From: Balanoglossus misakiensis
Lineage: Eukaryota > Animalia > Hemichordata
Length of the DNA stretch: 64,000 nucleotides
Reading direction: 5' to 3'
Assembly (NCBI GenBank): GCA_040954595.2
Contig: CM082596.2
Span: 3,899,025-3,963,024, forward strand
Shown here: positions 1-64,000 of the stretch, piece by piece
Numbering within the stretch: the first letter of the stretch is position 1
How the letters are laid out: each line of letters begins with the position of its first letter
Notes under the pieces: model-generated
Database searches by the model: none
Seen by the model: the letters and a program-made list of their open reading frames with translations, nothing else
Told to the model about the DNA's origin: nothing
Made by a program: the position numbers and the translations under genes

Positions 1-98
1 GCTTCCTATTGGATGTGCTCAAACAGGTTGTTCATTGAATCACAGTCAATGTGATTGTATTTGATACTTTTAGTAAGTGTGTTGGGTTTTCTTCACAG

Positions 99-3000
99 GT
101 GAAAAGTGCCACCAACAAGATCATTTTGAACTGTCTTGATATAGAGATTTCAAGTGCACTTTTCAAAACCGGAGATAAAAGTAAGCTAATTTTATTCACT
201 TTCACAATTTGCCTACAAATAAGATTCTATAGACATCTATAGAATTCTATAGCCTATAGAATTTATATTGAAATTCATAGAATGTTTAAAACAATTAAAG
301 ATGATTGCATTGCATGCAGCTAGCAACTTCTAAGCCAGGTGATCATGGTTTCAGTGTCGTAAAACTAGTATCTGTGTTATGTTAAACAGTGGTTAGACTT
401 GCATAGGTGACCTGAATACCTTTATAGCAAAGTGCCATAGAGTGAATGATTGTGGGTTATGAAAGAACAGGAAAGGTAATTTTGGTTATTTGTTGTTGTT
501 TATCTATGACAGGCGAGACTGCAACCGTGGGTTACAGTAAAGAGGATGAGACGGCCATCTTGACCTTTGCAAGTGAATTGCAACCTGGGACTGGTGAGCT
601 GAGCCTTGAATTCACCGGGGAACTGAACGATAAGATGAAAGGTTTCTACCGCAGCAAGTACATCACGCCAAGCGGAGAAGAGAGATACTGTGCTGTCACG
701 CAGTTTGAAGTGAGTTGCCAGATGTTCTGTTATGCTGATGTGTGTGTGTGTACTCCTAATCTAGTACATGTAATTGTTAGGTTTGCAATAGTGTGCCCAT
801 TATAGTAGATAGTACTGTACAGGATTGGAAATTCAAGTATAACAGGTTTTGTTCACCACAGTGGGAAATGGGGGTGAAGGGGTTAATGTTGTCATAGATG
901 CCACCTGTTGAACAGTAGTATGCAAATTTGTTTTGTTGTTGTTGATGGGCCATATTTGTGATATATATTTTTGTATTCCAGCCTACTGATGCTAGACGTG
1001 CCTTTCCGTGCTGGGATGAACCTGCCATCAAGGCCACTTTTGACATCACATTGATTGCGCCAAAGGATAGAGTTGCTCTCTCCAACATGGTAAGTTACCC
1101 AGACCACATGCAGTTATGTAAGTGGCAAACACTGAGGTGAATACACATCTGATGATCTAACATTTGGTTGCTGAGTTCTTCCTGAACCAAGTTCAAACAA
1201 AAAATGACATAGAGATAATGTATCAAGGAATTCTCATGGACATGCCTTCCGCCAATGTTTTCCAAATCTATCAATTCCAATGGGGACTTTGTCATTGACA
1301 ATGACTTCACTATTGCTTCACTATTCAGCATGTAATTGAAGAAAAGGACCACGAGAAAGACAACAACTTCAAGGAAGTGAAGTACGACACTACACCCATC
1401 ATGTCAACTTATCTGATCGCTTTCGTTGTTGGAGAGTTTGATTACGTGGAAGCTACATCATCCGATGGTGTCTTGATCAGAGTTTACACTCCGTTAGAAA
1501 AGAAAGAGCAAGGAGAATTTGCCTTGGAAGTAAGTAAAACAAAGTCTCTCTAGCCAGACCTTAGATCTGTGCTTGGAATAGGATGAGGGCTAAGCCCAAA
1601 GTGAAATAATCCTGCATTAGGAAAACATTTTTAAAATACCAATAAAAATCAGCTTAACTTCATTGCTTGATGGTCACCTCACAGGTTGCCACCAAGACAC
1701 TTCCATTTTACAAGGACTATTTCAACGTTGCATATCCACTGAAAAAGCTAGATCTCATCGCAATCCCAGTGTTTATGGGTGCCATGGAAAACTGGGGACT
1801 CATAACCTACAGGTATAGTTTATTGTTTTCTATCTAAATATTCAGACTGTATGATGCAAATAAACAAAAATAGACTTCAGAGCGTGGAACTGTGCAAACA
1901 AGAATTTCTTCTTGCACATGTTATTCTTGATTATTAATTCACTGTTACGTGATTTTGTAATTTCAGAGAGACTTTACTTTTGGTGGACCCTCAAAATTCC
2001 TCAGCCTTAGCAAAGCAGTATGTTGCTCTTGTGATCGGTATGTGCACAGCATGTTTCTGTACTTATCACGTTTAGAATCATCATACAGGATACTGTTTTT
2101 GACAGCAAGATATAGGATCACTAACACGAGGTACATGAAATGTGTTGGGATGAAAATGAGAACAGAGGCTTTTAAACCCGTTATTGGCCAATAGAGGGCA
2201 GACTACCTAGTTTAACATCACTTAGTCTCATGCTGTGGTTCTGTGTATGTCTTCAATAGGTCATGAACTATCTCACATGTGGTTTGGAAATCTAGTCACA
2301 ATGGTAAGTTTATATCTAACATTTGTGTCTTAAAATTAATGTAGATTCCACAGCAAAGTATAATCATGGATTACACTTTTTTCAGTATAAGCTATGATTT
2401 CTCTTTATGATATATGGATTCCATTTTGATAGTACCTGACATTTGGTTTATATTTCTTGCATAACAATTTGGTATTTGCATCATTGTAGGAATGGTGGAC
2501 CCATCTTTGGCTGAAGGAGGGTTTTGCAACGTGGATCGAGTACCTGTGTGTTGATCACTGCCATCCAGATTACGATATCTGGACTCAGTTTGTACCTGGG
2601 GATTACACCCGAGCATTGGAGTTTGATGCCTTTAAAAACAGCCATCCCATTGAGGTAGGAATACAGAGCTGTCTAACATTTCTTGCAACTGGGTGTGTGA
2701 GATTTACAGTAAATCGATCCCACAAGCATTACGTGATGTGTCATGATTGGTTATTTCCGTTGTGTTTATTATTCAGGTACCAGTCGGTCACCCGTCTGAA
2801 GTGGATGAAATATTTGACCTGATCTCTTACAGCAAAGGAGCGTCAATCATTAGGATGCTGCATGACTACATTGGAGATGAGGTAAATAGTGTGTGTATGT
2901 GTGTATACTTACATTTCCCTCATTCTTCTGTTTAATAATACCTCATTATTTTGAAATAGAACATCAAACTAAGCAAAATATCTATATTTAGGATTTCAGG

Positions 3001-5953
3001 AAAGGACTTAATGCCTATCTTACTGAACATGCCTACAAGAACACTTTCACTGAAGACCTGTGGGCATCGCTTGGGAAAGCTAGCGGGAAACCCATCGAAG
3101 CAATCATGTCCACCTGGACAAAACAGATGGGATTTCCTGTCATCAAAGTGTCGGCAAAACAGGAAGGCAACTCTCGAGTTCTGACGCTGAATCAGAGCAA
3201 GTTCTGTGCTGATGGCTCCTTGCGAGGCAAGTTTTCTCGTCTTTAGGTGCAACTATTTTGGTTTGAAAATGTCTGGTTTGAAATGTAGGTTTGCCACCGA
3301 GTGTTGACTGTTGCCAACAGAATGAATATATCCGTTTCCGGTGTTGAAGCTGTACAATAATTCCTACTGTCTCGTTGCAGGTGACAAGTCCCAATGGATG
3401 GTACCCATAAGTATCAGTACCAGTGCTAACCCAGGCAAGGCAGCTCTCAAAATCATTCTAGACAAACCCACAACCACAGTGACAATCGAAAATGTCGCCC
3501 CAGATCAGTGGGTCAAGGTAAGAACATCTCGCTTGTCAATTTTATGAAATGTATTTGTTCAATGTTCTGATACGTTTCTAGTTACAGATCATGACAAAAT
3601 TCATAATGATTGACACATAAATGGTGATGTTCTTTTTTGACAGCTGAACCCTGGTACTGTAGGTTTCTACAGAACCCAGTATTCTCCAGAAATGCTAGAT
3701 CTGTTGATGCCAGCCATCAGAGACCAGTCGTTGCCAGCAAGAGACAGACTTGGACTCATCAATGACCAATTTGCACTGGTAAGGAGGGTGAGAGAATCAC
3801 GGGGGCACAGAGGGAGGGGGGAGGGGAGATGTGTGATACTCAAAGCCAGGAGGTAAAAATGAAGTCTCACACCTGATCATGATATTGCACATGTTATAAA
3901 ATGAAAAAAGGTGTACTATGTATTTATTATATTGGATTACTGTCTTAGGCCAAGGCTGGTGACGTCGCTACTGTTGAAGTCTTGAAACTGATAGATGCCT
4001 ACAAGAACGAAACCAATTTCACCGTATGGTCGGACATCTGCAAAACTTTGGGGTCCCTCTCTGCACTACTGCGCCACACTGATTATCTGGATAGCCTCAA
4101 AGCCTTTGGAAGAAACCTGCTGTCACCTGTGGCTGAGAAGTTAACCTGGGATCCCAAGCAAGGAGAAGGTAATAATGCATCAAGTCTGAAACATTGACTA
4201 TGATTGGCTAATGTTGGGACAGGAAACATTGTGTGATGATTTTTCAACCAATTGGAATATATGTTGTGGATGTCAGGAGACTTTGTTGAAGCTGTACAAT
4301 AATTCCTATCATCTGAATATTATTCCTAAAGGCCACTTGGACGCCTTGTTGAGAAGCCTGGTCATGCTGCAACTCAGTCGATTTGGTCATCCCGAAATCG
4401 TTGCCGAGGCCAAGAAGAGATTTGATGCCCATGCAGGCGGAAAAGAAAAGATTCCAGTTGACCTTAGAAGCCCCGTAAGAAATATATGGAATATTGTCTG
4501 TGAATTTTAGTGGTTGAAATACTCATTTGAAATTCTTGCACTGCCAAATATTTTGTATTTTCAAACCAAGAATGATTGTAGATCTGATGCCTTTACAGCT
4601 TTTATCAATGCCTTTCTATCTTTCTGAAAATCACTTTCAGGTCTATCATGGTGTACTCTCACAAGCAAATGAAGACGTTTTTGAAGCAGTACTCAAGGTA
4701 AAATATCATTTTCAAGCTGTGCATTGTTTTATTGCCCGTACCTGATATTTAAGCAATAAAACACCCCCAGCCATGGTATATCACGAGATTTTGACCAGTT
4801 CACGACATATACGCACGAGCGATAGCGAGTGCGTATATGGAGTTGAACTGGTCAAAATCGAGTGGTATACCATGGCTGGGGGTGTTTTATTGCTATTATA
4901 TTATGCCAGTATATTGAAACTTTGCATAAAACATTTTTAAAAGGCATTTTCTTTAACTATGATATATGACTGTGGTATATGGCTAATATATCACGGTCAC
5001 GTGTCGTGTCTCGACCAATCAAATAGCGTGATTTACACCATCAATATACTGGTATAATATAATACATCTTATAATATTTTGGGGCAAGTGTGGTTTCAGT
5101 TATTGGGAGACGATAATGGTGATGAATATGATAATGAAGGTGACAGTGAATGGTAATGTTTGTTCAATATGTCTTGCAGTTTTATCAGCAGCAAGATCTG
5201 CATGAAGAAAGAGAACGCATCATGAGAACACTTGGAGCTGTGAAAGATCCAGCATTGCTCAAGAGAGTTCTGGACTTCTCTCGAAGTGTATGTATCATGT
5301 TGACAGTATTGAAGATTGTGAGATGAAGCGAGTGAAATTACATGGTGTTTGAAGCTGACAACATACAGAATGTTTTTTAGTGTTCCTTCAAATTTTGAAA
5401 CAAGTAGAAATTGAAATGCGAAGCTAGGCTCTTGTTATTGACTTTTTAATTTTTTTTTTCCCACATTAGGATAAAGTCCGAACCCAGGACATGAACAGAG
5501 TCTTGTTTGGGGTTGTGGAATCCAAGGCTGGACTGGAAATGGCCTGGAAATTCCTGCAAGATAACTGGAATGGCATACACGAACAGTATGGAGATGGCAT
5601 GATGATAACTACCACAGTCAAGGTAGGATTCTTTCCCTGGAATACTGTCTGTGAATCTAGAAATTAAGAATTCATCAGACGAGATGAAATTCTTGTATGT
5701 AACCAGAGCAGTAACTGCGACGATGTCAAAAGCAATCATAATTCAAAATTATGTTATTTGTTTACAGTTTTGTACAGAGGGCTTTGCAAGCGAAGAGAGG
5801 GCCAAGGAAGTTGAGGAATTCTTCAGAACTCATGAAGCCCCTGGGGCCGAGCGCACCATACAGCAATCCCTGGAGAACATCCGACTCAACACCAAGTGGC
5901 TTGCAAGAGATTCCGACAATATCAAGGCATTCCTGGCCAGCAAAGCCGAATGA
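99..5953 (+). CDS. NPEPPS: Puromycin-sensitive aminopeptidase-like M1 zinc metallopeptidase, 5'-partial, 18 exons in window
   Basis: Exons 99-180, 513-709, 982-1089, 1329-1529, 1685-1812, 1967-2037, 2260-2303, 2490-2654, 2777-2881, 2992-3226, 3381-3517, 3644-3778, 3949-4168, 4332-4474, 4641-4697, 5180-5287, 5470-5622, 5768-5953 join in frame (2475 nt, TGA at 5951-5953). Motifs: [41 protein letters not shown]-x18-E ([13 protein letters not shown]), [29 protein letters not shown]. The first exon lies upstream of the window. Confidence 0.93.
3227..3380 (+). other. Non-canonical GC-AG intron in the NPEPPS-like gene
   Basis: Donor CGAG|GCAAGT at 3226/3227 is phase 1 and matches the acceptor TTGCAG|GT at 3380/3381. 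Reading through reaches TAG within 5 codons, and no consensus GT donor of the right phase is available. Confidence 0.8.
4752..5064. mobile_element. Non-autonomous foldback/palindromic element in an NPEPPS intron
   Basis: Imperfect hairpin of about 143 bp at 4752-4894 (AGCAATAAAACACCCCCAGCCATGGTATA...TATACCATGGCTGGGGGTGTTTTATTGCT), followed by a second 24 bp inverted pair at 4894-4917 / 5041-5064 with one mismatch. Confidence 0.7.
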
Positions 5954-7759
5954 GCAATGCCGTCATTCTGAACTGGAGATGTCAGCCCCGTTGTAAAATC
6001 CACAGTCAGAGTAACACAAACTGATGCATCCCATCCCTTAAACACACTCCGTTTTACAGCATTGGAGTAACATGTAGATACAAGTAGCAATTACACCACC
6101 GTGTCATGTACCAGAATCGGACTGATTTTACAGGCCATCACAGGACTGACATTACAGTGACTGAATCTTCCTGAGGTTTTCTTTGTTTTGTTCGAAGTGC
6201 AAAGGCTGAACAGTTCTAATGTTGTGAATTTAAGTCTCTACAAGACTATAAACCTTGAATAGGGTACCATTGATTTTAGTTACATAGCTTTTATTATTTG
6301 GTATTCGGTATAATGGCCATATAGTGTTGTGCATGCTGTACAACAGAAATATATAAGGCCTTACTGGGACATGAAACTCCCAAATATCCCACCTAGCTAG
6401 GAGTAGGATTATGATCAGGGTAAATACCCAGGGGTAACTGTCCTAGATCCTAAACATTTATTTCAATATTTCAAGATATGTATTAGAAGCTAAAGCATTA
6501 TTGTAACCAGTTTTTTTTGTTTGAATTTAATTCAAAGCATGCTTGGGAGCCAAATAGTTCTGGCAATGTTAAATTCTGATGTTCTTGAGATTCGCACAAG
6601 CAACTGAAATAAAAAAAAATCATGAATGACAAAGTGTAATTTGATTTTATGGCAATTTTACTGTGACATAACTTTGATTTGGATGCTGAACTATTTGATG
6701 TGCGGATGTTTAAAAGAATTGAGATAATACAGCTGTGATTCAATTATCACACAAAATAGATAAATACCCCCTTATAAACCAAATCTCTTATATTTCATGT
6801 GAATTGAAAATGTAAGGCTGTGAGCATTGCAAATTGCAGCAAATCAAATGTCCCTTTCCCTGATGAAGACATCCAACTCACGCGAGAAAAGTGCGCCACC
6901 AACGACGAAACTTGAAACCACCTGCACGACACGCGTCACCTGGAGTTGTCGTTTACAAATATCCTTCATTTCTCACAAATGTTCACATTTTTCGCCGAAG
7001 AAACGTAAGAAAGCACAGAAAAGGTAGGTGCACAAAAGGAATTGTTTATATAGGGTTATCTGTCAGTATTTTGTTTGATAAATCCTCGCCTGAGAAGCAA
7101 AAAAACGAATATTTCACTCGTTTTGAGTTTCGTTTCTAATTATGCTAATTAGCAATATACGGTGGTAAAAGGTAAGTTGTCAGTTTCGGTGATTTACCGT
7201 TTCTGTTAATGATAGCAACCTACTTTTTAGAGTAAAACTTTTACTCTGGATAATCCTTCAATTATCATATACCATAAATAAGTAAGGTTTGTCGATAAAA
7301 TGTTTTTGTCCACGAGTAAATATAAGAACAAGTTTCTTTTGCACGTGTTTATCAATGCATAATATATGCTAATTTGTTCAGGAAAAGTCGGCAATTTAAT
7401 GTAATTCTTTACTAGTAACTGATAAGTTTCACATTTGACCATTTAGAATTATGATTTAGTATATTTAAAATAAACATAAACTTGCAATTTTCGGTTGAAT
7501 TTTCACTTGCATGAATGCATATAGAAGTTTTACGTGACGTCCCAAATGAAATTTCAACTTGATGCATTTCTGCGTGCATGCAGACGACCAGCACAACGTG
7601 CGGCAAACTACGAGAACCTTGTGCACATATACACATGTAGTAAATGTTTTTGTTAATCATGTTAATTAAGAATACGATTTTATCTTGTCCGCGGTATAGG
7701 TGCAGGTGCTCGGACTCGGACGTACGTACGTGAAACATGTGAAAATAAGGACCTGGGAT

Positions 7760-7919
7760 TTTAAGCCAATCAGCGCTCTGTGTTCGCGATAATCATATGG
7801 CACTTCCGGGGTCGTCAATGGGTTGGGCTTCCGGAACGGAAGGCTCCTCGGACTCGTACTACTGAAGATCGTCAGGGAATTCAACGCAAACCTAAGGAGT
7901 TATACTGAACAAAATGGCG
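7760..7919 (+). promoter_or_regulatory. CpG-enriched proximal promoter of EGFR paralog A
   Basis: NF-Y-type AGCCAATCAG (7764-7773), ETS-type CACTTCCGG (7801-7809) and CTTCCGGAACGGAAG (about 7828-7842), YY1/Kozak-like AAAATGGCG over the ATG at 7914. Local CpG density is far above the flanks. Confidence 0.6.
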
Positions 7920-8064
7920 TGGAGGAGGCGACTGAGGATGTGTATCTTTGCTCTGATCGTAATAGGACATCAACTGGTGGGAAAGAGCGACTCTGTCAAA
8001 ACCTGTCAACTGGAAATACCCAGCGATGGTGTATGTGAGGAAAGCGATCGCCCATGTCCTAAAA
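7914..8064 (+). CDS. Exon 1 of paralog A: signal-peptide-like leader plus last Cys module of domain II (EGFR exon 8 equivalent)
   Basis: [50 protein letters not shown], then A|GTAAGT phase-1 donor. Aligns end to end with B 54775-54625 and joins in frame to the L2 exon at 20411. Confidence 0.85.
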
Positions 8065-11000
8065 GTAAGTTACGATTTCGTATGAAGCTAGTAACAGTGA
8101 TTATGTATTGGCGACTATGTACAATGTACAGCTGAAATAAATCACTCGATCGCCCGTGTGTTGTTTACGGTACGGGTCAGATCGGTCGTTCTCGAAGGAG
8201 ATAGACCGATCACAGACTGATCCTTTCAGCTGTACATTTTTTTTCAAACAGGTCAGCCAACCTGTTCAAAGTGTATATGTTCAACACCTTGACAATAAAT
8301 ATTGTCACATAACAACATTCACAATTCTTTATGATATTTGTAAAATTTCCATTCGATGTCATGTCTTTGTTGAGGTTTGGTCCTTGTAGTTTAGTCCACT
8401 GATGCTGAAAACGGGAAAATTTCGCGAATGATAAATTTTTGCGAAGTATGCGAGAGCAAAATAACAGTTGCCTCTTTTGATCTCGCGAAAATTTCCTGCC
8501 ACGAAAATTTCCCGTTTTACAGTATTCACGTTTCTGTATTTTTCACTTCTTTAAAAAGTAAGATATAGTTTCCACCACAAACTCTTGTCTGAGTGAGAAG
8601 AGTTTGTGAAGGCTAAACTCCTCACTTACCACAGTATGCTTCTATTTTTAGACCTAGTTATTGTCATCTTGACATCAACCAACAAACTAATGGCTCTCGT
8701 ATATCTCTGATAAAAAGAAATCTTAGCTATGGCACAAATAATTATGTGAGCATCGTTCACACCACAATGTTCTATCAGTATAAAAGTTCTTCCATTGAAT
8801 GGGTAATTTTGCGGAAAAAAACAGTTCTTGAGAAAATGATAATGCACATGGGAAAGCGTTGATGTCACAGGAAACCTTTAAGTGGGTGGTGTTGCATCCT
8901 TGTGAAGTAAGGATATTTTTAAACAGCCACATAAACACACACTGAGAAAGGCCTACAGGGGTTCACAGGAAGCCCTTTACCTTGTTATATTGGCTGGGAC
9001 TGTCAGCAACTTTTACCTAAAAACTGCACATTATCTTTCTGATCAATTAGTTCAATCTTTAAGGTGGTTAGTCAGAGTTGGCCAGTATTGAGTAACCTTT
9101 TCCTCCATCTGTACTCTCGAGCAAAATTTATGTTTCATAATTGAAATTCAAGTAATATTAAGGCATATGCATATTATGTTTTAGGCAAACAAACAGTTTC
9201 ATTTACATGAGTACTGCGACCCAGTATCCATGATTCACTTGTACTACTTTTGAAACCCCCCTTACAACAGATGTGACTTAATTTGGTCAAGTAGCATAGT
9301 TTGCATGTGTGTGGTTGCACCCACACATGGACGTCTCAAGGAAATGCAGCAGAGGGGTTGAATGATATATAGTGAAAGTGGTTATTTATTGTTCCTGAGG
9401 AAAGGAAACGGAGAAACCCAGGAAGGAAACACAGTCATTCTTTCTATGTCAGGTTGTTAAGTTGATAGGATAAATCATGCAATATTGGTATTCTTGTACA
9501 ATTTGGGCCGGGTTGAAAAAAGGCTATCAAATGGATTTTAATGATTTCCAGATTATCGAAGTACAACATAGTCCATGTGTTGGGTTTCATGTTCAAGGTT
9601 TTAAAGAACTGGTAACATTTTGGTAATGACCTTTGATTCTGATTTCTAAGCTGATCATTAAAAGATGACAGTGCTTAATTTGCAAAACTATCGCAGCAAG
9701 TGGCAAGTCTTTGGCAAGGATGAATTTTAAGTCTTGGACGCTGCAGGCTCATCTGCTCTTGCCTGGATCTGTTACACAGATGCCCTGGTTTTACACAGTG
9801 TGCAATCTACTTTTATATGTGAGAGTAAGCCACAAATTTTTTTATACCCATGATTTATTGTTGAGGCTAGTGAGGATGGGCTAGTTCCTCTTTGGTGATC
9901 TGTTGGTATATCCACTTCAGTCAGAGTGGTTTCCTGTTGACCAGTCAAATATACTGCACAGTGCATGAGATTACATTTGCTTTCAGACCTTGTGTGTTCA
10001 CATCGTTAAACTGGTTATTGTCTGTTGAGATAATTGGTAGTCAGTTCATGTGAAAGAGACTTTCATGTCTGCTCTTCATATACATTGGATTTGTGTTATT
10101 TATTTGCTGATCGAGGCTGTATTACACTTACAGGATGGATGTAGTAATAATTCATTTAGCTTCAGAGCCTTTTGGTTGGTACAATTTGATGCTGTCTGAA
10201 GTGAATTTTTTCAGCTTCTGCAAAGTGTTAAGAATGACTGATCTTTTCAAGGATGACCTTTGCTTTCAAATCCTGGGGTTTATTGATAAATGACAGAATG
10301 ACATCATCATGTATTGTGTCTAGAATCTCAAAGACTATTCTCACTTCAGTTGCCTGAGATGCTGTTTTGACTTCAATGGCCCAATTTTTTTTAATATTTA
10401 AAACCCATATTTGGGTAACAACAGGTTCACTTTCTTGCTCAACAGTTGTTCCAGTGATACATAAAATTTAAATAATAATAAACATTATTAACTATACAAG
10501 TTGTTTTGTACATTCTTGTACAGTGATTCTTGTTCAACGGCTCTGTAACTCATCTTCAGAACTTTGGTTATTTGTGTTGGCTAAGTTTCTTTGTTTTTCT
10601 GAAGTTATCTGCATTGCACAGTACATGTACATGCCATGCTAGCAAAGTCTGCATAATCTAGGGGCATTGCTATTGTACAAATTGAATAGTTCAGACTTGC
10701 GGTCAATTGTCAACAACAACAATAGCGGTTATACATACATTTGTCTACAGTCTGAGTCAACAAGTTGCACGCTACATGTAGTTGTTTTAGTGTGAAAAAG
10801 TAAAAAAAATTGTAGCTAATATTAATGCACAGAACAGAAATTATGAAAAAGTTTTAATGCTACTGTTCCATAAATACTTTGGAACCCAGCCAAATTGAAT
10901 GGTTTAGTATCCATGTCTGAAATCTACAGTCACTGGTTAATTGGGTCAGTCACCAAATATAGTTGTGTGCCCTGTCAACCAGGACAGCGATACTGTTCAT

Positions 11001-14000
11001 TTCAATTGGTACTAATTGATTCACAAAATGTTCAGGAATTATTTGTGAGACCACATGCAGTGTCTAACCTTAAAAAGTTTAATGGATAGGGGCAACATGC
11101 AGGGTCTCAAAATACATACTCTAATGAATTACATCATCATTTATGCACTGAATGTGTACGTGTGTATATGCACGTGTGTGCGTATTAAACATGCTTGCGT
11201 GCTTACACGTTTCATAAATATTAGAATCGCCTGCCAGATAAAAAATTCTAACCACATTCGTATCAATTAAAGTTTGGTATGAAATCACTGAATAAGTTTC
11301 AGATTTTTTTATCGTGTTGATGATTGAATTTGAACAGATTTCTATTAAATAGGCCAACATTTGAACGTAAATTTGAAGTGACAAAGCAAGAGTTGTTTTG
11401 TACACTCATTTCCTGAGCAACACTCTAATGTCCTTATTTAGACCGAATTTAGTCATTACATAAGACCATCTACGTAAGAATTCCATCTGTTCATTGTGTA
11501 AGTTTCCTTTTATTTTGTCTAGGCCGTATCCATTCTGTCGTTACCATATTTTCAAGAGAAAAAGCCCCAGATTCAAATATTGCTAAAATAAAGATAAGGC
11601 AGGCTTGATTTTTTCCTGAACACACCCCATATGAAATTTATTGTCTTAGTGCGTACTGAATACCAGAATGATCAATTCAGTTGTCTAGAACTAGACACGA
11701 ACCCGGGTTCACTTAATTGGTAAGAGAAGAGTGTTAATGGGTGACAGCAGTTGTAGTGAATTTAGATGAGTCAATTTCCTTCAATCAACTTATCGAGTCA
11801 GTAAAATGATTATATGCAAACGAACCTTGGAACTCAATGGTAATTTAATTCAATCCATCAATCTAATAAATTGAAACAACAGGTAGGAAAGCTATAACAT
11901 AAATTATGAATCGAGAGTAGGATTAGGATTGGTCATTTCAGGTATAATATTTCATCTTTTATGACAAGACGTTCACTACAAATTACAATATCCGCCAGTG
12001 TTCTAGAGAGTGCAGGGTTTATATTACATTATCATCATCAGTTGTCAGTAGATTGGCGATAATTGTTCTTTCATGGGTAAAGTAAAAATCATCCTAAAAT
12101 GTCAAATTGCAAATTCTATTCTATAAACACACACTTGTAGAAATACTTTGTAGTGTCTGGTTTAAATTAAACGTTTGTCAGGTTTTGAGGACAGATTGCG
12201 ATATTCGTTTGAATTGCTTGAAATGGGACTATGCATGTACATTTCTCAATGTACAAATTCTAAGTAAAAAGGAAAATGGCCATGAGTCAAGCCCATCACA
12301 ACGTGAGTCAGCTGGTATGATAATTATCTTGCAGAGAGGATTCTGCTAGTCTGTTAAATTTTGAGTATAAATCATATTGTGCCTGAGCTATTTATGGCAG
12401 GAATCCTGACATTGATCGTCAATTCTTGTAGGTTATTTTGCCTGTGCAAAGTTCAATGTCTATGTGTACAACATGTATGTGTACATGTAAATGTCCTAAA
12501 TATTGTGGAATGTCTGAAATGTGTGACGTACATTACAGATGCATATCACTCGAAATTAATCCATGTGCATTACAACTGTTCTATTTCATATTTATGCGAC
12601 CATCTGCAAGGAATATGAAATCTTTGAGTTGGCATTTTGCTTGAGGTTTTCGCACCACTGGTGTGCTAATCTGTTTTACCACAAAATGTATTGCCAAACA
12701 GAAATAAAATCAATGGGGGATTATTAGGAGAATAATCTTTTACTTAAGTGCGGTAATCTTTTAACTAGATTAAATAAGATTAAGATCTGACTTGCCTTGT
12801 ACTTCAGAAAATAAACACTCAAGTCAAATACTAAATGAGCTGCCCGTAGTATCATTCAAACCACAGGTTTGGAATTTATGAAATAGCCTGGGTCGATGTT
12901 TACTGTCAAATGATTCAAGCTGAATTGTAATATAGAGTGGTACTATGAAAAGGAGTATAATTATAAATATTGCCTTGGAATTCAAGGTTATTTATTCAGT
13001 ACAGTCATGGTTAAAGGAGCAAGTGATGAAACGTCATTACTGAAAGATGCTGGTACAAGCATTAATTTTCACTGGTTTGTAATTCTGTGTGTCATATATT
13101 GATAAATCACAGCAATAAATTAAATGTAAAACTACTTGAAAGTTTAGAATTTGACGATATGAGAACTACCGAGTACTTTATTATAATTTTATTCTTGAGA
13201 GACTTCAAACATATATATATATGTGAAGAACTGAATCTATGTTGATAAATTCATTACTGGCTGCTTGAGAAATTAACATGTTTATTTTTCCACTCATGGA
13301 TAAGAAATACCGCCTCACATAAGAAAACAAGAATTCTAATTTGTGTGATTGCAGCAGACAAAATATTTTAGTTAGTCTGATTAATTAAACCAAACAATGG
13401 CTAATCAGATCACTACAGTTGCTAATCAACTCAGGATGTCCACCCTGGTATGTGTGATCAGAAACTGCTGCCTAGACTGTCAGTAAACACTTGCACCTTC
13501 TTTGTCTAAACTTGCAACGCAACCAAGACGAGTTCCATGTATGGAAAGTACGAACCTGAATTCAGTGTTTTATAGATGCTAGAACTGAACGCCGTAAGGG
13601 TGGGAGCAGGCACCAAAGACTGACACAGATAACATGCACGAAACGAAGGCTAAAACAGCACAAGCGATTGGCAGTCTAAATGCTCCCCAGTACATCAACT
13701 ATTCTGTCTGAAATTAAATCTACATTTCACATTTTAGGCCACACCCAAAATAGATCAGTGTAGTTACATGATTACCATCTACCTAGACTGTCACAGAGAG
13801 ACAATTTTTGCACATATTTTGGAAAATTCGTTATGTTTATTTCGGTGGACACACAGATGGCATTGCAACTCAGCCATATCAATATCCTGTCAAAATTAAG
13901 ATATCATTCATGTATATGTGTAGCTATATCAAGTTACAGATTCTACCAAGCAGTAGTTTGTGTCGCAACTATCTGTCAAAAATTATAGATAGATATTTTG

Positions 14001-17000
14001 CGAGTTAGTGCATTTTAGTCACCACATTTTAAAATTAAATATGCACTGACAGTTGTGCAACGTGACTTTTGTGCCAACTGTTCTGACAGGAGTGGCTAAG
14101 AAGAGACTTTACAAAATGTGACTTGAATGAGTTGGACGATGACCTGAATAATGTCGTGAAAGGTCATTGGATGGGGTCACAGAACCTTGATGTATCTGTT
14201 TATAGTAGGGTATGGGCTCTGTAATAACAGAATGAAACTGAATGAAACTTATTTTGAAATCCACCTAGCATGAAGTTTCATGGAGGGTAACCAACATATT
14301 TATCAAGTGAAGCCTTTTTAACAAGGATGTATTCTTACGATGCAGTTGGTGCATTATAAAAGAACCTGATATCCATTACATCTGGAAATGGACAAGTGAA
14401 AACATAATCCAATAACCGAACCATGAGAATGAAATGTGTTCATCACAACATTTGTAACAACTGTGCCTCACGTTTCTGGCCGCAACACTACATGGTTTAT
14501 TTATACGCAGCTGTGGAAGACTGCATTCCTCACATAGCGAGTTGACATCAATATTTTATAGTGGTTAGAATGTGATCCCCAGTGACCATGACACTGTTGA
14601 TCTTCAAAACAGAGAAATGGTATCAGAGAAGCCTTCTTCTAATCCTCATTGCCACCACTTTCGTGATGTCAAACTATCTCCAACTTTCTAGACGCCATGA
14701 AATATTAGCTAGTACGGTAATTGTATCTACTTGTAACCCAGTCTTAGCTCTACCAGAAATAAAAATGTATTTTTGGCAGACAAGAAAAGTATATGCAACT
14801 CTCCACAGCTACAGTGGAAAGAAATGTAACACGAGAGTGTACAAAAACAGACATGACAACACAAAACAGTACATAGACAATACACCCATTGCGAATCTCG
14901 CATATGCGTGCGCAATGTTGACTGTATACCAGAAGTGCAGTTCTTGGAAAAAAGTTGTTCCCGAAAAACTACTCTGTTTTGTGGGGTTTTTTTTGACAAC
15001 TACATTTAAAAGATCAGGAAACTATAACATCCAAGAAATACTATTTAAACACTGTGAGTTGTATGATTCGCAATGGGTGTACAGTGGTGGTTGCAGTGCC
15101 CTAACCTGATGTTAATGATGTGAAGTCCCTCAGGTTTCCAGTGTTGGTGTCTTTGACGAGTTCAAAACAATCTGTTATTTCCCCAAGTCAGAGTCCATAT
15201 CCGCGAATTCCCTGTTAAACATGATGTGGCACACACACAAGTCCCTCAGGTACAAAAGTTCCTCCCTGGTGGAATCACGCTGTTTGACGTTTCGCAAAAA
15301 CTGTTCAGTCGAAGTCGATCATCCAAGCATGCATGGCTACAATATCAGTCTCGCCCCGAATCATTTGTGAAATCTTTTTACATGTTATAGGAGTTCCCCA
15401 GGTGCACTGCTCTGTACAGCTAATTAGTCATGGTAATATATTCATAGCCATTGTTAGCCATGCTCCACTGTCTATTGTTACAGTTTGTGACCCCAATACA
15501 TGTATTCATAAGTGGTGAGCCAGCCATGGCAGTAGATTATGTAATTGGGCATGGAACAGTCCATTTTGTCAGTGTCCACTGATTTTGTTGTTAGTCCTGG
15601 AACAGTCCATTCCATTAATATCGTTTACCTGTCTATCTAACCACCTTACTTAAATACACACTAGGCTACATCCACCACAGCACACATAGATGAGATGACA
15701 GGAGATATAACACACAGATTAGCAATGCAGACACTTTGTGACAGTCGGCTTGTAGAAAACTAGTCGTGGAAAGTAAGAAAGGTGACAGGCCTGAATTATT
15801 ATCTAATTACCCAACTAATGAAATATCTGAAAATAAATGGTTTCTCATAAATTTTCCCATTTTTCTTCTCTGATTAGTTTCCCCAGGGATTGGACGTGGA
15901 GAGAGATTGTGTAATTCTGCTGGTGTTTCTATGATGGGAGGCATAAATAATGCATTCCTAGTTGGTTAAGTTTTTATTGTGATAATGCATAACTTCACAT
16001 CCACAAAGTCATAAAATTAAGTACATACACACATCACAGTGCTCATCAAAAACTTGGTACCAACTGAAATGTTGGCAGAGAAAATGGTTCCTAACATGAA
16101 AATTAAAAAAAAAAATATTAGAGTGTTCATCTTTTTGAGATCATATTTTGAACCAGTATACAAATCTACCCAAGTAATGTTAACAAAGTTCTTGACGTGC
16201 TTTCAAAGATGTTAACTAGAGTTGAAACTCCAATTACCAATCGGTCTGAATGCCTGAAATGTCATCAGGAGGATAAGAATCCTCTCTGATGTAATTTCTT
16301 CCTCCAGACATGTGAAATGTTATCAAGATGACTGCCAGGCATTTCCTTGTGATGTAATTACAAAAATGTGGAGTGTTTGCAAGACAAAATGCCAGAGATA
16401 TACATTTGTACATGTATATTTGAAGTCATGGTGTTGACCTTTGTCCTGCATTTGCACTTTGACATTATATAAAAAAAGGCAGCAGTGTGTCTACATATCA
16501 TATAATCCATGTTGTGTGGATTAGAAGGCATGTTAGGTCATCAGAGCCTCGATGGCTTGATGGCATTTTCAAGGGTGCCTGCACGCCAACCCAGCTATGC
16601 AAAGTTTCAACTACATGTATTATAGTCGTCATTAGTTGTAAGTGAAAAGGTTACAGCGTATTTCTCCCATACAGCAAGCTATGGATCAAGATAATATAAT
16701 ATTTCATAGTGTGATACGTGCTGTGTTCTGGTAATAGACATATTTCTTGTTTAACCCGTGACTCAATACACTTATGAGAGATCATATCTTTATAGGATTG
16801 TCTTTCAAATGTCTTTCCCATACATACAGGGTCAAAAATGTCATTTATTTAGCACCCCAGAAAAAATATAAACCATTATATGATCAGCATGATTTTCAAC
16901 ACTAAATTGGAAGATTATAAATTTCTACAGATATAATCATTAAAAAGTGATAATCATCATGGCTGTATTCACTAAATCAAGAGCAAAGAAAGATTTATTG

Positions 17001-20000
17001 TATATAATGACCTCGCCGATAATTGTTATATGATACGTCATTGTAAATGTCACCTTGGTGTCATTTTAAGACTAATGAAACTCATTCACTACGGGTGTGA
17101 AAACCCTGATGAGTTATGTCTCCTTTCCAAATAGACCCTGTCATGTGATCTAAACAGAGCTGGAAAGTGAGGTTCACATTGGACAGTTTAGGTCGACCCT
17201 GGGCAGCTGTAGGTTTTAATTATAGTTGGCTCGAAATAATCAGTGTGGACACTATATGTTGGACCAGATCGGGACAAATTTGGTAATGTAATGTGAACAA
17301 CACTATGTTCAGCTCTGAGACAAGACTCATTTTTCACATACAATGTAAATATTGAAAGTAAAGAACAGTGTATAAGGCATCGTTTTGTGGCTTTCCCATC
17401 ATGTCCCTGCATTGTTGAGGCTAATGATTTCAAAAATCGAGGAAAAGTACATCTCAAAAAAACCCAACCCAAATAGCGATTGTCTGACTCAAGACATACC
17501 CTAAACTCTTTCCAGATAAACCCAGACAGATGTCTGTCGTCAGATTTATCAGAAGCGTGTAAATATTTAGCTGTAAAATTCATATTTGAAATGCATAGTT
17601 ACAGTACTATTTCTGTATGAGTGGGTGGGTGTACGGTATATATCATGGCAAACAGAATCAAAAGGTTTTTGGCTCCTCAGTGTCTATATTTTCTCAGTGG
17701 AAGGCATAGATGGTTGTTGATCTGACTAAACTAGTGAGAATGATGAACGGCATACATCATTAAGCAAAGACTCTGGCAATTGGCCATGCTACCTAGGCGT
17801 ACCATGTACATGAAAAGATTTTATTTCACCACGAAATGATGTGTGTGCGTTCTGGTGTGGGGATAGGGGGCTATGGTTGTTTACAGCGCTAAAAGAGCGA
17901 GGCCCATGTTATATTGGGTTCACAGAACTCACATCATGAAGACTGATAATACATGTGTGCTGATTGATGTGGTGTATGGTCTTGCAATATCCTGTTAGTT
18001 TGATGGGTACCGTGAGATATTATTGATGTGGTCTATGGCAAACATGTCAGGATTACTTGGTGTGCAGTGACCTACAATGTTCCTTCAAGGTAATGTTGAC
18101 CTCTTTACCCAGGGTAAACTTTGAGATGCCAGGGGGGTCAAAACAAAAATGGAGGAAAGTATCCCGGACCAATTAGTGGAGTTCCTGAGGACAACACCTG
18201 GCTTGGGAGATCTTGAAAACCAAGGTTGTGTGTGACTTCAATATTAGCCTTGAGGAGATGGTATCAGTAATGTGACAGATGTAATCTGTGCATTCCATTA
18301 CTATAATAGAAGAATTTGTTTGCTCGAAAATGACCAGTTCTTGTTTTATATCAGTATTTGTTTTACTTCTTTATAACATTTCAAGTGCATCCCACTTGAG
18401 TTAAGCCATGTGATCTTGACAAGTAAATGTCTCAGTCTTGAACAGAGATACGCCTATTAGTATTAACATCTCATTATCATTTGTGTGAAACTGCTCAATA
18501 ATTGTGAGTTGGGAATATGTGAATTTTGGCACAGCTTGGGCCTGAGACTCCTCCAGCCCTTCCCCAAAGCTTTCCTTTCGGTGCGATAATTTTCTCTAGC
18601 TTTATCACCCACCGGTCTTCTTTAGTGGGCAGGACATTTCCCTGTACAACAGTGGAACAGCTAGCTGTGTAGTAAATGTATTGATGTCTTGGCGCCCTGC
18701 ATCACGTTTGGTTGTTTGTCCCCTTGGTCTATCTGTATTCATCACACCTAAGAGTGAAGGTCACCACGGCAGACAGCAGACATTCTGCGAAAATAAAGTG
18801 GCTCATTTCAGTGTCTCTACTTTATTGTTGTCAAATCTACGTGTCTTTCACAGCGTGATGTGACCTCTGTACAGAAAAAATGGTGTGAAATCTTGAAGGA
18901 GTTCCTGTAAAATGAGAGCTGTTTGGTTTTAGGGAAGGGCTGGAGGAAGTGTTTGTGAGATAAAAAGAAGTGTGGCCAACAAAGCAGCAGGTCTTTAGTT
19001 TGAATCAATTTCCTTTCTTTTCCTCCTATAAGGGTAAAAAAGACATATTTTGTAAATTTTCAATATTTATGTCATTCAGTTTATTTCATCCTTACATGGT
19101 TTCTTCCCGTTCATCCTTGACTCAAGGAACTGAAATACACCAGGGAGATGAAATAAAAACATTGTCTCTTTTACAGACCTTCGGTTTATTGTCAGACCTT
19201 GGGTTTACTGTCAACAGTTGCTTGTACCAACATTGCTGTGCTTCAGCCATTAATTTGACAAAAGGAATTTAGGAGCCATTTTGTTTTTTGTCCACTGGCC
19301 ATGTACTAATGAACATGCCCCGTGGGTGTGTATGGTGACACATTGGAATACTTAGACATAGCTTAGAATCCAAGACACTGAAATGTGTCAAATTTTTGTT
19401 GCCAGACAAGAAAAATAACTTCACTGAAGAAATATGGTTGCATATTCGAATACAGGATGTAATCATGCCCTCTTAGCAAATATGTTATGTTACCGACTCA
19501 AAAAAAATTCACAGATGATGCACGAAAAATATCCATATTATATATGTTTTAACTGATACAAAGAAATTACTAGAAATTCTAAAATTGACTGGCAAGTTTG
19601 AAACAGGCATGGTTATTAGGGGCACAGTGGACAACTTTAAGTCGTGTTACCATATCTACAGTCAAGAGTTAATCTGATAATACAAATGAATGATAATGTA
19701 TACCAGGAGATGCATTTAATATGGAAGAAGGAAAGATTGTGCCACTTCCTAGGAAAGGTCAAAGACTGTGAGGCAAGCACAGAGGAGAGTTTAGTCTGTG
19801 GTTTCTCACTATAAAACGAAATGAGAGCAAGTGTTGTTTTATTGGCATTGCAGTTGACATTATAAGACAGACCTCAAGATGACAACCAAGCCAAACGGCC
19901 CCAGTTGCTGTCCCTCCCAATGCATCATGGGAAACGGAATACATGTATACATCATGTAATTCCCATATTTAATGCATTGATATGTGTACTTGTTGAAACA

Positions 20001-23000
20001 TTGTTTTATGTACATATATGTGTTTCATTGTGGCCACATTTTTGGACCCTAAAAGGTCACTGAGGTCAGAGAGATGCTGTGTGGGTAATCTGATCTGTCA
20101 AATCATCACCCTGACTAAGCTTACACTTGAATGGTTGGTCTGGTGTAGGTTTCAGACACTGTTGGTGATTTATTACCTCGTGCAAGGAAAGAAATGACAA
20201 TCATCCGAATCATCTTGTCGCTATATCCATACACAGTCAATAAATAGAAAAGGGGATTTCTCTCTCTCTCTCTCTCTGTTTTCAAATTGCTCCTAAATAT
20301 TCTGCTTTTACCTATAAAAATGTTGCCTTTAGTAACAGAATGAAACCAGCTGAATGTGTTAACTTTGAGCCCCGCATCTGACAATACTTGTCTTGTTTAT
20401 TTCATTCCAGTTTGTCCTGGAGTTCCTATAAATCAAGACTCTAGAGATTATGGTGCCATAACTGAAGAAAACATTGAATGCTTCAAAAATTGCACAGTTA
20501 TTAATGGAAGTATTGTGATAACAGCATCTACCTATGATGGGTAAGTTTTACTTGAAATGCGATTTGAAGAGCTCCCTCACACAAGATGCTTGAAGTTTCC
20601 AATGCAGTATTGAGTGATGAGTAGACAGCCATATGTGCTGTTGCCTGGTTGGTCAATAGGTGTATATTGTACAGCCTGAGCAACACACACACACCCAATC
20701 TATATAGGTAACAGAGTAGGACCAGTTGCATTCAAGGGTTTCTTTTTCTTTCTTTTAGTGATCCCTTTAGAGGTCTTATAGGACTGGAAGCTGATCAGAT
20801 AGCAAATCTCAAGACAATCAGAGTAGTCACTGGTTTTGTTTCAGTGAAGCATTCTGCGGCGTACCAAGATGACCTGGCAATCTTTGAAAATTTGGAGGTA
20901 ATTCAAGGAAATGAGCTCTACAGGTGAGAAATGTAAGGTTTTGATTGTGTATGGGATATGAGCCTATGTGTCATCAAGTGTGCTGTGATTCTGTACACAC
21001 ACATGTAGATAATTAGTATACATGTAGTGGTACCATTTCATGCTTTAAGACACTTGCAAGCGCCTCTTGTAATGCCGAGTTTGTACTTCTGTGGCTAGAC
21101 ACAATCTTACACTGCAGTGTGGCTTTAACCAAGCTCTTGCTTTTTTTGAGTAATCTATGATTGGTTTAATCATGCATTTTTATGGCTAAGTTGGCGAAGT
21201 TTCCATGCTCTTGCTAAGCTCTATTTCAAACTTTTTGAAACTAAAAGTGTTATCATCTCGGTATTACATCAGAACTGTTGCACTGTGCAATACTGATTCA
21301 CAAATGCAAACGAACCCATGGTTTCTGAATGTACGCATGTACATGTGTATATGTATGTATGTTACTGTTAGATTGCTGACAGAAAGATGCATAAGATGCT
21401 TCACATTCTCAAAAGTATTGTAGACTAGAAAAGTACAGAAGATGGGAAAAGTAATTTGCTTAAACTTTATATATAATTTTATGTGGTGTAAATAAGTTTA
21501 GTAATAATTCAGAGGTATGCATACAATGTAAATACATGCAATTCAAACCGTGTAGTTTGTAGATTATCAGTCTGACTTTATCCGCATATTGCTTTCATTG
21601 TCACTTGGTGTTGTTCTGTCACTCACTTCTCTCTCGGCTCAAGCCAATTTGCAAACATCTTTGATGTTTCTATGCCTTAAGATGGGTGGTATGTCTCTGC
21701 CTACCAATGCTGGTACCCACAGCAATGCCCCTAGCAACAGAGGTGTGCCCTTAATAACTGCCCTGCATGAACATGTACTTATAATTTCCCTTTTGCTCTG
21801 CCTGTAACACTTATAATTACTCACTAATTTGCTAATTAACCTTGGTTTTCTGTTATCCACACGACACCCTGCCTTTAGAAGTGGTTAGAACCCCTTGTCA
21901 AGTTGAAAAGCCTGAGCACGCTGCACGTATATGTTATTTTTTTAAATATTAGAAGTTATGATTATATTTTGTTTATATACTCTTTGAAATAAAGGTGTGA
22001 TGAGCTGAGCAAAAGCCTTAGCGATCCTAATGACAAGGCCGAAGTTTGTGAGATGTCACCACGGTCAGTTAAAAATTTTTCAACGTTTGTTAAAATGGTT
22101 GCGTTGTCGTGTTGACATGCAACTAACATGCATGGCCATCCTTCAAAGTTTCATTCCCTTGTTAAGTCAAAACTAGATGCTGCATTATAGAAACAAAGCT
22201 TCATTTTCCTTTCATTATAAGTTGCTAGGAAATAGGCAGGAATGTTTGGGCCGAAGTCATCAAACCAAATTGTCGTTTTCCATCTCTGTCTGTCAAGGCA
22301 AGAATGACTTCTTTGCAAACTTTCTGACCTATTTTTCAATGCTCCCCAGCTTTCATAGCGATAAATAGTGTCCACAGTTCTGTAAGTCTGAGACCATCCC
22401 CATTCATTTCTGAACAGTCTAGGTTTACTGTTCTATAGCGAATTGCTAAGATCATGGACACATCTCGAGTAAAATTGCTTCAAAATACTCCATTGCCAGT
22501 TGTCAAATTAGACTGTCATGAAGTAATCTTCTAGTATTTCATCAACACATCTGTCATATTCACTCAAGTCTGTTATTAAATACTGTCACTTGGGTTTAAG
22601 GTTATTCAAACTAACCTCAGTTGAAAAATACTCCTCTTTGAATTCATTCTGTGGCAGCTTTCTCGATGTATAGTTACTGAATAACAGATGTCTTATTTCA
22701 GAGGGTATGCTCTAACCGTACAAGACACAACTGTGACATCCCTTGGTCTGGTTTCACTGCGAGAAATCAGTGATGGAAGTGTCTTCATCCGGAAGAATCC
22801 TAAGATGTGTTATGTCTCCCCAGATATGTTTAGTACTGTCCTTCAAGATACAGAAACTCAAAAAGTTTCAATACGAAGGAATAAAGATACAACAGACTGC
22901 AGTGAGTAGAACAGCTATTCTGAATAAAAAATAAATAAACAACAAGTAGTTGTCGTTGTTTGGCTATTGCTGTTATGATTGTCATCATATATGCTTACCT

Positions 23001-26000
23001 TTGGACTTTTCTCTGCTGTTGCAAATACAAGATAAACTGTACCAGTTCTCCACACATCTGTATGGAACAACAACTTGTTGTTATTTATTTATTTAGGCGA
23101 AGAAGTGACATGGTCATGAATTATTCTTTTTACACATGACTATGATTTATTGGATTTTTCAAGGAAGAATATATTAAGTATTCATGTCCTCTTTGACATG
23201 TCATAATATTAAATGTGTATATATTGCAATTTACAGGTGACGAAGGTTCTGTTTGCCACGAACAGTGTACGGATATTGGATGTTGGGGACCAGGTGCCGA
23301 TATGTGTGTAGAATGTAGTAACTACATCCTGGGAAAAAGATGTGTTGAAGAGTGTGACATCAACAATGGGTAAGATTTCTCCCCGTTATTGCAAACCAAA
23401 TTTAGTCAGTGCGAAACCAAATTTAGGCGATAAACTCTATAACACACTTGAACATCCTAATTCTGATCAAATAGGAGCAGTGTTCTTGATTCCATGTTTT
23501 ATTCTGTTAATACTAATTGCAGTTTATTTTGTGATTTTGATTAGGCAATATGTAAGCTCAGAGACTGACAAGGAATGCGGTCTCTGCGATTCACAGTGTA
23601 ACGGGTCATGCAATGGTCCAGTAAGTATCCATGGTTAATCTTCAAAGTTGATGGAATTTAAGATAATGGTTCATTTTGATATATATTTCAGTATGCATAA
23701 CTTGTTTTAGACACACAGGACTTACTTTGTCTCTGATACTGTTCTTCCTTGAACAGGGAGCATCAAACTGTACTTCATGTAGAAATATGCAAGACGGTCC
23801 AATGTGTATGGAAGAGTGTCCAATAACAAAGTATCCAGATGGAAATTCTGTGTGTCAAGATTGCCATGAAAATTGTAGATTAGAAGGTGAAAATCCTGGG
23901 TAAGTTGAAAGTCTAAATTTATCTGATTATTGATAATTTATATGTACTTCTGAGAACTTATTACCAATTTAGCTTCATGCAAACTGGCTTTTAGAATTTA
24001 TCTGATCACAATTTGTGTCATGTATTGTTTCTATAGGTGCACAGGTCCACTTCGAATTTTTGGTCAAGGTGGATGCAAATCGTGTCGTCAAGTGCTCATC
24101 AATGCCAGCAATCCAGATGTAGTAAGTCTTTACTAAACTACTCATAGAAATTAAAACAGTACTGACTGACAAATGATGAGATAGAAATCCTTACCAATCA
24201 TCCCTTGCTGTGTATTTCACCTTTGTAAATGGAATATAGTCTTCTTTTAAAAACATCTCTGTATGGTTCTGTGAACAGATTAGCCTGGGTTTGTATTATA
24301 TAAGTTAAGTTTATCATATATCTTTCATGATATTTTTACAGCTTTGTATGAATACTAATGATGGCTGCCCAGAAAGGTACTTTGGGAAAGTCCACCTGGT
24401 TGATCAATACAAGAATTCATTGGTAAGTTATTTATCTTTCTCTAGAGTAATTGTGTATCAATCATGCTTTCTTGTTTGGCCTCTGAGGCATGGTTGAGTG
24501 CTTAGTGTTAATCTTCTAAACGTAGCCCACATGGACTTGAATATAGTTGTTAACAATAACAAAGATCGACACATACATGTACTTGTGAGTTACTGGCAAG
24601 CAGAATACTGGTTGTGTTGGGCCAGAAGTTACAGATAGTAGCCCTTTAAGCAATGAACCTTGGGTTTAAATCGTAATTTGTGATATTTATTTCAGGTCTG
24701 TAGCTCATGCGATGCGGAATGTCTGTCATGTAGAGATGGTGGCAATGACAACTGTACAGAGTGCCTTAACTACCGGCAAGGAAGGTTTTGTGTTCCTCGG
24801 TGTTCACCTAACTTTTATGCGGACGAAGATAACATCTGTCAAAAATGCAATGGAGAATGCCTTGACGGTTGCTATGGTGACAGTCCGGCTCAGTGTAATG
24901 AGTGCAAGAATTATGAAATTCCACTGGATCTGGAAAACGCTGAAGTATCGGTGAGTGTAATTTAGAAAAGTAAATGGTAGATGAAGATTTATAGGAATAT
25001 TGTCAGCTTTTTGAGTGACTCCATAGTCTCAAAATGTCTAAAGTCGAAGTAGTCTATAGTGGCCAGTCAAGTGACTTTCCTAAACTGGCCTTTATAGACA
25101 GGTGATCTTTGTAGAGAGGTCAATCAATGTATATGTTAACTGTACAGGAACCGTAACAAAGTGGCCACTATATAGAGGTGGCCACTATATGAAGGTGACC
25201 ACCACTAAACAGGTTTGACTGTATATTGTATTGTCGTCTTCCAGGTTTGTGTGTCGGAGTGCCCGGCTGACAAGCCATACATCATGGATGGTAAAGTGTG
25301 CGTCAGCAACTGCACTGGAAATACCTATGTCAATGAAGACAACCACTGTATGCCATGTCATGAACAGTGCCAGGATGGCTGTCTGGATGAGACTGTGAGA
25401 AGCTGTATACGATGCAAGCATTACAACTCGTTACAAGGTTGTGTGGATTTTTGCCCGTCAAATCGTACTGAAAACGGAAGATGCATGATCATAGGAGACC
25501 CACCACAAGATTCTAGGTATGATTTGAATTGTAATCGACTGTAAAACTTTCAACAGATGCTTCGAAAGTCATTTAGGAATATGTTTAAATCTGGAATTTT
25601 ATTGTACATGTGTTATGCCAACTTTGCAGTGATGAAACAAGGCATTGTGCTCTGTTTAACCATCGCTTGCATACATTAATAGAGGGTCTTAGCCAATCAC
25701 GACACTGTATCTGTGGCACTGTTGCACTGATATAATGTAGTATAAAATACACCCTGATAATACTATAGTTCTTCCTCTTTTACTTAACAGTGTTGAAGTC
25801 ATAGTTGGTTGTGTAGTGGCTATTTTAGGTGTTGGTATTATTGTCCTGCTTGTCGTCGTTTACTACTTGAGAAAACGACATATGGAAGAGAAGACAAGAA
25901 GATACATGGAGGAGGAATATGTAAGTGTTTGTCAGTTGTGATGTGAGGGGGAGGAGTCCTATTGTTAGAGGAGAATTTTAGGCTGTGAATGTTGCTCGGC

Positions 26001-29000
26001 AAAACTGTGTCAAGTGAGCAGCAAGAGTTCCTAACATCCTAACATATGCTTGTTTGAAAAGGCGAATGAGTTCGTCACAGAAACCCAGCTATCTCGTATT
26101 AGTCATTTTAGATGTTTTGAATTCAACTTTCATATTTTATGAGCAAAGCACGAGCATAAGTTTTAGGATTTCTAGTTTCAAAATCAGATGAAACTTGAGT
26201 TATTGGTAACAGCATGAAAGTTAATCGCTATCATTGTTAAGAAATGTGAATTTTGCCAACGTTCTGTTGTTTGTTGTTATAGCCAGTTTTGCGAAATAAC
26301 ATTTTTTCTTGTTTCTGCTTTGCATGCGAATCGCTGCAGACCATGGATACATTTGCAGAGGTAAATGATTATTGGCAATTCTAAATCCCAAGTTTGCGCA
26401 GCAGTCGAAAAAAGCTTTGTCTTTTGGTGTTTCATCGTGCTTTCATGTGCAATATTGTATTGACATGCATTATTGTTTTGAATTATAACATTTGTTAGAA
26501 CTCCAAAATGACATGATACAATTATTGCTGCTCTGTGTGTGTATATATCTTCTTTGGATTGTTGTAATACTTGTATTAAATCATGAAGACCATTGAACAC
26601 TCCAGTTCTTTGATTCATCGTCTTTCTGACATTCTTTCTCACACAGCCTCTTTCTCCAAGTGGTGCAGAACCCAACAAGGCATTTCTCCGAATCATCAAG
26701 GAAACTGAACTCCAGAAAGGTGGAATTCTTGGAGCTGGTGCTTTCGGAACAGTGTATAAGGTTAGAAGAGATTTTCTGAAAACATAATTGGGATCACTAA
26801 ACTTGCATACAAGTCTGTAGAGAAAATAGAGCTGAGTCTGTGATTCAGTTGTCTAAAGGTTGAAATATCACAGTATGCGTGTGTGTTTATCTCCTGCAGG
26901 GTTTATGGGTACCTGAAGGTGACAATGTACGTATTCCTGTTGCAATCAAAGTCATGAGAGAAGGTATTTCAACCAAAGCTAATCAAGAACTACTTGAGGT
27001 AAGATGTATCTCTATTGTTGTCTTTTCAGCCAGGCCACAAAACTGTCATTCTAATATTATAGCTTGAATATTAAGCAACAGGGAAACGTGTTCATTGTTG
27101 AATGTATGTGAATGCTTACTGTATTTTGTTTCCTTGGTTACAGGAAGCTTATGTCATGGCAACTGTGAACCACAAACATTTGGTACGGTTGCTATGCGTG
27201 TGTATGTCACAAAACATGATGTTGATAACACAACTAATGCCATTAGGAGCGCTACTGGACTACATCCGTGAGCACAAAGACAAGGTCAGCTCCCAACATC
27301 TTCTCAATTGGTGTACGCAAATCGCCAGAGGTATGGTGTACTTGGAAGAACACAGATTGGTCCATCGCGATCTGGCGGCCAGGAATGTACTTGTGGAGAG
27401 TCCTACAAAAGTGAAAATTACTGACTTTGGTCTGGCCAAATTCATCGAAATTAATGAAGAAGAATACAAAGCAGAAGGTGGAAAGGTGGGTTAATAATGA
27501 TACAAGGTCATCCCTAGGTCAGAAAGGGTGAATATTGAATATATTGACTCCATTTTTCAGGATATTATTCATAAATATTAATCTACTATGATAATGAGAA
27601 TAAAAACAGAGATTGGCTAAGAGTATGGTTATCAATTCTAAAATGTTGATTTATTTTTGTTTGCAGATGCCAATCAAGTGGCTAGCATTGGAGTGTATAA
27701 CTTACAGGAGATTTACTCATCAAAGTGATGTGTGGAGTTTTGGTGTCACGGTGTGGGAACTCATGACCTTTGGGGGCAGACCGTACGAGGGGATCAAAGC
27801 CCGAGATGTGCCTCACATGCTCGAGATTGGTGAGAGATTGTCGCAGCCTAAAATTTGCACCATTGATGTTTATATGATCATGTTAAAATGTAAGTACTAG
27901 TAGTCAAATTAGCTCTGTTTATCAGTTTGTTATTTCAGGTGTATTAAGCGTGACAATTTAGTGATTTGTTGTCTCCTAATGCATCATAAGACAATGTGAT
28001 CAACCTGTGATTATAGCTGTACTTTAAATAGGAACAAGAGTTTACAACTATGCACAAAGGGTATTAGAATCTCCCAAAATTCAAAATGTCTGACTTTAAT
28101 TATGAAAAAAGATAAGCATCGATTAAAAATATGCTATAAAATATGCTAAAAGTGGCAATTATCGGGGCTTTAATAAACTTGATTAAAAGGACAAAGTCTC
28201 TCTCAAAATTTCAAAATGGCCGCCAAATTTGAGGTTCAAAATGGCCGCCGATATCTGTGCTTAGTCTATGGCATTCAAAATGGCCGCCAAATTTAGTGAC
28301 TTTGAAAATCTCTATGGTAAACATTATGTAGAAATTTTACTCATAGTTCAACCACACACACCTTCCATCCCACTTGTAGACGCGAGAGCAAAATGAATAT
28401 TCGGTGTTTACCATTTATTCATTTTGGCGAGAAAGACTTCCACAAGTGTAGCAAGTCACTATGGAGATTGACAGTTATAATTAATATTTAAAAAACTAGC
28501 AAGATTTTCAACAATGAAGATGACAGCGTAGACCACAAGGATTGGTTAGTTTGATGAGGAACTGTTAATCTTGCACGATTGATTGAGGTTGATATGGTTG
28601 TTACATGCCATGCAATGAAAAATACCAGGAGAGATAACATTGTGTTTAAAACTTTATTTATTTCTAAAGGTTGGATGTTAGACGAGAACAGCAGACCGAC
28701 ATTTACAGAGTTGGTGGATACATTTACGAAAATGGCACGAGACCCACAGCGGTATCTGATGCTTGAGGTATGAATGGAAATATTTTTGGCAAAGTTTGCA
28801 TGACAATTTAGCAAAATGGAGATGGTCTTCATTCTTACCAGAAGTGGTGGCAGTACCTCATCCTGTTTAATGGGCTGTTTAAACCTGTTGAATGATAGAA
28901 AAATAATTTTAATAGAAAACTTGTATTTAGTAAATGTAAGTGCTAAAGCGCGTAGCTCGTCTCACACGCATGTTCCAACTGTAACTGCTGGTTACAGACG

Positions 29001-30527
29001 TTTAGTGAACCTACAATCCCATAAGGCAGTGCTCACACAAGATGGCGGCGCCCATAATCTGTGTCAATCCCATAAGGCAGTGCTCACACAAGATGGCGGC
29101 GCCCATAATCTGTGTCAATCCCATAAGGCAGTGCTCACACAAGATGGCGGCGCCCATAATCTGTGTCAATCCCATAAGGCAGTGCTCACACAAGATGGCG
29201 GCGCCCATAATCTGTGTCAATCCCATAAGGCAGTGCTCACACAAGATGGCGGCGCCCATAATCTGTGTCGGAGATCGGGAAAAGACACTAGCTTGGGTGA
29301 AAAGGAGGGACAAAACCAGAATCTACTTATACGGTGCGCATGAAATATGGAAGGAAGCGAAGGCAGTCCACTATTTGAATGCCTCGAATGGAAAATTTGC
29401 TGGGAAGTTACGCGCATGCGGGTAAGATGAGCTACGCTCTTTAAGCAGTGTTACTCTCCAGATTTATTGTAACATGCATTTTCCAACAGAGTGAATGTAA
29501 AGAGCCTTTGCCAAGCCCATCAAAAGAGGAATTTTACCGCAATCTTATCCCGGATGTGGACGGACCAGAGGTACTGATGGATGCAGACGACTACCTGCAA
29601 CCTGTGTCAACAACTCTGAGTGACAGTGGCAATAGCAATGATGGCGTTCCACATGCATATACATATGTACATGACCCAGGCAGTCCTGTGGTACGTTGAC
29701 TTTATCAGTATGGCAGAGACAAATCCTTTGATGGCCGTGTTTTTTGGTCAATTTTGTTTTTAATACGAAAAGTTGTCTATGCTGTATCATTTCGTGAAAC
29801 ATGATTAAATATTGGGGGGCGAGCATGTCTTTAGTGTTGTTTATGAAAGACAAGATCAATCAACACACATAATACAGTAAACAAGATCAGTCGCACAAAC
29901 ATTAAAGCCCAAGGGAGTGTCCGCTTAATACAGTTAAAAAATTTAAGGGACTGACAGAGTGGCACAGTTAGAAAATTTAAGGGACTTACCGAGTAATACA
30001 GTTAAAAATTTAAGGGACTGACCGAGTAATACAGTTAAAAATTTAAGGGACTGACCGAGTAATACAGTTAAAAATTTAAGGGACTGACCGAGTGGCACAG
30101 TTAAAAAATTTAAGGGACTGACCGACTAACACAGTTAAAAATTTAAGGGACTGACCGAGTAATACAGTTAAAAATTTAAGGGCTTGACCGACTAATACAG
30201 TTAAAATTTTAAGGGGCTGACCGACTAACACAGTTAAAAATTTAAGGGACTGACCGAGTGGCACAGTTAAAGAATTTAAGGGACTGACCGACTAATACAG
30301 TTAAAATTTTAAGGGACTGACCGACTAACACAGTTAAAATTTTAAGGTACTGACCGACTAACACAGTTAAAATTTTAAGGGACTGACCGACTAACACAGT
30401 TAAAACTTTAAGGGACTGACCGACTAACACAGTTAAAATTTTAAGGGGCTGACCGACTAACACAGTTAAAAATTTAAGGGACTTTCATGTATTTACACTT
30501 TTTTTTTCATAGGAAAGCAATGCATAG
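7914..30527 (+). CDS. EGFR: EGFR/ErbB-family receptor tyrosine kinase paralog A; N-terminally truncated (no domain I, only last module of domain II), short C-tail, about 977 aa
   Basis: Exons 7914-8064, 20411-20540, 20759-20923, 22702-22901, 23237-23369, 23545-23620, 23757-23899, 24037-24121, 24342-24422, 24696-24950, 25245-25516, 25791-25920 (TM), 26340-26360, 26647-26760, 26900-26998, 27144-27485, 27667-27889, 28670-28767, 29490-29690, 30513-30527. All introns are GT-AG and the exons total 2934 nt in frame. Encodes the L2 domain ([19 protein letters not shown]), furin-like Cys repeats, a TM helix, the kinase ([34 protein letters not shown]) and DADDYLQP. The last exon is the least certain. 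Confidence 0.88.
8405..8522. mobile_element. Short MITE-like element with terminal inverted repeats
   Basis: CTG-AAAACGGGAAAATTTCG ... CGAAAATTTTCCCGTTTTACAG(TA); about 21 bp imperfect TIRs with internal GCGAAAA subrepeats. Confidence 0.6.
25024..25223. mobile_element. Degenerate MITE-like remnant next to an exon acceptor
   Basis: Internal repeats of TATAGA(C/G)AGGTG(G)CC and a terminal ACAGGTTTGACTG-TA, resembling Tc1/mariner-type CAGTCAAACCTG ends. The left end is decayed. Confidence 0.45.
26340..26360 (+). CDS. 21-nt juxtamembrane microexon of paralog A (TMDTFAE)
   Basis: CTGCAG|ACC ATG GAT ACA TTT GCA GAG|GTAAAT, phase 0-0; homologous to the B microexon PLDTFAE. Confidence 0.8.
28209..28432 (+). 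repeat. Dispersed repeat copy 1 (about 224 bp, three TTCAAAATGGCCGCC motifs)
   Basis: Near-identical direct copy at 31281-31504 (2 mismatches seen). The upstream ATCAACCTGTGATTATAGCTGTACT is also shared (about 27999 and 31233). Confidence 0.9.
28941..29447. mobile_element. MITE-like element with about 32 bp imperfect TIRs enclosing a tandem array
   Basis: Left end TGCTAAAGCGCGTAGCTCGTCTCACACGCATG versus reverse complement of the right end TGCTTAAAGAGCGTAGCTCATCTTACCCGCATG. Confidence 0.6.
29014..29268 (+). repeat. Perfect 51-bp tandem repeat, 5 copies
   Basis: Unit CAATCCCATAAGGCAGTGCTCACACAAGATGGCGGCGCCCATAATCTGTGT, identical copies, no spacers. Confidence 0.97.
29911..30483 (+). repeat. 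33-bp minisatellite, about 17 copies
   Basis: Unit approximately CAGTTAAAAATTTAAGGGACTGACCGA(G/C)TAA(T/C)A; an isolated unit recurs near 31197-31227. Confidence 0.95.
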
Positions 30528-31280
30528 GGTGAGGATGAAACTGCAGTGACTACGATACCAGTTACAGCTCCAGCGCCCTCTAGTGGTATGGTTCCTTCCA
30601 ATTTCAATCCTTGTGCCATCCAGTGGCAGAGTCCATCTGAGGTTGCATCCGCCATGTACCAAACCAAAATGTTTGTGAAGGATTACAGGTCTTGTGACCT
30701 TTGTGTATCATTGAGATTAATAGTCTCCTTTAACCAGATTTATTACCGTTCTGTGTAGTTTTAGAACAATTACAATTATAGTAGAAGGGTTGATTTTATT
30801 GACAATTGTTTGAAAACAATTATTGTACATATGCATTTGCATGCCATAACTGCAATGTATTTTATGAAGTGATGCAGATTGCTTTAGGATCTCTTAAATA
30901 AAAATATGCAAATAGTCATTTTATATAAACCTAGTGTAGTTAACAAGCTTAAGTGTTGTGTACATAAATGCAGAAGATTATAATTTATGTATGATGGTCT
31001 TGGTAGAGTATCATTGTATTCATTAAAATTTGTCAAGTCAGTAATAAAAAGAAAATTAAACACCAGATGCTGCAAGATGCACAAGTGTCTACACTTTTGT
31101 TATTTTGTACAATTCTAGTTTATAATTTGAAGCCAAAGTAGTTGCCATATTTTGCATTATTTTCAAGTGATGGCATCATGGGTATATACAAACATTGACT
31201 AATACAGTTAAAATTTTAAGCGACTGAACATTATCAACCTGTGATTATAGCTGTACTCAAAATTGTCTTAAAATTAAGAC

Positions 31281-31504
31281 TTTCAAAATGGCCGCCAAAT
31301 TTGAGGTTCAAAATGGCCGCCTATATCTGTGCTTAGTCTATGGCATTCAAAATGGCCGCCAAATTTAGTGACTTTGAAAATCTCTATGGTAAACATTATG
31401 TAGAAATTTTACTCATAGTTCAACCACACACACCTTCCATCCCACTTGTAGACGCGAGAGCTAAATGAATATTCGGTGTTTACCATTTATTCATTTTGGC
31501 GAGA
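31281..31504 (+). repeat. Dispersed repeat copy 2
   Basis: Direct copy of 28209-28432. Confidence 0.9.
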
Positions 31505-32312
31505 TTTTTACTCTCATATCCTACAAACGTGATGGTTGAATGTTGATTCACTATATATCCACATGTGCATTAGCATAGACAGTGTAGTGAATCAAACATA
31601 ATAAATGGGAAAAGAAGAGTGAGTGAGAGACTTTGTCCCTTTAAAGGTGGCCATAGTGTGCAATTTTCATATTTTGTTTATCAATTTTTTTGGTTTAATT
31701 TTTTTTTAAATTGTTCTCTCCAGCCTGGTTCCGAATATGTTTATGAAGTGCACTAATTTCAAAGAATTCATTTTCATTCCCAGATCAAGCAACTCTTTAA
31801 AAGCACACAATTCATGGATTGTACATATGACTCCATTCTGATTCCAAAGATTTTTTTGTACGTTATATGAAGTCCTATTCTCCACAATGTTCATCCCTCG
31901 ATTCCAAAGATTATTTTTATTCCTAGATCCAAGCTCATCCAAAAACCCAATTCATGAATTATACACACATTTGTTATTTTCATCAGATAGACAAGTTTGT
32001 TTACTTATTGAAAACTGCCTCCTTACTGCCTTATACCCTACCTAAAAAGAATGAAGGAATATTTTCTTAAATCCAACCAAAGACAATTCAGAGAAGGCAG
32101 ACCGTATTTTGTGAGCTCTGTAATCTATTTTCATGAGACGTGTAAGAAAGATTATTTTAAAGGCTTTTATGTTTTGTACAAGAAGTTATTGAGCTTACTG
32201 TAAATAAATCGGCTTACTTGTAACTTATTTCTGGTGTCAGCTTTTTGATTTATACTCAACTGTGTTAAAGTGATTGCTTTTGAGCATAGAATATTATGGG
32301 GTAATGTTGGGC

Positions 32313-32526
32313 CTAATTTAAATAATTGCCAAGCTAAATTGTCACAAATCAAAAATGGCCGCCATGCTAATTTTCATAATTGCCAAGCTAAATTGTCACA
32401 AATAAAAAATGGCCGCCATGCTAATTTTCATAATTGCCAAGCTAAATTGTCACAAATCAAAAATGGCCGCCATGCTAATTTAAATAATTGCCGAGCTTAA
32501 TTGTCACAAATCAAACATGGCCGCCA
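32313..32526 (+). repeat. 54-bp tandem repeat, about 4 copies
   Basis: Unit TAATTGCCAAGCTAAATTGTCACAAATCAAAAATGGCCGCCATGCTAATTTTCA. Confidence 0.93.
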
Positions 32527-35500
32527 CCACACTTGATGTCCATTTCAATTTATTTCTCGGAGCAAGTCACATGATGGACAAAAGACTTTAGCCAGTAGAT
32601 GTCACTTACATGACCCCTGAGTGACCTTACATCTTAGTATCTTTTTGGTGAGACATTCAATGCTATACACAACATTTACCCTTTAGTAACAGACAAATTC
32701 AATATTTTCTTCAAGGATAAGTTCAAGTGCACAAACTTAAAAGTATGGTGAACTTCTAGAGTTTAAACTCAAAATGATAAACTCATACACACAAAATGCC
32801 AGGATGATAAGGTCACAAAGGGATCACACAAGTTGTCTGTTTGAGAACCAAGAATTCACATGCCTGGGTATTTGCATTCCAAATTCAAAGGAATCAGACC
32901 AATTTAGTTTAAAAGAAGATTATTTTACCAAATGTACCAGTTTAATAATTGCGTATTAGCTAACTGTGTCCTTTGAAAGCCCCATGAGCTGCAACTTTAG
33001 GGATAATTTTAGTGAATTTATTTTAAAACTGAACTAGCAAAAACTGATGTATGTGCAAGTATTATTAACCCCTTAAAATGACCGCATATGAAAGTTTTGA
33101 CCAGATAAATAATTAAGTGGTGCCCCACGGAAATATGGCCACCACCATATGAATATGCAAAATACAATGAAAACAGTGCATTCCCCCTCTTTTAATTTTA
33201 CAAGCAAAACACAATCTATCCACTAGAACACAGGGAACTGATTAAATTGAATTTTCATTTATCACCGCAATATTTCACCTTTTTTAAAAAAGCAGAAAAT
33301 TTCTCTTACTACGACGATTTTGTCACAAACAGTGTTAATTTGATAAAATATCAGAAAATGTAATTTAATAGGTAAAGAATTAAAAGCCTATACAAGATTA
33401 GTGGAGATATTTATTATCAAGCTGCAGCTCACGGGACTTCAAAGCAGAAACTGAAATAGCTCTGATCATTTTAATAGTTTTCACTGGATACCTGACAATT
33501 ATCTTTGAATACTGACTGACCCAGATGAATGATGCTTTTATTGTAATAGCTGAACTGTAAATTCTTATCTATCTCAAAGTTTATTTTGTGCACGAACCAT
33601 TGCACAGTTCTTGAAGATTAAGAATGAGTAAGACACACACTTTCTACGTAACTTTAATTAGCCCCCCCCCCCAAAAAAAATGTAGAGTTTTTAAGCAACT
33701 TTATTCTACCTCCCCTAAAAAGAATAAACAAGACTTGCACACGATAATTGAAGTAACTTTATTATCCCCCCTCCCCCCAAAAAGGCAGAGAAGTCAGAAT
33801 ATTACATCAACTTGACAGTGACACTTTAAGTGAAACTTGAGAGTGGGTGCCTCACCAAGCATGGATGGAGATGTGGCAAAGTGTTAATTGATACCTTTAA
33901 GTTTGTGCAGTGTATACCACATTGTGTCCATCCTTTTAAGATTTAAAACTAATGCACACTTTTGACAATATGAAAGTACAAAGTAAAATCATACATAGAG
34001 CTTTTTATTGATACATAGATTTTTGGTGTAAAAATTTTGTTTGGCCATGAAATTTGCAAGTTACACATGAATTGGATAACTCAAGACTTTTTCCCAGATG
34101 GAGCCTCACTTTTGTGTATTTAAATATTCTTCAAAAGTATACACTGCAAAAACTTAAATGCACCAATTCAAGTGCTTATATGGCCTAGACTAACACCAGC
34201 ATGTTTAGTTTTAACACTGATAGCCAATACAATATATTATTTTATAACACACCTCATTTGTAATCTGTGTCAATTTTGCAATGACATATACAAAGTAGAC
34301 CTGGTCGAAAAGTTTAAATGGCCGATGAAAGCACCATCTACGCATGCGCTAACCAGAAACTAAAATGGCGATGTCGTCTGCAACCGAGACTCACATATGA
34401 GAAATTTTCCTATTTATGATACTTTCGGATGAGGCGTTTATAAAACACATATCGACTGGTTGTATTCGGGAAACATCGTGACTTTGGGACCTCTCGGGCC
34501 TGCGAGTCGCCACAAAACAGTCTGTTTTGGGGCGACTTACAGTCCAAAACAAACGTACACGTGGTTCCGTTACGACACTCAGGTCGGGACACTCGTTAGC
34601 AGTTTTTTCTTGGTTTTTCAGCAATAAAGTAACTAGTCTAGAAACGAACTTCTCATAACAACTACCTGTACATTTGAAGTGGTTTCAAGCCATAGCGTGG
34701 ATAAGAAAGTTCTGAACTTGAAATTTTCCGAAAACAAGAATGACGCTCGTTGAAACGACAGCTCACATCTTCACAAGTTTTTCTGGGCTGACTTCGGAGA
34801 CGCGTAGACGGTTCACGCACAAGTTTATCTTACCTATGTATTATGTGCTGACGTCTTCAGAGGATAGTAGGTCCAACTCCGAAAGTGGAAGGCAAGATAG
34901 TGGGGTTTCCATCGCCAAGCCAAGAGCAGACATGAAAAGAATGAAACAAGATGTACACACAAAATGGCAGCCACGCCTCCTCGACCTCATCTCACCTCAT
35001 TTGCCCCGGAAGAGTTCAATAAAAGAACCCCAAATAACGGGACCCCGTTATTTATGCAAATTTGGCAGACTAGCGAATAGGAATGCACCATTGAGATGAT
35101 TTGAATACATAAATATGCATATATATATGTATGTTAATTGAAAGCCTTTGCGAGAGCTGTTGACGTCTTGCAGAAAATTTAAATATCCCGGGAACATGTA
35201 CACTTCAGCAAGCCCGCCCTCAGGGGCCATGTGCGGGTATTGACAGACCCTGGGAAGGTTCCAGCACACTTGTTTGTGAAAAGTGAACTTACAAGGGAAC
35301 TGTAAACAAACACAACTTCATGTCTAACATTGATAAAAATTTATTAATTTTTCTTAAAATTAAAAATACTGTTACTGTACAAAGTTCGACTATAAAGGTA
35401 AGACATACTGTGATTATGAGATGAACCATCCTCTCTTGTAAAACTTAGTCAAATAAGGAAGTTCAAATATGGAAGAAATATACATGGTAACCAATAGCAA

Positions 35501-37907
35501 CAGAGCTCTTTATGCACTCTGTCATAAACACTGAAACAAGAACTTAAAATATTTGTTACAAAAAATAATTTGATACCTAAAATTGAATATTACTGTCAAT
35601 GTTTTTAGCACAAAACATCATTAAAACACCAGTTAACATAGGGCAACTTACAAAACGATAGAATGATACATTTTTTGACACTCATGTTAAAAAGTTCATT
35701 TTTTCTTGCAATGCAAGCTTCCTGTCTATAGTGGAATGGAATACTTCTCTAGTGATCTGCTCGGTATTCATCCCATTTTCTTAATTTTTTGTTTTCTTGT
35801 TTTCATTTTTAATGACACTTAGAGCTCAACTAATTATTGGTGGAATGATGAATTATAAAATTACACTAAAAGCTTTTCTCTACTTTTAAATTGCACCAAA
35901 GAATTCACCATCAGGATTTTCTACACCACAACTGTGTGGGTCTTTTCATTTCTTACACAAAGTGAGGGACAATTAAATCCCCAAATTTGACTTTGTGCAA
36001 CAAATGAAGACAACTGAGAAATCATAATCTTATTTTTGGGAGTTTTTACTTCTTTTTTAGGAGCTATTTCAATTTTTTTTGGCCAACTTAAACAGCTGGA
36101 AATTAATTTTAAGCAATAGCTTGCACCCCATGTGTAAACAGTAACAAAAAATGGCAGTGTCAAACAAGAGTTACACAACCAAACACAAAAACCTCAAACA
36201 GAATAAAACATAAAAGGATTCCATAGCAACCCACATAGAATAAAAAGTATGGATATTTATTTTCGTAAATAAAATATGTGGCTTGGAAATAATTCTTATA
36301 ATATCTTATAATAGAAATCAGCTTTAACTGAAAGACACAATCAAACTCACGATTTGCAAGAGAGTTTTAAAATTTAGCTTAATTTTTTTCTTGATTGTTA
36401 TATATATTTCTACTTCTGTACAAAGGACTTGATGCACTTCAGCCCCATTAATTCTAATACTACTGGCACCATCTATAATGGCACTTGATTTTTTATATGT
36501 ATACTGTTCCCATGGAAACCAATCAAGAGATGTTTTCTCATGGTTAGCGGCAGCTTTTATAGGACTTGTTAGACTTTTTAGCAATTAAAACATAATTCTC
36601 AGAGTGGCCTCAGCTAGCAGAGTTACTGTCCATGATCAATGTTTTGTATTTTCGATAAAAAAAATTATAAATTCTTTCCTGTCTGAGAAAATCCCCTTTT
36701 TTCAGCTTTCAATTTTTAAGACACTATGGTCATCTGAAGACAGTTACGTGCTTTCAACATTGTTGTGGTTTATATTATTTAATTGTGTTTTGTTGACATA
36801 ACTGCCACAGCAGAATAATTCTGCAGTAAATGGTTGAATAATTCCATAACACTTAATGTTCCATGTAGACAGGTTTTAGTGTAACTGAATAGATTTTGGT
36901 CCGATGAAGTTGTCCCCTGTACAATATTAGGCCAGCCCCAGGTTGGTATCAAGATATCAAAATCCTGATCAATTATGCAGAAATCAAACATTGGAGCACC
37001 TGTCCTATATGATAAAGTCTTTCAGCAACTGCCTAGATTCAACATATTATACAAATAAAAGAAAATTAAAAATGTGTCATTTGTGAGAGATGGTGGTAAT
37101 AAAAATTGATGTACAACGATGACCACAGAATTTCACTGTACATGTTTCCTAAAATATGCTAAAATCTACAAATTTACAGTTATATTTTTGCGATCTATAT
37201 TTGTAAAATATGGTTCTGTAGTCACAATTTTAAAAATCCAGTTTGTTGCTGTGTTAGTAGAACTGTAGTCTCTCTGTACACAACGACACCATTCTCAGAC
37301 GTATGGATTCACACTCACACTCCTGTCACACGGCCGGAATTTGGTTCAGCTCTACTGACAAAGTTGCCAAAAAAATCTAATAATTATAAACAAATCTAAA
37401 ATTCCCTTGTCAATTTTTTTTTCATTTCATGAATGCAAACATATTTTCAGCAAGCTACGGCTGCTTGCCAAAATTCACAAATTCCATTTTAAACACATTT
37501 ATACACAGTTTTACTACCTTTGGAATTAAAAACTTTCATGTACATACATAATTGGTTAAAATGTGTTGTTATAACAACCGTAGAATCCCCTCTTCCATAC
37601 ATATAAATGAGCTTTCATGTCTAGATTCCCCTCCCATATAGGTTAAAAAGAGCTTTCATTTCAGCTCCCATCTTTTAATAATAGGTTTAAGTGTTCCCTT
37701 GTGTACTATGAAACTTGCGCAAACCCAACTCCTGGTCAACAGAATGCTATCTACCGTAATACTGTTCACTTTCCAAATCCCACACAGAGATAAGACGCAA
37801 TGCTGGCGTCTCATTTTGACCTGTTTCAGGATGCAAATCGTCTTCTTGTGCAGTCCTTCACAGAAGGTCATAGTCTTTGCAATTTCCGACGGACAACAGA
37901 AGTTTCT

Positions 37908-40900
37908 TTAAACCGTCGTGTTTGTGGATGTTGGTAGATGAGCATGCAGGCCAGGTGGTTGTCTTAGAGGCACTTCATTGACATAGTCATGGTCTGACAG
38001 GTATTCTTCGCTTCCAGCTTGCGATAGCGAAACGAAACTGTTCACACTTTTATTTAGAGACTGCCTACTTCCCGGTAACGAGTTCAAACTATTGTCTAAC
38101 GATGGCACACTTCGCATAATCCCATTCCTGTCCTGGTGATTTGGAGTTTGTAAGAGTCTGTCAGTGACTTTTCTGCCACCGTTTGGAATTAGATCCATGG
38201 GCGGCGACTGTGATAACAATGGTTGGACTACAGTGTTGTCCCCTTTGCCATACTGAAGATATTCTGGATTGTCCATTGCTGTTCTGTGCACAACTTGAGA
38301 ATAGGTCGGATTGCCATCGTCTCTGATATCTGGGTCTGCTTCAGGTTCAAAATACTCTGCAGCAAGGAAGGGGGATGGGGGAAGGGGGCAAACAAAATAA
38401 AAATCCAATGAGATAAATGTTGACTAAACAGTGAAAATAATAAAGGCCAAACTGTTGTGAACTGCATGCTAAGGTCAAGGGTCAAATATTTAGTGGTGAA
38501 CTACATAAAATAAAGCTGCAAAATAGTTCATTTACTTTTACCATATATAACTTTCAAGATGTCAAAGATATATAAGACTTAAGTGACCTTTCACCTCTAG
38601 CAAGCAAATGGAAAAGAAGACAGTTCCATTTTTGTTAGTAATGCCGGGCAAGTCGAAATGAGTGTCAAACACGTTAGAATATTTAGTGTTTATAGCAAGG
38701 CAGTCATGTCTTAAGATGCTCTCCCAATTTGAAGAAAAAATATATTGGCTGACTAAAGAGCTACACAACTCAAAAACAATCCACCAGTCTGTGTCAAAGG
38801 TATACATTCAATTGTACAAATTCAGCCACACTGACAGAGTTTGAATGCTGAAGACACAACACTTCTGAACTCACAAGATGCTGAAAGAGAATGATTTCAA
38901 AGACATAGAGTTGACAGCAGCGACAGAGAAGAAGACAGTGACTTAAAGAAGTGCTTAAGAAAAACAAAGACTTTGCTTTTATGAACACGTCAAATGACAC
39001 ACACAACATTACTCATGCATTATGTGCTAGCTGATTCAGAAATAACAATGTATGGTTTGATCTTTAGAGGTTATTTCCTAAATGAACAGGTTACTTATAG
39101 AATTAACTAAAGTTTTATTATACGTATGGTATCCAGACACTACATGTACATTTAGCAAATGCCTGATCAGTGATAGTTGTACATAAAAGCTACTGGTGAC
39201 TCAGTCTTTTCTTGATCAAAGAGTAGAACGTCTAAGATGGTTGAAATTAGGATGAAGGAGCAAACATCACTGTTACAAATTATAATTATTTAAGTCATGT
39301 GTGATGGCTTAAAATGAATGAAGTTGTGATTCAGATGTGGTTAGCAAGTCATGACATTCATTGACCAAACAATTCTAAGTATAAATCATGCAATTATCAA
39401 TCATAATTATTTTTAAATTTTAATGTTTGACGTTTCCTTCTATTTGCTTTTATTTAAGTTTAATATTTAAGTTTGTAAAATGCATTAAAAACTCATGGCA
39501 TGACTTGACTTTCCCACTCTTTACCATCCATACTGATATGTTTATTAAAATCATTTCTTTAAACTATTCACTCTAACAAAATTTCCTTAAGATTAAAATA
39601 AAAAGAGTTGCAATGGAGAGAAAGACAGAAGACTTCTATTTCAGATTCCTAACATTCAATGAAATTACAACTACTTTTAGGCTATAGGTGAGTGTTTTAA
39701 AGTATAATCCTTTTTTCTGTTTGTTTTGGTTTTGTGTTCTGTGACAACACCACAGTCTCACCTGGGTTAGTAGGTGGATAATCAGTTAAATTCCTGTAAT
39801 GAGGAGCTGTTGATATCTTGATAGGAGAAGCCGGAGATGGAGCTACATACTCCTCCAGCTCTGCTTGTGGTGGTACATAGACTGTGCAGTTAAAAATTAA
39901 CAGAAAACATATAATATCCATGAAAATATATAGAAAACTCACGGAAATCAGCCATGCAGATTTTTTTTTATTTGAAAATGTTCAAGCCGGGACTTAATTA
40001 TGATAAGAAATGGACGTAAAAAAAATTATCGGTTCTATTTATTTTTTCTTCATGCTTTGTAGTTTCATGCATGGAAATTTCCAGGAAACATTTCGACTCT
40101 AACGAAATACACATACATGATACATGAAGCAACTTCTTTACAGACACAGCAAGCACAGAATAATACAATTACTGAATAATACAATTACTGTACATGGACA
40201 TGCAAAGACATGGGACAAAATACAAAAGAAGGCAACTGTGCACTTTATCACACATGCACATATATCAACAATAACATGGCATTATTTATAAGACACGCAT
40301 TGACAAAAAAACCTTTTTGTTGAAAGCAAGACGCTCTACACTGGTTGACACTGAGTATGAGGGCAGCAAAAACATTTTCATGAGGAGTGGTTGTTAGGGG
40401 CTACATGTCACATGTCAGTCACATGACCAACATATGACTAATCACCTGGATGACCCATGACTGCTTACCTCTTTGTTTCTGTGCCTGTTTCAATAGTAGT
40501 GGATCAGTGCTGTATCTGATACTGTCTTCCTTCTTCTTAGGAGAGTGCAGTTTATCTCCCATGGTGTATTTAGGGCTGCCGATTCCCTCGCCACCTTCCG
40601 CACCATTCATATCCGGTTCATGTCTTTCATAGCTATACACAGTGTCCAACGGAGCTCCCGGCTGATATGAGGAAGAAAGACAGGATTCCTTTAATATCAA
40701 GTGTTTGCAAAAGTTCCTGTTGAGTATTGAGTGGAGTAAATACTTACAGGTGTCATGTCAATGGCTGTGTTACATATATGGGTAATTTTACCAATGGTCT
40801 GGTATCGCCATAGTTACAACGGCTGTTGGGTGATGCTTGTGAATTGCACTGGGCGCAAATGCTTACAGGCGGCCATTTTGAATTTCAAAATGGCCGCCTG

Positions 40901-43900
40901 TAAGCATTTGCGGCCATTTTGAATTTCAAAATGGCCGCCTGTAAGCATTTGCACCCAGTGCTCTATATCAGGGTGACCCCAATTTTATGACTTTGATTTT
41001 ATTCGAGACGCACACTACCTCAGTGCTTACCGGTGGTGTGTGAATGGCCATGTGTGCATAAGTTGTTGGGTATCCTGGCCCGTCACTTCCATTACTGCCA
41101 CTAAATGTAGACACAGGTTGAAGATAGTCCTCTGCATCCATGAGCAACTCTGGGCCCTCGTCTGGGAGCAGACTTCTGTAGAACTCTGTCCGTGAAGGGC
41201 TAGGCAGTGGTTCTTTGCCATCATTCTACACGAGGAAAAACACCACAATTTAGTTTCTCTGTCTAATGTTATGGAACAAGAAAAGACACACGCTGATTTA
41301 AGTCAGCGTATCAAAAAGAAAGTCAAGTATGTCTTACCTCAATTACCAAGTAACGCTGTGGATCTCGCGACATCTTGGTAAATTCTTCAACTAGTTCCCA
41401 GAAAGTGGGCCGGCTGTCAGCATCCAACATCCAACCTGTGAAAATAGACATATTCAGTGTTCCATTTTCTTAAAAAAATTCTTTTAATGTGAAAATTTGT
41501 GCTGTTTTAGACTCAAACAAATGAGTTTTTCATTTTATAATACATATTTTTATACTCACATTTCAACATAATCATGTACACATCGATGGTGCAAATCTGG
41601 GGTTGGGGCAACCTCTCACCAATCTCAAGCAAATCAGGCACATCACGGGCCTTGACCCCTTCATAAGGTTTACCCCCAAAAGTCATGAGTTCCCATACTG
41701 TGACACCAAAACTCCACACATCACTTTGATGGGTAAACCTCCTGTGTGTAATACACTCCAATGCTAGCCATTTGATTGGCATCTGAAAGCAAAAAATCAA
41801 CATTTTATTATTTCTACCGAATGCTATATACTTATAGTAATGATAACCATATACTCTTAGCCCATCTGTTTTTCATTATCATAGTAGATTAACATTTATG
41901 AATTAATACCCTGAAAAATGGAGTCAATATATTCAATATTCACCCTTTCTGACCTAGGGATGACCTTGAATTATTATTAACCCACCTTTCCACCTTCTGC
42001 TTTGTATTCTTCTTCATTAATTTCGATGAATTTGGCCAGACCAAAGTCGGTAATTTTCACTTTAGTAGGACTCTCCACAAGTACATTCCTGGCCGCCAGA
42101 TCGCGATGGACCAATCTGTGCTCTTCCAAGTACACCATACCTTTGGCGATTTGCGTACACCAATTGAGAAGATGTTGGGAGCTGACCTTGTCTTTGTGCT
42201 CACGGATGTAGTCCAGTAGCGCTCCCAATGGCATTAGTTGTGTTATCAACATCATTTTTTGAGACATGCACACGCACAACAACCGAACCAGGTGTTCATG
42301 ATTCACTGTTGCCATAACGTAAGCTTCCTGTAACCAAGGAAACAAAAAAGGCTCTGTCAGTTTACTTTCGAACATCTGAAGGTAGACAAGGGTAAGGCAT
42401 AAGATATACACATGATGCACCATTTTCTCAAATAGTTTTGTCTTGGTAAAATTTGTTAAACTCAAAGAGGAAAGTCCTACCTCAAGAAGTTCTTGATTGG
42501 CCTTGGTTGAAATACCATCCCTGATCACTTTGATTGCTACAGGAATACGTACTTTGTCACCTTCTGGCAACCACAATCCCTAAAGAAAAATATAGAAAAT
42601 GTTAAAAGTCTGTATTTGGAAGAGAGAAAAAAATAAAGCGTTAATTGTCTGTCCAGTGTCTGGAGATATATCAGAGAAAGTTAAATACCTTGTACACTGT
42701 TCCAAAGGCACCAGATCCCAAAACACCACCCTTCTTCAATTCTGTTTCTTTGATAATTCGGAGGAATGCTTGGTTGGGAGCAGCACCACTTGGTGTCAGA
42801 GGCTATCAAGTGAAATGATCATGCCTATGTTAACATATATGGTACATTGGATTTTCTTGAAGAGAATAGTTTACAAAAATATAGAAAAAGCCCCTCCACT
42901 GTTATCATCAAGGACTAGTTTTCAACCAATGTTCCTATGTATAGTTCATGTATCAGACTATCTAAATTTGATCATTATTAGGAAACAGAAAATATCACAT
43001 CATGTCAACCATGCAAATGTGTATATGTTCTCCATGCTGTGCTGTTTATCAAGACATTCACAGTGAGTTGTTTCTCATTTAATCTTAAAATATAACATTC
43101 CCAGAGCAACTAGCTCCACAGATTCAATCAGACATAAACACCTCACAAATTAAAATACACTGTGTGTGCTAATTACCTCAGCAAACGTGTCCAAAGGCTG
43201 CAACAATGCATGCAAAACGGAACAAGAAACAAATATAAAATTAGGTTTAACAAACTAACAGTAACAACAAAAACATAACACAACACAAACACAACCAAAA
43301 CTTAACAGAAATTTAAAAGATTTTTAAAATAGCTATTCATACTTAAAAACACATATACACCAATGACCATGTTGACGAGCAAATACTAAGTACGTGCTCG
43401 GTTTCAAATAGTATATAATGCAAGTTGTTAGATTGATTGATTGATTGATTAAGACACTGACATTGCCTTATTGATTGAGACAGAACGGGGAAAGGGAAGG
43501 AGAGAGACAGTGAGGAACAAGGAAATACGGAAGAGCCAGAGCTAATTTTTGTGATTATAAGTTACCTCTAAAATCACGGCAGACACATTAATAGGTGAAC
43601 AAAATTACCACACACACATGCGTAACATTGGCAGGTGTCTGTGCCACCAAACACATACCAGAAGTTAATTCCTACAGCGGGTGTTTTAAACGTTGACTTA
43701 CATAGTCTAAGTAACTCTTCCTCTTCTGATCCAGACTTCTCTGTCGCTTGTAATACCATATCAGGATCACCGCAATGACAGCCAGCAAGACAAACCCAAC
43801 CAGGCAACCAACTATGATAGGAGTACTGTCAACCCTTAGCCAAAAGATATTCAAATTTAGTCACTTTGAAATACATTCATCAGTTCAGATTAGTCACCTT

Positions 43901-46900
43901 GAAAATATTGTGTTGTGAGAAAGTCAGTGCACAAAACCACTCAGCCGAATCACCAACAGATTTAACCCTTTCACTCCCATTTCTCTTTATAGAGGTCCAA
44001 TTTTACCATAGAAAACAATGGGTTTGGACTGAACCATGGTGGTGTGGAAAGGGTTAAGTCAGGATATTGATTGATAAATCGAGAGCATACCGTTGGACTC
44101 CTATGTTATGACTGGGTATGGGCAGGCAGACGCCTTTGTCTTCCACCTCTCTGTCACCAAGGCAGGCTTTAACACACTCGTTTCCAGAACGGAAGTTTTT
44201 GCAGTTAAAGCAGGATGACCTCCTCTCATCAAAACAACCATCCAGACACTCCTCATGGCATGGTTGACACAGGTTCTTGGTGTTGGGAAATGTATTGACA
44301 GTGCAGTTGCTGACACATACTTTGTCCTCCACTATAAAGGGTTTATCCACTGGACATTCTGCCACACAGAACTGAAATAAAAACACCATAAAGGAATTAA
44401 GTGCATTGACTCGAGCAAAGAATGATGAAAGTGGCTGTATTACAATTTGATAAATATAGTGTCAATCCACCGTATCTTACATATATGATAAATTCAAAAG
44501 AATTCACTGATATTAAATGATAATTACATCCGAATATAGGTTCTATTTTATGAAGTTATGAGAGTCAGACTTTTTCTGTGAGAACATGATTTTTGTTTCA
44601 TGAAATTTATACAACACTCACTGTCACATTCCCCCTGGTCTCATCCTGCATTGGGATTTCATAATTCTCGCACTCCACACACTGGGTCGGATCGCCTCCA
44701 AGGCAACCTTGGCTGTCCACACATTCTTCATTGCACCTCCTACAAATATTATTCTCATCCGCGTAGTGGTTGTTGTAACAGTGTTGAACACAGACTCCGC
44801 CCTGTTTGTAGTTGCGACACTCCACACAGCTGTAGGGACCCTTGTCTGTACAGGAAAGGCATTCCTCATGACACGCTTGACACACCTGATAAAAAATAAA
44901 TAAAGAGATGACGATAAACTGTAAAACGCAAACCAAACAAATCACAAACATACAAAAACACTGAGACAGACAGAATGCTACACCTAAATATTCATAATCC
45001 TGTTATCACGCTAACTATACATTTTCCTTTACATAACCATAAGAAAGGCAAAAAACAAATCAAAACCAAGTCTTTGACTTCAATATGAGTGCAAAAAAAT
45101 TTGACTTACAAGCATGTCTTTATACTTTCCAGTCAGATGCATTCTTTTGAAGTGTTGTTCTGGACATTCACTCTCCGATTCCAAGCACCTTATCTACAAA
45201 AACAGAATCATTTTACGAGACTATATGAGACACATATTATCTGTTTGCAGGACAGTTACTATTTTAATTCAACACAAGGGATGTAGTCGACACTCACAGC
45301 ATGAAATAAAATGAATTTGAAATTATTTCATATCAAATTTTCAAGATTTTTTCTAATGGTACAAGGACAAACTTACCAAAGTATCATCTACATCGAGCAG
45401 GACTTGATAGCAGGAAGAACAGGCACCATCACTAATAGTGTTACCGGGACCAGTACACCTTTGACGGGAAATCAACAAATGAACATTTAATGATCACATT
45501 TTTTCCTCTTTAAATTACAAGAACCACAAGAAAAGCAATAACTTGTTCCATTTTATAGTTAATTGTTCTGTACACATCACTTTTTTCAAGATCTCGATGA
45601 GAGATTCCAACTTCAACGTGGAACCATCTGCAAAGCTTCTTCTCTGTATACCTACCCTGCATTTTCTCCTTCCAGTTTACAATTGCGATGGCACTCTAGG
45701 CACATGGAGTCTTCACCAGGATATTTAGCAACTGGACACTCCTCTTTACAAAATGGACCATCCTGCATATGCTTGCAGCTTGTACAATTATCTGCTCCCT
45801 GATGTAAAAATTAAAAGCCACCTCTAGTCAGTACATTGTCAATCGTAATGATCAAGTTCCATGTGAAGCAGGGCTGGCTCACTCTTTTTAAAGCATCATC
45901 TTGTATTTAACCCTTTTGCGAATTCACTGTTTTTATTTTAAAGATTTAATTTCTGAAATTATGACTTACCGGTCCACTACATGACCCCAGACATTCTGGG
46001 TGGCAAAGCCCACACTCAGTTTCGGAAATAAGATATTGCCTGAAAAAGATTAATAATAAGAAACATTACAAAAAAACACTAAGACCTATGCAAATATACT
46101 TTAATCAACTGAATACTTTATGTGTATTAAAGATTCTCAAAAATGTGTGAGTGGACTTACTCTTGATCAAGTTCACACTGTTCAACACATTCGTCTCCAA
46201 GCCAGAAATTCTCACATTCAATGCATTCATCTGCACGCGGTCCCCAACATCCGATACTTGTGCACTGCTCATGGCAAACAGCACCTTCATCGCCTGTGTT
46301 GTGATGAATTCATATGAAAGAGAGAGTCATGTGTCAACATTTTGGACGTCAAATATGCCTCCCACCACTGGCAATGCATCTTCATTCCAAAGGTTATTAT
46401 GCCTACTATGAATCTCAAATGCTTTTGTCCTATCCCTTTAACCATATTAAAAGGCTCAAATTGTACAAGAAGAACAGTTTGAAAGTTTAGAAAGAAATCC
46501 ATGTACAAGGCTACAAAAAAGGGCTATATAGTCTACTCACGACATGTGTCCTTAGGCCTGTTCCTTCTCACTGATGCCTTCTGTAAGTTAGGTTGTTCCA
46601 GAATGTCCGCAAACATACCAGAAGTCGCGTAGCACAGATAATTATTCTCCTGTACAAACACATTCCCCATGCTAATCTTTCTGAGAGACACCATTCCAAG
46701 TGAACGCAGTGTGGTTCCCATAATGGACAAAGCGTACCCTCTATGAAGCAATACAGAAAGAGATATATAAATCACGTTATCTTTCTTGAAATATGAACCA
46801 CCATATGTCGTCAATGAGTGGAGCAGATGACAACACTTTTTATAACTTATGGTTTACAGTCACATCTCACTCAAAAGAACAGCGATGCAAGAAACAAATC

Positions 46901-49900
46901 ACATCATGATAATCTTACTCGTAGAGATCACGTCCTTGGATTACTTCCAAATTCTGCAAGACCGACAGATCTGTCTGCTGCGGAGCCGAATGCAGAATGG
47001 TAACATATCCCGTTACTTCTCGGACCGTCTTGAACACCTCAAGTTCTCCCGGTGATATTCCAACAACACCATAGTATGGATCACTGAAAACAAAGATGAA
47101 GCAAACGTAAATGCATGCTATCTCCTGAAAAAATGAAACCATGGATAATGCATGTCATGGGTGCGTTAAGGCAGAGGCACTCAGAAAACATCTGCTTTTA
47201 GTCTCAGATTGATGCTCAGATCTCAAAATCTACCTGGGCTTTAGCAATGAGGCTGTATCATATTTCGACTTCTACATTCACTCTGCAAACTGACGTTGTA
47301 CAATCTGTATGACTTACCCATCAAAGGTGCTTGGCGTGATCATGAGGCTCCCGTCGATGACTGTACAGTTTTTGAATTTAGCGATATTGCGCTCATCCAC
47401 CTGGTCGTCACTTCCAAAATCTTCGTGGCCAAACCCAGGACATGCTGCAATGAAACAAAACATCCAACACAACAGTCAGTTTTGGGTCTCACTGAATAGA
47501 CGTACAATGAATTATCATGAATGAAAATGACTGTTTACTTTTCAACGAATATCCCCAAAACTTCGAAGAAAAAAACACCTTTTGCCATCTTGAGAAAGAC
47601 AGCTTTCAGAGCACTCACATGATATTTATTGCCTGTACTATCCCAGTTATTCCTTTACCAGAACACATGCATGGAATAATACATGAGGAAAATGCCATTC
47701 TGTTGAAGGTAATCACTTCTCGTCTATATTGCATTGATGGTTTCCACAAATTGAATCATTTCAAATATTACTTAATATCTCAACCTCTAATACCCAGTGA
47801 CACTGGTAAATCATCACCACGGGCATAACAGGTCGGTGATCAAAGGTTACATTCTAATATGATACTCTCTACAGGTAGCAAGATCATTATCTATGAGTCT
47901 GAAATTTATTTCTAGGAAACTGACTGGGTTGATCATGTAATTTAACATCCCTGTGGATGCAGCGATTGGTCAGGTGTTATGGCTTTCGATTCCGGAGCAA
48001 TTTGCGCTGATTTTGATGATAACGTTGACTTTGGCTTCCAGATTCTCTGAGGCAAACCCTTGACATGTCTATAAGGTCAGAGGTGGAACAGCCACCGCAT
48101 CAATTGCATTAAACTGCTACATCTTAAATGAGTGATGTTCTCCCATGTAATTTTCCACCTCATTGAATTTTAATGCAACTGTCAGTAACCGTCTTGAAAA
48201 TTTGCCAGTCACCAAAAGTTAAAAGCTGATAAACTAAAGACATACGGAACATTTTATCGGCAGTCTGGTCATATCAGGTTGGTCAATTTAATTTAAACTT
48301 TTATCAGCAATCACAATTTGTTGGGGTTGGGGCACTTTCGGCAACGCAGATCTATCTGCATTTTATTTAACTCCCACGGGAGTACAGACAATAAATAGCC
48401 GTGATTAGAATTGATGGCGTTTTGTATTTGCTTTGTTGAGCTGAGCGACACAAATAAACCACAATTCTGCATATTTCGCTATCGAAGAAAATGAAATATA
48501 ACCATATTTAATGTTTTAACCTGAAACTAATTGTGCACATAACCTTCTTCTTTATGTTGCTCGACATTTTCAGTTAACATTACATGATTTGGATGTTTGT
48601 CATTTCTTTCCTTTTATGAGGTTATAAATAACCCCCAGTGTCTGTAACCTAAACTCTCAACAGCCAAGCCCAACAGCTATAAACTAGAAAACTGAAAAGT
48701 GTGATGGCCTTGTAGATCTGATGTCCTAGTTTCGTTTACGTACACGGCAGTTTAAAAGATCTCAGACTCCCACCAGGGAGACAGGCAACTAACCTGTTAC
48801 GAACTGTCCACAATAATTACAAGGACATCTCCAAACATTTGAAAAAGCTATCAAACCTTCCTTCCTACCCTATTTATATACAAGCTTATCACTGGAGTAC
48901 ACTGCATGATACTTCCTTGCCCTTCCCCGCATAAAAGTTTACATCTCTATCCTATCCACTTTAAAAAATTAAATTCCATTCTACTTTATGCACAGGTGAG
49001 GGATATAGTGCCTGTTCTTTCACAGCTATAAAACACAACAACCCTTCAAGTTCACCGCCATGGTTTGGTCCAAATCCATTGTTTTTCTATGGAAAAGTCG
49101 GACCTCTCTAGAGGCAAATGGGGGTGATAGGGTTGAACAGGAGACGTGATCATTTCCACTGTTTACCTGTATAAGAGGAACGCAGCACATAAGATTTCAT
49201 TTCCCATGGTGCACTAGCACAGGCACCATCGGGAATCATAAAACCTGTCTTAAAATAGCCTTGAAGACGGTCCATCCATCTTGGGAATCTAGGCCACTGA
49301 CTCAGCCTTGACTCGACACACCTCTTCAAAACTACATTTGTTTTTTCTATCAGCCTTGTGTTAAACATTGCTAATCAACCTCTAATTCCTCTTACTCATT
49401 TCAAAGTGTTTTTCAAGCGTTATCTCGTTCACTTTATTCTTGCCAATTCATTTATATCCAGCAATACGGACACAGGCCTGTGAATTCTGCCGCTATACCC
49501 TACGTTTTATGATGCTCATAAATGTTTATTTCACATATATGTGAAAAACTACATGTCATATATCACACACTCTAAAAGAATGGCTGTAATGTGTTACTGA
49601 ACTTAGTACCTGATACGGACCCATCCCCAGGGTTTTATCCCCCAGTCCAGTGGCAATAACTTTGACATGAATATGTAAGCTACAACTTTGCCACTCTTGT
49701 TCTTCAGATACGTCTTAACCTTACGTACATCACAAAAGTATGCCATAGCCATTTACATGTTATTTGTATTCTAGTGGAGAGAAACGGATGTGCAAGTATG
49801 CTCACTCAACTGTCACACACAGAACAAAAATCATCCTGATAATCTTTAAATTGACATTTCTCTTTTAGTTTTTCCATCTCTGATTCGTAACTCCTAACTC

Positions 49901-52705
49901 TTTTTTTACTTGTGTGCATGGGTTTGTATTCTATTATCTGAGCACAACCTAATGGATTAAGCTGACTTCTGACCCTAGTAGAATTTCCCTCAAAGGAATA
50001 TACCGTGGGTAATTAATGAAGCCAAATAGGGTTACCTGATTACTGCTGATTACTGCCGGTGCATGAAAAATAACAATTTCACAAGGCTATTTCTCCCAGC
50101 ATGAAATAATTCCAATTTTGGCGACATTTACCCAAATAAGCCCTTTCCTGTTTTGTTCAATTTTACTGCACTCATTCTTAACAACAAGGCTCTACTTATA
50201 CACTGTGATAAACAATCAAATATAACTTGTTCAGATGCTACTCTCTATTTTCAATGTTAAAATTAATTTCACCTTCATATTAATATCTTATTTTAATACC
50301 CTAACCTTTCATAAAACAATGTTTTTCCATCAACAGATTATATTGATCTAGGTATCCTCATAACACCACTTATCTTCAGATAGAAAAAATACCATCGAGA
50401 CTTCTCATTGATTTGATGAGGACACAAACGAAGGTCATCACTTTCCCACCTCTGTGTGTATGGTGACTGTCTTCTCTAATGCTATGATCAGTCAGCTTTT
50501 TAGATTTTTTTTTTAAAGAGGAGTTTCGGTTCAGTTGAAAAGGCTATCTCTCACAATTACTCAAGCCAGTGTGAGGGTCCCCCTAGGCAATCATTCTGTC
50601 TGCTCTGTGGTTCTAGTTCCACCGTGACGCAATCTCTTCAGGGACTGTTTATTCGTCTCCCAGACAGCAAAAGTTAGTCCCTAATAGGCACTGACAAGGG
50701 CAATAACAAAGCAACCTCAGATCAAGAAAATGAATACCGCATCCTGTAGGGGTGTCTCGTTCAGAGGGAACCAAAGACGACTCCATTTAATTCAGTCCAA
50801 CAGGCTTTACACCCAACCCCCCCTTTTACCACAACTTCACCTGACAAATTTAATAGGATTAGCGAAAAACCCAGGACACGTGACTCCCAATTAGAAGCAT
50901 ATGTTCCATCATACAATGCTATGTCCACAGTTTCTTCTCAACATACGGATTCACAATGAAATTCCCACAGCTCAAGCCCAGGCCTCTAAACCCAACACCA
51001 GAAAACAGGTACATATAAGTAGTCTAGTATCTAGCCATGTTTTTTTCTGTTAGTTTTGGAAGCAAAGTGGATAAAACACGGCTAGATACTAGACAAGAAA
51101 ACAGGTGGACTGGCTTAAAACCCTGCCCAGTGAGTGACTCATACTGAAAGTATTACCCTGTTACCACGTCCCCCCCACACACCATAAAATGGGTGGAGAT
51201 CATAAAGTCATAGCGCCCACTGACTGTACGTGAGTCAGTTCAACAGGTCTTGACCTGTGGTCCTGACATTCACAGCCCCCACAGCAAGACTCTCTGATGC
51301 TCTCAATGTTGTAGGGTTTCTATCCTTATTACTCCATGAATACAGTACGGATAGGCAGTAAATATGCCTTCTGCTGTCTCTGTGATTGATTGTAATTTGT
51401 TGACAACTTGAAAGCACACACAAATGCACAATAAATCTTCCAAATACACCAGAATTAATGCAATCAATGAAATTACTTTGAACAAAGAGGTAGATTAATC
51501 AAATATGCAAAACAAGTGTATCTTCAAATTTTGTATCGTGTTTATTTTTAGATACTCTTGGCAACGAGACATTTGACCATAAATTTATATATGACTAAAC
51601 CTTCCCCAGAATGTGGCTGATTTGATCCCCTTGCCTCTGCCCCAGGACAACGCGCTGTGTAATTTTCATGCTCAGAGCACGGTTCATGCTTCTTCAGTGC
51701 ACATACTGAGGATAAATTGTGACATATGAGGTTTGAAGTTTAACGATCATTCTGGAAGCTGAATACATAATGTATGCCTTTTATATTCTCGCAAACACAG
51801 CAAAAAACAGTTAACTGCAAAATATTGCTCTTCTGAGAAAGGAACGATTGTAGAGGTTGAAGGCTTATTGCCATTCTCAGCGGTGAAATACACACACGGC
51901 CAACAAATTTTACTTAGTGGGAATTAACATAAATAAAGACAACGGGAAGAGAGTGAAAGTGGACATATATTCTGACAGTGTTGAATTATTGAGAATAATC
52001 AATATTATATCGGCACTTCGATAAAAATCTTGCAGGTGTGCAGCATTTACGTGATTTGCAAAACTAACAACTCCGTCCCACACTGATGTGTGTTTATAAT
52101 CCGCTAAACTCATGAGTATGACGTGCATGGCTATGAAATAGTCCAACCTGGGTCACAGTGTGAAACTGATATCCCTGGAAATCTTTTTGTGAGAAATTGT
52201 ATTAGTTATGGCACTTAGACTTAAAAGAAACTTACTGTTAAAATGTTTGCGGGTATTCATTTTTTTTTTAAATCCTAGTAGAAGCAGCACTAATAAACAT
52301 GTATTAAACAGAATGTGCAAAATGATGTATAGAAAATAGAGGAACTGTCATTTCATATTTTCTTTAAGCTTCACTTCATATGATAGATTATGTCTGACAT
52401 TACTCTCAATCTATTTCAGATCTGGATGAGAAATTCATTGTTGGGAAAAAAAGTCCATGTCTGGCTTAAGTTTTCTAACATACAGATTATGATTAATAGG
52501 ATTCTGTACACACCACACTGTCAGGGTGACTAAATGTTAAAGTATGGAGAAATATTGTTAGAATGTTTGATCAACAAATAAATATTTTATCACTTTTATG
52601 AGTACTTTAACAGATGACTGGTATTTGGTGCACATAGATCAACGTTGTTTGTAATTTATAAATTTCTGGTTATCTATATTTAATTTTCATTTCATTTCTT
52701 TGTTG

Positions 52706-52765
<60 letters not shown>

Positions 52766-55700
52766 CCCCCCCCCCCCTTCACTCTCTCAGCAGAGGAACT
52801 TCGGAAGGTACAAATAACACAAAAGCCTTCTAGTTAATCCACTCCACACTGAACAAGATTGAGACCGAAGCAGGAATGTAAAATGTAATCTTGGATTTTC
52901 CTAGCATACGGTGGGTGGTGCAGTGTACTGGCTTGGAGGCACCGGACATGAAGTAGTCAGTCGGAGGCAAAAAAAAAAACCAACCTGACATAACACAGTG
53001 GACATCCATTCATTACACTCGCTGACAGTTTAATCTCAATGTTGTAGACAACTCTCCAACTGTGAAGCAACTTCCAAGAAAAGGTTCTGCGCCGGCAGAA
53101 TTAATTGAAGGGATTATTTCAATGTGGATTATGATTTACGACATCCTTTGATTAATTAATCACAAATAAATGATCAAATTTGACGTGGCATTTATTTTGT
53201 AACTGCTTGATTAGCTAATTAATATTTATTTGTTTCATTCCGGTCGCCCGGTTTATTCCGGCAGTTTCTGTATAATCCTATGAATAATGAAAAGGAATGA
53301 CTGTAACATAACGACACAATTACATCCTGTAGTGAAGATCAGGCAGCCACAACACTACCTTTTAGATTTCATAATGAAGATCCCAAACTCCTGCCTGAAT
53401 GCAAATACATCAAGTTTACGATAAGCCACTGCAGATATCTGCCGATTCTTCATCAGATTTCCCACAAATCCCGCACACAGCTGAACAAATTCTCGTTTTG
53501 ATTCACTCTAGGAAATTACTCCCATTAAAAAGGTGGGGTAATTGATAGTACTTGTGAAGCGATGTGAGGAAGGGCATTCGCTGAATGGAATATCAACCCA
53601 TGATCATCTATGCAGGAGCAGTCCATCCTACCCAAGTCATCTATGATATGCTTAAATGCTAATACGAAACGCAAACCCATAAAATGAATGATGAGAGCAC
53701 ACACTTCAAATTCCTGATGTTATGTTTTCTAAAGATGGCCCTTTTGACAGTCACCAGTGACACATAGAGATTAAATTCTTTAAGGTGTGTGATTGATGCC
53801 TGCATATCTGTGTGAAGTATGTGCATAATATAATACACATGCACACACATATACATGTTTATACAAATACTACAGAACACTACAGGTAGAGTTAGAAATG
53901 CAAGCCATCAGTCTGCAATGTATTTGCTGTTTCGACATTTCCTCCACTTGATGTAAATCAAAGGTGACAAGAGCAGGGAAATAATTGGATTTCTGATCAA
54001 AAACCCCCACAAACCACTAAAAGGAATCTTCTTGTCAACACTTACTCCCTGACTGAAATGTTACAAACAAGACCCTGAGTACAATCATTCGAAAACAAAC
54101 GGAAAATTCTTTCAATTGAAGGTTACATGTACCACTGGGAGCCTGAAAATTTTGAAAGGAAACCAAAACAATGGAAGGAAGGAATGAATGCAGAATGCAT
54201 TTGCCTTCTATTATATAATGATTACCAAAAGGTGGATGTATCTTCTAAAGGACTGTGTTTGTTTCGTATTGGTAAATTACCTTTAAACCACCAAAATAGC
54301 CTTTTACGAGTTTCGTCACTGACAAAAATAAACTATCTTTAATATCCTCTTTAGTAATTATTTTTTCTCAAAAGTTTCTTCAAAAATCAAACAGCAATAT
54401 CGAGCTGTCTGACGAGCAAAATTTTAAACAAGTGTCTTTTTCCCACTTAGCTTTGTCATATCATAACAATTTCTTGACCTACACATAAGGACAAAGCCCA
54501 CACAAGACTTGTTTAACATTCCACAGTTCAAGTTGGCTTCGGAGTAAACTTTGACGGGACGCACTAAAAAGAGTACAACAAATACTACCAGTCTCAAGGA
54601 CTTTCTGCGAGAGGTTTTACTTACTTTTTGGGCAGGGTCCTTCACACTCCTGGCAAGCGCCATCTTTGGCGATTTTTCCCTCCGGACACGACTTGACACA
54701 GCTGCTCTGGTCCACCAGTAAATGTTCTACAAAAGCAACGAAGATAAAGATCCTTAGCCATCCTTTCCGCGCCATGTCGTACTATTATGTGTCTCCCGAC
54801 TACTTAACTCTCCCGTGATTCACCACCGTCTTGCGACAAACCTCCTGGTGTCTTAGAGGGCCTTGACGATCTCAAGCAAGAGTGACGTCAAGACAGTCAA
54901 GGCAAACAACCAACGCCTATCCTACACACCACCTTTTGTCAAGACAATGACGTCTTTTCAGCGCGAGTGAAAATTGACAGAGTGCATCCACATCTGGCAA
55001 GGGTTAGATTCTTGTGACCAATCTAAGTACATGAATGTTTCATTATGGGTATCTCATAGCAACAGAAAGGCATAGTGGTGGATTGCTCAGGAAGTTTATG
55101 ATAACTTCTCATGTTTCAACTGTGTTTTAAATTATAGTGCATTTCCATCCCACCCCTGTCCTCCTACGTGTACTCAGACCTCAGTGGTATCTTCCAGTTG
55201 GGACTGCTGTATTAATGGCCCCAACTTGTTTTTTTCTCACTATATGTGGTATCAGTCAAGAACCGAAATCAGAAAGCCAGTTTTACTCTACATTACTGCT
55301 CACTTGCTATGTGCTTCATAATGCACTTTTTATCGGATTTAGGTCACTGTCCAGTCGGTTTTAGTACTAATACAAACTTATCGAAAAGTAAAACAGCTAG
55401 CCACTTAGCCAATCCTCATGAGATTTCATAATGTAACCATGGTGAAATTGCCTATCTTGGAATCTGCCTCTTTTAAACCAGTGTAATCTGAAGCAATTTC
55501 CTTCAGTTCAAGTGAAACATCTACATTATTTGTATGGAAATAAGGAAGACCGTTGTTCCTAAGGAATGTCTGGAAATGGATTTACAAGTTCATGCAAAGC
55601 TGTGACAGGTTCTTTAATGGCAAAAACAGCTGCAGTCACACACGAATAATACAACCCCCCAAATAAAATAATTGCAGTTTCCTGAGGATGAGTAAGTCAA

Positions 55701-58168
55701 TGTTTCCTGCCTTTTAGCGAAATTCACACTAGAAGACTTTAAAGCACCAATTACGCTACAATAAAATGATTGCTTTCACAAGTGCCGAGCAAGGAAGCCC
55801 ATCTTTCTGTACGTCCTACAGTGAATGCCTACTAATGGTCACACATGAGTTCTCCAGTAACATACTAGAAACCTGTGTTGCCATGGAAACAGTTAATCAA
55901 ACAAAACTGATTTCCCCCAGGGGAATCTGTGCATTGATTGCGAGGTTAGATTTCTGTGACGTCCAGAATTACAACACAAAAACCAGTAATTGCTCATGTT
56001 ACTGATCAATAGATAGGGGCTGAGGCTAACCTCGTCTGAAAAATTCCACATCCTACTAAAATGTCCTTCAACAACTTGAACAAGTTCGGCCAGACATGTT
56101 GACCTACCTGGGCATTCCTTGACGCACTTTGAGCCGTACGCATATTTGGCGTTTGGATTCGGAACATTCTTGAATGCTGCTGGGTCGTAAATGAAAGGAT
56201 CCGGACACTCACTGACACAAGCTCCATCATCATCGAAATTCAGACAAGCCTAAGAGAGAGAATGGAATTCATTTTTCATTAGTTCATTTGGAAATAATAA
56301 AGTGATAACGTCTGTATGTATGTACATCCAAACACTGAAATATTCCTCGTTTCCACTTTCAGATAGTTTACATAATTTTCAATCACATAATTTCGAAAAC
56401 AAAGACAAGATACTAACTTCACAGTACTGACATGTAGAATGAACATTATTCATTGCTGAGATGCATTATATCATACATCATATCATATCAAATGTTTCAA
56501 GGAGATATCTTTGAGTTTAGAAAGTTGTATGTTTATACTAACCAAGCAGTCGGTATTTGATGGTCCAGTGCAGCCAGCAGCACAGCTCGGGTGGCAACAG
56601 TCTTGCAGGCTGGGACCGCTACAACGGTGATCACACTGTCCAGCACATGTGTTCTTTGTAACTACGGAAACAGAAGATAATTGTTGGAATTAGGATTGCA
56701 GGATACACATTATATTCAAGTTACTTACAGACACATATCAGTATATGGTGGAAGGCAGTATCATATATGTTGGATAGAACATCATCTCATGCCTAATGAT
56801 CAATGAATAAGATATTGAGACTTACTAATTTGGCAGTTTTCTGGTCCTGAACCCCAACAGGAACCAGATTCACACGACGGATCACATGTTTGAGGACCTA
56901 CAAAAGTGTAAAAAGAAATTATTTCAGAGCAAGAAGAAGACTGTGAAGTCTAGCAGATAAAAACTTTATACTATTAGTTTTAACATTATACTTTGAATTA
57001 GATTTGATAGCATTGTTATCATACACACAATAACCAAACAAATGTTACTATTTCATGGCCACTTTATCAAGTAATGTGTATCTTCTATTTTTTTTAAACT
57101 TACAAACTGTGTTTAATCTTTCACCCGGGTATAGGGCCACAGAGGCCCCTTCTGGTATGATATCACTCCAATTAACTGTGGAAATGTAACACAATTCTCT
57201 ATTTTGGGTGATGTTAACTCCTCCAGTGATGATTTCTGTGCATGGAAAGAAAGACCAAAAGAAAAGATCAATGTTAATGACAGAAAAAAAAGTCTTTCAA
57301 GATGCGGTCAGTCATTCTCGTTTCTACCGTACAATTTTGAAGTTACAACTCCAGAGGGAAACACTGCCGAGTGCGTATCCAGAACTTTTAACACCAGAGG
57401 GCTCCCTTCACCGCACCAGACCTGACTTTCACACCACTGTTCCGCCTTTCACGTACATTCACAGACACAATGACACCAGGGTAATATGCTCAACACTGGA
57501 AGTAGCAAGTACTTAACATCCGGCCAGTGTATTGTATACAAGTCATTTGTCAACAATTATCATGTACCTATGCCGGAACCAATCAGTTTTCTTTCTTCAC
57601 TTTTTTTAAAACTACTACAAGGCATGAAGTTGTTCACATAGTTCTTTATCTGATGTTCTAGTTTGTTCTAAGTTTAGTCCAAGTTGTAAAGCGGCAGCAT
57701 AGTTTTCAAGCAACAAACATTCACTTCAGACAATGCTTATATATTATATAAGTATCGTGCTCCCATAAGACCCCTTTCTGCTTGGGATGGCCCATTTTTA
57801 ACACGTAGTAAATTAATATTTCCTACCTTTTAATGAAGTCAACTGTAACTCCTTAAGGCCAACACCTTGATGTTCTTTGTCATAGTTCAAAACAACAAAA
57901 AGTGCATTTCCTTCGTACAGCGAAACTCCTCGTATTACCCGCAGATTCTTCAAAGGCACTACGTCGACATTATTAAGCCCAATGACAACATAACCGCTGA
58001 CTTCTCGGATGTCTTCCAGAAATGACAAATCACTGTTGCGATCTAATATGTTCGTGATTTCCAGATTTCCATCCACATAGGTACAGTTTGAGTAACGCAG
58101 TTTGAGTTGTTCATAGTGTTGGACCTTATCTTCAGGTCTTGAAAGATGGTTCGAGGTTCCTTTACAAA
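37908..58168 (-). CDS. EGFR: Full-length EGFR/ErbB-family receptor tyrosine kinase paralog B, 5'-partial (signal-peptide exon not found), 27 exons, about 1480 aa visible
   Basis: Minus-strand exons 58168-57827 and 57235-57104 (L1); 56897-56826, 56661-56543, 56249-56108 (CR1 with dimerisation arm [25 protein letters not shown]) and 54726-54625; 47444-47318, 47083-46919, 46740-46541 (L2); 46293-46161, 46039-45970, 45798-45656, 45458-45377, 45193-45110, 44885-44622, 44371-44091 (Cys-rich); 43834-43702 (TM); 43197-43177; 42802-42689, 42579-42481, 42327-41986, 41782-41560, 41435-41338 (kinase); 41225-41031, 40661-40469, 39881-39762, 38356-37908 (tail with DNPEY, YVNE, ending TTV*). All GT-AG and in frame. 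Confidence 0.93.
40846..40961. repeat. Nested palindrome in an intron of paralog B
   Basis: GCACTGGGCGCAAATGCTTACAGGCGGCCATTTTGAA-T-TTCAAAATGGCCGCCTGTAAGCATTTGC, internally duplicated, ending ACCCAGTGC. Confidence 0.9.
43177..43197 (-). CDS. 21-nt juxtamembrane microexon of paralog B (PLDTFAE)
   Basis: TTGCAG|CCT TTG GAC ACG TTT GCT GAG|GTAATT; restores E-PLTPSG as in vertebrate EGFR. Confidence 0.8.
52706..52777. repeat. (TCA)n microsatellite of about 19 units followed by poly-C
   Basis: Directly visible in the sequence. Confidence 0.97.
54625..54775 (-). CDS. Putative alternative first coding exon of paralog B (internal start, short isoform)
   Basis: GAC ATG G start at 54775 reads [16 protein letters not shown] through the acceptor TTTTGTAG (AG at 54728-54727) in frame into [34 protein letters not shown]. 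It is 151 nt, the same length as A exon 1, and homologous to it. Confidence 0.72.
54780..54970 (-). promoter_or_regulatory. Candidate internal promoter of paralog B
   Basis: Perfect CRE TGACGTCA at 54883-54890 and a near-CRE TGACGTCT at about 54949, in a locally CpG-richer patch 100-180 bp upstream of the internal ATG. Confidence 0.4.
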
Positions 58169-61100
58169 CTGTAAAAAATTTAAGAAAAAAAAAGTGTCGT
58201 CAATATTCTGAACAAGGACATCAAGTTCGCACTACTATGACATCAAAGTTAGGAATTCTTACATCATGAACTGGTAATTAAAAAGACATTAGAAATTATG
58301 AAAACCAGTTGATCCAATACATAACTTACTTTTCATATTGCACTGTATATATAGTACTGTTAATACCCAATATTGCACCAACCCCTTGTTCACCCACACA
58401 CACACTCATATAAACTAAACCAGGATCCCTCATATCTTTCATTTATACTACGAAGTCTGTTTATTTAAAAAACTTGATAATCACTTTCGTGTAAGAAGTC
58501 CATGATTGTTCAAAAACAATGCTAGTAGGAAGTATTTAAACAAAGAGTTCACACTTATTTAAATTGGAAATCTTTCTGAAGAAATAGGAAGCTATATCTT
58601 CCAGACATGACTGAGCAAGTTAAGTCTTTATTCTCTGAGAGTGTTACTTCCTATGAACTTCCTGTAAGAAATGTCTTGAATGGGTAATGTCCCTTTAAAG
58701 GTGCCCACAATGGTTGCCATGGCAGGGCGTGCAGGTACGCGCTCTGGGAATTCACGTCAACAATTGATGATAATGGACTATCTTTAATGAACAGTAGGAA
58801 GAGACCTCTCTTGATTGCAATCTCTGGCATGGGAATGGCTGAGTCGAGTTTTTTCTAACTGAACGGCGATTTAAATATCAATCTGATTCCAGTCTAATGT
58901 AGACAAGTCGAGCTCTCGTGAGATCAGCTGGGATGAATACAAACAGAGAGACCAACGTATAGTTTAATGTAGCCGTTGTAAAGTTCACAGTTGACTGATC
59001 ACTTTCATGGCTCAGGAAGCGTCAAACTCATTTGCATCTCTTGGAACAGTTTGAAGCCACTGTGAAGGAATACTAGAACGGCGCAACAATGAGCAATGGA
59101 CAAAGCCACGCTCACATGACTACAGGTATCTTTTGTCCAAGATGACGCTAAGTTTCGAATTCATTTTTTTTTTCTGGCTGAAGGAAATGGCTCTAAGTAT
59201 TCAGACCATTAAGATTTTAAGTAGGCTTCATGCGCAACAAAAATCAACTTTATGGACCAGTGGTTTCTGTATGCTATATGTATACACCTGGACTCTAACA
59301 GTATAGGAATTCAAACTGGAATATAAAGACATTTCTGACAGTGTACGTGACTGTTATAGATATGGATTTATATTGTTACCACAAACCAAAATAACTGTAA
59401 ATAAATGGAATTTGAATAAAATATTTGATTTTTATTCCCTTCCAAATGGCCAAGTTACAGTTTCATAGCACACACAAGATCACACAAAAACACCGATTTC
59501 AGGTTATCTGAGCATATGAAATCAGCGCCCTCCCACGACATGATTGACAAGTCTGGTATTGTACTGGGTAGTTTTGCCCACAGACAATCTGTTCGGTTGG
59601 TGATTTACAAACTGCACCACTTTTCTGAAATACAATGCTGTGCTTGGACTCCATCAACTCCAAAATCCTTTTGTTGGGAATGGAGTCCTTTAACTAATAC
59701 ATATGCGTAGGTTGATTTAAAACAGTACTTTGAAAAGGTCTGGTATACAAGGAACAGGAATCCAGCTGACTTCTAAAGAATAAATTACCTGGATTGTTTG
59801 CACTGAATGACACATAACAATTCTTGCCCAAACTTGTCCACGGCTAGTGTAAAAAAAACAACTATTGTTTGCTGCTTCACCAGTCTACAATTTTTTTTTC
59901 CTGTTTTCCTTCCACGAAAAAATCTAGCTGCTGGTTATAATCACAAATGTGCATACTGAATTGGTAACAACACTTAGCCATAAATCCAGAGAGCTTTGTT
60001 TTCTTAAAGAGAGACAGGGGCTTAAGCTTTTTTTTCTGAATATAAAAGTGAACAGTTAGGGATCAGGGTTTTTAGCCGGATCCTAAGACATTGTCCCGTA
60101 ATTGCCAAAGCTTCGTGTAATCACAACTAACGCTACCCGAACCCATGCTTTCACAGGATAGAGACCAACTGCTTTTTAATCCAGCAGTGTTGAAGAACTC
60201 TAAAACACTTTCACTTAATGGCGATTTGATTAGGTTTATAGAGTACAAGTAAATGCCTGTAAGGAGAACGGAATGAAATCTTTATTTTAATATACAGACA
60301 AGACCGATCTTGCATGAGTTTTACCTACAGGTTGCCTGCTGGTATGTTGCACATTGTTAATTTTCAGCGAGAGTTTAAACCCCTATGTCCTTTATTGTCA
60401 AATTAAAAGTATAAACCCCAAACGCTTCCTGAAAGTATTATGAATATATCTGGATTGGGGCATGTAAACGTCCACCACAAAGAAATCTCATAAGTGCACA
60501 CACACAAAAAAAACCTGATCAAAATAGTGTTAGATTTCCTCGAAAATCTTGTCAAATATACCGACTACAAAAAAGTTATTGTACTCAACAAAAAGTGGCC
60601 GCAATCTGTAGCCGGGAAGTGGAGTTGTTTACTTTGGGTTCTGAATTTTAAGCACGTTTTCCCTTTGTTCATTTTTACTATGAGTGTTCCTTGGCAAGTC
60701 GTATCAGTTAAACAATTACTGGTCTTATATAATTATCTATGATTTTTCGTTTTCTTCAAATAATTTCATTTACATGATTTGTTTTTTATCATTTAAATTC
60801 ATTAAATAAGCTATCAAAACAAGTACGTTAGTTTCATCGATTTCGCCTCTGACTTTAAATGTGAGAAAACATCATGTCTCACTCAGCTGTGACGGAATGT
60901 GAGGAAAAATGGACGCCACTCGGTTGTCTTCATAGCAACAGTAGTCAAGACCTCAAGAGGCACAAGAAAAGTGGGACGGGGAACGTGCTTTTAAAGAAAA
61001 CAGACAGAGGGTCTTTAAACTGACTTCCATCAAAAAACAAATTTCACCACAATGGGTTTTATGTACAGCTTGCATAGCCACACTGAAGTTTCTTTCCAAA

Positions 61101-64000
61101 GACAATTCTGCGCCGTACGCAGCGGACAATCAGGACTCTATTTCTTAAGTTCCCGGAGATTTGTAATGGACGCTTTCTTTAATGACTCAGATTTCAAATG
61201 TCAACAATAAAGTGAAGAATACATCTGTGGCAGCGATACACAACCTATAGCCTACATAAATTAATGTCATTGTGAGGGACTTTCCCACAGTTTCTACTGC
61301 ACATGTACGCGCAGATGTTCAATAGTGTGTGATTATAGAGCAACAAAGGAGGGAAAATACCCATGGAGTCACAAAACTCCCCAAGCGTAACTCTCCACCC
61401 ATTGGTTCGTCCCAGCCATTCCTTGACATTGAGTTTTTATGTACAAGACTCTCTGAGGTCACGCTATTCCCTGAGAAACGTATACGGTCAGGGGGGCTTG
61501 CCTTGTGAGGAAAAAAGCATAACATGTACACGTGCATACTCTGGTTTGATTACCATTATAATGACAAGCACATAGAGTCGCTCCACTTGGAATGGGAAAT
61601 GCGTGACCTGGCTGTGACCACGTTGAAAATCTGTATCACGAAGACCTGGATGTGACCGCTTTCAAAATCTGTAGTCCTCACAAAGACTTTCAGAGTGTAA
61701 ATGGCTTCACAATACTTTTTGCCTCAAATTTGCTCAGAATTTGTCATTGAGGTGTAATTGTCAATCACGACAAAAATATGACTGGGAATTTTATTCCTAG
61801 TTTAACATCAAGAAAAATATTTTCACAAAACCTTCCCACTTTCTCACAGACTACAGCTGTGAATGTGAGTTATCAACAGCAAGGTTACTTACAATGTATT
61901 TCAAACGAACCCAAGGGCACAAATTCCAAAGCAATTCCAATACATATCAATTATGATGTTTCTTAGTTCAGCTATCTCTGGTAACAACAGATCTTCCAAA
62001 CTTTCAGAAAAATACAGAGTTATGGATAAAAGTCGATATGCAACTTACATGTCCAAGGCATGGTTCCCCAAAGAGGGGGGATCTCTTCCTCCATTGACAG
62101 AATACAATTTCCTAAAACTCACCCTGATGACGATACATAGCTTACAACACGTAAAATCTAATTGCGATACAAAAATACTTCTACTAGGACACGGGTCTGA
62201 TGAATTTGTATATGAATGGACTAATACTGAGCACTATTAATCACAGTTGGGCGTTGTATGCTGGTTATGTTTGGGCTTGTTTCAGCACAGCGTACGACAG
62301 AAAACATCAATTTACTCCATTTATGAAAGAAATATGAATATTATCATGTGTCAAATATGCAAGTTGGGGCATGTTTTCCCAGCCTGTTTACAATACCTGG
62401 ATGAAGACGACCCCAGCCACTTTCTAAAGGATAAACTCACACACATCAGAGCTAACAAGTCCTCAATGAATATGCCGTAAAACAAAAACATCAAATTATA
62501 AAAATTAATTATTATTTTCAGCGGTTTAATAATCAGGTTTTGTCCAATTTGATAAACTATAAAACAGTCAGAAGTCAAGACAATCTTTGTGAATAGTAAT
62601 ATTTCTGTTCTCAGTGATGACTTTACATTTCAATTCAAGAATTTTCTTTTCTAGTTTACATTTATATTTAAAATTTTCACCCTATTCTAACAAATGAATA
62701 TCACACTCTTTAAGCGTGTGAAGCATTTCCAGAAAGGTCATTATAAAATGAACTAATTTCCAAAGCATAATCTTGGGATAATCTCACGACATAAAGAGGG
62801 GGAAAATAATTCTACACCTGCGATGCAAAAGATGCAGTCATGGCTGGAACAAGTAATGCCTCTCTATTACGGTATTTCTATTTATAACTGTAGAGCACAG
62901 TTACATGCTCGGCATTACTTTGAATACGTGATACACAGTACACCAACGCTGAAAAAACGTTATGTGCGTACGAGATGTGAATTTACATCAGACACAGTAA
63001 GCCCTCTACAGGTGGGTGAATCATGAAGTACAGACAACCTAAGGGGCCTTCGGTTATAACATCATCATGAGTTGCAAATTTGAACATCTCCTGTCCACTT
63101 GAATTTTATTTTTCAAACCGAAGAAAATTTCAGATGCAGGCAACAAGAGAAATATTATCACCCACGAAGCAAAAAGGGCAAAACAAAAGACACATATTAT
63201 ATTCAATTAAAATCCCCCCTTCTGTCCCCTATAGCGTTTTTTAATTTTCCCAAGGTTATCTCAAAGACAAATTTAATTTTGTAATATTTCAGAGCAAACA
63301 ACTCATTTGTCACCAGTGCACTTCAACTTTACTGTTTCATTTATTGAAAATGTTCACTTCCGATATATTGTCAAATAAGATTGACATTAATTTGCTGACC
63401 CACTGTTGGGATAGCAGGAAGGCGACATCGCCTGTTGCTAGACAACTTATACACAGGAGTCAGTCTCTACTGAAATATGAGAATCCCCCAAGTAGTCAGT
63501 TTTGCTTTAAATATTAACCATTTGTGGCTAATTTTGGCCTTCACATTTTTGTCTTCATAATCATAATCTACTGACAAGACAGATTCAATATAGCTGCATG
63601 AGATTTATGCCAGGAAAAAAAAAGTATTGTTGTGGTATTATCCTGTACAAACAATTCCACTAATGGATTATCTATGAAAAATTCTATATATCATTGTTAT
63701 CAGTTTAAAGGTCTGACGCAACATCTAGATATCTTACTCTGACATTTAGAAAATATAAAATATTCACAACCTCACACCCACTTGCTACGTCTTGACAAAA
63801 CATATCCGATGATTTCAGGACCTGAAATCGTTCTTGTGCAAACTTGCAAAGTGTCCTCTCAACCTTTAATTTCTGTGAAGTGATATTTCGCATGGGATGA
63901 AGGTTGCTCTTTATATTATAATACGAGTGGCTGTACAAGCCACATACAAAGATATCATACAAAGATATAAGGTACAGGTTGCTTTCATGAACTTTGGCGA

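What the first reader, a model, noticed from the sequence alone, without database searches (positions are those of the whole stretch)
7914..30527. Germline-encoded EGFRvIII-like receptor gene: an intact EGFR paralog that begins at the exon-8 equivalent
Seen: paralog A has an uninterrupted 20-exon frame and an intact kinase. Its first exon is a basic/hydrophobic leader fused to the last Cys module of domain II, spliced straight to domain III. The NPEPPS stop lies only about 2 kb upstream, and no L1/CR1 exons are visible between the two genes. Established: human oncogenic EGFRvIII deletes exons 2-7 and joins the signal peptide to exon 8 (NYVVTDHGSCVRAC...CKKCEGPCRK). It loses domain I, the dimerisation arm and the II-IV tether, does not bind EGF, and is constitutively active. 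The breakpoint here is the same exon. Inference: this animal carries a dedicated normal gene for a ligand-independent ErbB receptor or co-receptor beside its full-length parent. I do not know of this being described.
Basis: partly seen in the sequence, partly recalled or inferred. Interest (0 to 1): 0.95.

Follow-up and report, generated by a model that had tools for sequence, protein, structure and literature searches.

The report
Acorn worm natural EGFRvIII-shaped receptor family
Acorn worms carry intact growth-factor receptor genes that begin where the human brain-tumour variant EGFRvIII begins, using a start sequence from an intron of the full-length parent gene; they lack the free cysteine that switches the tumour form on, so they likely act as ligand-blind partner receptors rather than always-on oncogenes.

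Summary
Confirmed and extended. Paralog A is an intact 20-exon, 977-aa EGFR gene without domain I, the dimerisation arm or most of the tail. It sits under the window's strongest CpG island and is under purifying selection. The host is an acorn worm near Ptychodera flava, which has two kinase-bearing orthologs; Glandiceps has another such gene, and both have kinase-less versions.

New here: A's leader is not a moved exon 1. It is homologous to the last 49 nt of the parent's intron before the exon-8 equivalent, where parent B keeps an in-frame ATG and leader (8 of 16 residues identical to a P. flava leader, best of 7228 sites). B likely makes a short isoform too.

Most likely A is a ligand-blind, kinase-active partner signalling through B's tail (inferred, about 0.5). 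No expression data were obtained. My searches of an open-access library found no description.

The parts
6700..8200 (+). CpG-rich promoter region of A, with CCAAT (7766) and CCGGAA/TTCCGG motifs (7804-7831)
   Evidence: CpG o/e 1.32 in the 500 nt before the ATG, 99th percentile, window median 0.45; start site not mapped
7914..8064 (+). A exon 1: intron-derived signal-peptide-like leader (7914-7965) fused to the exon-8-equivalent end of domain II; orphan Cys replaced by Ser27
   Evidence: 10 of the first 18 residues identical to P. flava XP_070569573
20411..22901 (+). A exons 2-4 (20411-20540, 20759-20923, 22702-22901): domain III (L2)
23237..25516 (+). A exons 5-11: domain IV plus the extra invertebrate Cys-rich repeats
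   Evidence: Pfam on the ortholog
25791..26360 (+). A exon 12 (transmembrane helix) and 21-nt microexon 13 (26340-26360)
26647..28767 (+). A exons 14-18: juxtamembrane segment and intact tyrosine kinase, 91% identical to B
27210..27575 (+). Likely recent gene-conversion tract shared with B (42261-41896, minus strand), including intron sequence
   Evidence: 356 of 367 columns identical; exon-16 dS 0.25 against 0.65 to saturated in the other exons
29490..30527 (+). A exons 19-20: short tail, 81 residues and 5 Tyr from the end of the kinase; AATAAA at 30897 and 31043
54625..54775 (-). Parent B: in-frame ATG and 16-codon leader at the intron's 3' end (54775-54727), continuous with the exon-8 equivalent (54726-54625); predicted alternative first exon
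   Evidence: CRE palindrome at 54890 but no CpG island
37909..58168 (-). Full-length parent EGFR (B), 27 exons in the window, 1477 aa without internal stops; its signal-peptide exon was not found in the window
20143..20213 (+). 71-bp non-coding element conserved in the same long intron of A and B (48654-48584, minus strand)
   Evidence: 84.5% identity, only these two full copies in the window

Best explanation
A is an intact EGFR paralog that starts at the EGFRvIII breakpoint using a leader taken from the parent's intron, and it likely works as a ligand-blind, kinase-active partner that would pair non-covalently with full-length EGFR and signal through the parent's tail. Shown: gene structure, loss of domain I, dimer arm and distal tail, intact kinase, purifying selection, orthologs, homology of the leader to the parent's intron end, and loss of the orphan cysteine. 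Inferred, origin: an internal start in the parent gave a short isoform in an acorn-worm ancestor (about 0.75 that B still makes it); partial duplications from that start founded kinase-bearing genes and kinase-less decoy-like genes. Inferred, processing: signal peptidase would cut at or next to the orphan-cysteine position, so the mature protein begins at the last Cys loops of domain II without that free thiol. Inferred, mechanism: with no domain I it cannot clamp an EGF ligand and has no tether; it would dimerise through transmembrane, juxtamembrane and kinase contacts, adding basal or amplified phosphorylation on B's docking tyrosines, as HER2 does for its partners (HER2 comparison recalled).
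For: 977-aa frame, 20 canonical exons; CpG island at exon 1; dN/dS about 0.14 and 0.075. P. flava XP_070569485 and XP_070569572/573 share the start, one L domain and a short tail and group with A at 98/97 and 100/99; G. talaboti XP_077991296 has the same architecture. B's intron end is the best non-self DNA match to A's leader among 7228 AG-ending 49-mers and the best match to the P. flava XP_070569575 leader among 1241 open ATG 16-mers and 7228 sites, 8 of 16 identical without gaps. Orphan position is S, T, I, G, S, L, S in 7 of 7 short genes and C in 4 of 4 full-length acorn-worm EGFRs; that Cys is needed for EGFRvIII dimers and activity. Juxtamembrane and kinase are conserved: 221 of 234 non-Cys kinase columns invariant in the full-length set are kept in A, against 52 of 79 in domain III. 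Tails of 77-87 residues with 3-5 Tyr, no NPxY and no RYSxDP, against 328 residues and 19 Tyr in B. The proximal tail described as autoinhibitory in human EGFR is kept.
Against: No transcript, protein or signalling data. The window's A has Ser at the C305-equivalent and a new Cys at residue 74; the mature count is even (58) but the two may be free thiols. Ectodomain-deleted and tail-deleted human EGFR mutants are active without ligand. B's internal start has no CpG island (o/e 0.55); none of the 13 P. flava full-length-cluster isoforms is short; against the three A-type leaders B's leader ranked only 4th-5th of 1241; its DNA score of 41 ranks 4th of 19 orthologous intron ends; and 4 of the other 43 acceptors (B 47083, 44885, 42327; A exon 6) also have an in-frame hydrophobic ATG peptide. 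The full-length Saccoglossus tail also has no NPxY. The cleavage site is a -3/-1 reading by eye; it fits 5 of the 7 short genes at that exact position; SignalP was not available.
Confidence: 0.5

Rival explanations
1. A is a stand-alone, constitutively active receptor like EGFRvIII or Xmrk, kept in check by where it is expressed.
For: Same ectodomain boundary as EGFRvIII; intact kinase; the RYSxDP motif, recalled as the Cbl site, is absent; human ectodomain and tail deletions activate without ligand; in this species C48 and C74 may be unpaired.
Against: Orphan Cys replaced in 7 of 7 short genes; the P. flava orthologs and the Glandiceps gene have even mature Cys counts and all four module cysteines; few docking tyrosines; a CpG-island promoter suggests broad expression (inference).
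Confidence: 0.2
2. A is an attenuator: it pairs with B but, lacking ligand binding and docking sites, yields weaker dimers, alongside the kinase-less members as decoys.
For: Short tail in all kinase-bearing members; kinase-less relatives with hydrophobic C-termini in P. flava and G. talaboti; 8 N-glycosylation sequons against 4-6 in the same region of full-length forms.
Against: A pure inhibitor would not need a catalytically intact kinase kept at 88-91% identity, though gene conversion from B helps to hold it.
Confidence: 0.17
3. A is still ligand-dependent, binding an EGF-family or new ligand through domain III and the long Cys-rich region.
For: Domain III is kept and is predicted to fold (pLDDT 79-92 over most blocks of residues 51-220 in the P. 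flava ortholog); it is under constraint.
Against: Domains I and III bind one ligand together and EGFRvIII does not bind ligand; short-form ectodomain branches are two to three times longer than the parent's.
Confidence: 0.1
4. A is a full-length EGFR whose first exons lie upstream of the aminopeptidase gene or are missing from the assembly, or it is an unexpressed relic.
For: The AG at 7964-7965 still scores 4.5 bits as an acceptor, inside the range of true sites, with 9% of 710 intron-1 AGs scoring higher; DNA before position 1 could not be read.
Against: Orthologous RefSeq models in two other species start at the homologous Met; the leader is as conserved as the ectodomain; CpG island at exon 1; a full-length form would need the Cys that is Ser27 in A.
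Confidence: 0.03

Closest known systems
Human EGFRvIII (de2-7 EGFR)
   Same: Signal peptide joined to the exon-8 start; no domain I or dimerisation arm; kinase intact.
   Different: Germline and conserved, not a somatic deletion; leader comes from the intron, not exon 1; the free Cys16 is replaced; tail cut to about 80 residues; extra invertebrate Cys-rich repeats.
Xiphophorus Xmrk (ONC-Xmrk)
   Same: A germline duplicate of an EGFR gene beside its parent (PMC8150686 passages).
   Different: Xmrk is activated by two ectodomain point mutations that cause constitutive dimers; A lost domains instead and purged the orphan cysteine.
HER2/ERBB2 as ligand-less co-receptor (role recalled)
   Same: No ligand, no tether, active kinase, predicted to act through partners.
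   Different: HER2 keeps all four domains, a dimer arm and a full tail (recalled); A has neither arm nor distal tail.
EGFRvIV tail deletions and v-ErbB (v-ErbB recalled)
   Same: Loss of C-terminal tail sequence in a kinase-active EGFR.
   Different: EGFRvIV removes the proximal autoinhibitory part from residue 959; A keeps that part and loses the distal part.
RefSeq 'EGFR-like' models of P. flava (XP_070569485, XP_070569572/573, XP_070569575) and G. talaboti (XP_077991296, XP_078000404, XP_078000013)
   Same: Same start, one L domain; the P. flava kinase-bearing ones are orthologs of A.
   Different: Automatic names only; three have no kinase; whether the Glandiceps kinase gene is an ortholog or a separate birth is open (AU p 0.08).

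Membership tests
EGFR/ErbB family | ErbB-type tyrosine kinase with catalytic motifs | tested here: met
   ortholog's best PDB hits are EGFR/ERBB2-4
EGFR/ErbB family | L1-CR1-L2-CR2 ectodomain with two L domains | tested here: not met
   One L domain in A and orthologs, two in P. flava full-length; a derived truncated member by descent
EGFRvIII-type receptor | Ectodomain starts at the exon-8 boundary behind a signal peptide | tested here: met
   signal peptide judged from hydrophobicity only
EGFRvIII-type receptor | Free Cys16 (C307 precursor) that forms the active disulfide dimer | tested here: not met
   Replaced in 7 of 7 short genes; present in the predicted short isoform of B
EGFRvIII-type receptor | Full C-terminal tail | tested here: not met
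   81 residues against 328 in B
EGFRvIII-type receptor | Constitutive phosphorylation without ligand; no EGF binding | not testable with these tools
   Needs cell assays
HER2-like co-receptor | Heterodimerises with a ligand-binding ErbB | not tested
HER2-like co-receptor | Exposed domain II dimerisation arm | tested here: not met
   The exon holding the arm (B 56249-56108) has no counterpart in A
Xmrk-type activated duplicate | Ectodomain substitutions that give constitutive dimers | tested here: inconclusive
   Window A has S44 and a new C74 with an even total; orthologs do not

The most novel reading that the evidence does not exclude
Acorn worms have domesticated the EGFRvIII architecture: the parent EGFR gene makes a second, full-tailed, domain-I-less isoform from a start inside the intron before exon 8, its signal peptide carries away the cysteine that makes the human tumour form covalent, and this isoform has been duplicated more than once into ligand-independent kinase partners and kinase-less decoys that together set EGFR tone without ligand.
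Probability: 0.35. Interest if true: 0.88.

Novelty: new variant of a known kind. Interest (0 to 1): 0.72.

Why it matters
The domain-I-less EGFR is known as a tumour lesion. A normal, selected family with the same boundary shows which changes let an animal live with it: loss of the orphan cysteine in every stand-alone copy, and a short tail. That supports the Cys16 model of EGFRvIII activation from evolution and gives natural constructs for asking what a domain III-first ErbB does without a covalent dimer. It is also a clear case of a signal peptide born from the polypyrimidine end of an intron, with the likely parent form still in place 47 kb away.

Tried and rejected
No genome is held for this window. 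No RNA holder was listed for 22600-28800, so no reads were laid; this says nothing on expression. Word-index searches with A exon 1 and exon 4 found nothing. The sigma-70 scan does not apply to an animal. Rfam: no match. Earlier findings: none in four look-ups. A paper search for the LVI motif found nothing, so the LVI-to-LML change with a new Cys in the three ptychoderid short forms is not interpreted. The kinase half of the AlphaFold model was low-confidence and was not used. Separate origins of the Glandiceps and ptychoderid kinase genes are suggested by a 97/96 branch but a single clade is not rejected (p-AU 0.08). Of the 150 listed representative hits (of 735), 56 bore a kinase; 4 passed the one-L-domain plus signal-peptide filter: P0166 (real case), P0267 (two L domains by Pfam), P0261 (only the first L domain, probably a faulty model) and P0254 (one L domain, divergent kinase, unnamed). 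Eight other kinase-bearing one-L hits lack a leader and look like incomplete models. The Cys-pair microexon of the P. flava and Glandiceps models was not found in A or B. Rejected: leader from B's exon 1 (it matches the intron), pseudogene (no stops, low dN/dS).
Full report
Observation. Twenty exons between 7914 and 30527 have canonical splice ends and give 977 residues without a stop. The kinase motifs are intact. An M1 aminopeptidase gene stops 1961 bp upstream, and tblastn with full-length acorn-worm EGFRs finds no L1 or CR1 exon in between. The full-length parent B lies tail-to-tail on the minus strand: 27 exons, 1477 residues, its signal-peptide exon not found in the window. The 500 nt before A's ATG have CpG o/e 1.32, the 99th percentile of the window (median 0.45), as expected of an unmethylated promoter (inference). 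A against B gives dN 0.39, dS 2.8 (near saturation) in the ectodomain and dN 0.05, dS 0.68 in the kinase (B's distal tail was mis-modelled in that call and corrected, which does not touch these values).

Host and relatives. The kinase exon is 96% identical to Ptychodera flava, 93% to Glandiceps talaboti and 89% to Saccoglossus proteins, so the host is an acorn worm close to Ptychodera. P. flava has two RefSeq genes with A's architecture (XP_070569485; XP_070569572/573) and a 547-aa fragment, on a contig of the same length as its full-length gene and with neighbouring accessions. They group with A on ectodomain trees (98/97; 100/99) and share 10 of the first 18 residues. A search of 1.84 billion representatives (735 hits, 150 listed) added a G. 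talaboti kinase-bearing short gene (XP_077991296) and three kinase-less genes with the same start: P. flava XP_070569575 and G. talaboti XP_078000404 and XP_078000013; two of the three end in a clearly hydrophobic stretch, possibly a membrane or GPI anchor (inference). These are computed gene models; I did not see their transcript support.

Where the leader came from. EGFRvIII deletes residues 30-297 (PMC5492017, passages). B has a phase-1 intron in the matching codon, and A starts there. In B, the last 49 nt of that intron begin with ATG and read in frame as [16 protein letters not shown]. This stretch is the best non-self DNA match to A's leader among 7228 AG-ending 49-mers (41 against 32 for the next). 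It is also the best match to the leader of P. flava XP_070569575 among 1241 open ATG 16-mers (38; next 26, which is A itself) and among the 7228 sites, 8 of 16 identical with no gap; tblastn aligns residues 1-51 at 61%, E 2e-18. The Glandiceps kinase gene aligns from residue 2 at 37%, E 3e-9; both E-values include the exon part. So the leaders of these short genes descend from the parent's intron end (shown), and the parent's copy looks constrained as coding sequence (leader dN 0.35, dS 1.17 over 17 codons). Against a live internal start in B: no CpG island there, no short form among 13 P. flava isoforms, rank 4-5 of 1241 against the three A-type leaders, rank 4 of 19 among orthologous intron ends, behind the microexon and conversion-adjacent introns, and 4 of 43 other acceptors carry an in-frame hydrophobic ATG peptide. 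I put the parent isoform at about 0.75. Ptychoderid short and full-length ectodomains group together to the exclusion of the Glandiceps short gene (99/99; 97/96), which suggests separate births, but one clade of short kinase genes is not rejected (p-AU 0.08), and conversion between paralogs could give the same tree. The tree left out the kinase-less genes, fragments and amphioxus row.

The cysteine. The EGFRvIII deletion removes C295 and leaves C307 (C16 of the mature protein) unpaired; C16S abolished the dimer and cut phosphorylation and tumour growth (PMC3757403, abstract and passages). The matching residue is Cys in 4 of 4 full-length acorn-worm EGFRs aligned and S, T, I, G, S, L, S in 7 of 7 stand-alone short genes. 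In five of the seven, and in B's predicted isoform, it sits at a plausible -1 position of a signal-peptidase site (by eye), so the cysteine may be cut off even in the parent isoform (inference). One result cuts the other way: the window's A has Ser44 in place of the C305 equivalent and a new Cys74. The mature count stays even (58), which fits a rewired bond but does not show one.

The tail. From the end of the kinase A has 81 residues and 5 Tyr, the P. flava orthologs 87 and 5, the Glandiceps gene 77 and 3, with no NPxY and no RYSxDP; B has 328 residues, 19 Tyr, three NPxY and one RYSxDP. That these are Shc and Cbl sites is recalled. The proximal segment that stabilises the inactive state in human EGFR is kept. 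Constraint is uneven: of non-Cys columns invariant in four full-length proteins, A keeps 221 of 234 in the kinase, 52 of 79 in domain III and 64 of 88 in the Cys-rich region. An AlphaFold model of the P. flava ortholog (mean pLDDT 66.6) is confident over most of residues 51-550 and weaker (58-61) over the retained domain II loops. A 366-bp tract in kinase exon 16 and the next intron is 97% identical between A and B, likely a recent conversion, so part of the kinase conservation is not independent.

Mechanism. Domains I and III grip one ligand together, so A likely binds none with useful affinity; it has no tether and no dimer arm. It keeps the transmembrane, juxtamembrane and kinase surfaces, and few docking sites of its own. 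The reading that fits all of this is a ligand-blind, non-covalent partner whose kinase works on the parent's tail (0.5). Rivals are a constitutive stand-alone receptor (0.2), an attenuator (0.17), a receptor for some ligand (0.1) and an annotation or assembly artefact (0.03). No step of signalling was tested.

Novelty. A belongs to the EGFR family by descent and is shaped like EGFRvIII, but fails two defining features of it (free Cys16, full tail). The metazoan survey PMC4914847 (passages, section 4, tables; supplements not read) lists one EGFR in Saccoglossus, calls architectures highly similar and does not tabulate L domains, so its entries with one Cys-rich domain could hide similar forms. 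Xmrk is the known germline activated duplicate, by point mutations (PMC8150686, passages). Searches of the open-access library gave 3, 9, 0, 0, 0 and 26 papers (others listed, seen as listings only) and none of the listed ones describes these genes; subscription journals and genome-paper supplements were not searched. An unnamed 774-aa protein with a leader, one L domain and a divergent kinase, and kinase-less one-L proteins in Saccoglossus, Drosophila busckii and Aphidius, suggest that domain III-first derivatives also arose elsewhere. Verdict: real, a new variant of a known kind, interest 0.72.

Noticed in passing
window 27210-27575 (+) and 42261-41896 (-): 97% identical tract covering most of kinase exon 16 and the start of the next intron; likely recent gene conversion between the inverted paralogs.
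   Followed up: yes
window 20143-20213 (+) and 48654-48584 (-): 71-bp non-coding element, 84.5% identical, in the same long intron of A and B although synonymous sites are near saturation; candidate enhancer or splicing element.
   Followed up: partly
window 34100-35000: Second CpG-rich island (o/e up to 1.24) between the 3' ends of A and B, with no protein match looked for; may be the promoter of an unrecognised gene or non-coding RNA.
   Followed up: no
window 26288-26360 (+) and 43246-43177 (-): 21-nt juxtamembrane microexon kept in both paralogs, with a conserved upstream intron end (score 42).
   Followed up: partly
window 29490-29500: The three ptychoderid short forms share LML and a new intracellular Cys just after the kinase where full-length forms have LVI and Gly; the Glandiceps short gene keeps LVI.
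   Followed up: partly
proteins P0164, P0169, P0188, P0192: Kinase-less domain III-first EGFR derivatives in P. flava, G. talaboti (two) and Saccoglossus; candidate decoys or anchored co-receptors.
   Followed up: partly
proteins P0254, P0256, P0266, P0268: One-L-domain EGFR derivatives outside the acorn-worm set: an unnamed one with a divergent kinase, and kinase-less ones (Drosophila busckii, Aphidius gifuensis, one unnamed).
   Followed up: partly
window 29014-29269, 29911-30483, 32313-32526: Minisatellites of 51, 33 and 54 bp, and a 224-bp segment duplicated at 99% (28209-28432 and 31281-31504).
   Followed up: no
proteins P0002, P0121, P0004, P0141: A two-Cys insert inside domain III in several acorn-worm models, alternatively included in P. 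flava (P0121 against P0122); not found in the window's A or B.
   Followed up: partly

What the first reader, a model, noticed from the sequence alone, without database searches (positions are those of the whole stretch)
54625..54900. Hidden internal start codon and signal peptide overlapping a splice acceptor in the full-length EGFR
Seen: on the minus strand the intron end before the exon-8 equivalent reads ATG GCG CGG AAA GGA TGG CTA AGG ATC TTT ATC TTC GTT GCT TTT GTA G|AA CAT. The polypyrimidine tract doubles as the hydrophobic core (IFIFVAFV) of an in-frame leader. It aligns with A exon 1 ([30 protein letters not shown] versus [31 protein letters not shown]; both 50 codons plus 1 nt), and A keeps the vestigial acceptor (ATAG|GACAT). 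Introns elsewhere in the ectodomain region show no obvious A/B similarity, so conservation of this stretch implies coding function. Inference: the ancestral gene made both a full-length and an EGFRvIII-like isoform from an internal promoter (a CRE lies 110 bp upstream), and A arose by duplicating only the short transcription unit.
Basis: partly seen in the sequence, partly recalled or inferred. Interest (0 to 1): 0.92.

Follow-up and report, generated by a model that had tools for sequence, protein, structure and literature searches.

The report
Acorn-worm EGFR hides an EGFRvIII-shaped start
In an acorn worm, the last 49 bases of an intron in the full-length EGF receptor gene match the first exon of neighbouring short EGF receptor genes, so the gene likely also makes a naturally shortened receptor cut at the same point as the glioblastoma mutant EGFRvIII, although no RNA confirms this yet.

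Summary
Observation confirmed. The window holds two EGFR paralogs of an acorn worm close to Ptychodera flava. B (-) is full length. A (+) starts at the exon-8 equivalent. In B an in-frame ATG (54775) lies 49 nt before that exon's acceptor and reads [16 protein letters not shown]. Met plus a hydrophobic stretch is common at acceptors (3 of 44 others), so that alone proves nothing. The homology does: P. flava has annotated short genes whose N-termini align across B's acceptor (8/16 leader identity, E 1e-14). The duplication predates the split of the two species. Neutral drift of B's leader gave such a match in at most 10 of 4000 runs at calibrated divergence, but a codon test is inconclusive at the low divergence estimate. 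A CpG-rich patch, a 211-nt ATG-free stretch and a long next intron resemble A's promoter. All four short-only proteins lack the cysteine that dimerises EGFRvIII. Best reading: a likely live hybrid first/internal exon (0.68). No RNA or orthologous intron could be examined.

The parts
54727..54775 (-). In-frame leader of B (16 codons + 1 nt) that is also the polypyrimidine tract and acceptor AG (54728-54727) of the intron before the exon-8 equivalent; ATG in gacATGG context
54625..54726 (-). Exon-8 equivalent of B (102 nt): internal exon of the full-length mRNA and inferred 3' part of a first exon; carries Glu17 and Cys26 of the short form
   Evidence: query 18-50 aligns with residues 8-44 of the EGFRvIII ectodomain chain 8UKV
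54776..54986 (-). Putative internal promoter and 5' UTR: CpG-rich, with no ATG for 211 nt upstream of the leader ATG
   Evidence: 11 CpG (o/e 1.0) in the 200 nt before the acceptor, highest of 45 acceptors; ATG-free 209-nt windows are 42 of 6893 intron windows
54883..54890 (.). TGACGTCA (CRE consensus; label recalled), the only full copy in the window
56108..56249 (-). Exon-7 equivalent of B, ending in KECP; holds the inferred partner cysteine of Cys26 and is absent from the short form
   Evidence: pairing inferred from human C295-C307 (PMC3757403)
47445..54624 (-). 7180-nt intron after the leader exon, the longest complete intron of B (the other 25 are 109-1405 nt); the orthologous intron of A is 12346 nt
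48584..48654 (-). 71-nt non-coding element shared with A at 84.5% identity, in the orthologous intron and the same orientation
37908..58168 (-). Gene B: full-length EGFR; 27 exons modelled from the L1 exon to the stop, one open frame; its first exon was not found in the window
7914..8064 (+). Exon 1 coding part of gene A (50 codons + 1 nt): homologue of B's leader plus exon 8, with vestigial acceptor AG at 7964-7965; Glu17 replaced by Gly and Cys26 by Ser
6751..8500 (+). CpG island around A's start (o/e 0.8-1.4 against 0.49 for the window)
20143..20213 (+). A's copy of the shared intronic element
7914..29690 (+). Gene A: short EGFR lacking L1 and most of cysteine-rich domain II; 19 exons modelled, 973 codons without a stop; kinase motifs intact; short C-tail (last exon not fixed)

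Best explanation
The end of this intron in the full-length EGFR gene B likely doubles as the start of a second, shorter mRNA: transcription would begin in the CpG-rich patch upstream, translation would start at ATG 54775, and the splice-acceptor tract would serve as the core of a predicted signal peptide. Shown: the open in-frame leader, its homology to the first exons of four short EGFR proteins in two species, the promoter-like composition, and the loss of Glu17 and Cys26 in all four short-only proteins. Inferred: the signal peptide runs into exon 8 and is cut after SSC|VK, the first site in B that fits the (-3,-1) rule. That cut would remove the cysteine left unpaired by the loss of exon 7, giving a receptor of domain-II tail, L2, long cysteine-rich region, membrane helix and active kinase, without domain I or the dimerisation arm. 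Such a receptor would bind EGF-type ligands weakly or not at all. It would most likely act as a ligand-independent, low-level signalling or partner subunit for the full-length receptor, not as a disulfide-locked dimer. Also inferred: this short unit was duplicated once near the base of the Ptychoderidae, giving A and its relatives, which then improved the signal peptide at exon-8 positions that B cannot change.
For: (1) Homology: best of 7228 AG-ending 49-mers. Similarity begins at the ATG, and the 30-150 nt upstream score at shuffle level. Codon positions 1/2/3 are 0.69/0.75/0.50 identical, like the coding part of the same exon (0.68/0.74/0.47). (2) Second species: P. flava short proteins P0024, P0141 and P0144 start with the same kind of leader. 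P0144 residues 1-51 align from 54775 across the acceptor at 60.8% identity, E 1.3e-14. Its leader scores 33 against B's; 0 of 1239 ATG-started open 16-mers from the window reach that (max 13). B's leader is 5-8/16 identical to the short-gene leaders, which are 5-6/16 identical between the A and P0144 lineages. 12 of 16 B positions match at least one short gene. (3) Age: window A groups with P. flava A (100/100 ectodomain, 98/98 kinase; 95/96 in the hemichordate-only tree). A/B ectodomain synonymous divergence is large: 45 of 101 four-fold sites identical, codon-model dS 3.1. (4) Neutral null: ATG kept, frame open and score >=42.5 in 0.1-0.6% of 1500 runs at settings that reproduce the decay of ordinary intron ends. 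With a generous starting sequence, >=12/16 matches arose in 0-10 of 4000 runs at 0.55 substitutions per site and 13-58 of 4000 at 0.4. (5) Promoter-like context: highest CpG count of 45 acceptor-upstream segments, and a CpG profile around the ATG like A's; 211 nt free of ATG; purine at -3 and G at +4; the only one of 10 long acceptor-upstream Met leaders with this Kozak context and 3 basic residues in the first 8; long next intron with a shared element. (6) Cysteine parity: B-short has 59 ectodomain cysteines from residue 17 and 58 after a cut at 26; A types have 58-60.
Against: No transcript, 5' end or chromatin data were seen, and no orthologous intron. NCBI's annotation lists no short isoform of B in P. 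flava (13 of 13 isoforms 1475-1526 aa), Glandiceps (6 of 6) or Saccoglossus (2 of 2); a first exon that only extends an internal exon has no unique junction and may be missed (inference). The two-branch codon test does not reject a neutral B at dS 0.8-1.1 (2dlnL -1.3 to 3.2) and rejects it only at dS 2 or more (8.7-24). The four-fold-site estimate (about 1, by hand) and the codon-model estimate (3.1) disagree. In-frame Met with an open frame occurs at 15 of 45 acceptors, and 3 of the 44 others are also hydrophobic. Four other acceptor ends are conserved at z 3.6-4.5 for reasons that need no coding. A and B have exchanged sequence in the kinase region (dS 0.20 in one exon). B's uninterrupted hydrophobic core is only 8 residues and is followed by Glu-His; its 11-residue hydropathy (2.36) is below that of the short genes (2.71-3.29) and the true B-type signal peptides (3.29-3.46). 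The A promoter and the B patch share no alignable sequence upstream of the ATG.
Confidence: 0.68

Rival explanations
1. Back-transfer: the leader and promoter evolved in a short duplicate after a partial duplication and were later copied into B's intron by gene conversion. B may or may not use them, and the ancestral gene made only one receptor.
For: A and B have converted in the kinase region. B's leader is closest to P0144 (8/16, same length), a type whose orthologue is not in this window and could lie elsewhere in the genome.
Against: B's exon 8 begins [15 protein letters not shown], identical to P. flava, Glandiceps and Saccoglossus B and unlike every short gene, so a tract would have to stop at the acceptor. 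B's leader shares different residues with different short lineages, which fits descent from a common ancestor rather than a copy of one donor.
Confidence: 0.12
2. Chance pre-adaptation: the ancestral intron end happened to hold an ATG and a T-rich tract that only the duplicate used; B keeps a decaying relic, or used it once and no longer does.
For: Met plus a hydrophobic stretch is common at acceptors. The codon test is inconclusive at dS near 1. At 0.3 substitutions per site, 62-248 of 4000 neutral runs pass. No short B isoform is annotated.
Against: Divergence as low as 0.3-0.4 per lineage would leave ordinary acceptor ends far more alike (simulated mean z 1.35-2.7 at 0.4) than the observed 0.55. 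CpGs are kept in and upstream of the leader while introns are depleted (o/e 0.46).
Confidence: 0.12
3. Non-coding constraint: B's intron end is conserved as a splicing or enhancer element, and its reading frame is incidental.
For: Two ectodomain or juxtamembrane acceptor ends are conserved at z 3.6 and 4.4, one with TGCATG before a 21-nt micro-exon. The CpG patch could be an enhancer.
Against: Identity starts at the ATG, follows codon position, and includes a purine-rich, CpG-containing 5' half that is atypical of the other acceptor ends. The match is to protein-coding first exons of a second species.
Confidence: 0.08

Closest known systems
EGFRvIII (de2-7 EGFR) of glioblastoma
   Same: Begins at the exon-8 boundary: query 18-50 aligns with residues 8-44 of 8UKV. 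Lacks domain I and the domain II dimerisation arm; keeps L2, the cysteine-rich region, membrane helix and kinase. A model of P. flava A matches the EGFRvIII ectodomain 8UKW over 337 columns, TM 0.62 by target, rmsd 14.8.
   Different: Germline and conserved across two species, not a somatic deletion. Uses a new leader taken from the intron end, not exon 1. The free cysteine that EGFRvIII needs for its covalent dimer (C16/C307; PMC3757403, passages seen) is replaced in all four short-only proteins and would be cleaved off in B-short. A types also have a short C-tail (62-72 residues against 313).
Hybrid first-internal exons
   Same: One exon serves as internal or first exon, with the start at or up to a few hundred nucleotides from the 3' splice site (PMC11797052, passages seen).
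   Different: Here the acceptor tract itself would be translated as a signal peptide ('signal peptide' and 'start codon' occur 0 times in that paper's main text), the site is CpG-rich unlike most human cases, and the unit also exists as separate genes. Use as a first exon is untested.
Receptor kinases shortened by intronic starts or truncation (ALK-ATI, tr-Kit, HER2 p95/611-CTF, v-ErbB, Xmrk) - recalled, no call
   Same: An internal start or a duplication gives a receptor kinase freed from normal ligand control.
   Different: As recalled, those forms lack all or nearly all of the ectodomain or keep it whole. This one keeps half of it and would still enter the secretory pathway through a new leader.
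Invertebrate EGFR family survey (PMC4914847)
   Same: B is an ordinary enteropneust EGFR; the survey's table lists one EGFR for Saccoglossus kowalevskii (passages seen).
   Different: Ptychodera and 'truncat' occur 0 times in its main text; its supplements were not read.

Membership tests
EGFR/ErbB receptor (gene B) | L1 - furin-like - L2 - cysteine-rich - membrane helix - tyrosine kinase in one open frame | tested here: met
   Pfam on the P. flava orthologue
EGFRvIII-like architecture (A types and B-short) | N-terminus at the exon-8 boundary; no domain I, no dimerisation arm | tested here: met
   (one L-domain stretch in P0144; two in P0141, read as one domain split by the cassette insert)
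EGFRvIII-like architecture (A types and B-short) | Intact kinase motifs | tested here: met
   GxGx[14 protein letters not shown] and DFG in window A, window B and two P. flava A proteins; P0144 has no kinase as annotated
EGFRvIII-like mechanism | Free N-terminal cysteine (C16) forming a disulfide-linked dimer | tested here: not met
   Ser, Thr, Ile or Gly at that position in 4 of 4 short-only proteins, with even cysteine counts in the three full A types. Present in B-short, but at the predicted -1 cleavage position.
EGFRvIII-like mechanism | Ligand-independent phosphorylation and no ligand binding | not testable with these tools
   needs expression and assay
Hybrid first-internal exon | Working 3' splice site used by the long mRNA | tested here: met
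   The only acceptor that keeps B in frame; the junction matches annotated B proteins of three species
Hybrid first-internal exon | Transcription start at or upstream of that splice site | not testable with these tools
   No RNA data available; indirect signs only
Cleaved signal peptide | Basic n-region, hydrophobic core of 7-15 residues, small residues at -3 and -1 (rule recalled) | tested here: inconclusive
   Net charge +3, 8-residue core of hydropathy 3.45, sites SSC|VK and VKS|CP; core interrupted by Glu-His; SignalP not available. In the P0141 model residues 1-30 are low-confidence with a helix at 8-16.
Conserved internal start in B orthologues | In-frame ATG and leader at the same intron end in related species | not testable with these tools
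   No genome held; the metagenome scan found no hemichordate locus

The most novel reading that the evidence does not exclude
Ptychoderid acorn worms evolved EGFRvIII on purpose. One EGFR gene makes both a normal receptor and, from a promoter inside an intron, a ligand-free half-ectodomain receptor whose signal peptide is written in the splice acceptor and whose cleavage removes the oncogenic free cysteine. This unit then seeded a small family of dedicated short receptors, showing a tolerated, regulated version of a cancer lesion and a general route by which polypyrimidine tracts become signal peptides.
Probability: 0.5. Interest if true: 0.85.

Novelty: new variant of a known kind. Interest (0 to 1): 0.68.

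Why it matters
The firm part is already unusual: two acorn-worm species carry germline EGFR genes cut at the same exon boundary as EGFRvIII, and they have removed the cysteine that activates the tumour form. They are a natural experiment on what a domain I/II-less EGFR does without the covalent dimer. If B's start is live, the parent isoform and its daughter genes sit side by side. That makes a case of an isoform turning into separate genes, with named residues (Glu17, Cys26) that were constrained in the shared exon and freed after duplication. It would also show a splice-acceptor tract doubling as a signal peptide, which annotation pipelines are likely to miss.

Tried and rejected
No genome is held for the window. 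Sequencing-run search on 37101-47100: no RNA holder listed; none was listed, which is not evidence either way, so no reads were laid. A protein search with an A cysteine-rich exon scored none of 3 candidates; the kinase exon found the A orthologue instead. No A-type protein of Glandiceps or Saccoglossus was among the best 120 listed of 1551 hits, which is weak evidence of absence. The profile search returned 14 proteins: P0144, P0003, two repetitive proteins I set aside (P0145, P0152) and 10 short unnamed ORFs that read through the same intron end in unknown organisms. Nine of the 10 were aligned (P0149 left out); none has a leader like B's, and all begin with Met by construction, so they say nothing on conservation. 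The metagenome scan gave 2 weak loci covering query 23-48 and 25-39, which I did not use. Hydrophobicity of the leader was rejected as evidence. Upstream promoter homology between A and B was not found. Reading the 71-nt shared element as a coding exon fails on a stop in B in the one frame I read by eye. An independent origin of P0144 from B was not favoured: the short genes group at 91/92, and AU p is 0.037-0.065 for the alternatives; with echinoderm outgroups P0144 fell at the base instead. Rfam found nothing in the window. The sigma-70 scan is not relevant to an animal. The AlphaFold model is poor for the kinase (pLDDT below 50 from residue 631) and was used only for the ectodomain. Earlier scan findings: none.

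Full report
What the window is. It carries the 3' part of an aminopeptidase gene and two EGFR paralogs that face each other tail to tail. The closest database relatives are EGFRs of the acorn worms Ptychodera flava, Glandiceps talaboti and Saccoglossus kowalevskii. The window genes group with P. flava at 100/99, so the organism is inferred to be a ptychoderid enteropneust. Gene B (minus strand) gives one open frame over 27 modelled exons from the L1 exon at 58168 to the stop at 37908. Gene A (plus strand) gives 973 codons without a stop over 19 exons from 7914, and no L1 or early cysteine-rich exons were found for it.

The observation. It is as described. The exon is 102 nt (54726-54625) and the ATG lies 49 nt before its acceptor. 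Against A's first 52 coding bases, B's 49-mer scores 42.5; among 7228 AG-ending 49-mers on both strands only A itself scores higher and the next best is 36.5. The similarity starts at the ATG: 30, 60, 100 and 150 nt upstream are reached by 81-242 of 300 shuffles. Identity by codon position is 0.69, 0.75, 0.50 over 16 codons, against 0.68, 0.74, 0.47 in the coding part of the same exon.

At 15 of 45 acceptors in the two genes an in-frame Met reads open into the exon, and 3 of the 44 others have a hydrophobic stretch as strong as the leader's, because T-rich tracts encode Phe, Leu, Ile and Val. Other introns are not free of A/B similarity. Four of 18 other orthologous acceptor ends score z 3.6-4.5 (leader 5.6), and a 71-nt element is 84.5% identical in the intron after the leader exon. 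One kinase exon has dS 0.20, with flanking introns alike, which indicates gene conversion.

A second species. P. flava has annotated short EGFRs on the same 44-Mb contig as its full-length gene: P0024 (XP_070569485.1, 1010 aa), P0141/P0142 (XP_070569572/3) and a partial P0143, plus P0144 (XP_070569575.1, 543 aa, no kinase as annotated). P0024, P0141 and P0144 start with a leader followed by the exon-8 equivalent. P0144 residues 1-51 align to B from the ATG across the acceptor at 60.8% identity, E 1.3e-14. B's leader is 7/16 identical to window A, 5-6/16 to the P. flava A types and 8/16 to P0144; P0144 is 5-6/16 identical to the A types. So B's supposedly intronic leader is as close to these N-termini as they are to each other across lineages, and 12 of its 16 positions match at least one of them. 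Using P. flava proteins alone, B's leader scores 51.5, and 0 of 1239 ATG-started open 16-mers from the window exceed 23.

Age and order. Window A and P. flava A form a clade (100/100 ectodomain, 98/98 kinase), so the duplication is older than the split of the two species, whose B ectodomains are 70-72% identical. In a hemichordate-only tree rooted on Saccoglossus, the short genes group at 91/92 (not starred) inside the ptychoderid set; with echinoderm outgroups P0144 falls at the base. One origin near the base of the Ptychoderidae is the simplest reading but is not firm.

Is B's leader under selection? This depends on neutral divergence. Four-fold sites in the ectodomain are identical at 45 of 101 and two-fold codons at 83 of 148; the first gives roughly 1 substitution per site in total (by hand). 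A codon model gives dS 3.1 and rejects 2.0 (2dlnL 5.5). A two-branch codon test that ignores stops and indels is inconclusive at dS 0.8-1.1, borderline at 1.5 (3.4-8.0) and rejects a neutral B at 2.0-3.1 (8.7-24). A simulation with acceptor constraints and indels was calibrated on 10 ordinary ectodomain acceptor pairs (mean z 0.55). I left out the pairs at z 3.6 and 4.4 and the six kinase and tail pairs; with the 3.6 pair the mean is 0.83. Settings that gave mean z 0.41-0.88 kept the ATG, the frame and the score in 0.1-0.6% of 1500 runs; at 0.4 per lineage, which gave z 1.35-2.7, the figure was 2-14% (13 of 15 settings finished). A second simulation, starting generously from A's own leader, gave 12 or more matches to any paralog in 0-10 of 4000 runs at 0.55, 13-58 at 0.4 and 62-248 at 0.3. 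A neutral relic is therefore unlikely but not excluded.

Promoter-like context. The window is CpG-depleted (o/e 0.49; introns 0.46). The 200 nt before this acceptor hold 11 CpG (o/e 1.0), the most of 45 acceptors (next 8 and 7). Only 12 of 3245 intron windows reach that count: this site, the start of A's first intron and a tandem repeat. The CpG and GC profile from -200 to +200 around the ATG resembles A's. There is no ATG for 211 nt upstream, which holds for 42 of 6893 intron windows of 209 nt, this intron included. The only TGACGTCA of the window lies 108-115 nt upstream; the CRE label is recalled and the motif was noticed after the fact. The next intron is the longest complete one in both genes (7.2 and 12.3 kb) and carries the shared element.

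Mechanism. Query residues 18-50 align with residues 8-44 of the EGFRvIII ectodomain structure 8UKV, which places B's Cys26 on EGFRvIII Cys16; I infer this from the end points, since that alignment was not printed. In EGFRvIII this cysteine is freed by loss of its partner C295 and is needed for the covalent, active dimer (PMC3757403, passages). All four short-only N-termini have Ser, Thr, Ile or Gly there and Gly or Val in place of Glu17, while B keeps both, as do P. flava, Glandiceps and Saccoglossus B. B-short has 59 ectodomain cysteines from residue 17 and 58 from residue 27; A types have 58-60. The first site in B that fits the recalled (-3,-1) rule is SSC|VK, and all four short genes have a fitting site at residue 26 or 27. 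I infer that the signal peptide extends into exon 8 and that cleavage removes the orphan cysteine. The weak step is B's short core followed by Glu-His; SignalP could not be run. Domains I and III normally bind ligand together and domain II carries the dimerisation arm (PMC13323776, passages), so the short forms would be poor ligand binders without the arm, with intact kinase motifs. A ligand-independent or partner role is inference. A model of P0141 is unstructured to residue 30, ordered over most of the ectodomain, and matches EGFRvIII 8UKW at TM 0.62 by target with rmsd 14.8.

Against and untested. No RNA, 5' end, chromatin data or orthologous intron could be examined. None of 21 annotated B proteins in three species is a short isoform. 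Back-transfer from a short paralog, a relic and non-coding constraint remain as rivals (0.12, 0.12, 0.08).

Novelty. Hybrid first-internal exons are a described class in humans (PMC11797052, passages; 10.1101/2021.05.27.446076, listing and start of abstract only). Receptor kinases shortened by intronic starts are recalled, not checked. Six searches listed no paper on short hemichordate EGFRs or a natural EGFRvIII-shaped paralog, judged from titles and abstract starts; the library lacks most subscription journals, and genome-paper supplements were not read and may bear on this. The metazoan EGFR survey lists one Saccoglossus EGFR and does not mention Ptychodera in its main text (PMC4914847, passages). 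The P. flava short proteins exist in NCBI only under automatic 'EGFR-like' names. Verdict: new variant of a known kind; interest 0.68; live internal start in B 0.68.

Noticed in passing
window 20143-20213 (+) and 48584-48654 (-): 71-nt non-coding element, 84.5% identical between A and B in the long intron after the leader exon, where synonymous sites are largely saturated; a candidate shared enhancer, though a shared repeat is not excluded.
   Followed up: partly
window 26645-27896 (+) and 41553-42804 (-): Gene conversion between the inverted paralogs in the kinase region: the 342-nt exon has dS 0.20 and neighbouring intron sequence is alike.
   Followed up: partly
window 26340-26360 (+) and 43177-43197 (-): 21-nt juxtamembrane micro-exon in both genes, with a conserved acceptor end containing TGCATG (RBFOX-type motif, recalled).
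   Followed up: no
window about 21994-22055 (+): Probable cassette exon of A inside the L2 domain with two cysteines, matching the insert in P. flava A proteins; no match at the orthologous place in B.
   Followed up: partly
P0144 (XP_070569575.1, P. flava): A 543-aa short EGFR ectodomain with the same kind of leader but no kinase as annotated: a possible decoy, or an incomplete model. No separate orthologue in the window.
   Followed up: partly
window 29490-29690 (+): A types have a C-tail of only 62-72 residues and read YRNL where B reads YRSL, a YxN motif of Grb2 type (recalled).
   Followed up: no
window 34250-35000: CpG island (o/e up to 1.24) between the 3' ends of A and B, containing AAAATGGCG; no gene assigned.
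   Followed up: no
window 446-5950 (+): Exons of an M1-type aminopeptidase (puromycin-sensitive type by recalled motifs), ending about 2 kb before A's start.
   Followed up: no
window 29014-29269, 29911-30483, 32313-32526, and 28209-28432 / 31281-31504: Tandem repeats of about 51, 33 and 54 nt, and a 224-nt direct repeat at 99% identity, near A's 3' end.
   Followed up: no
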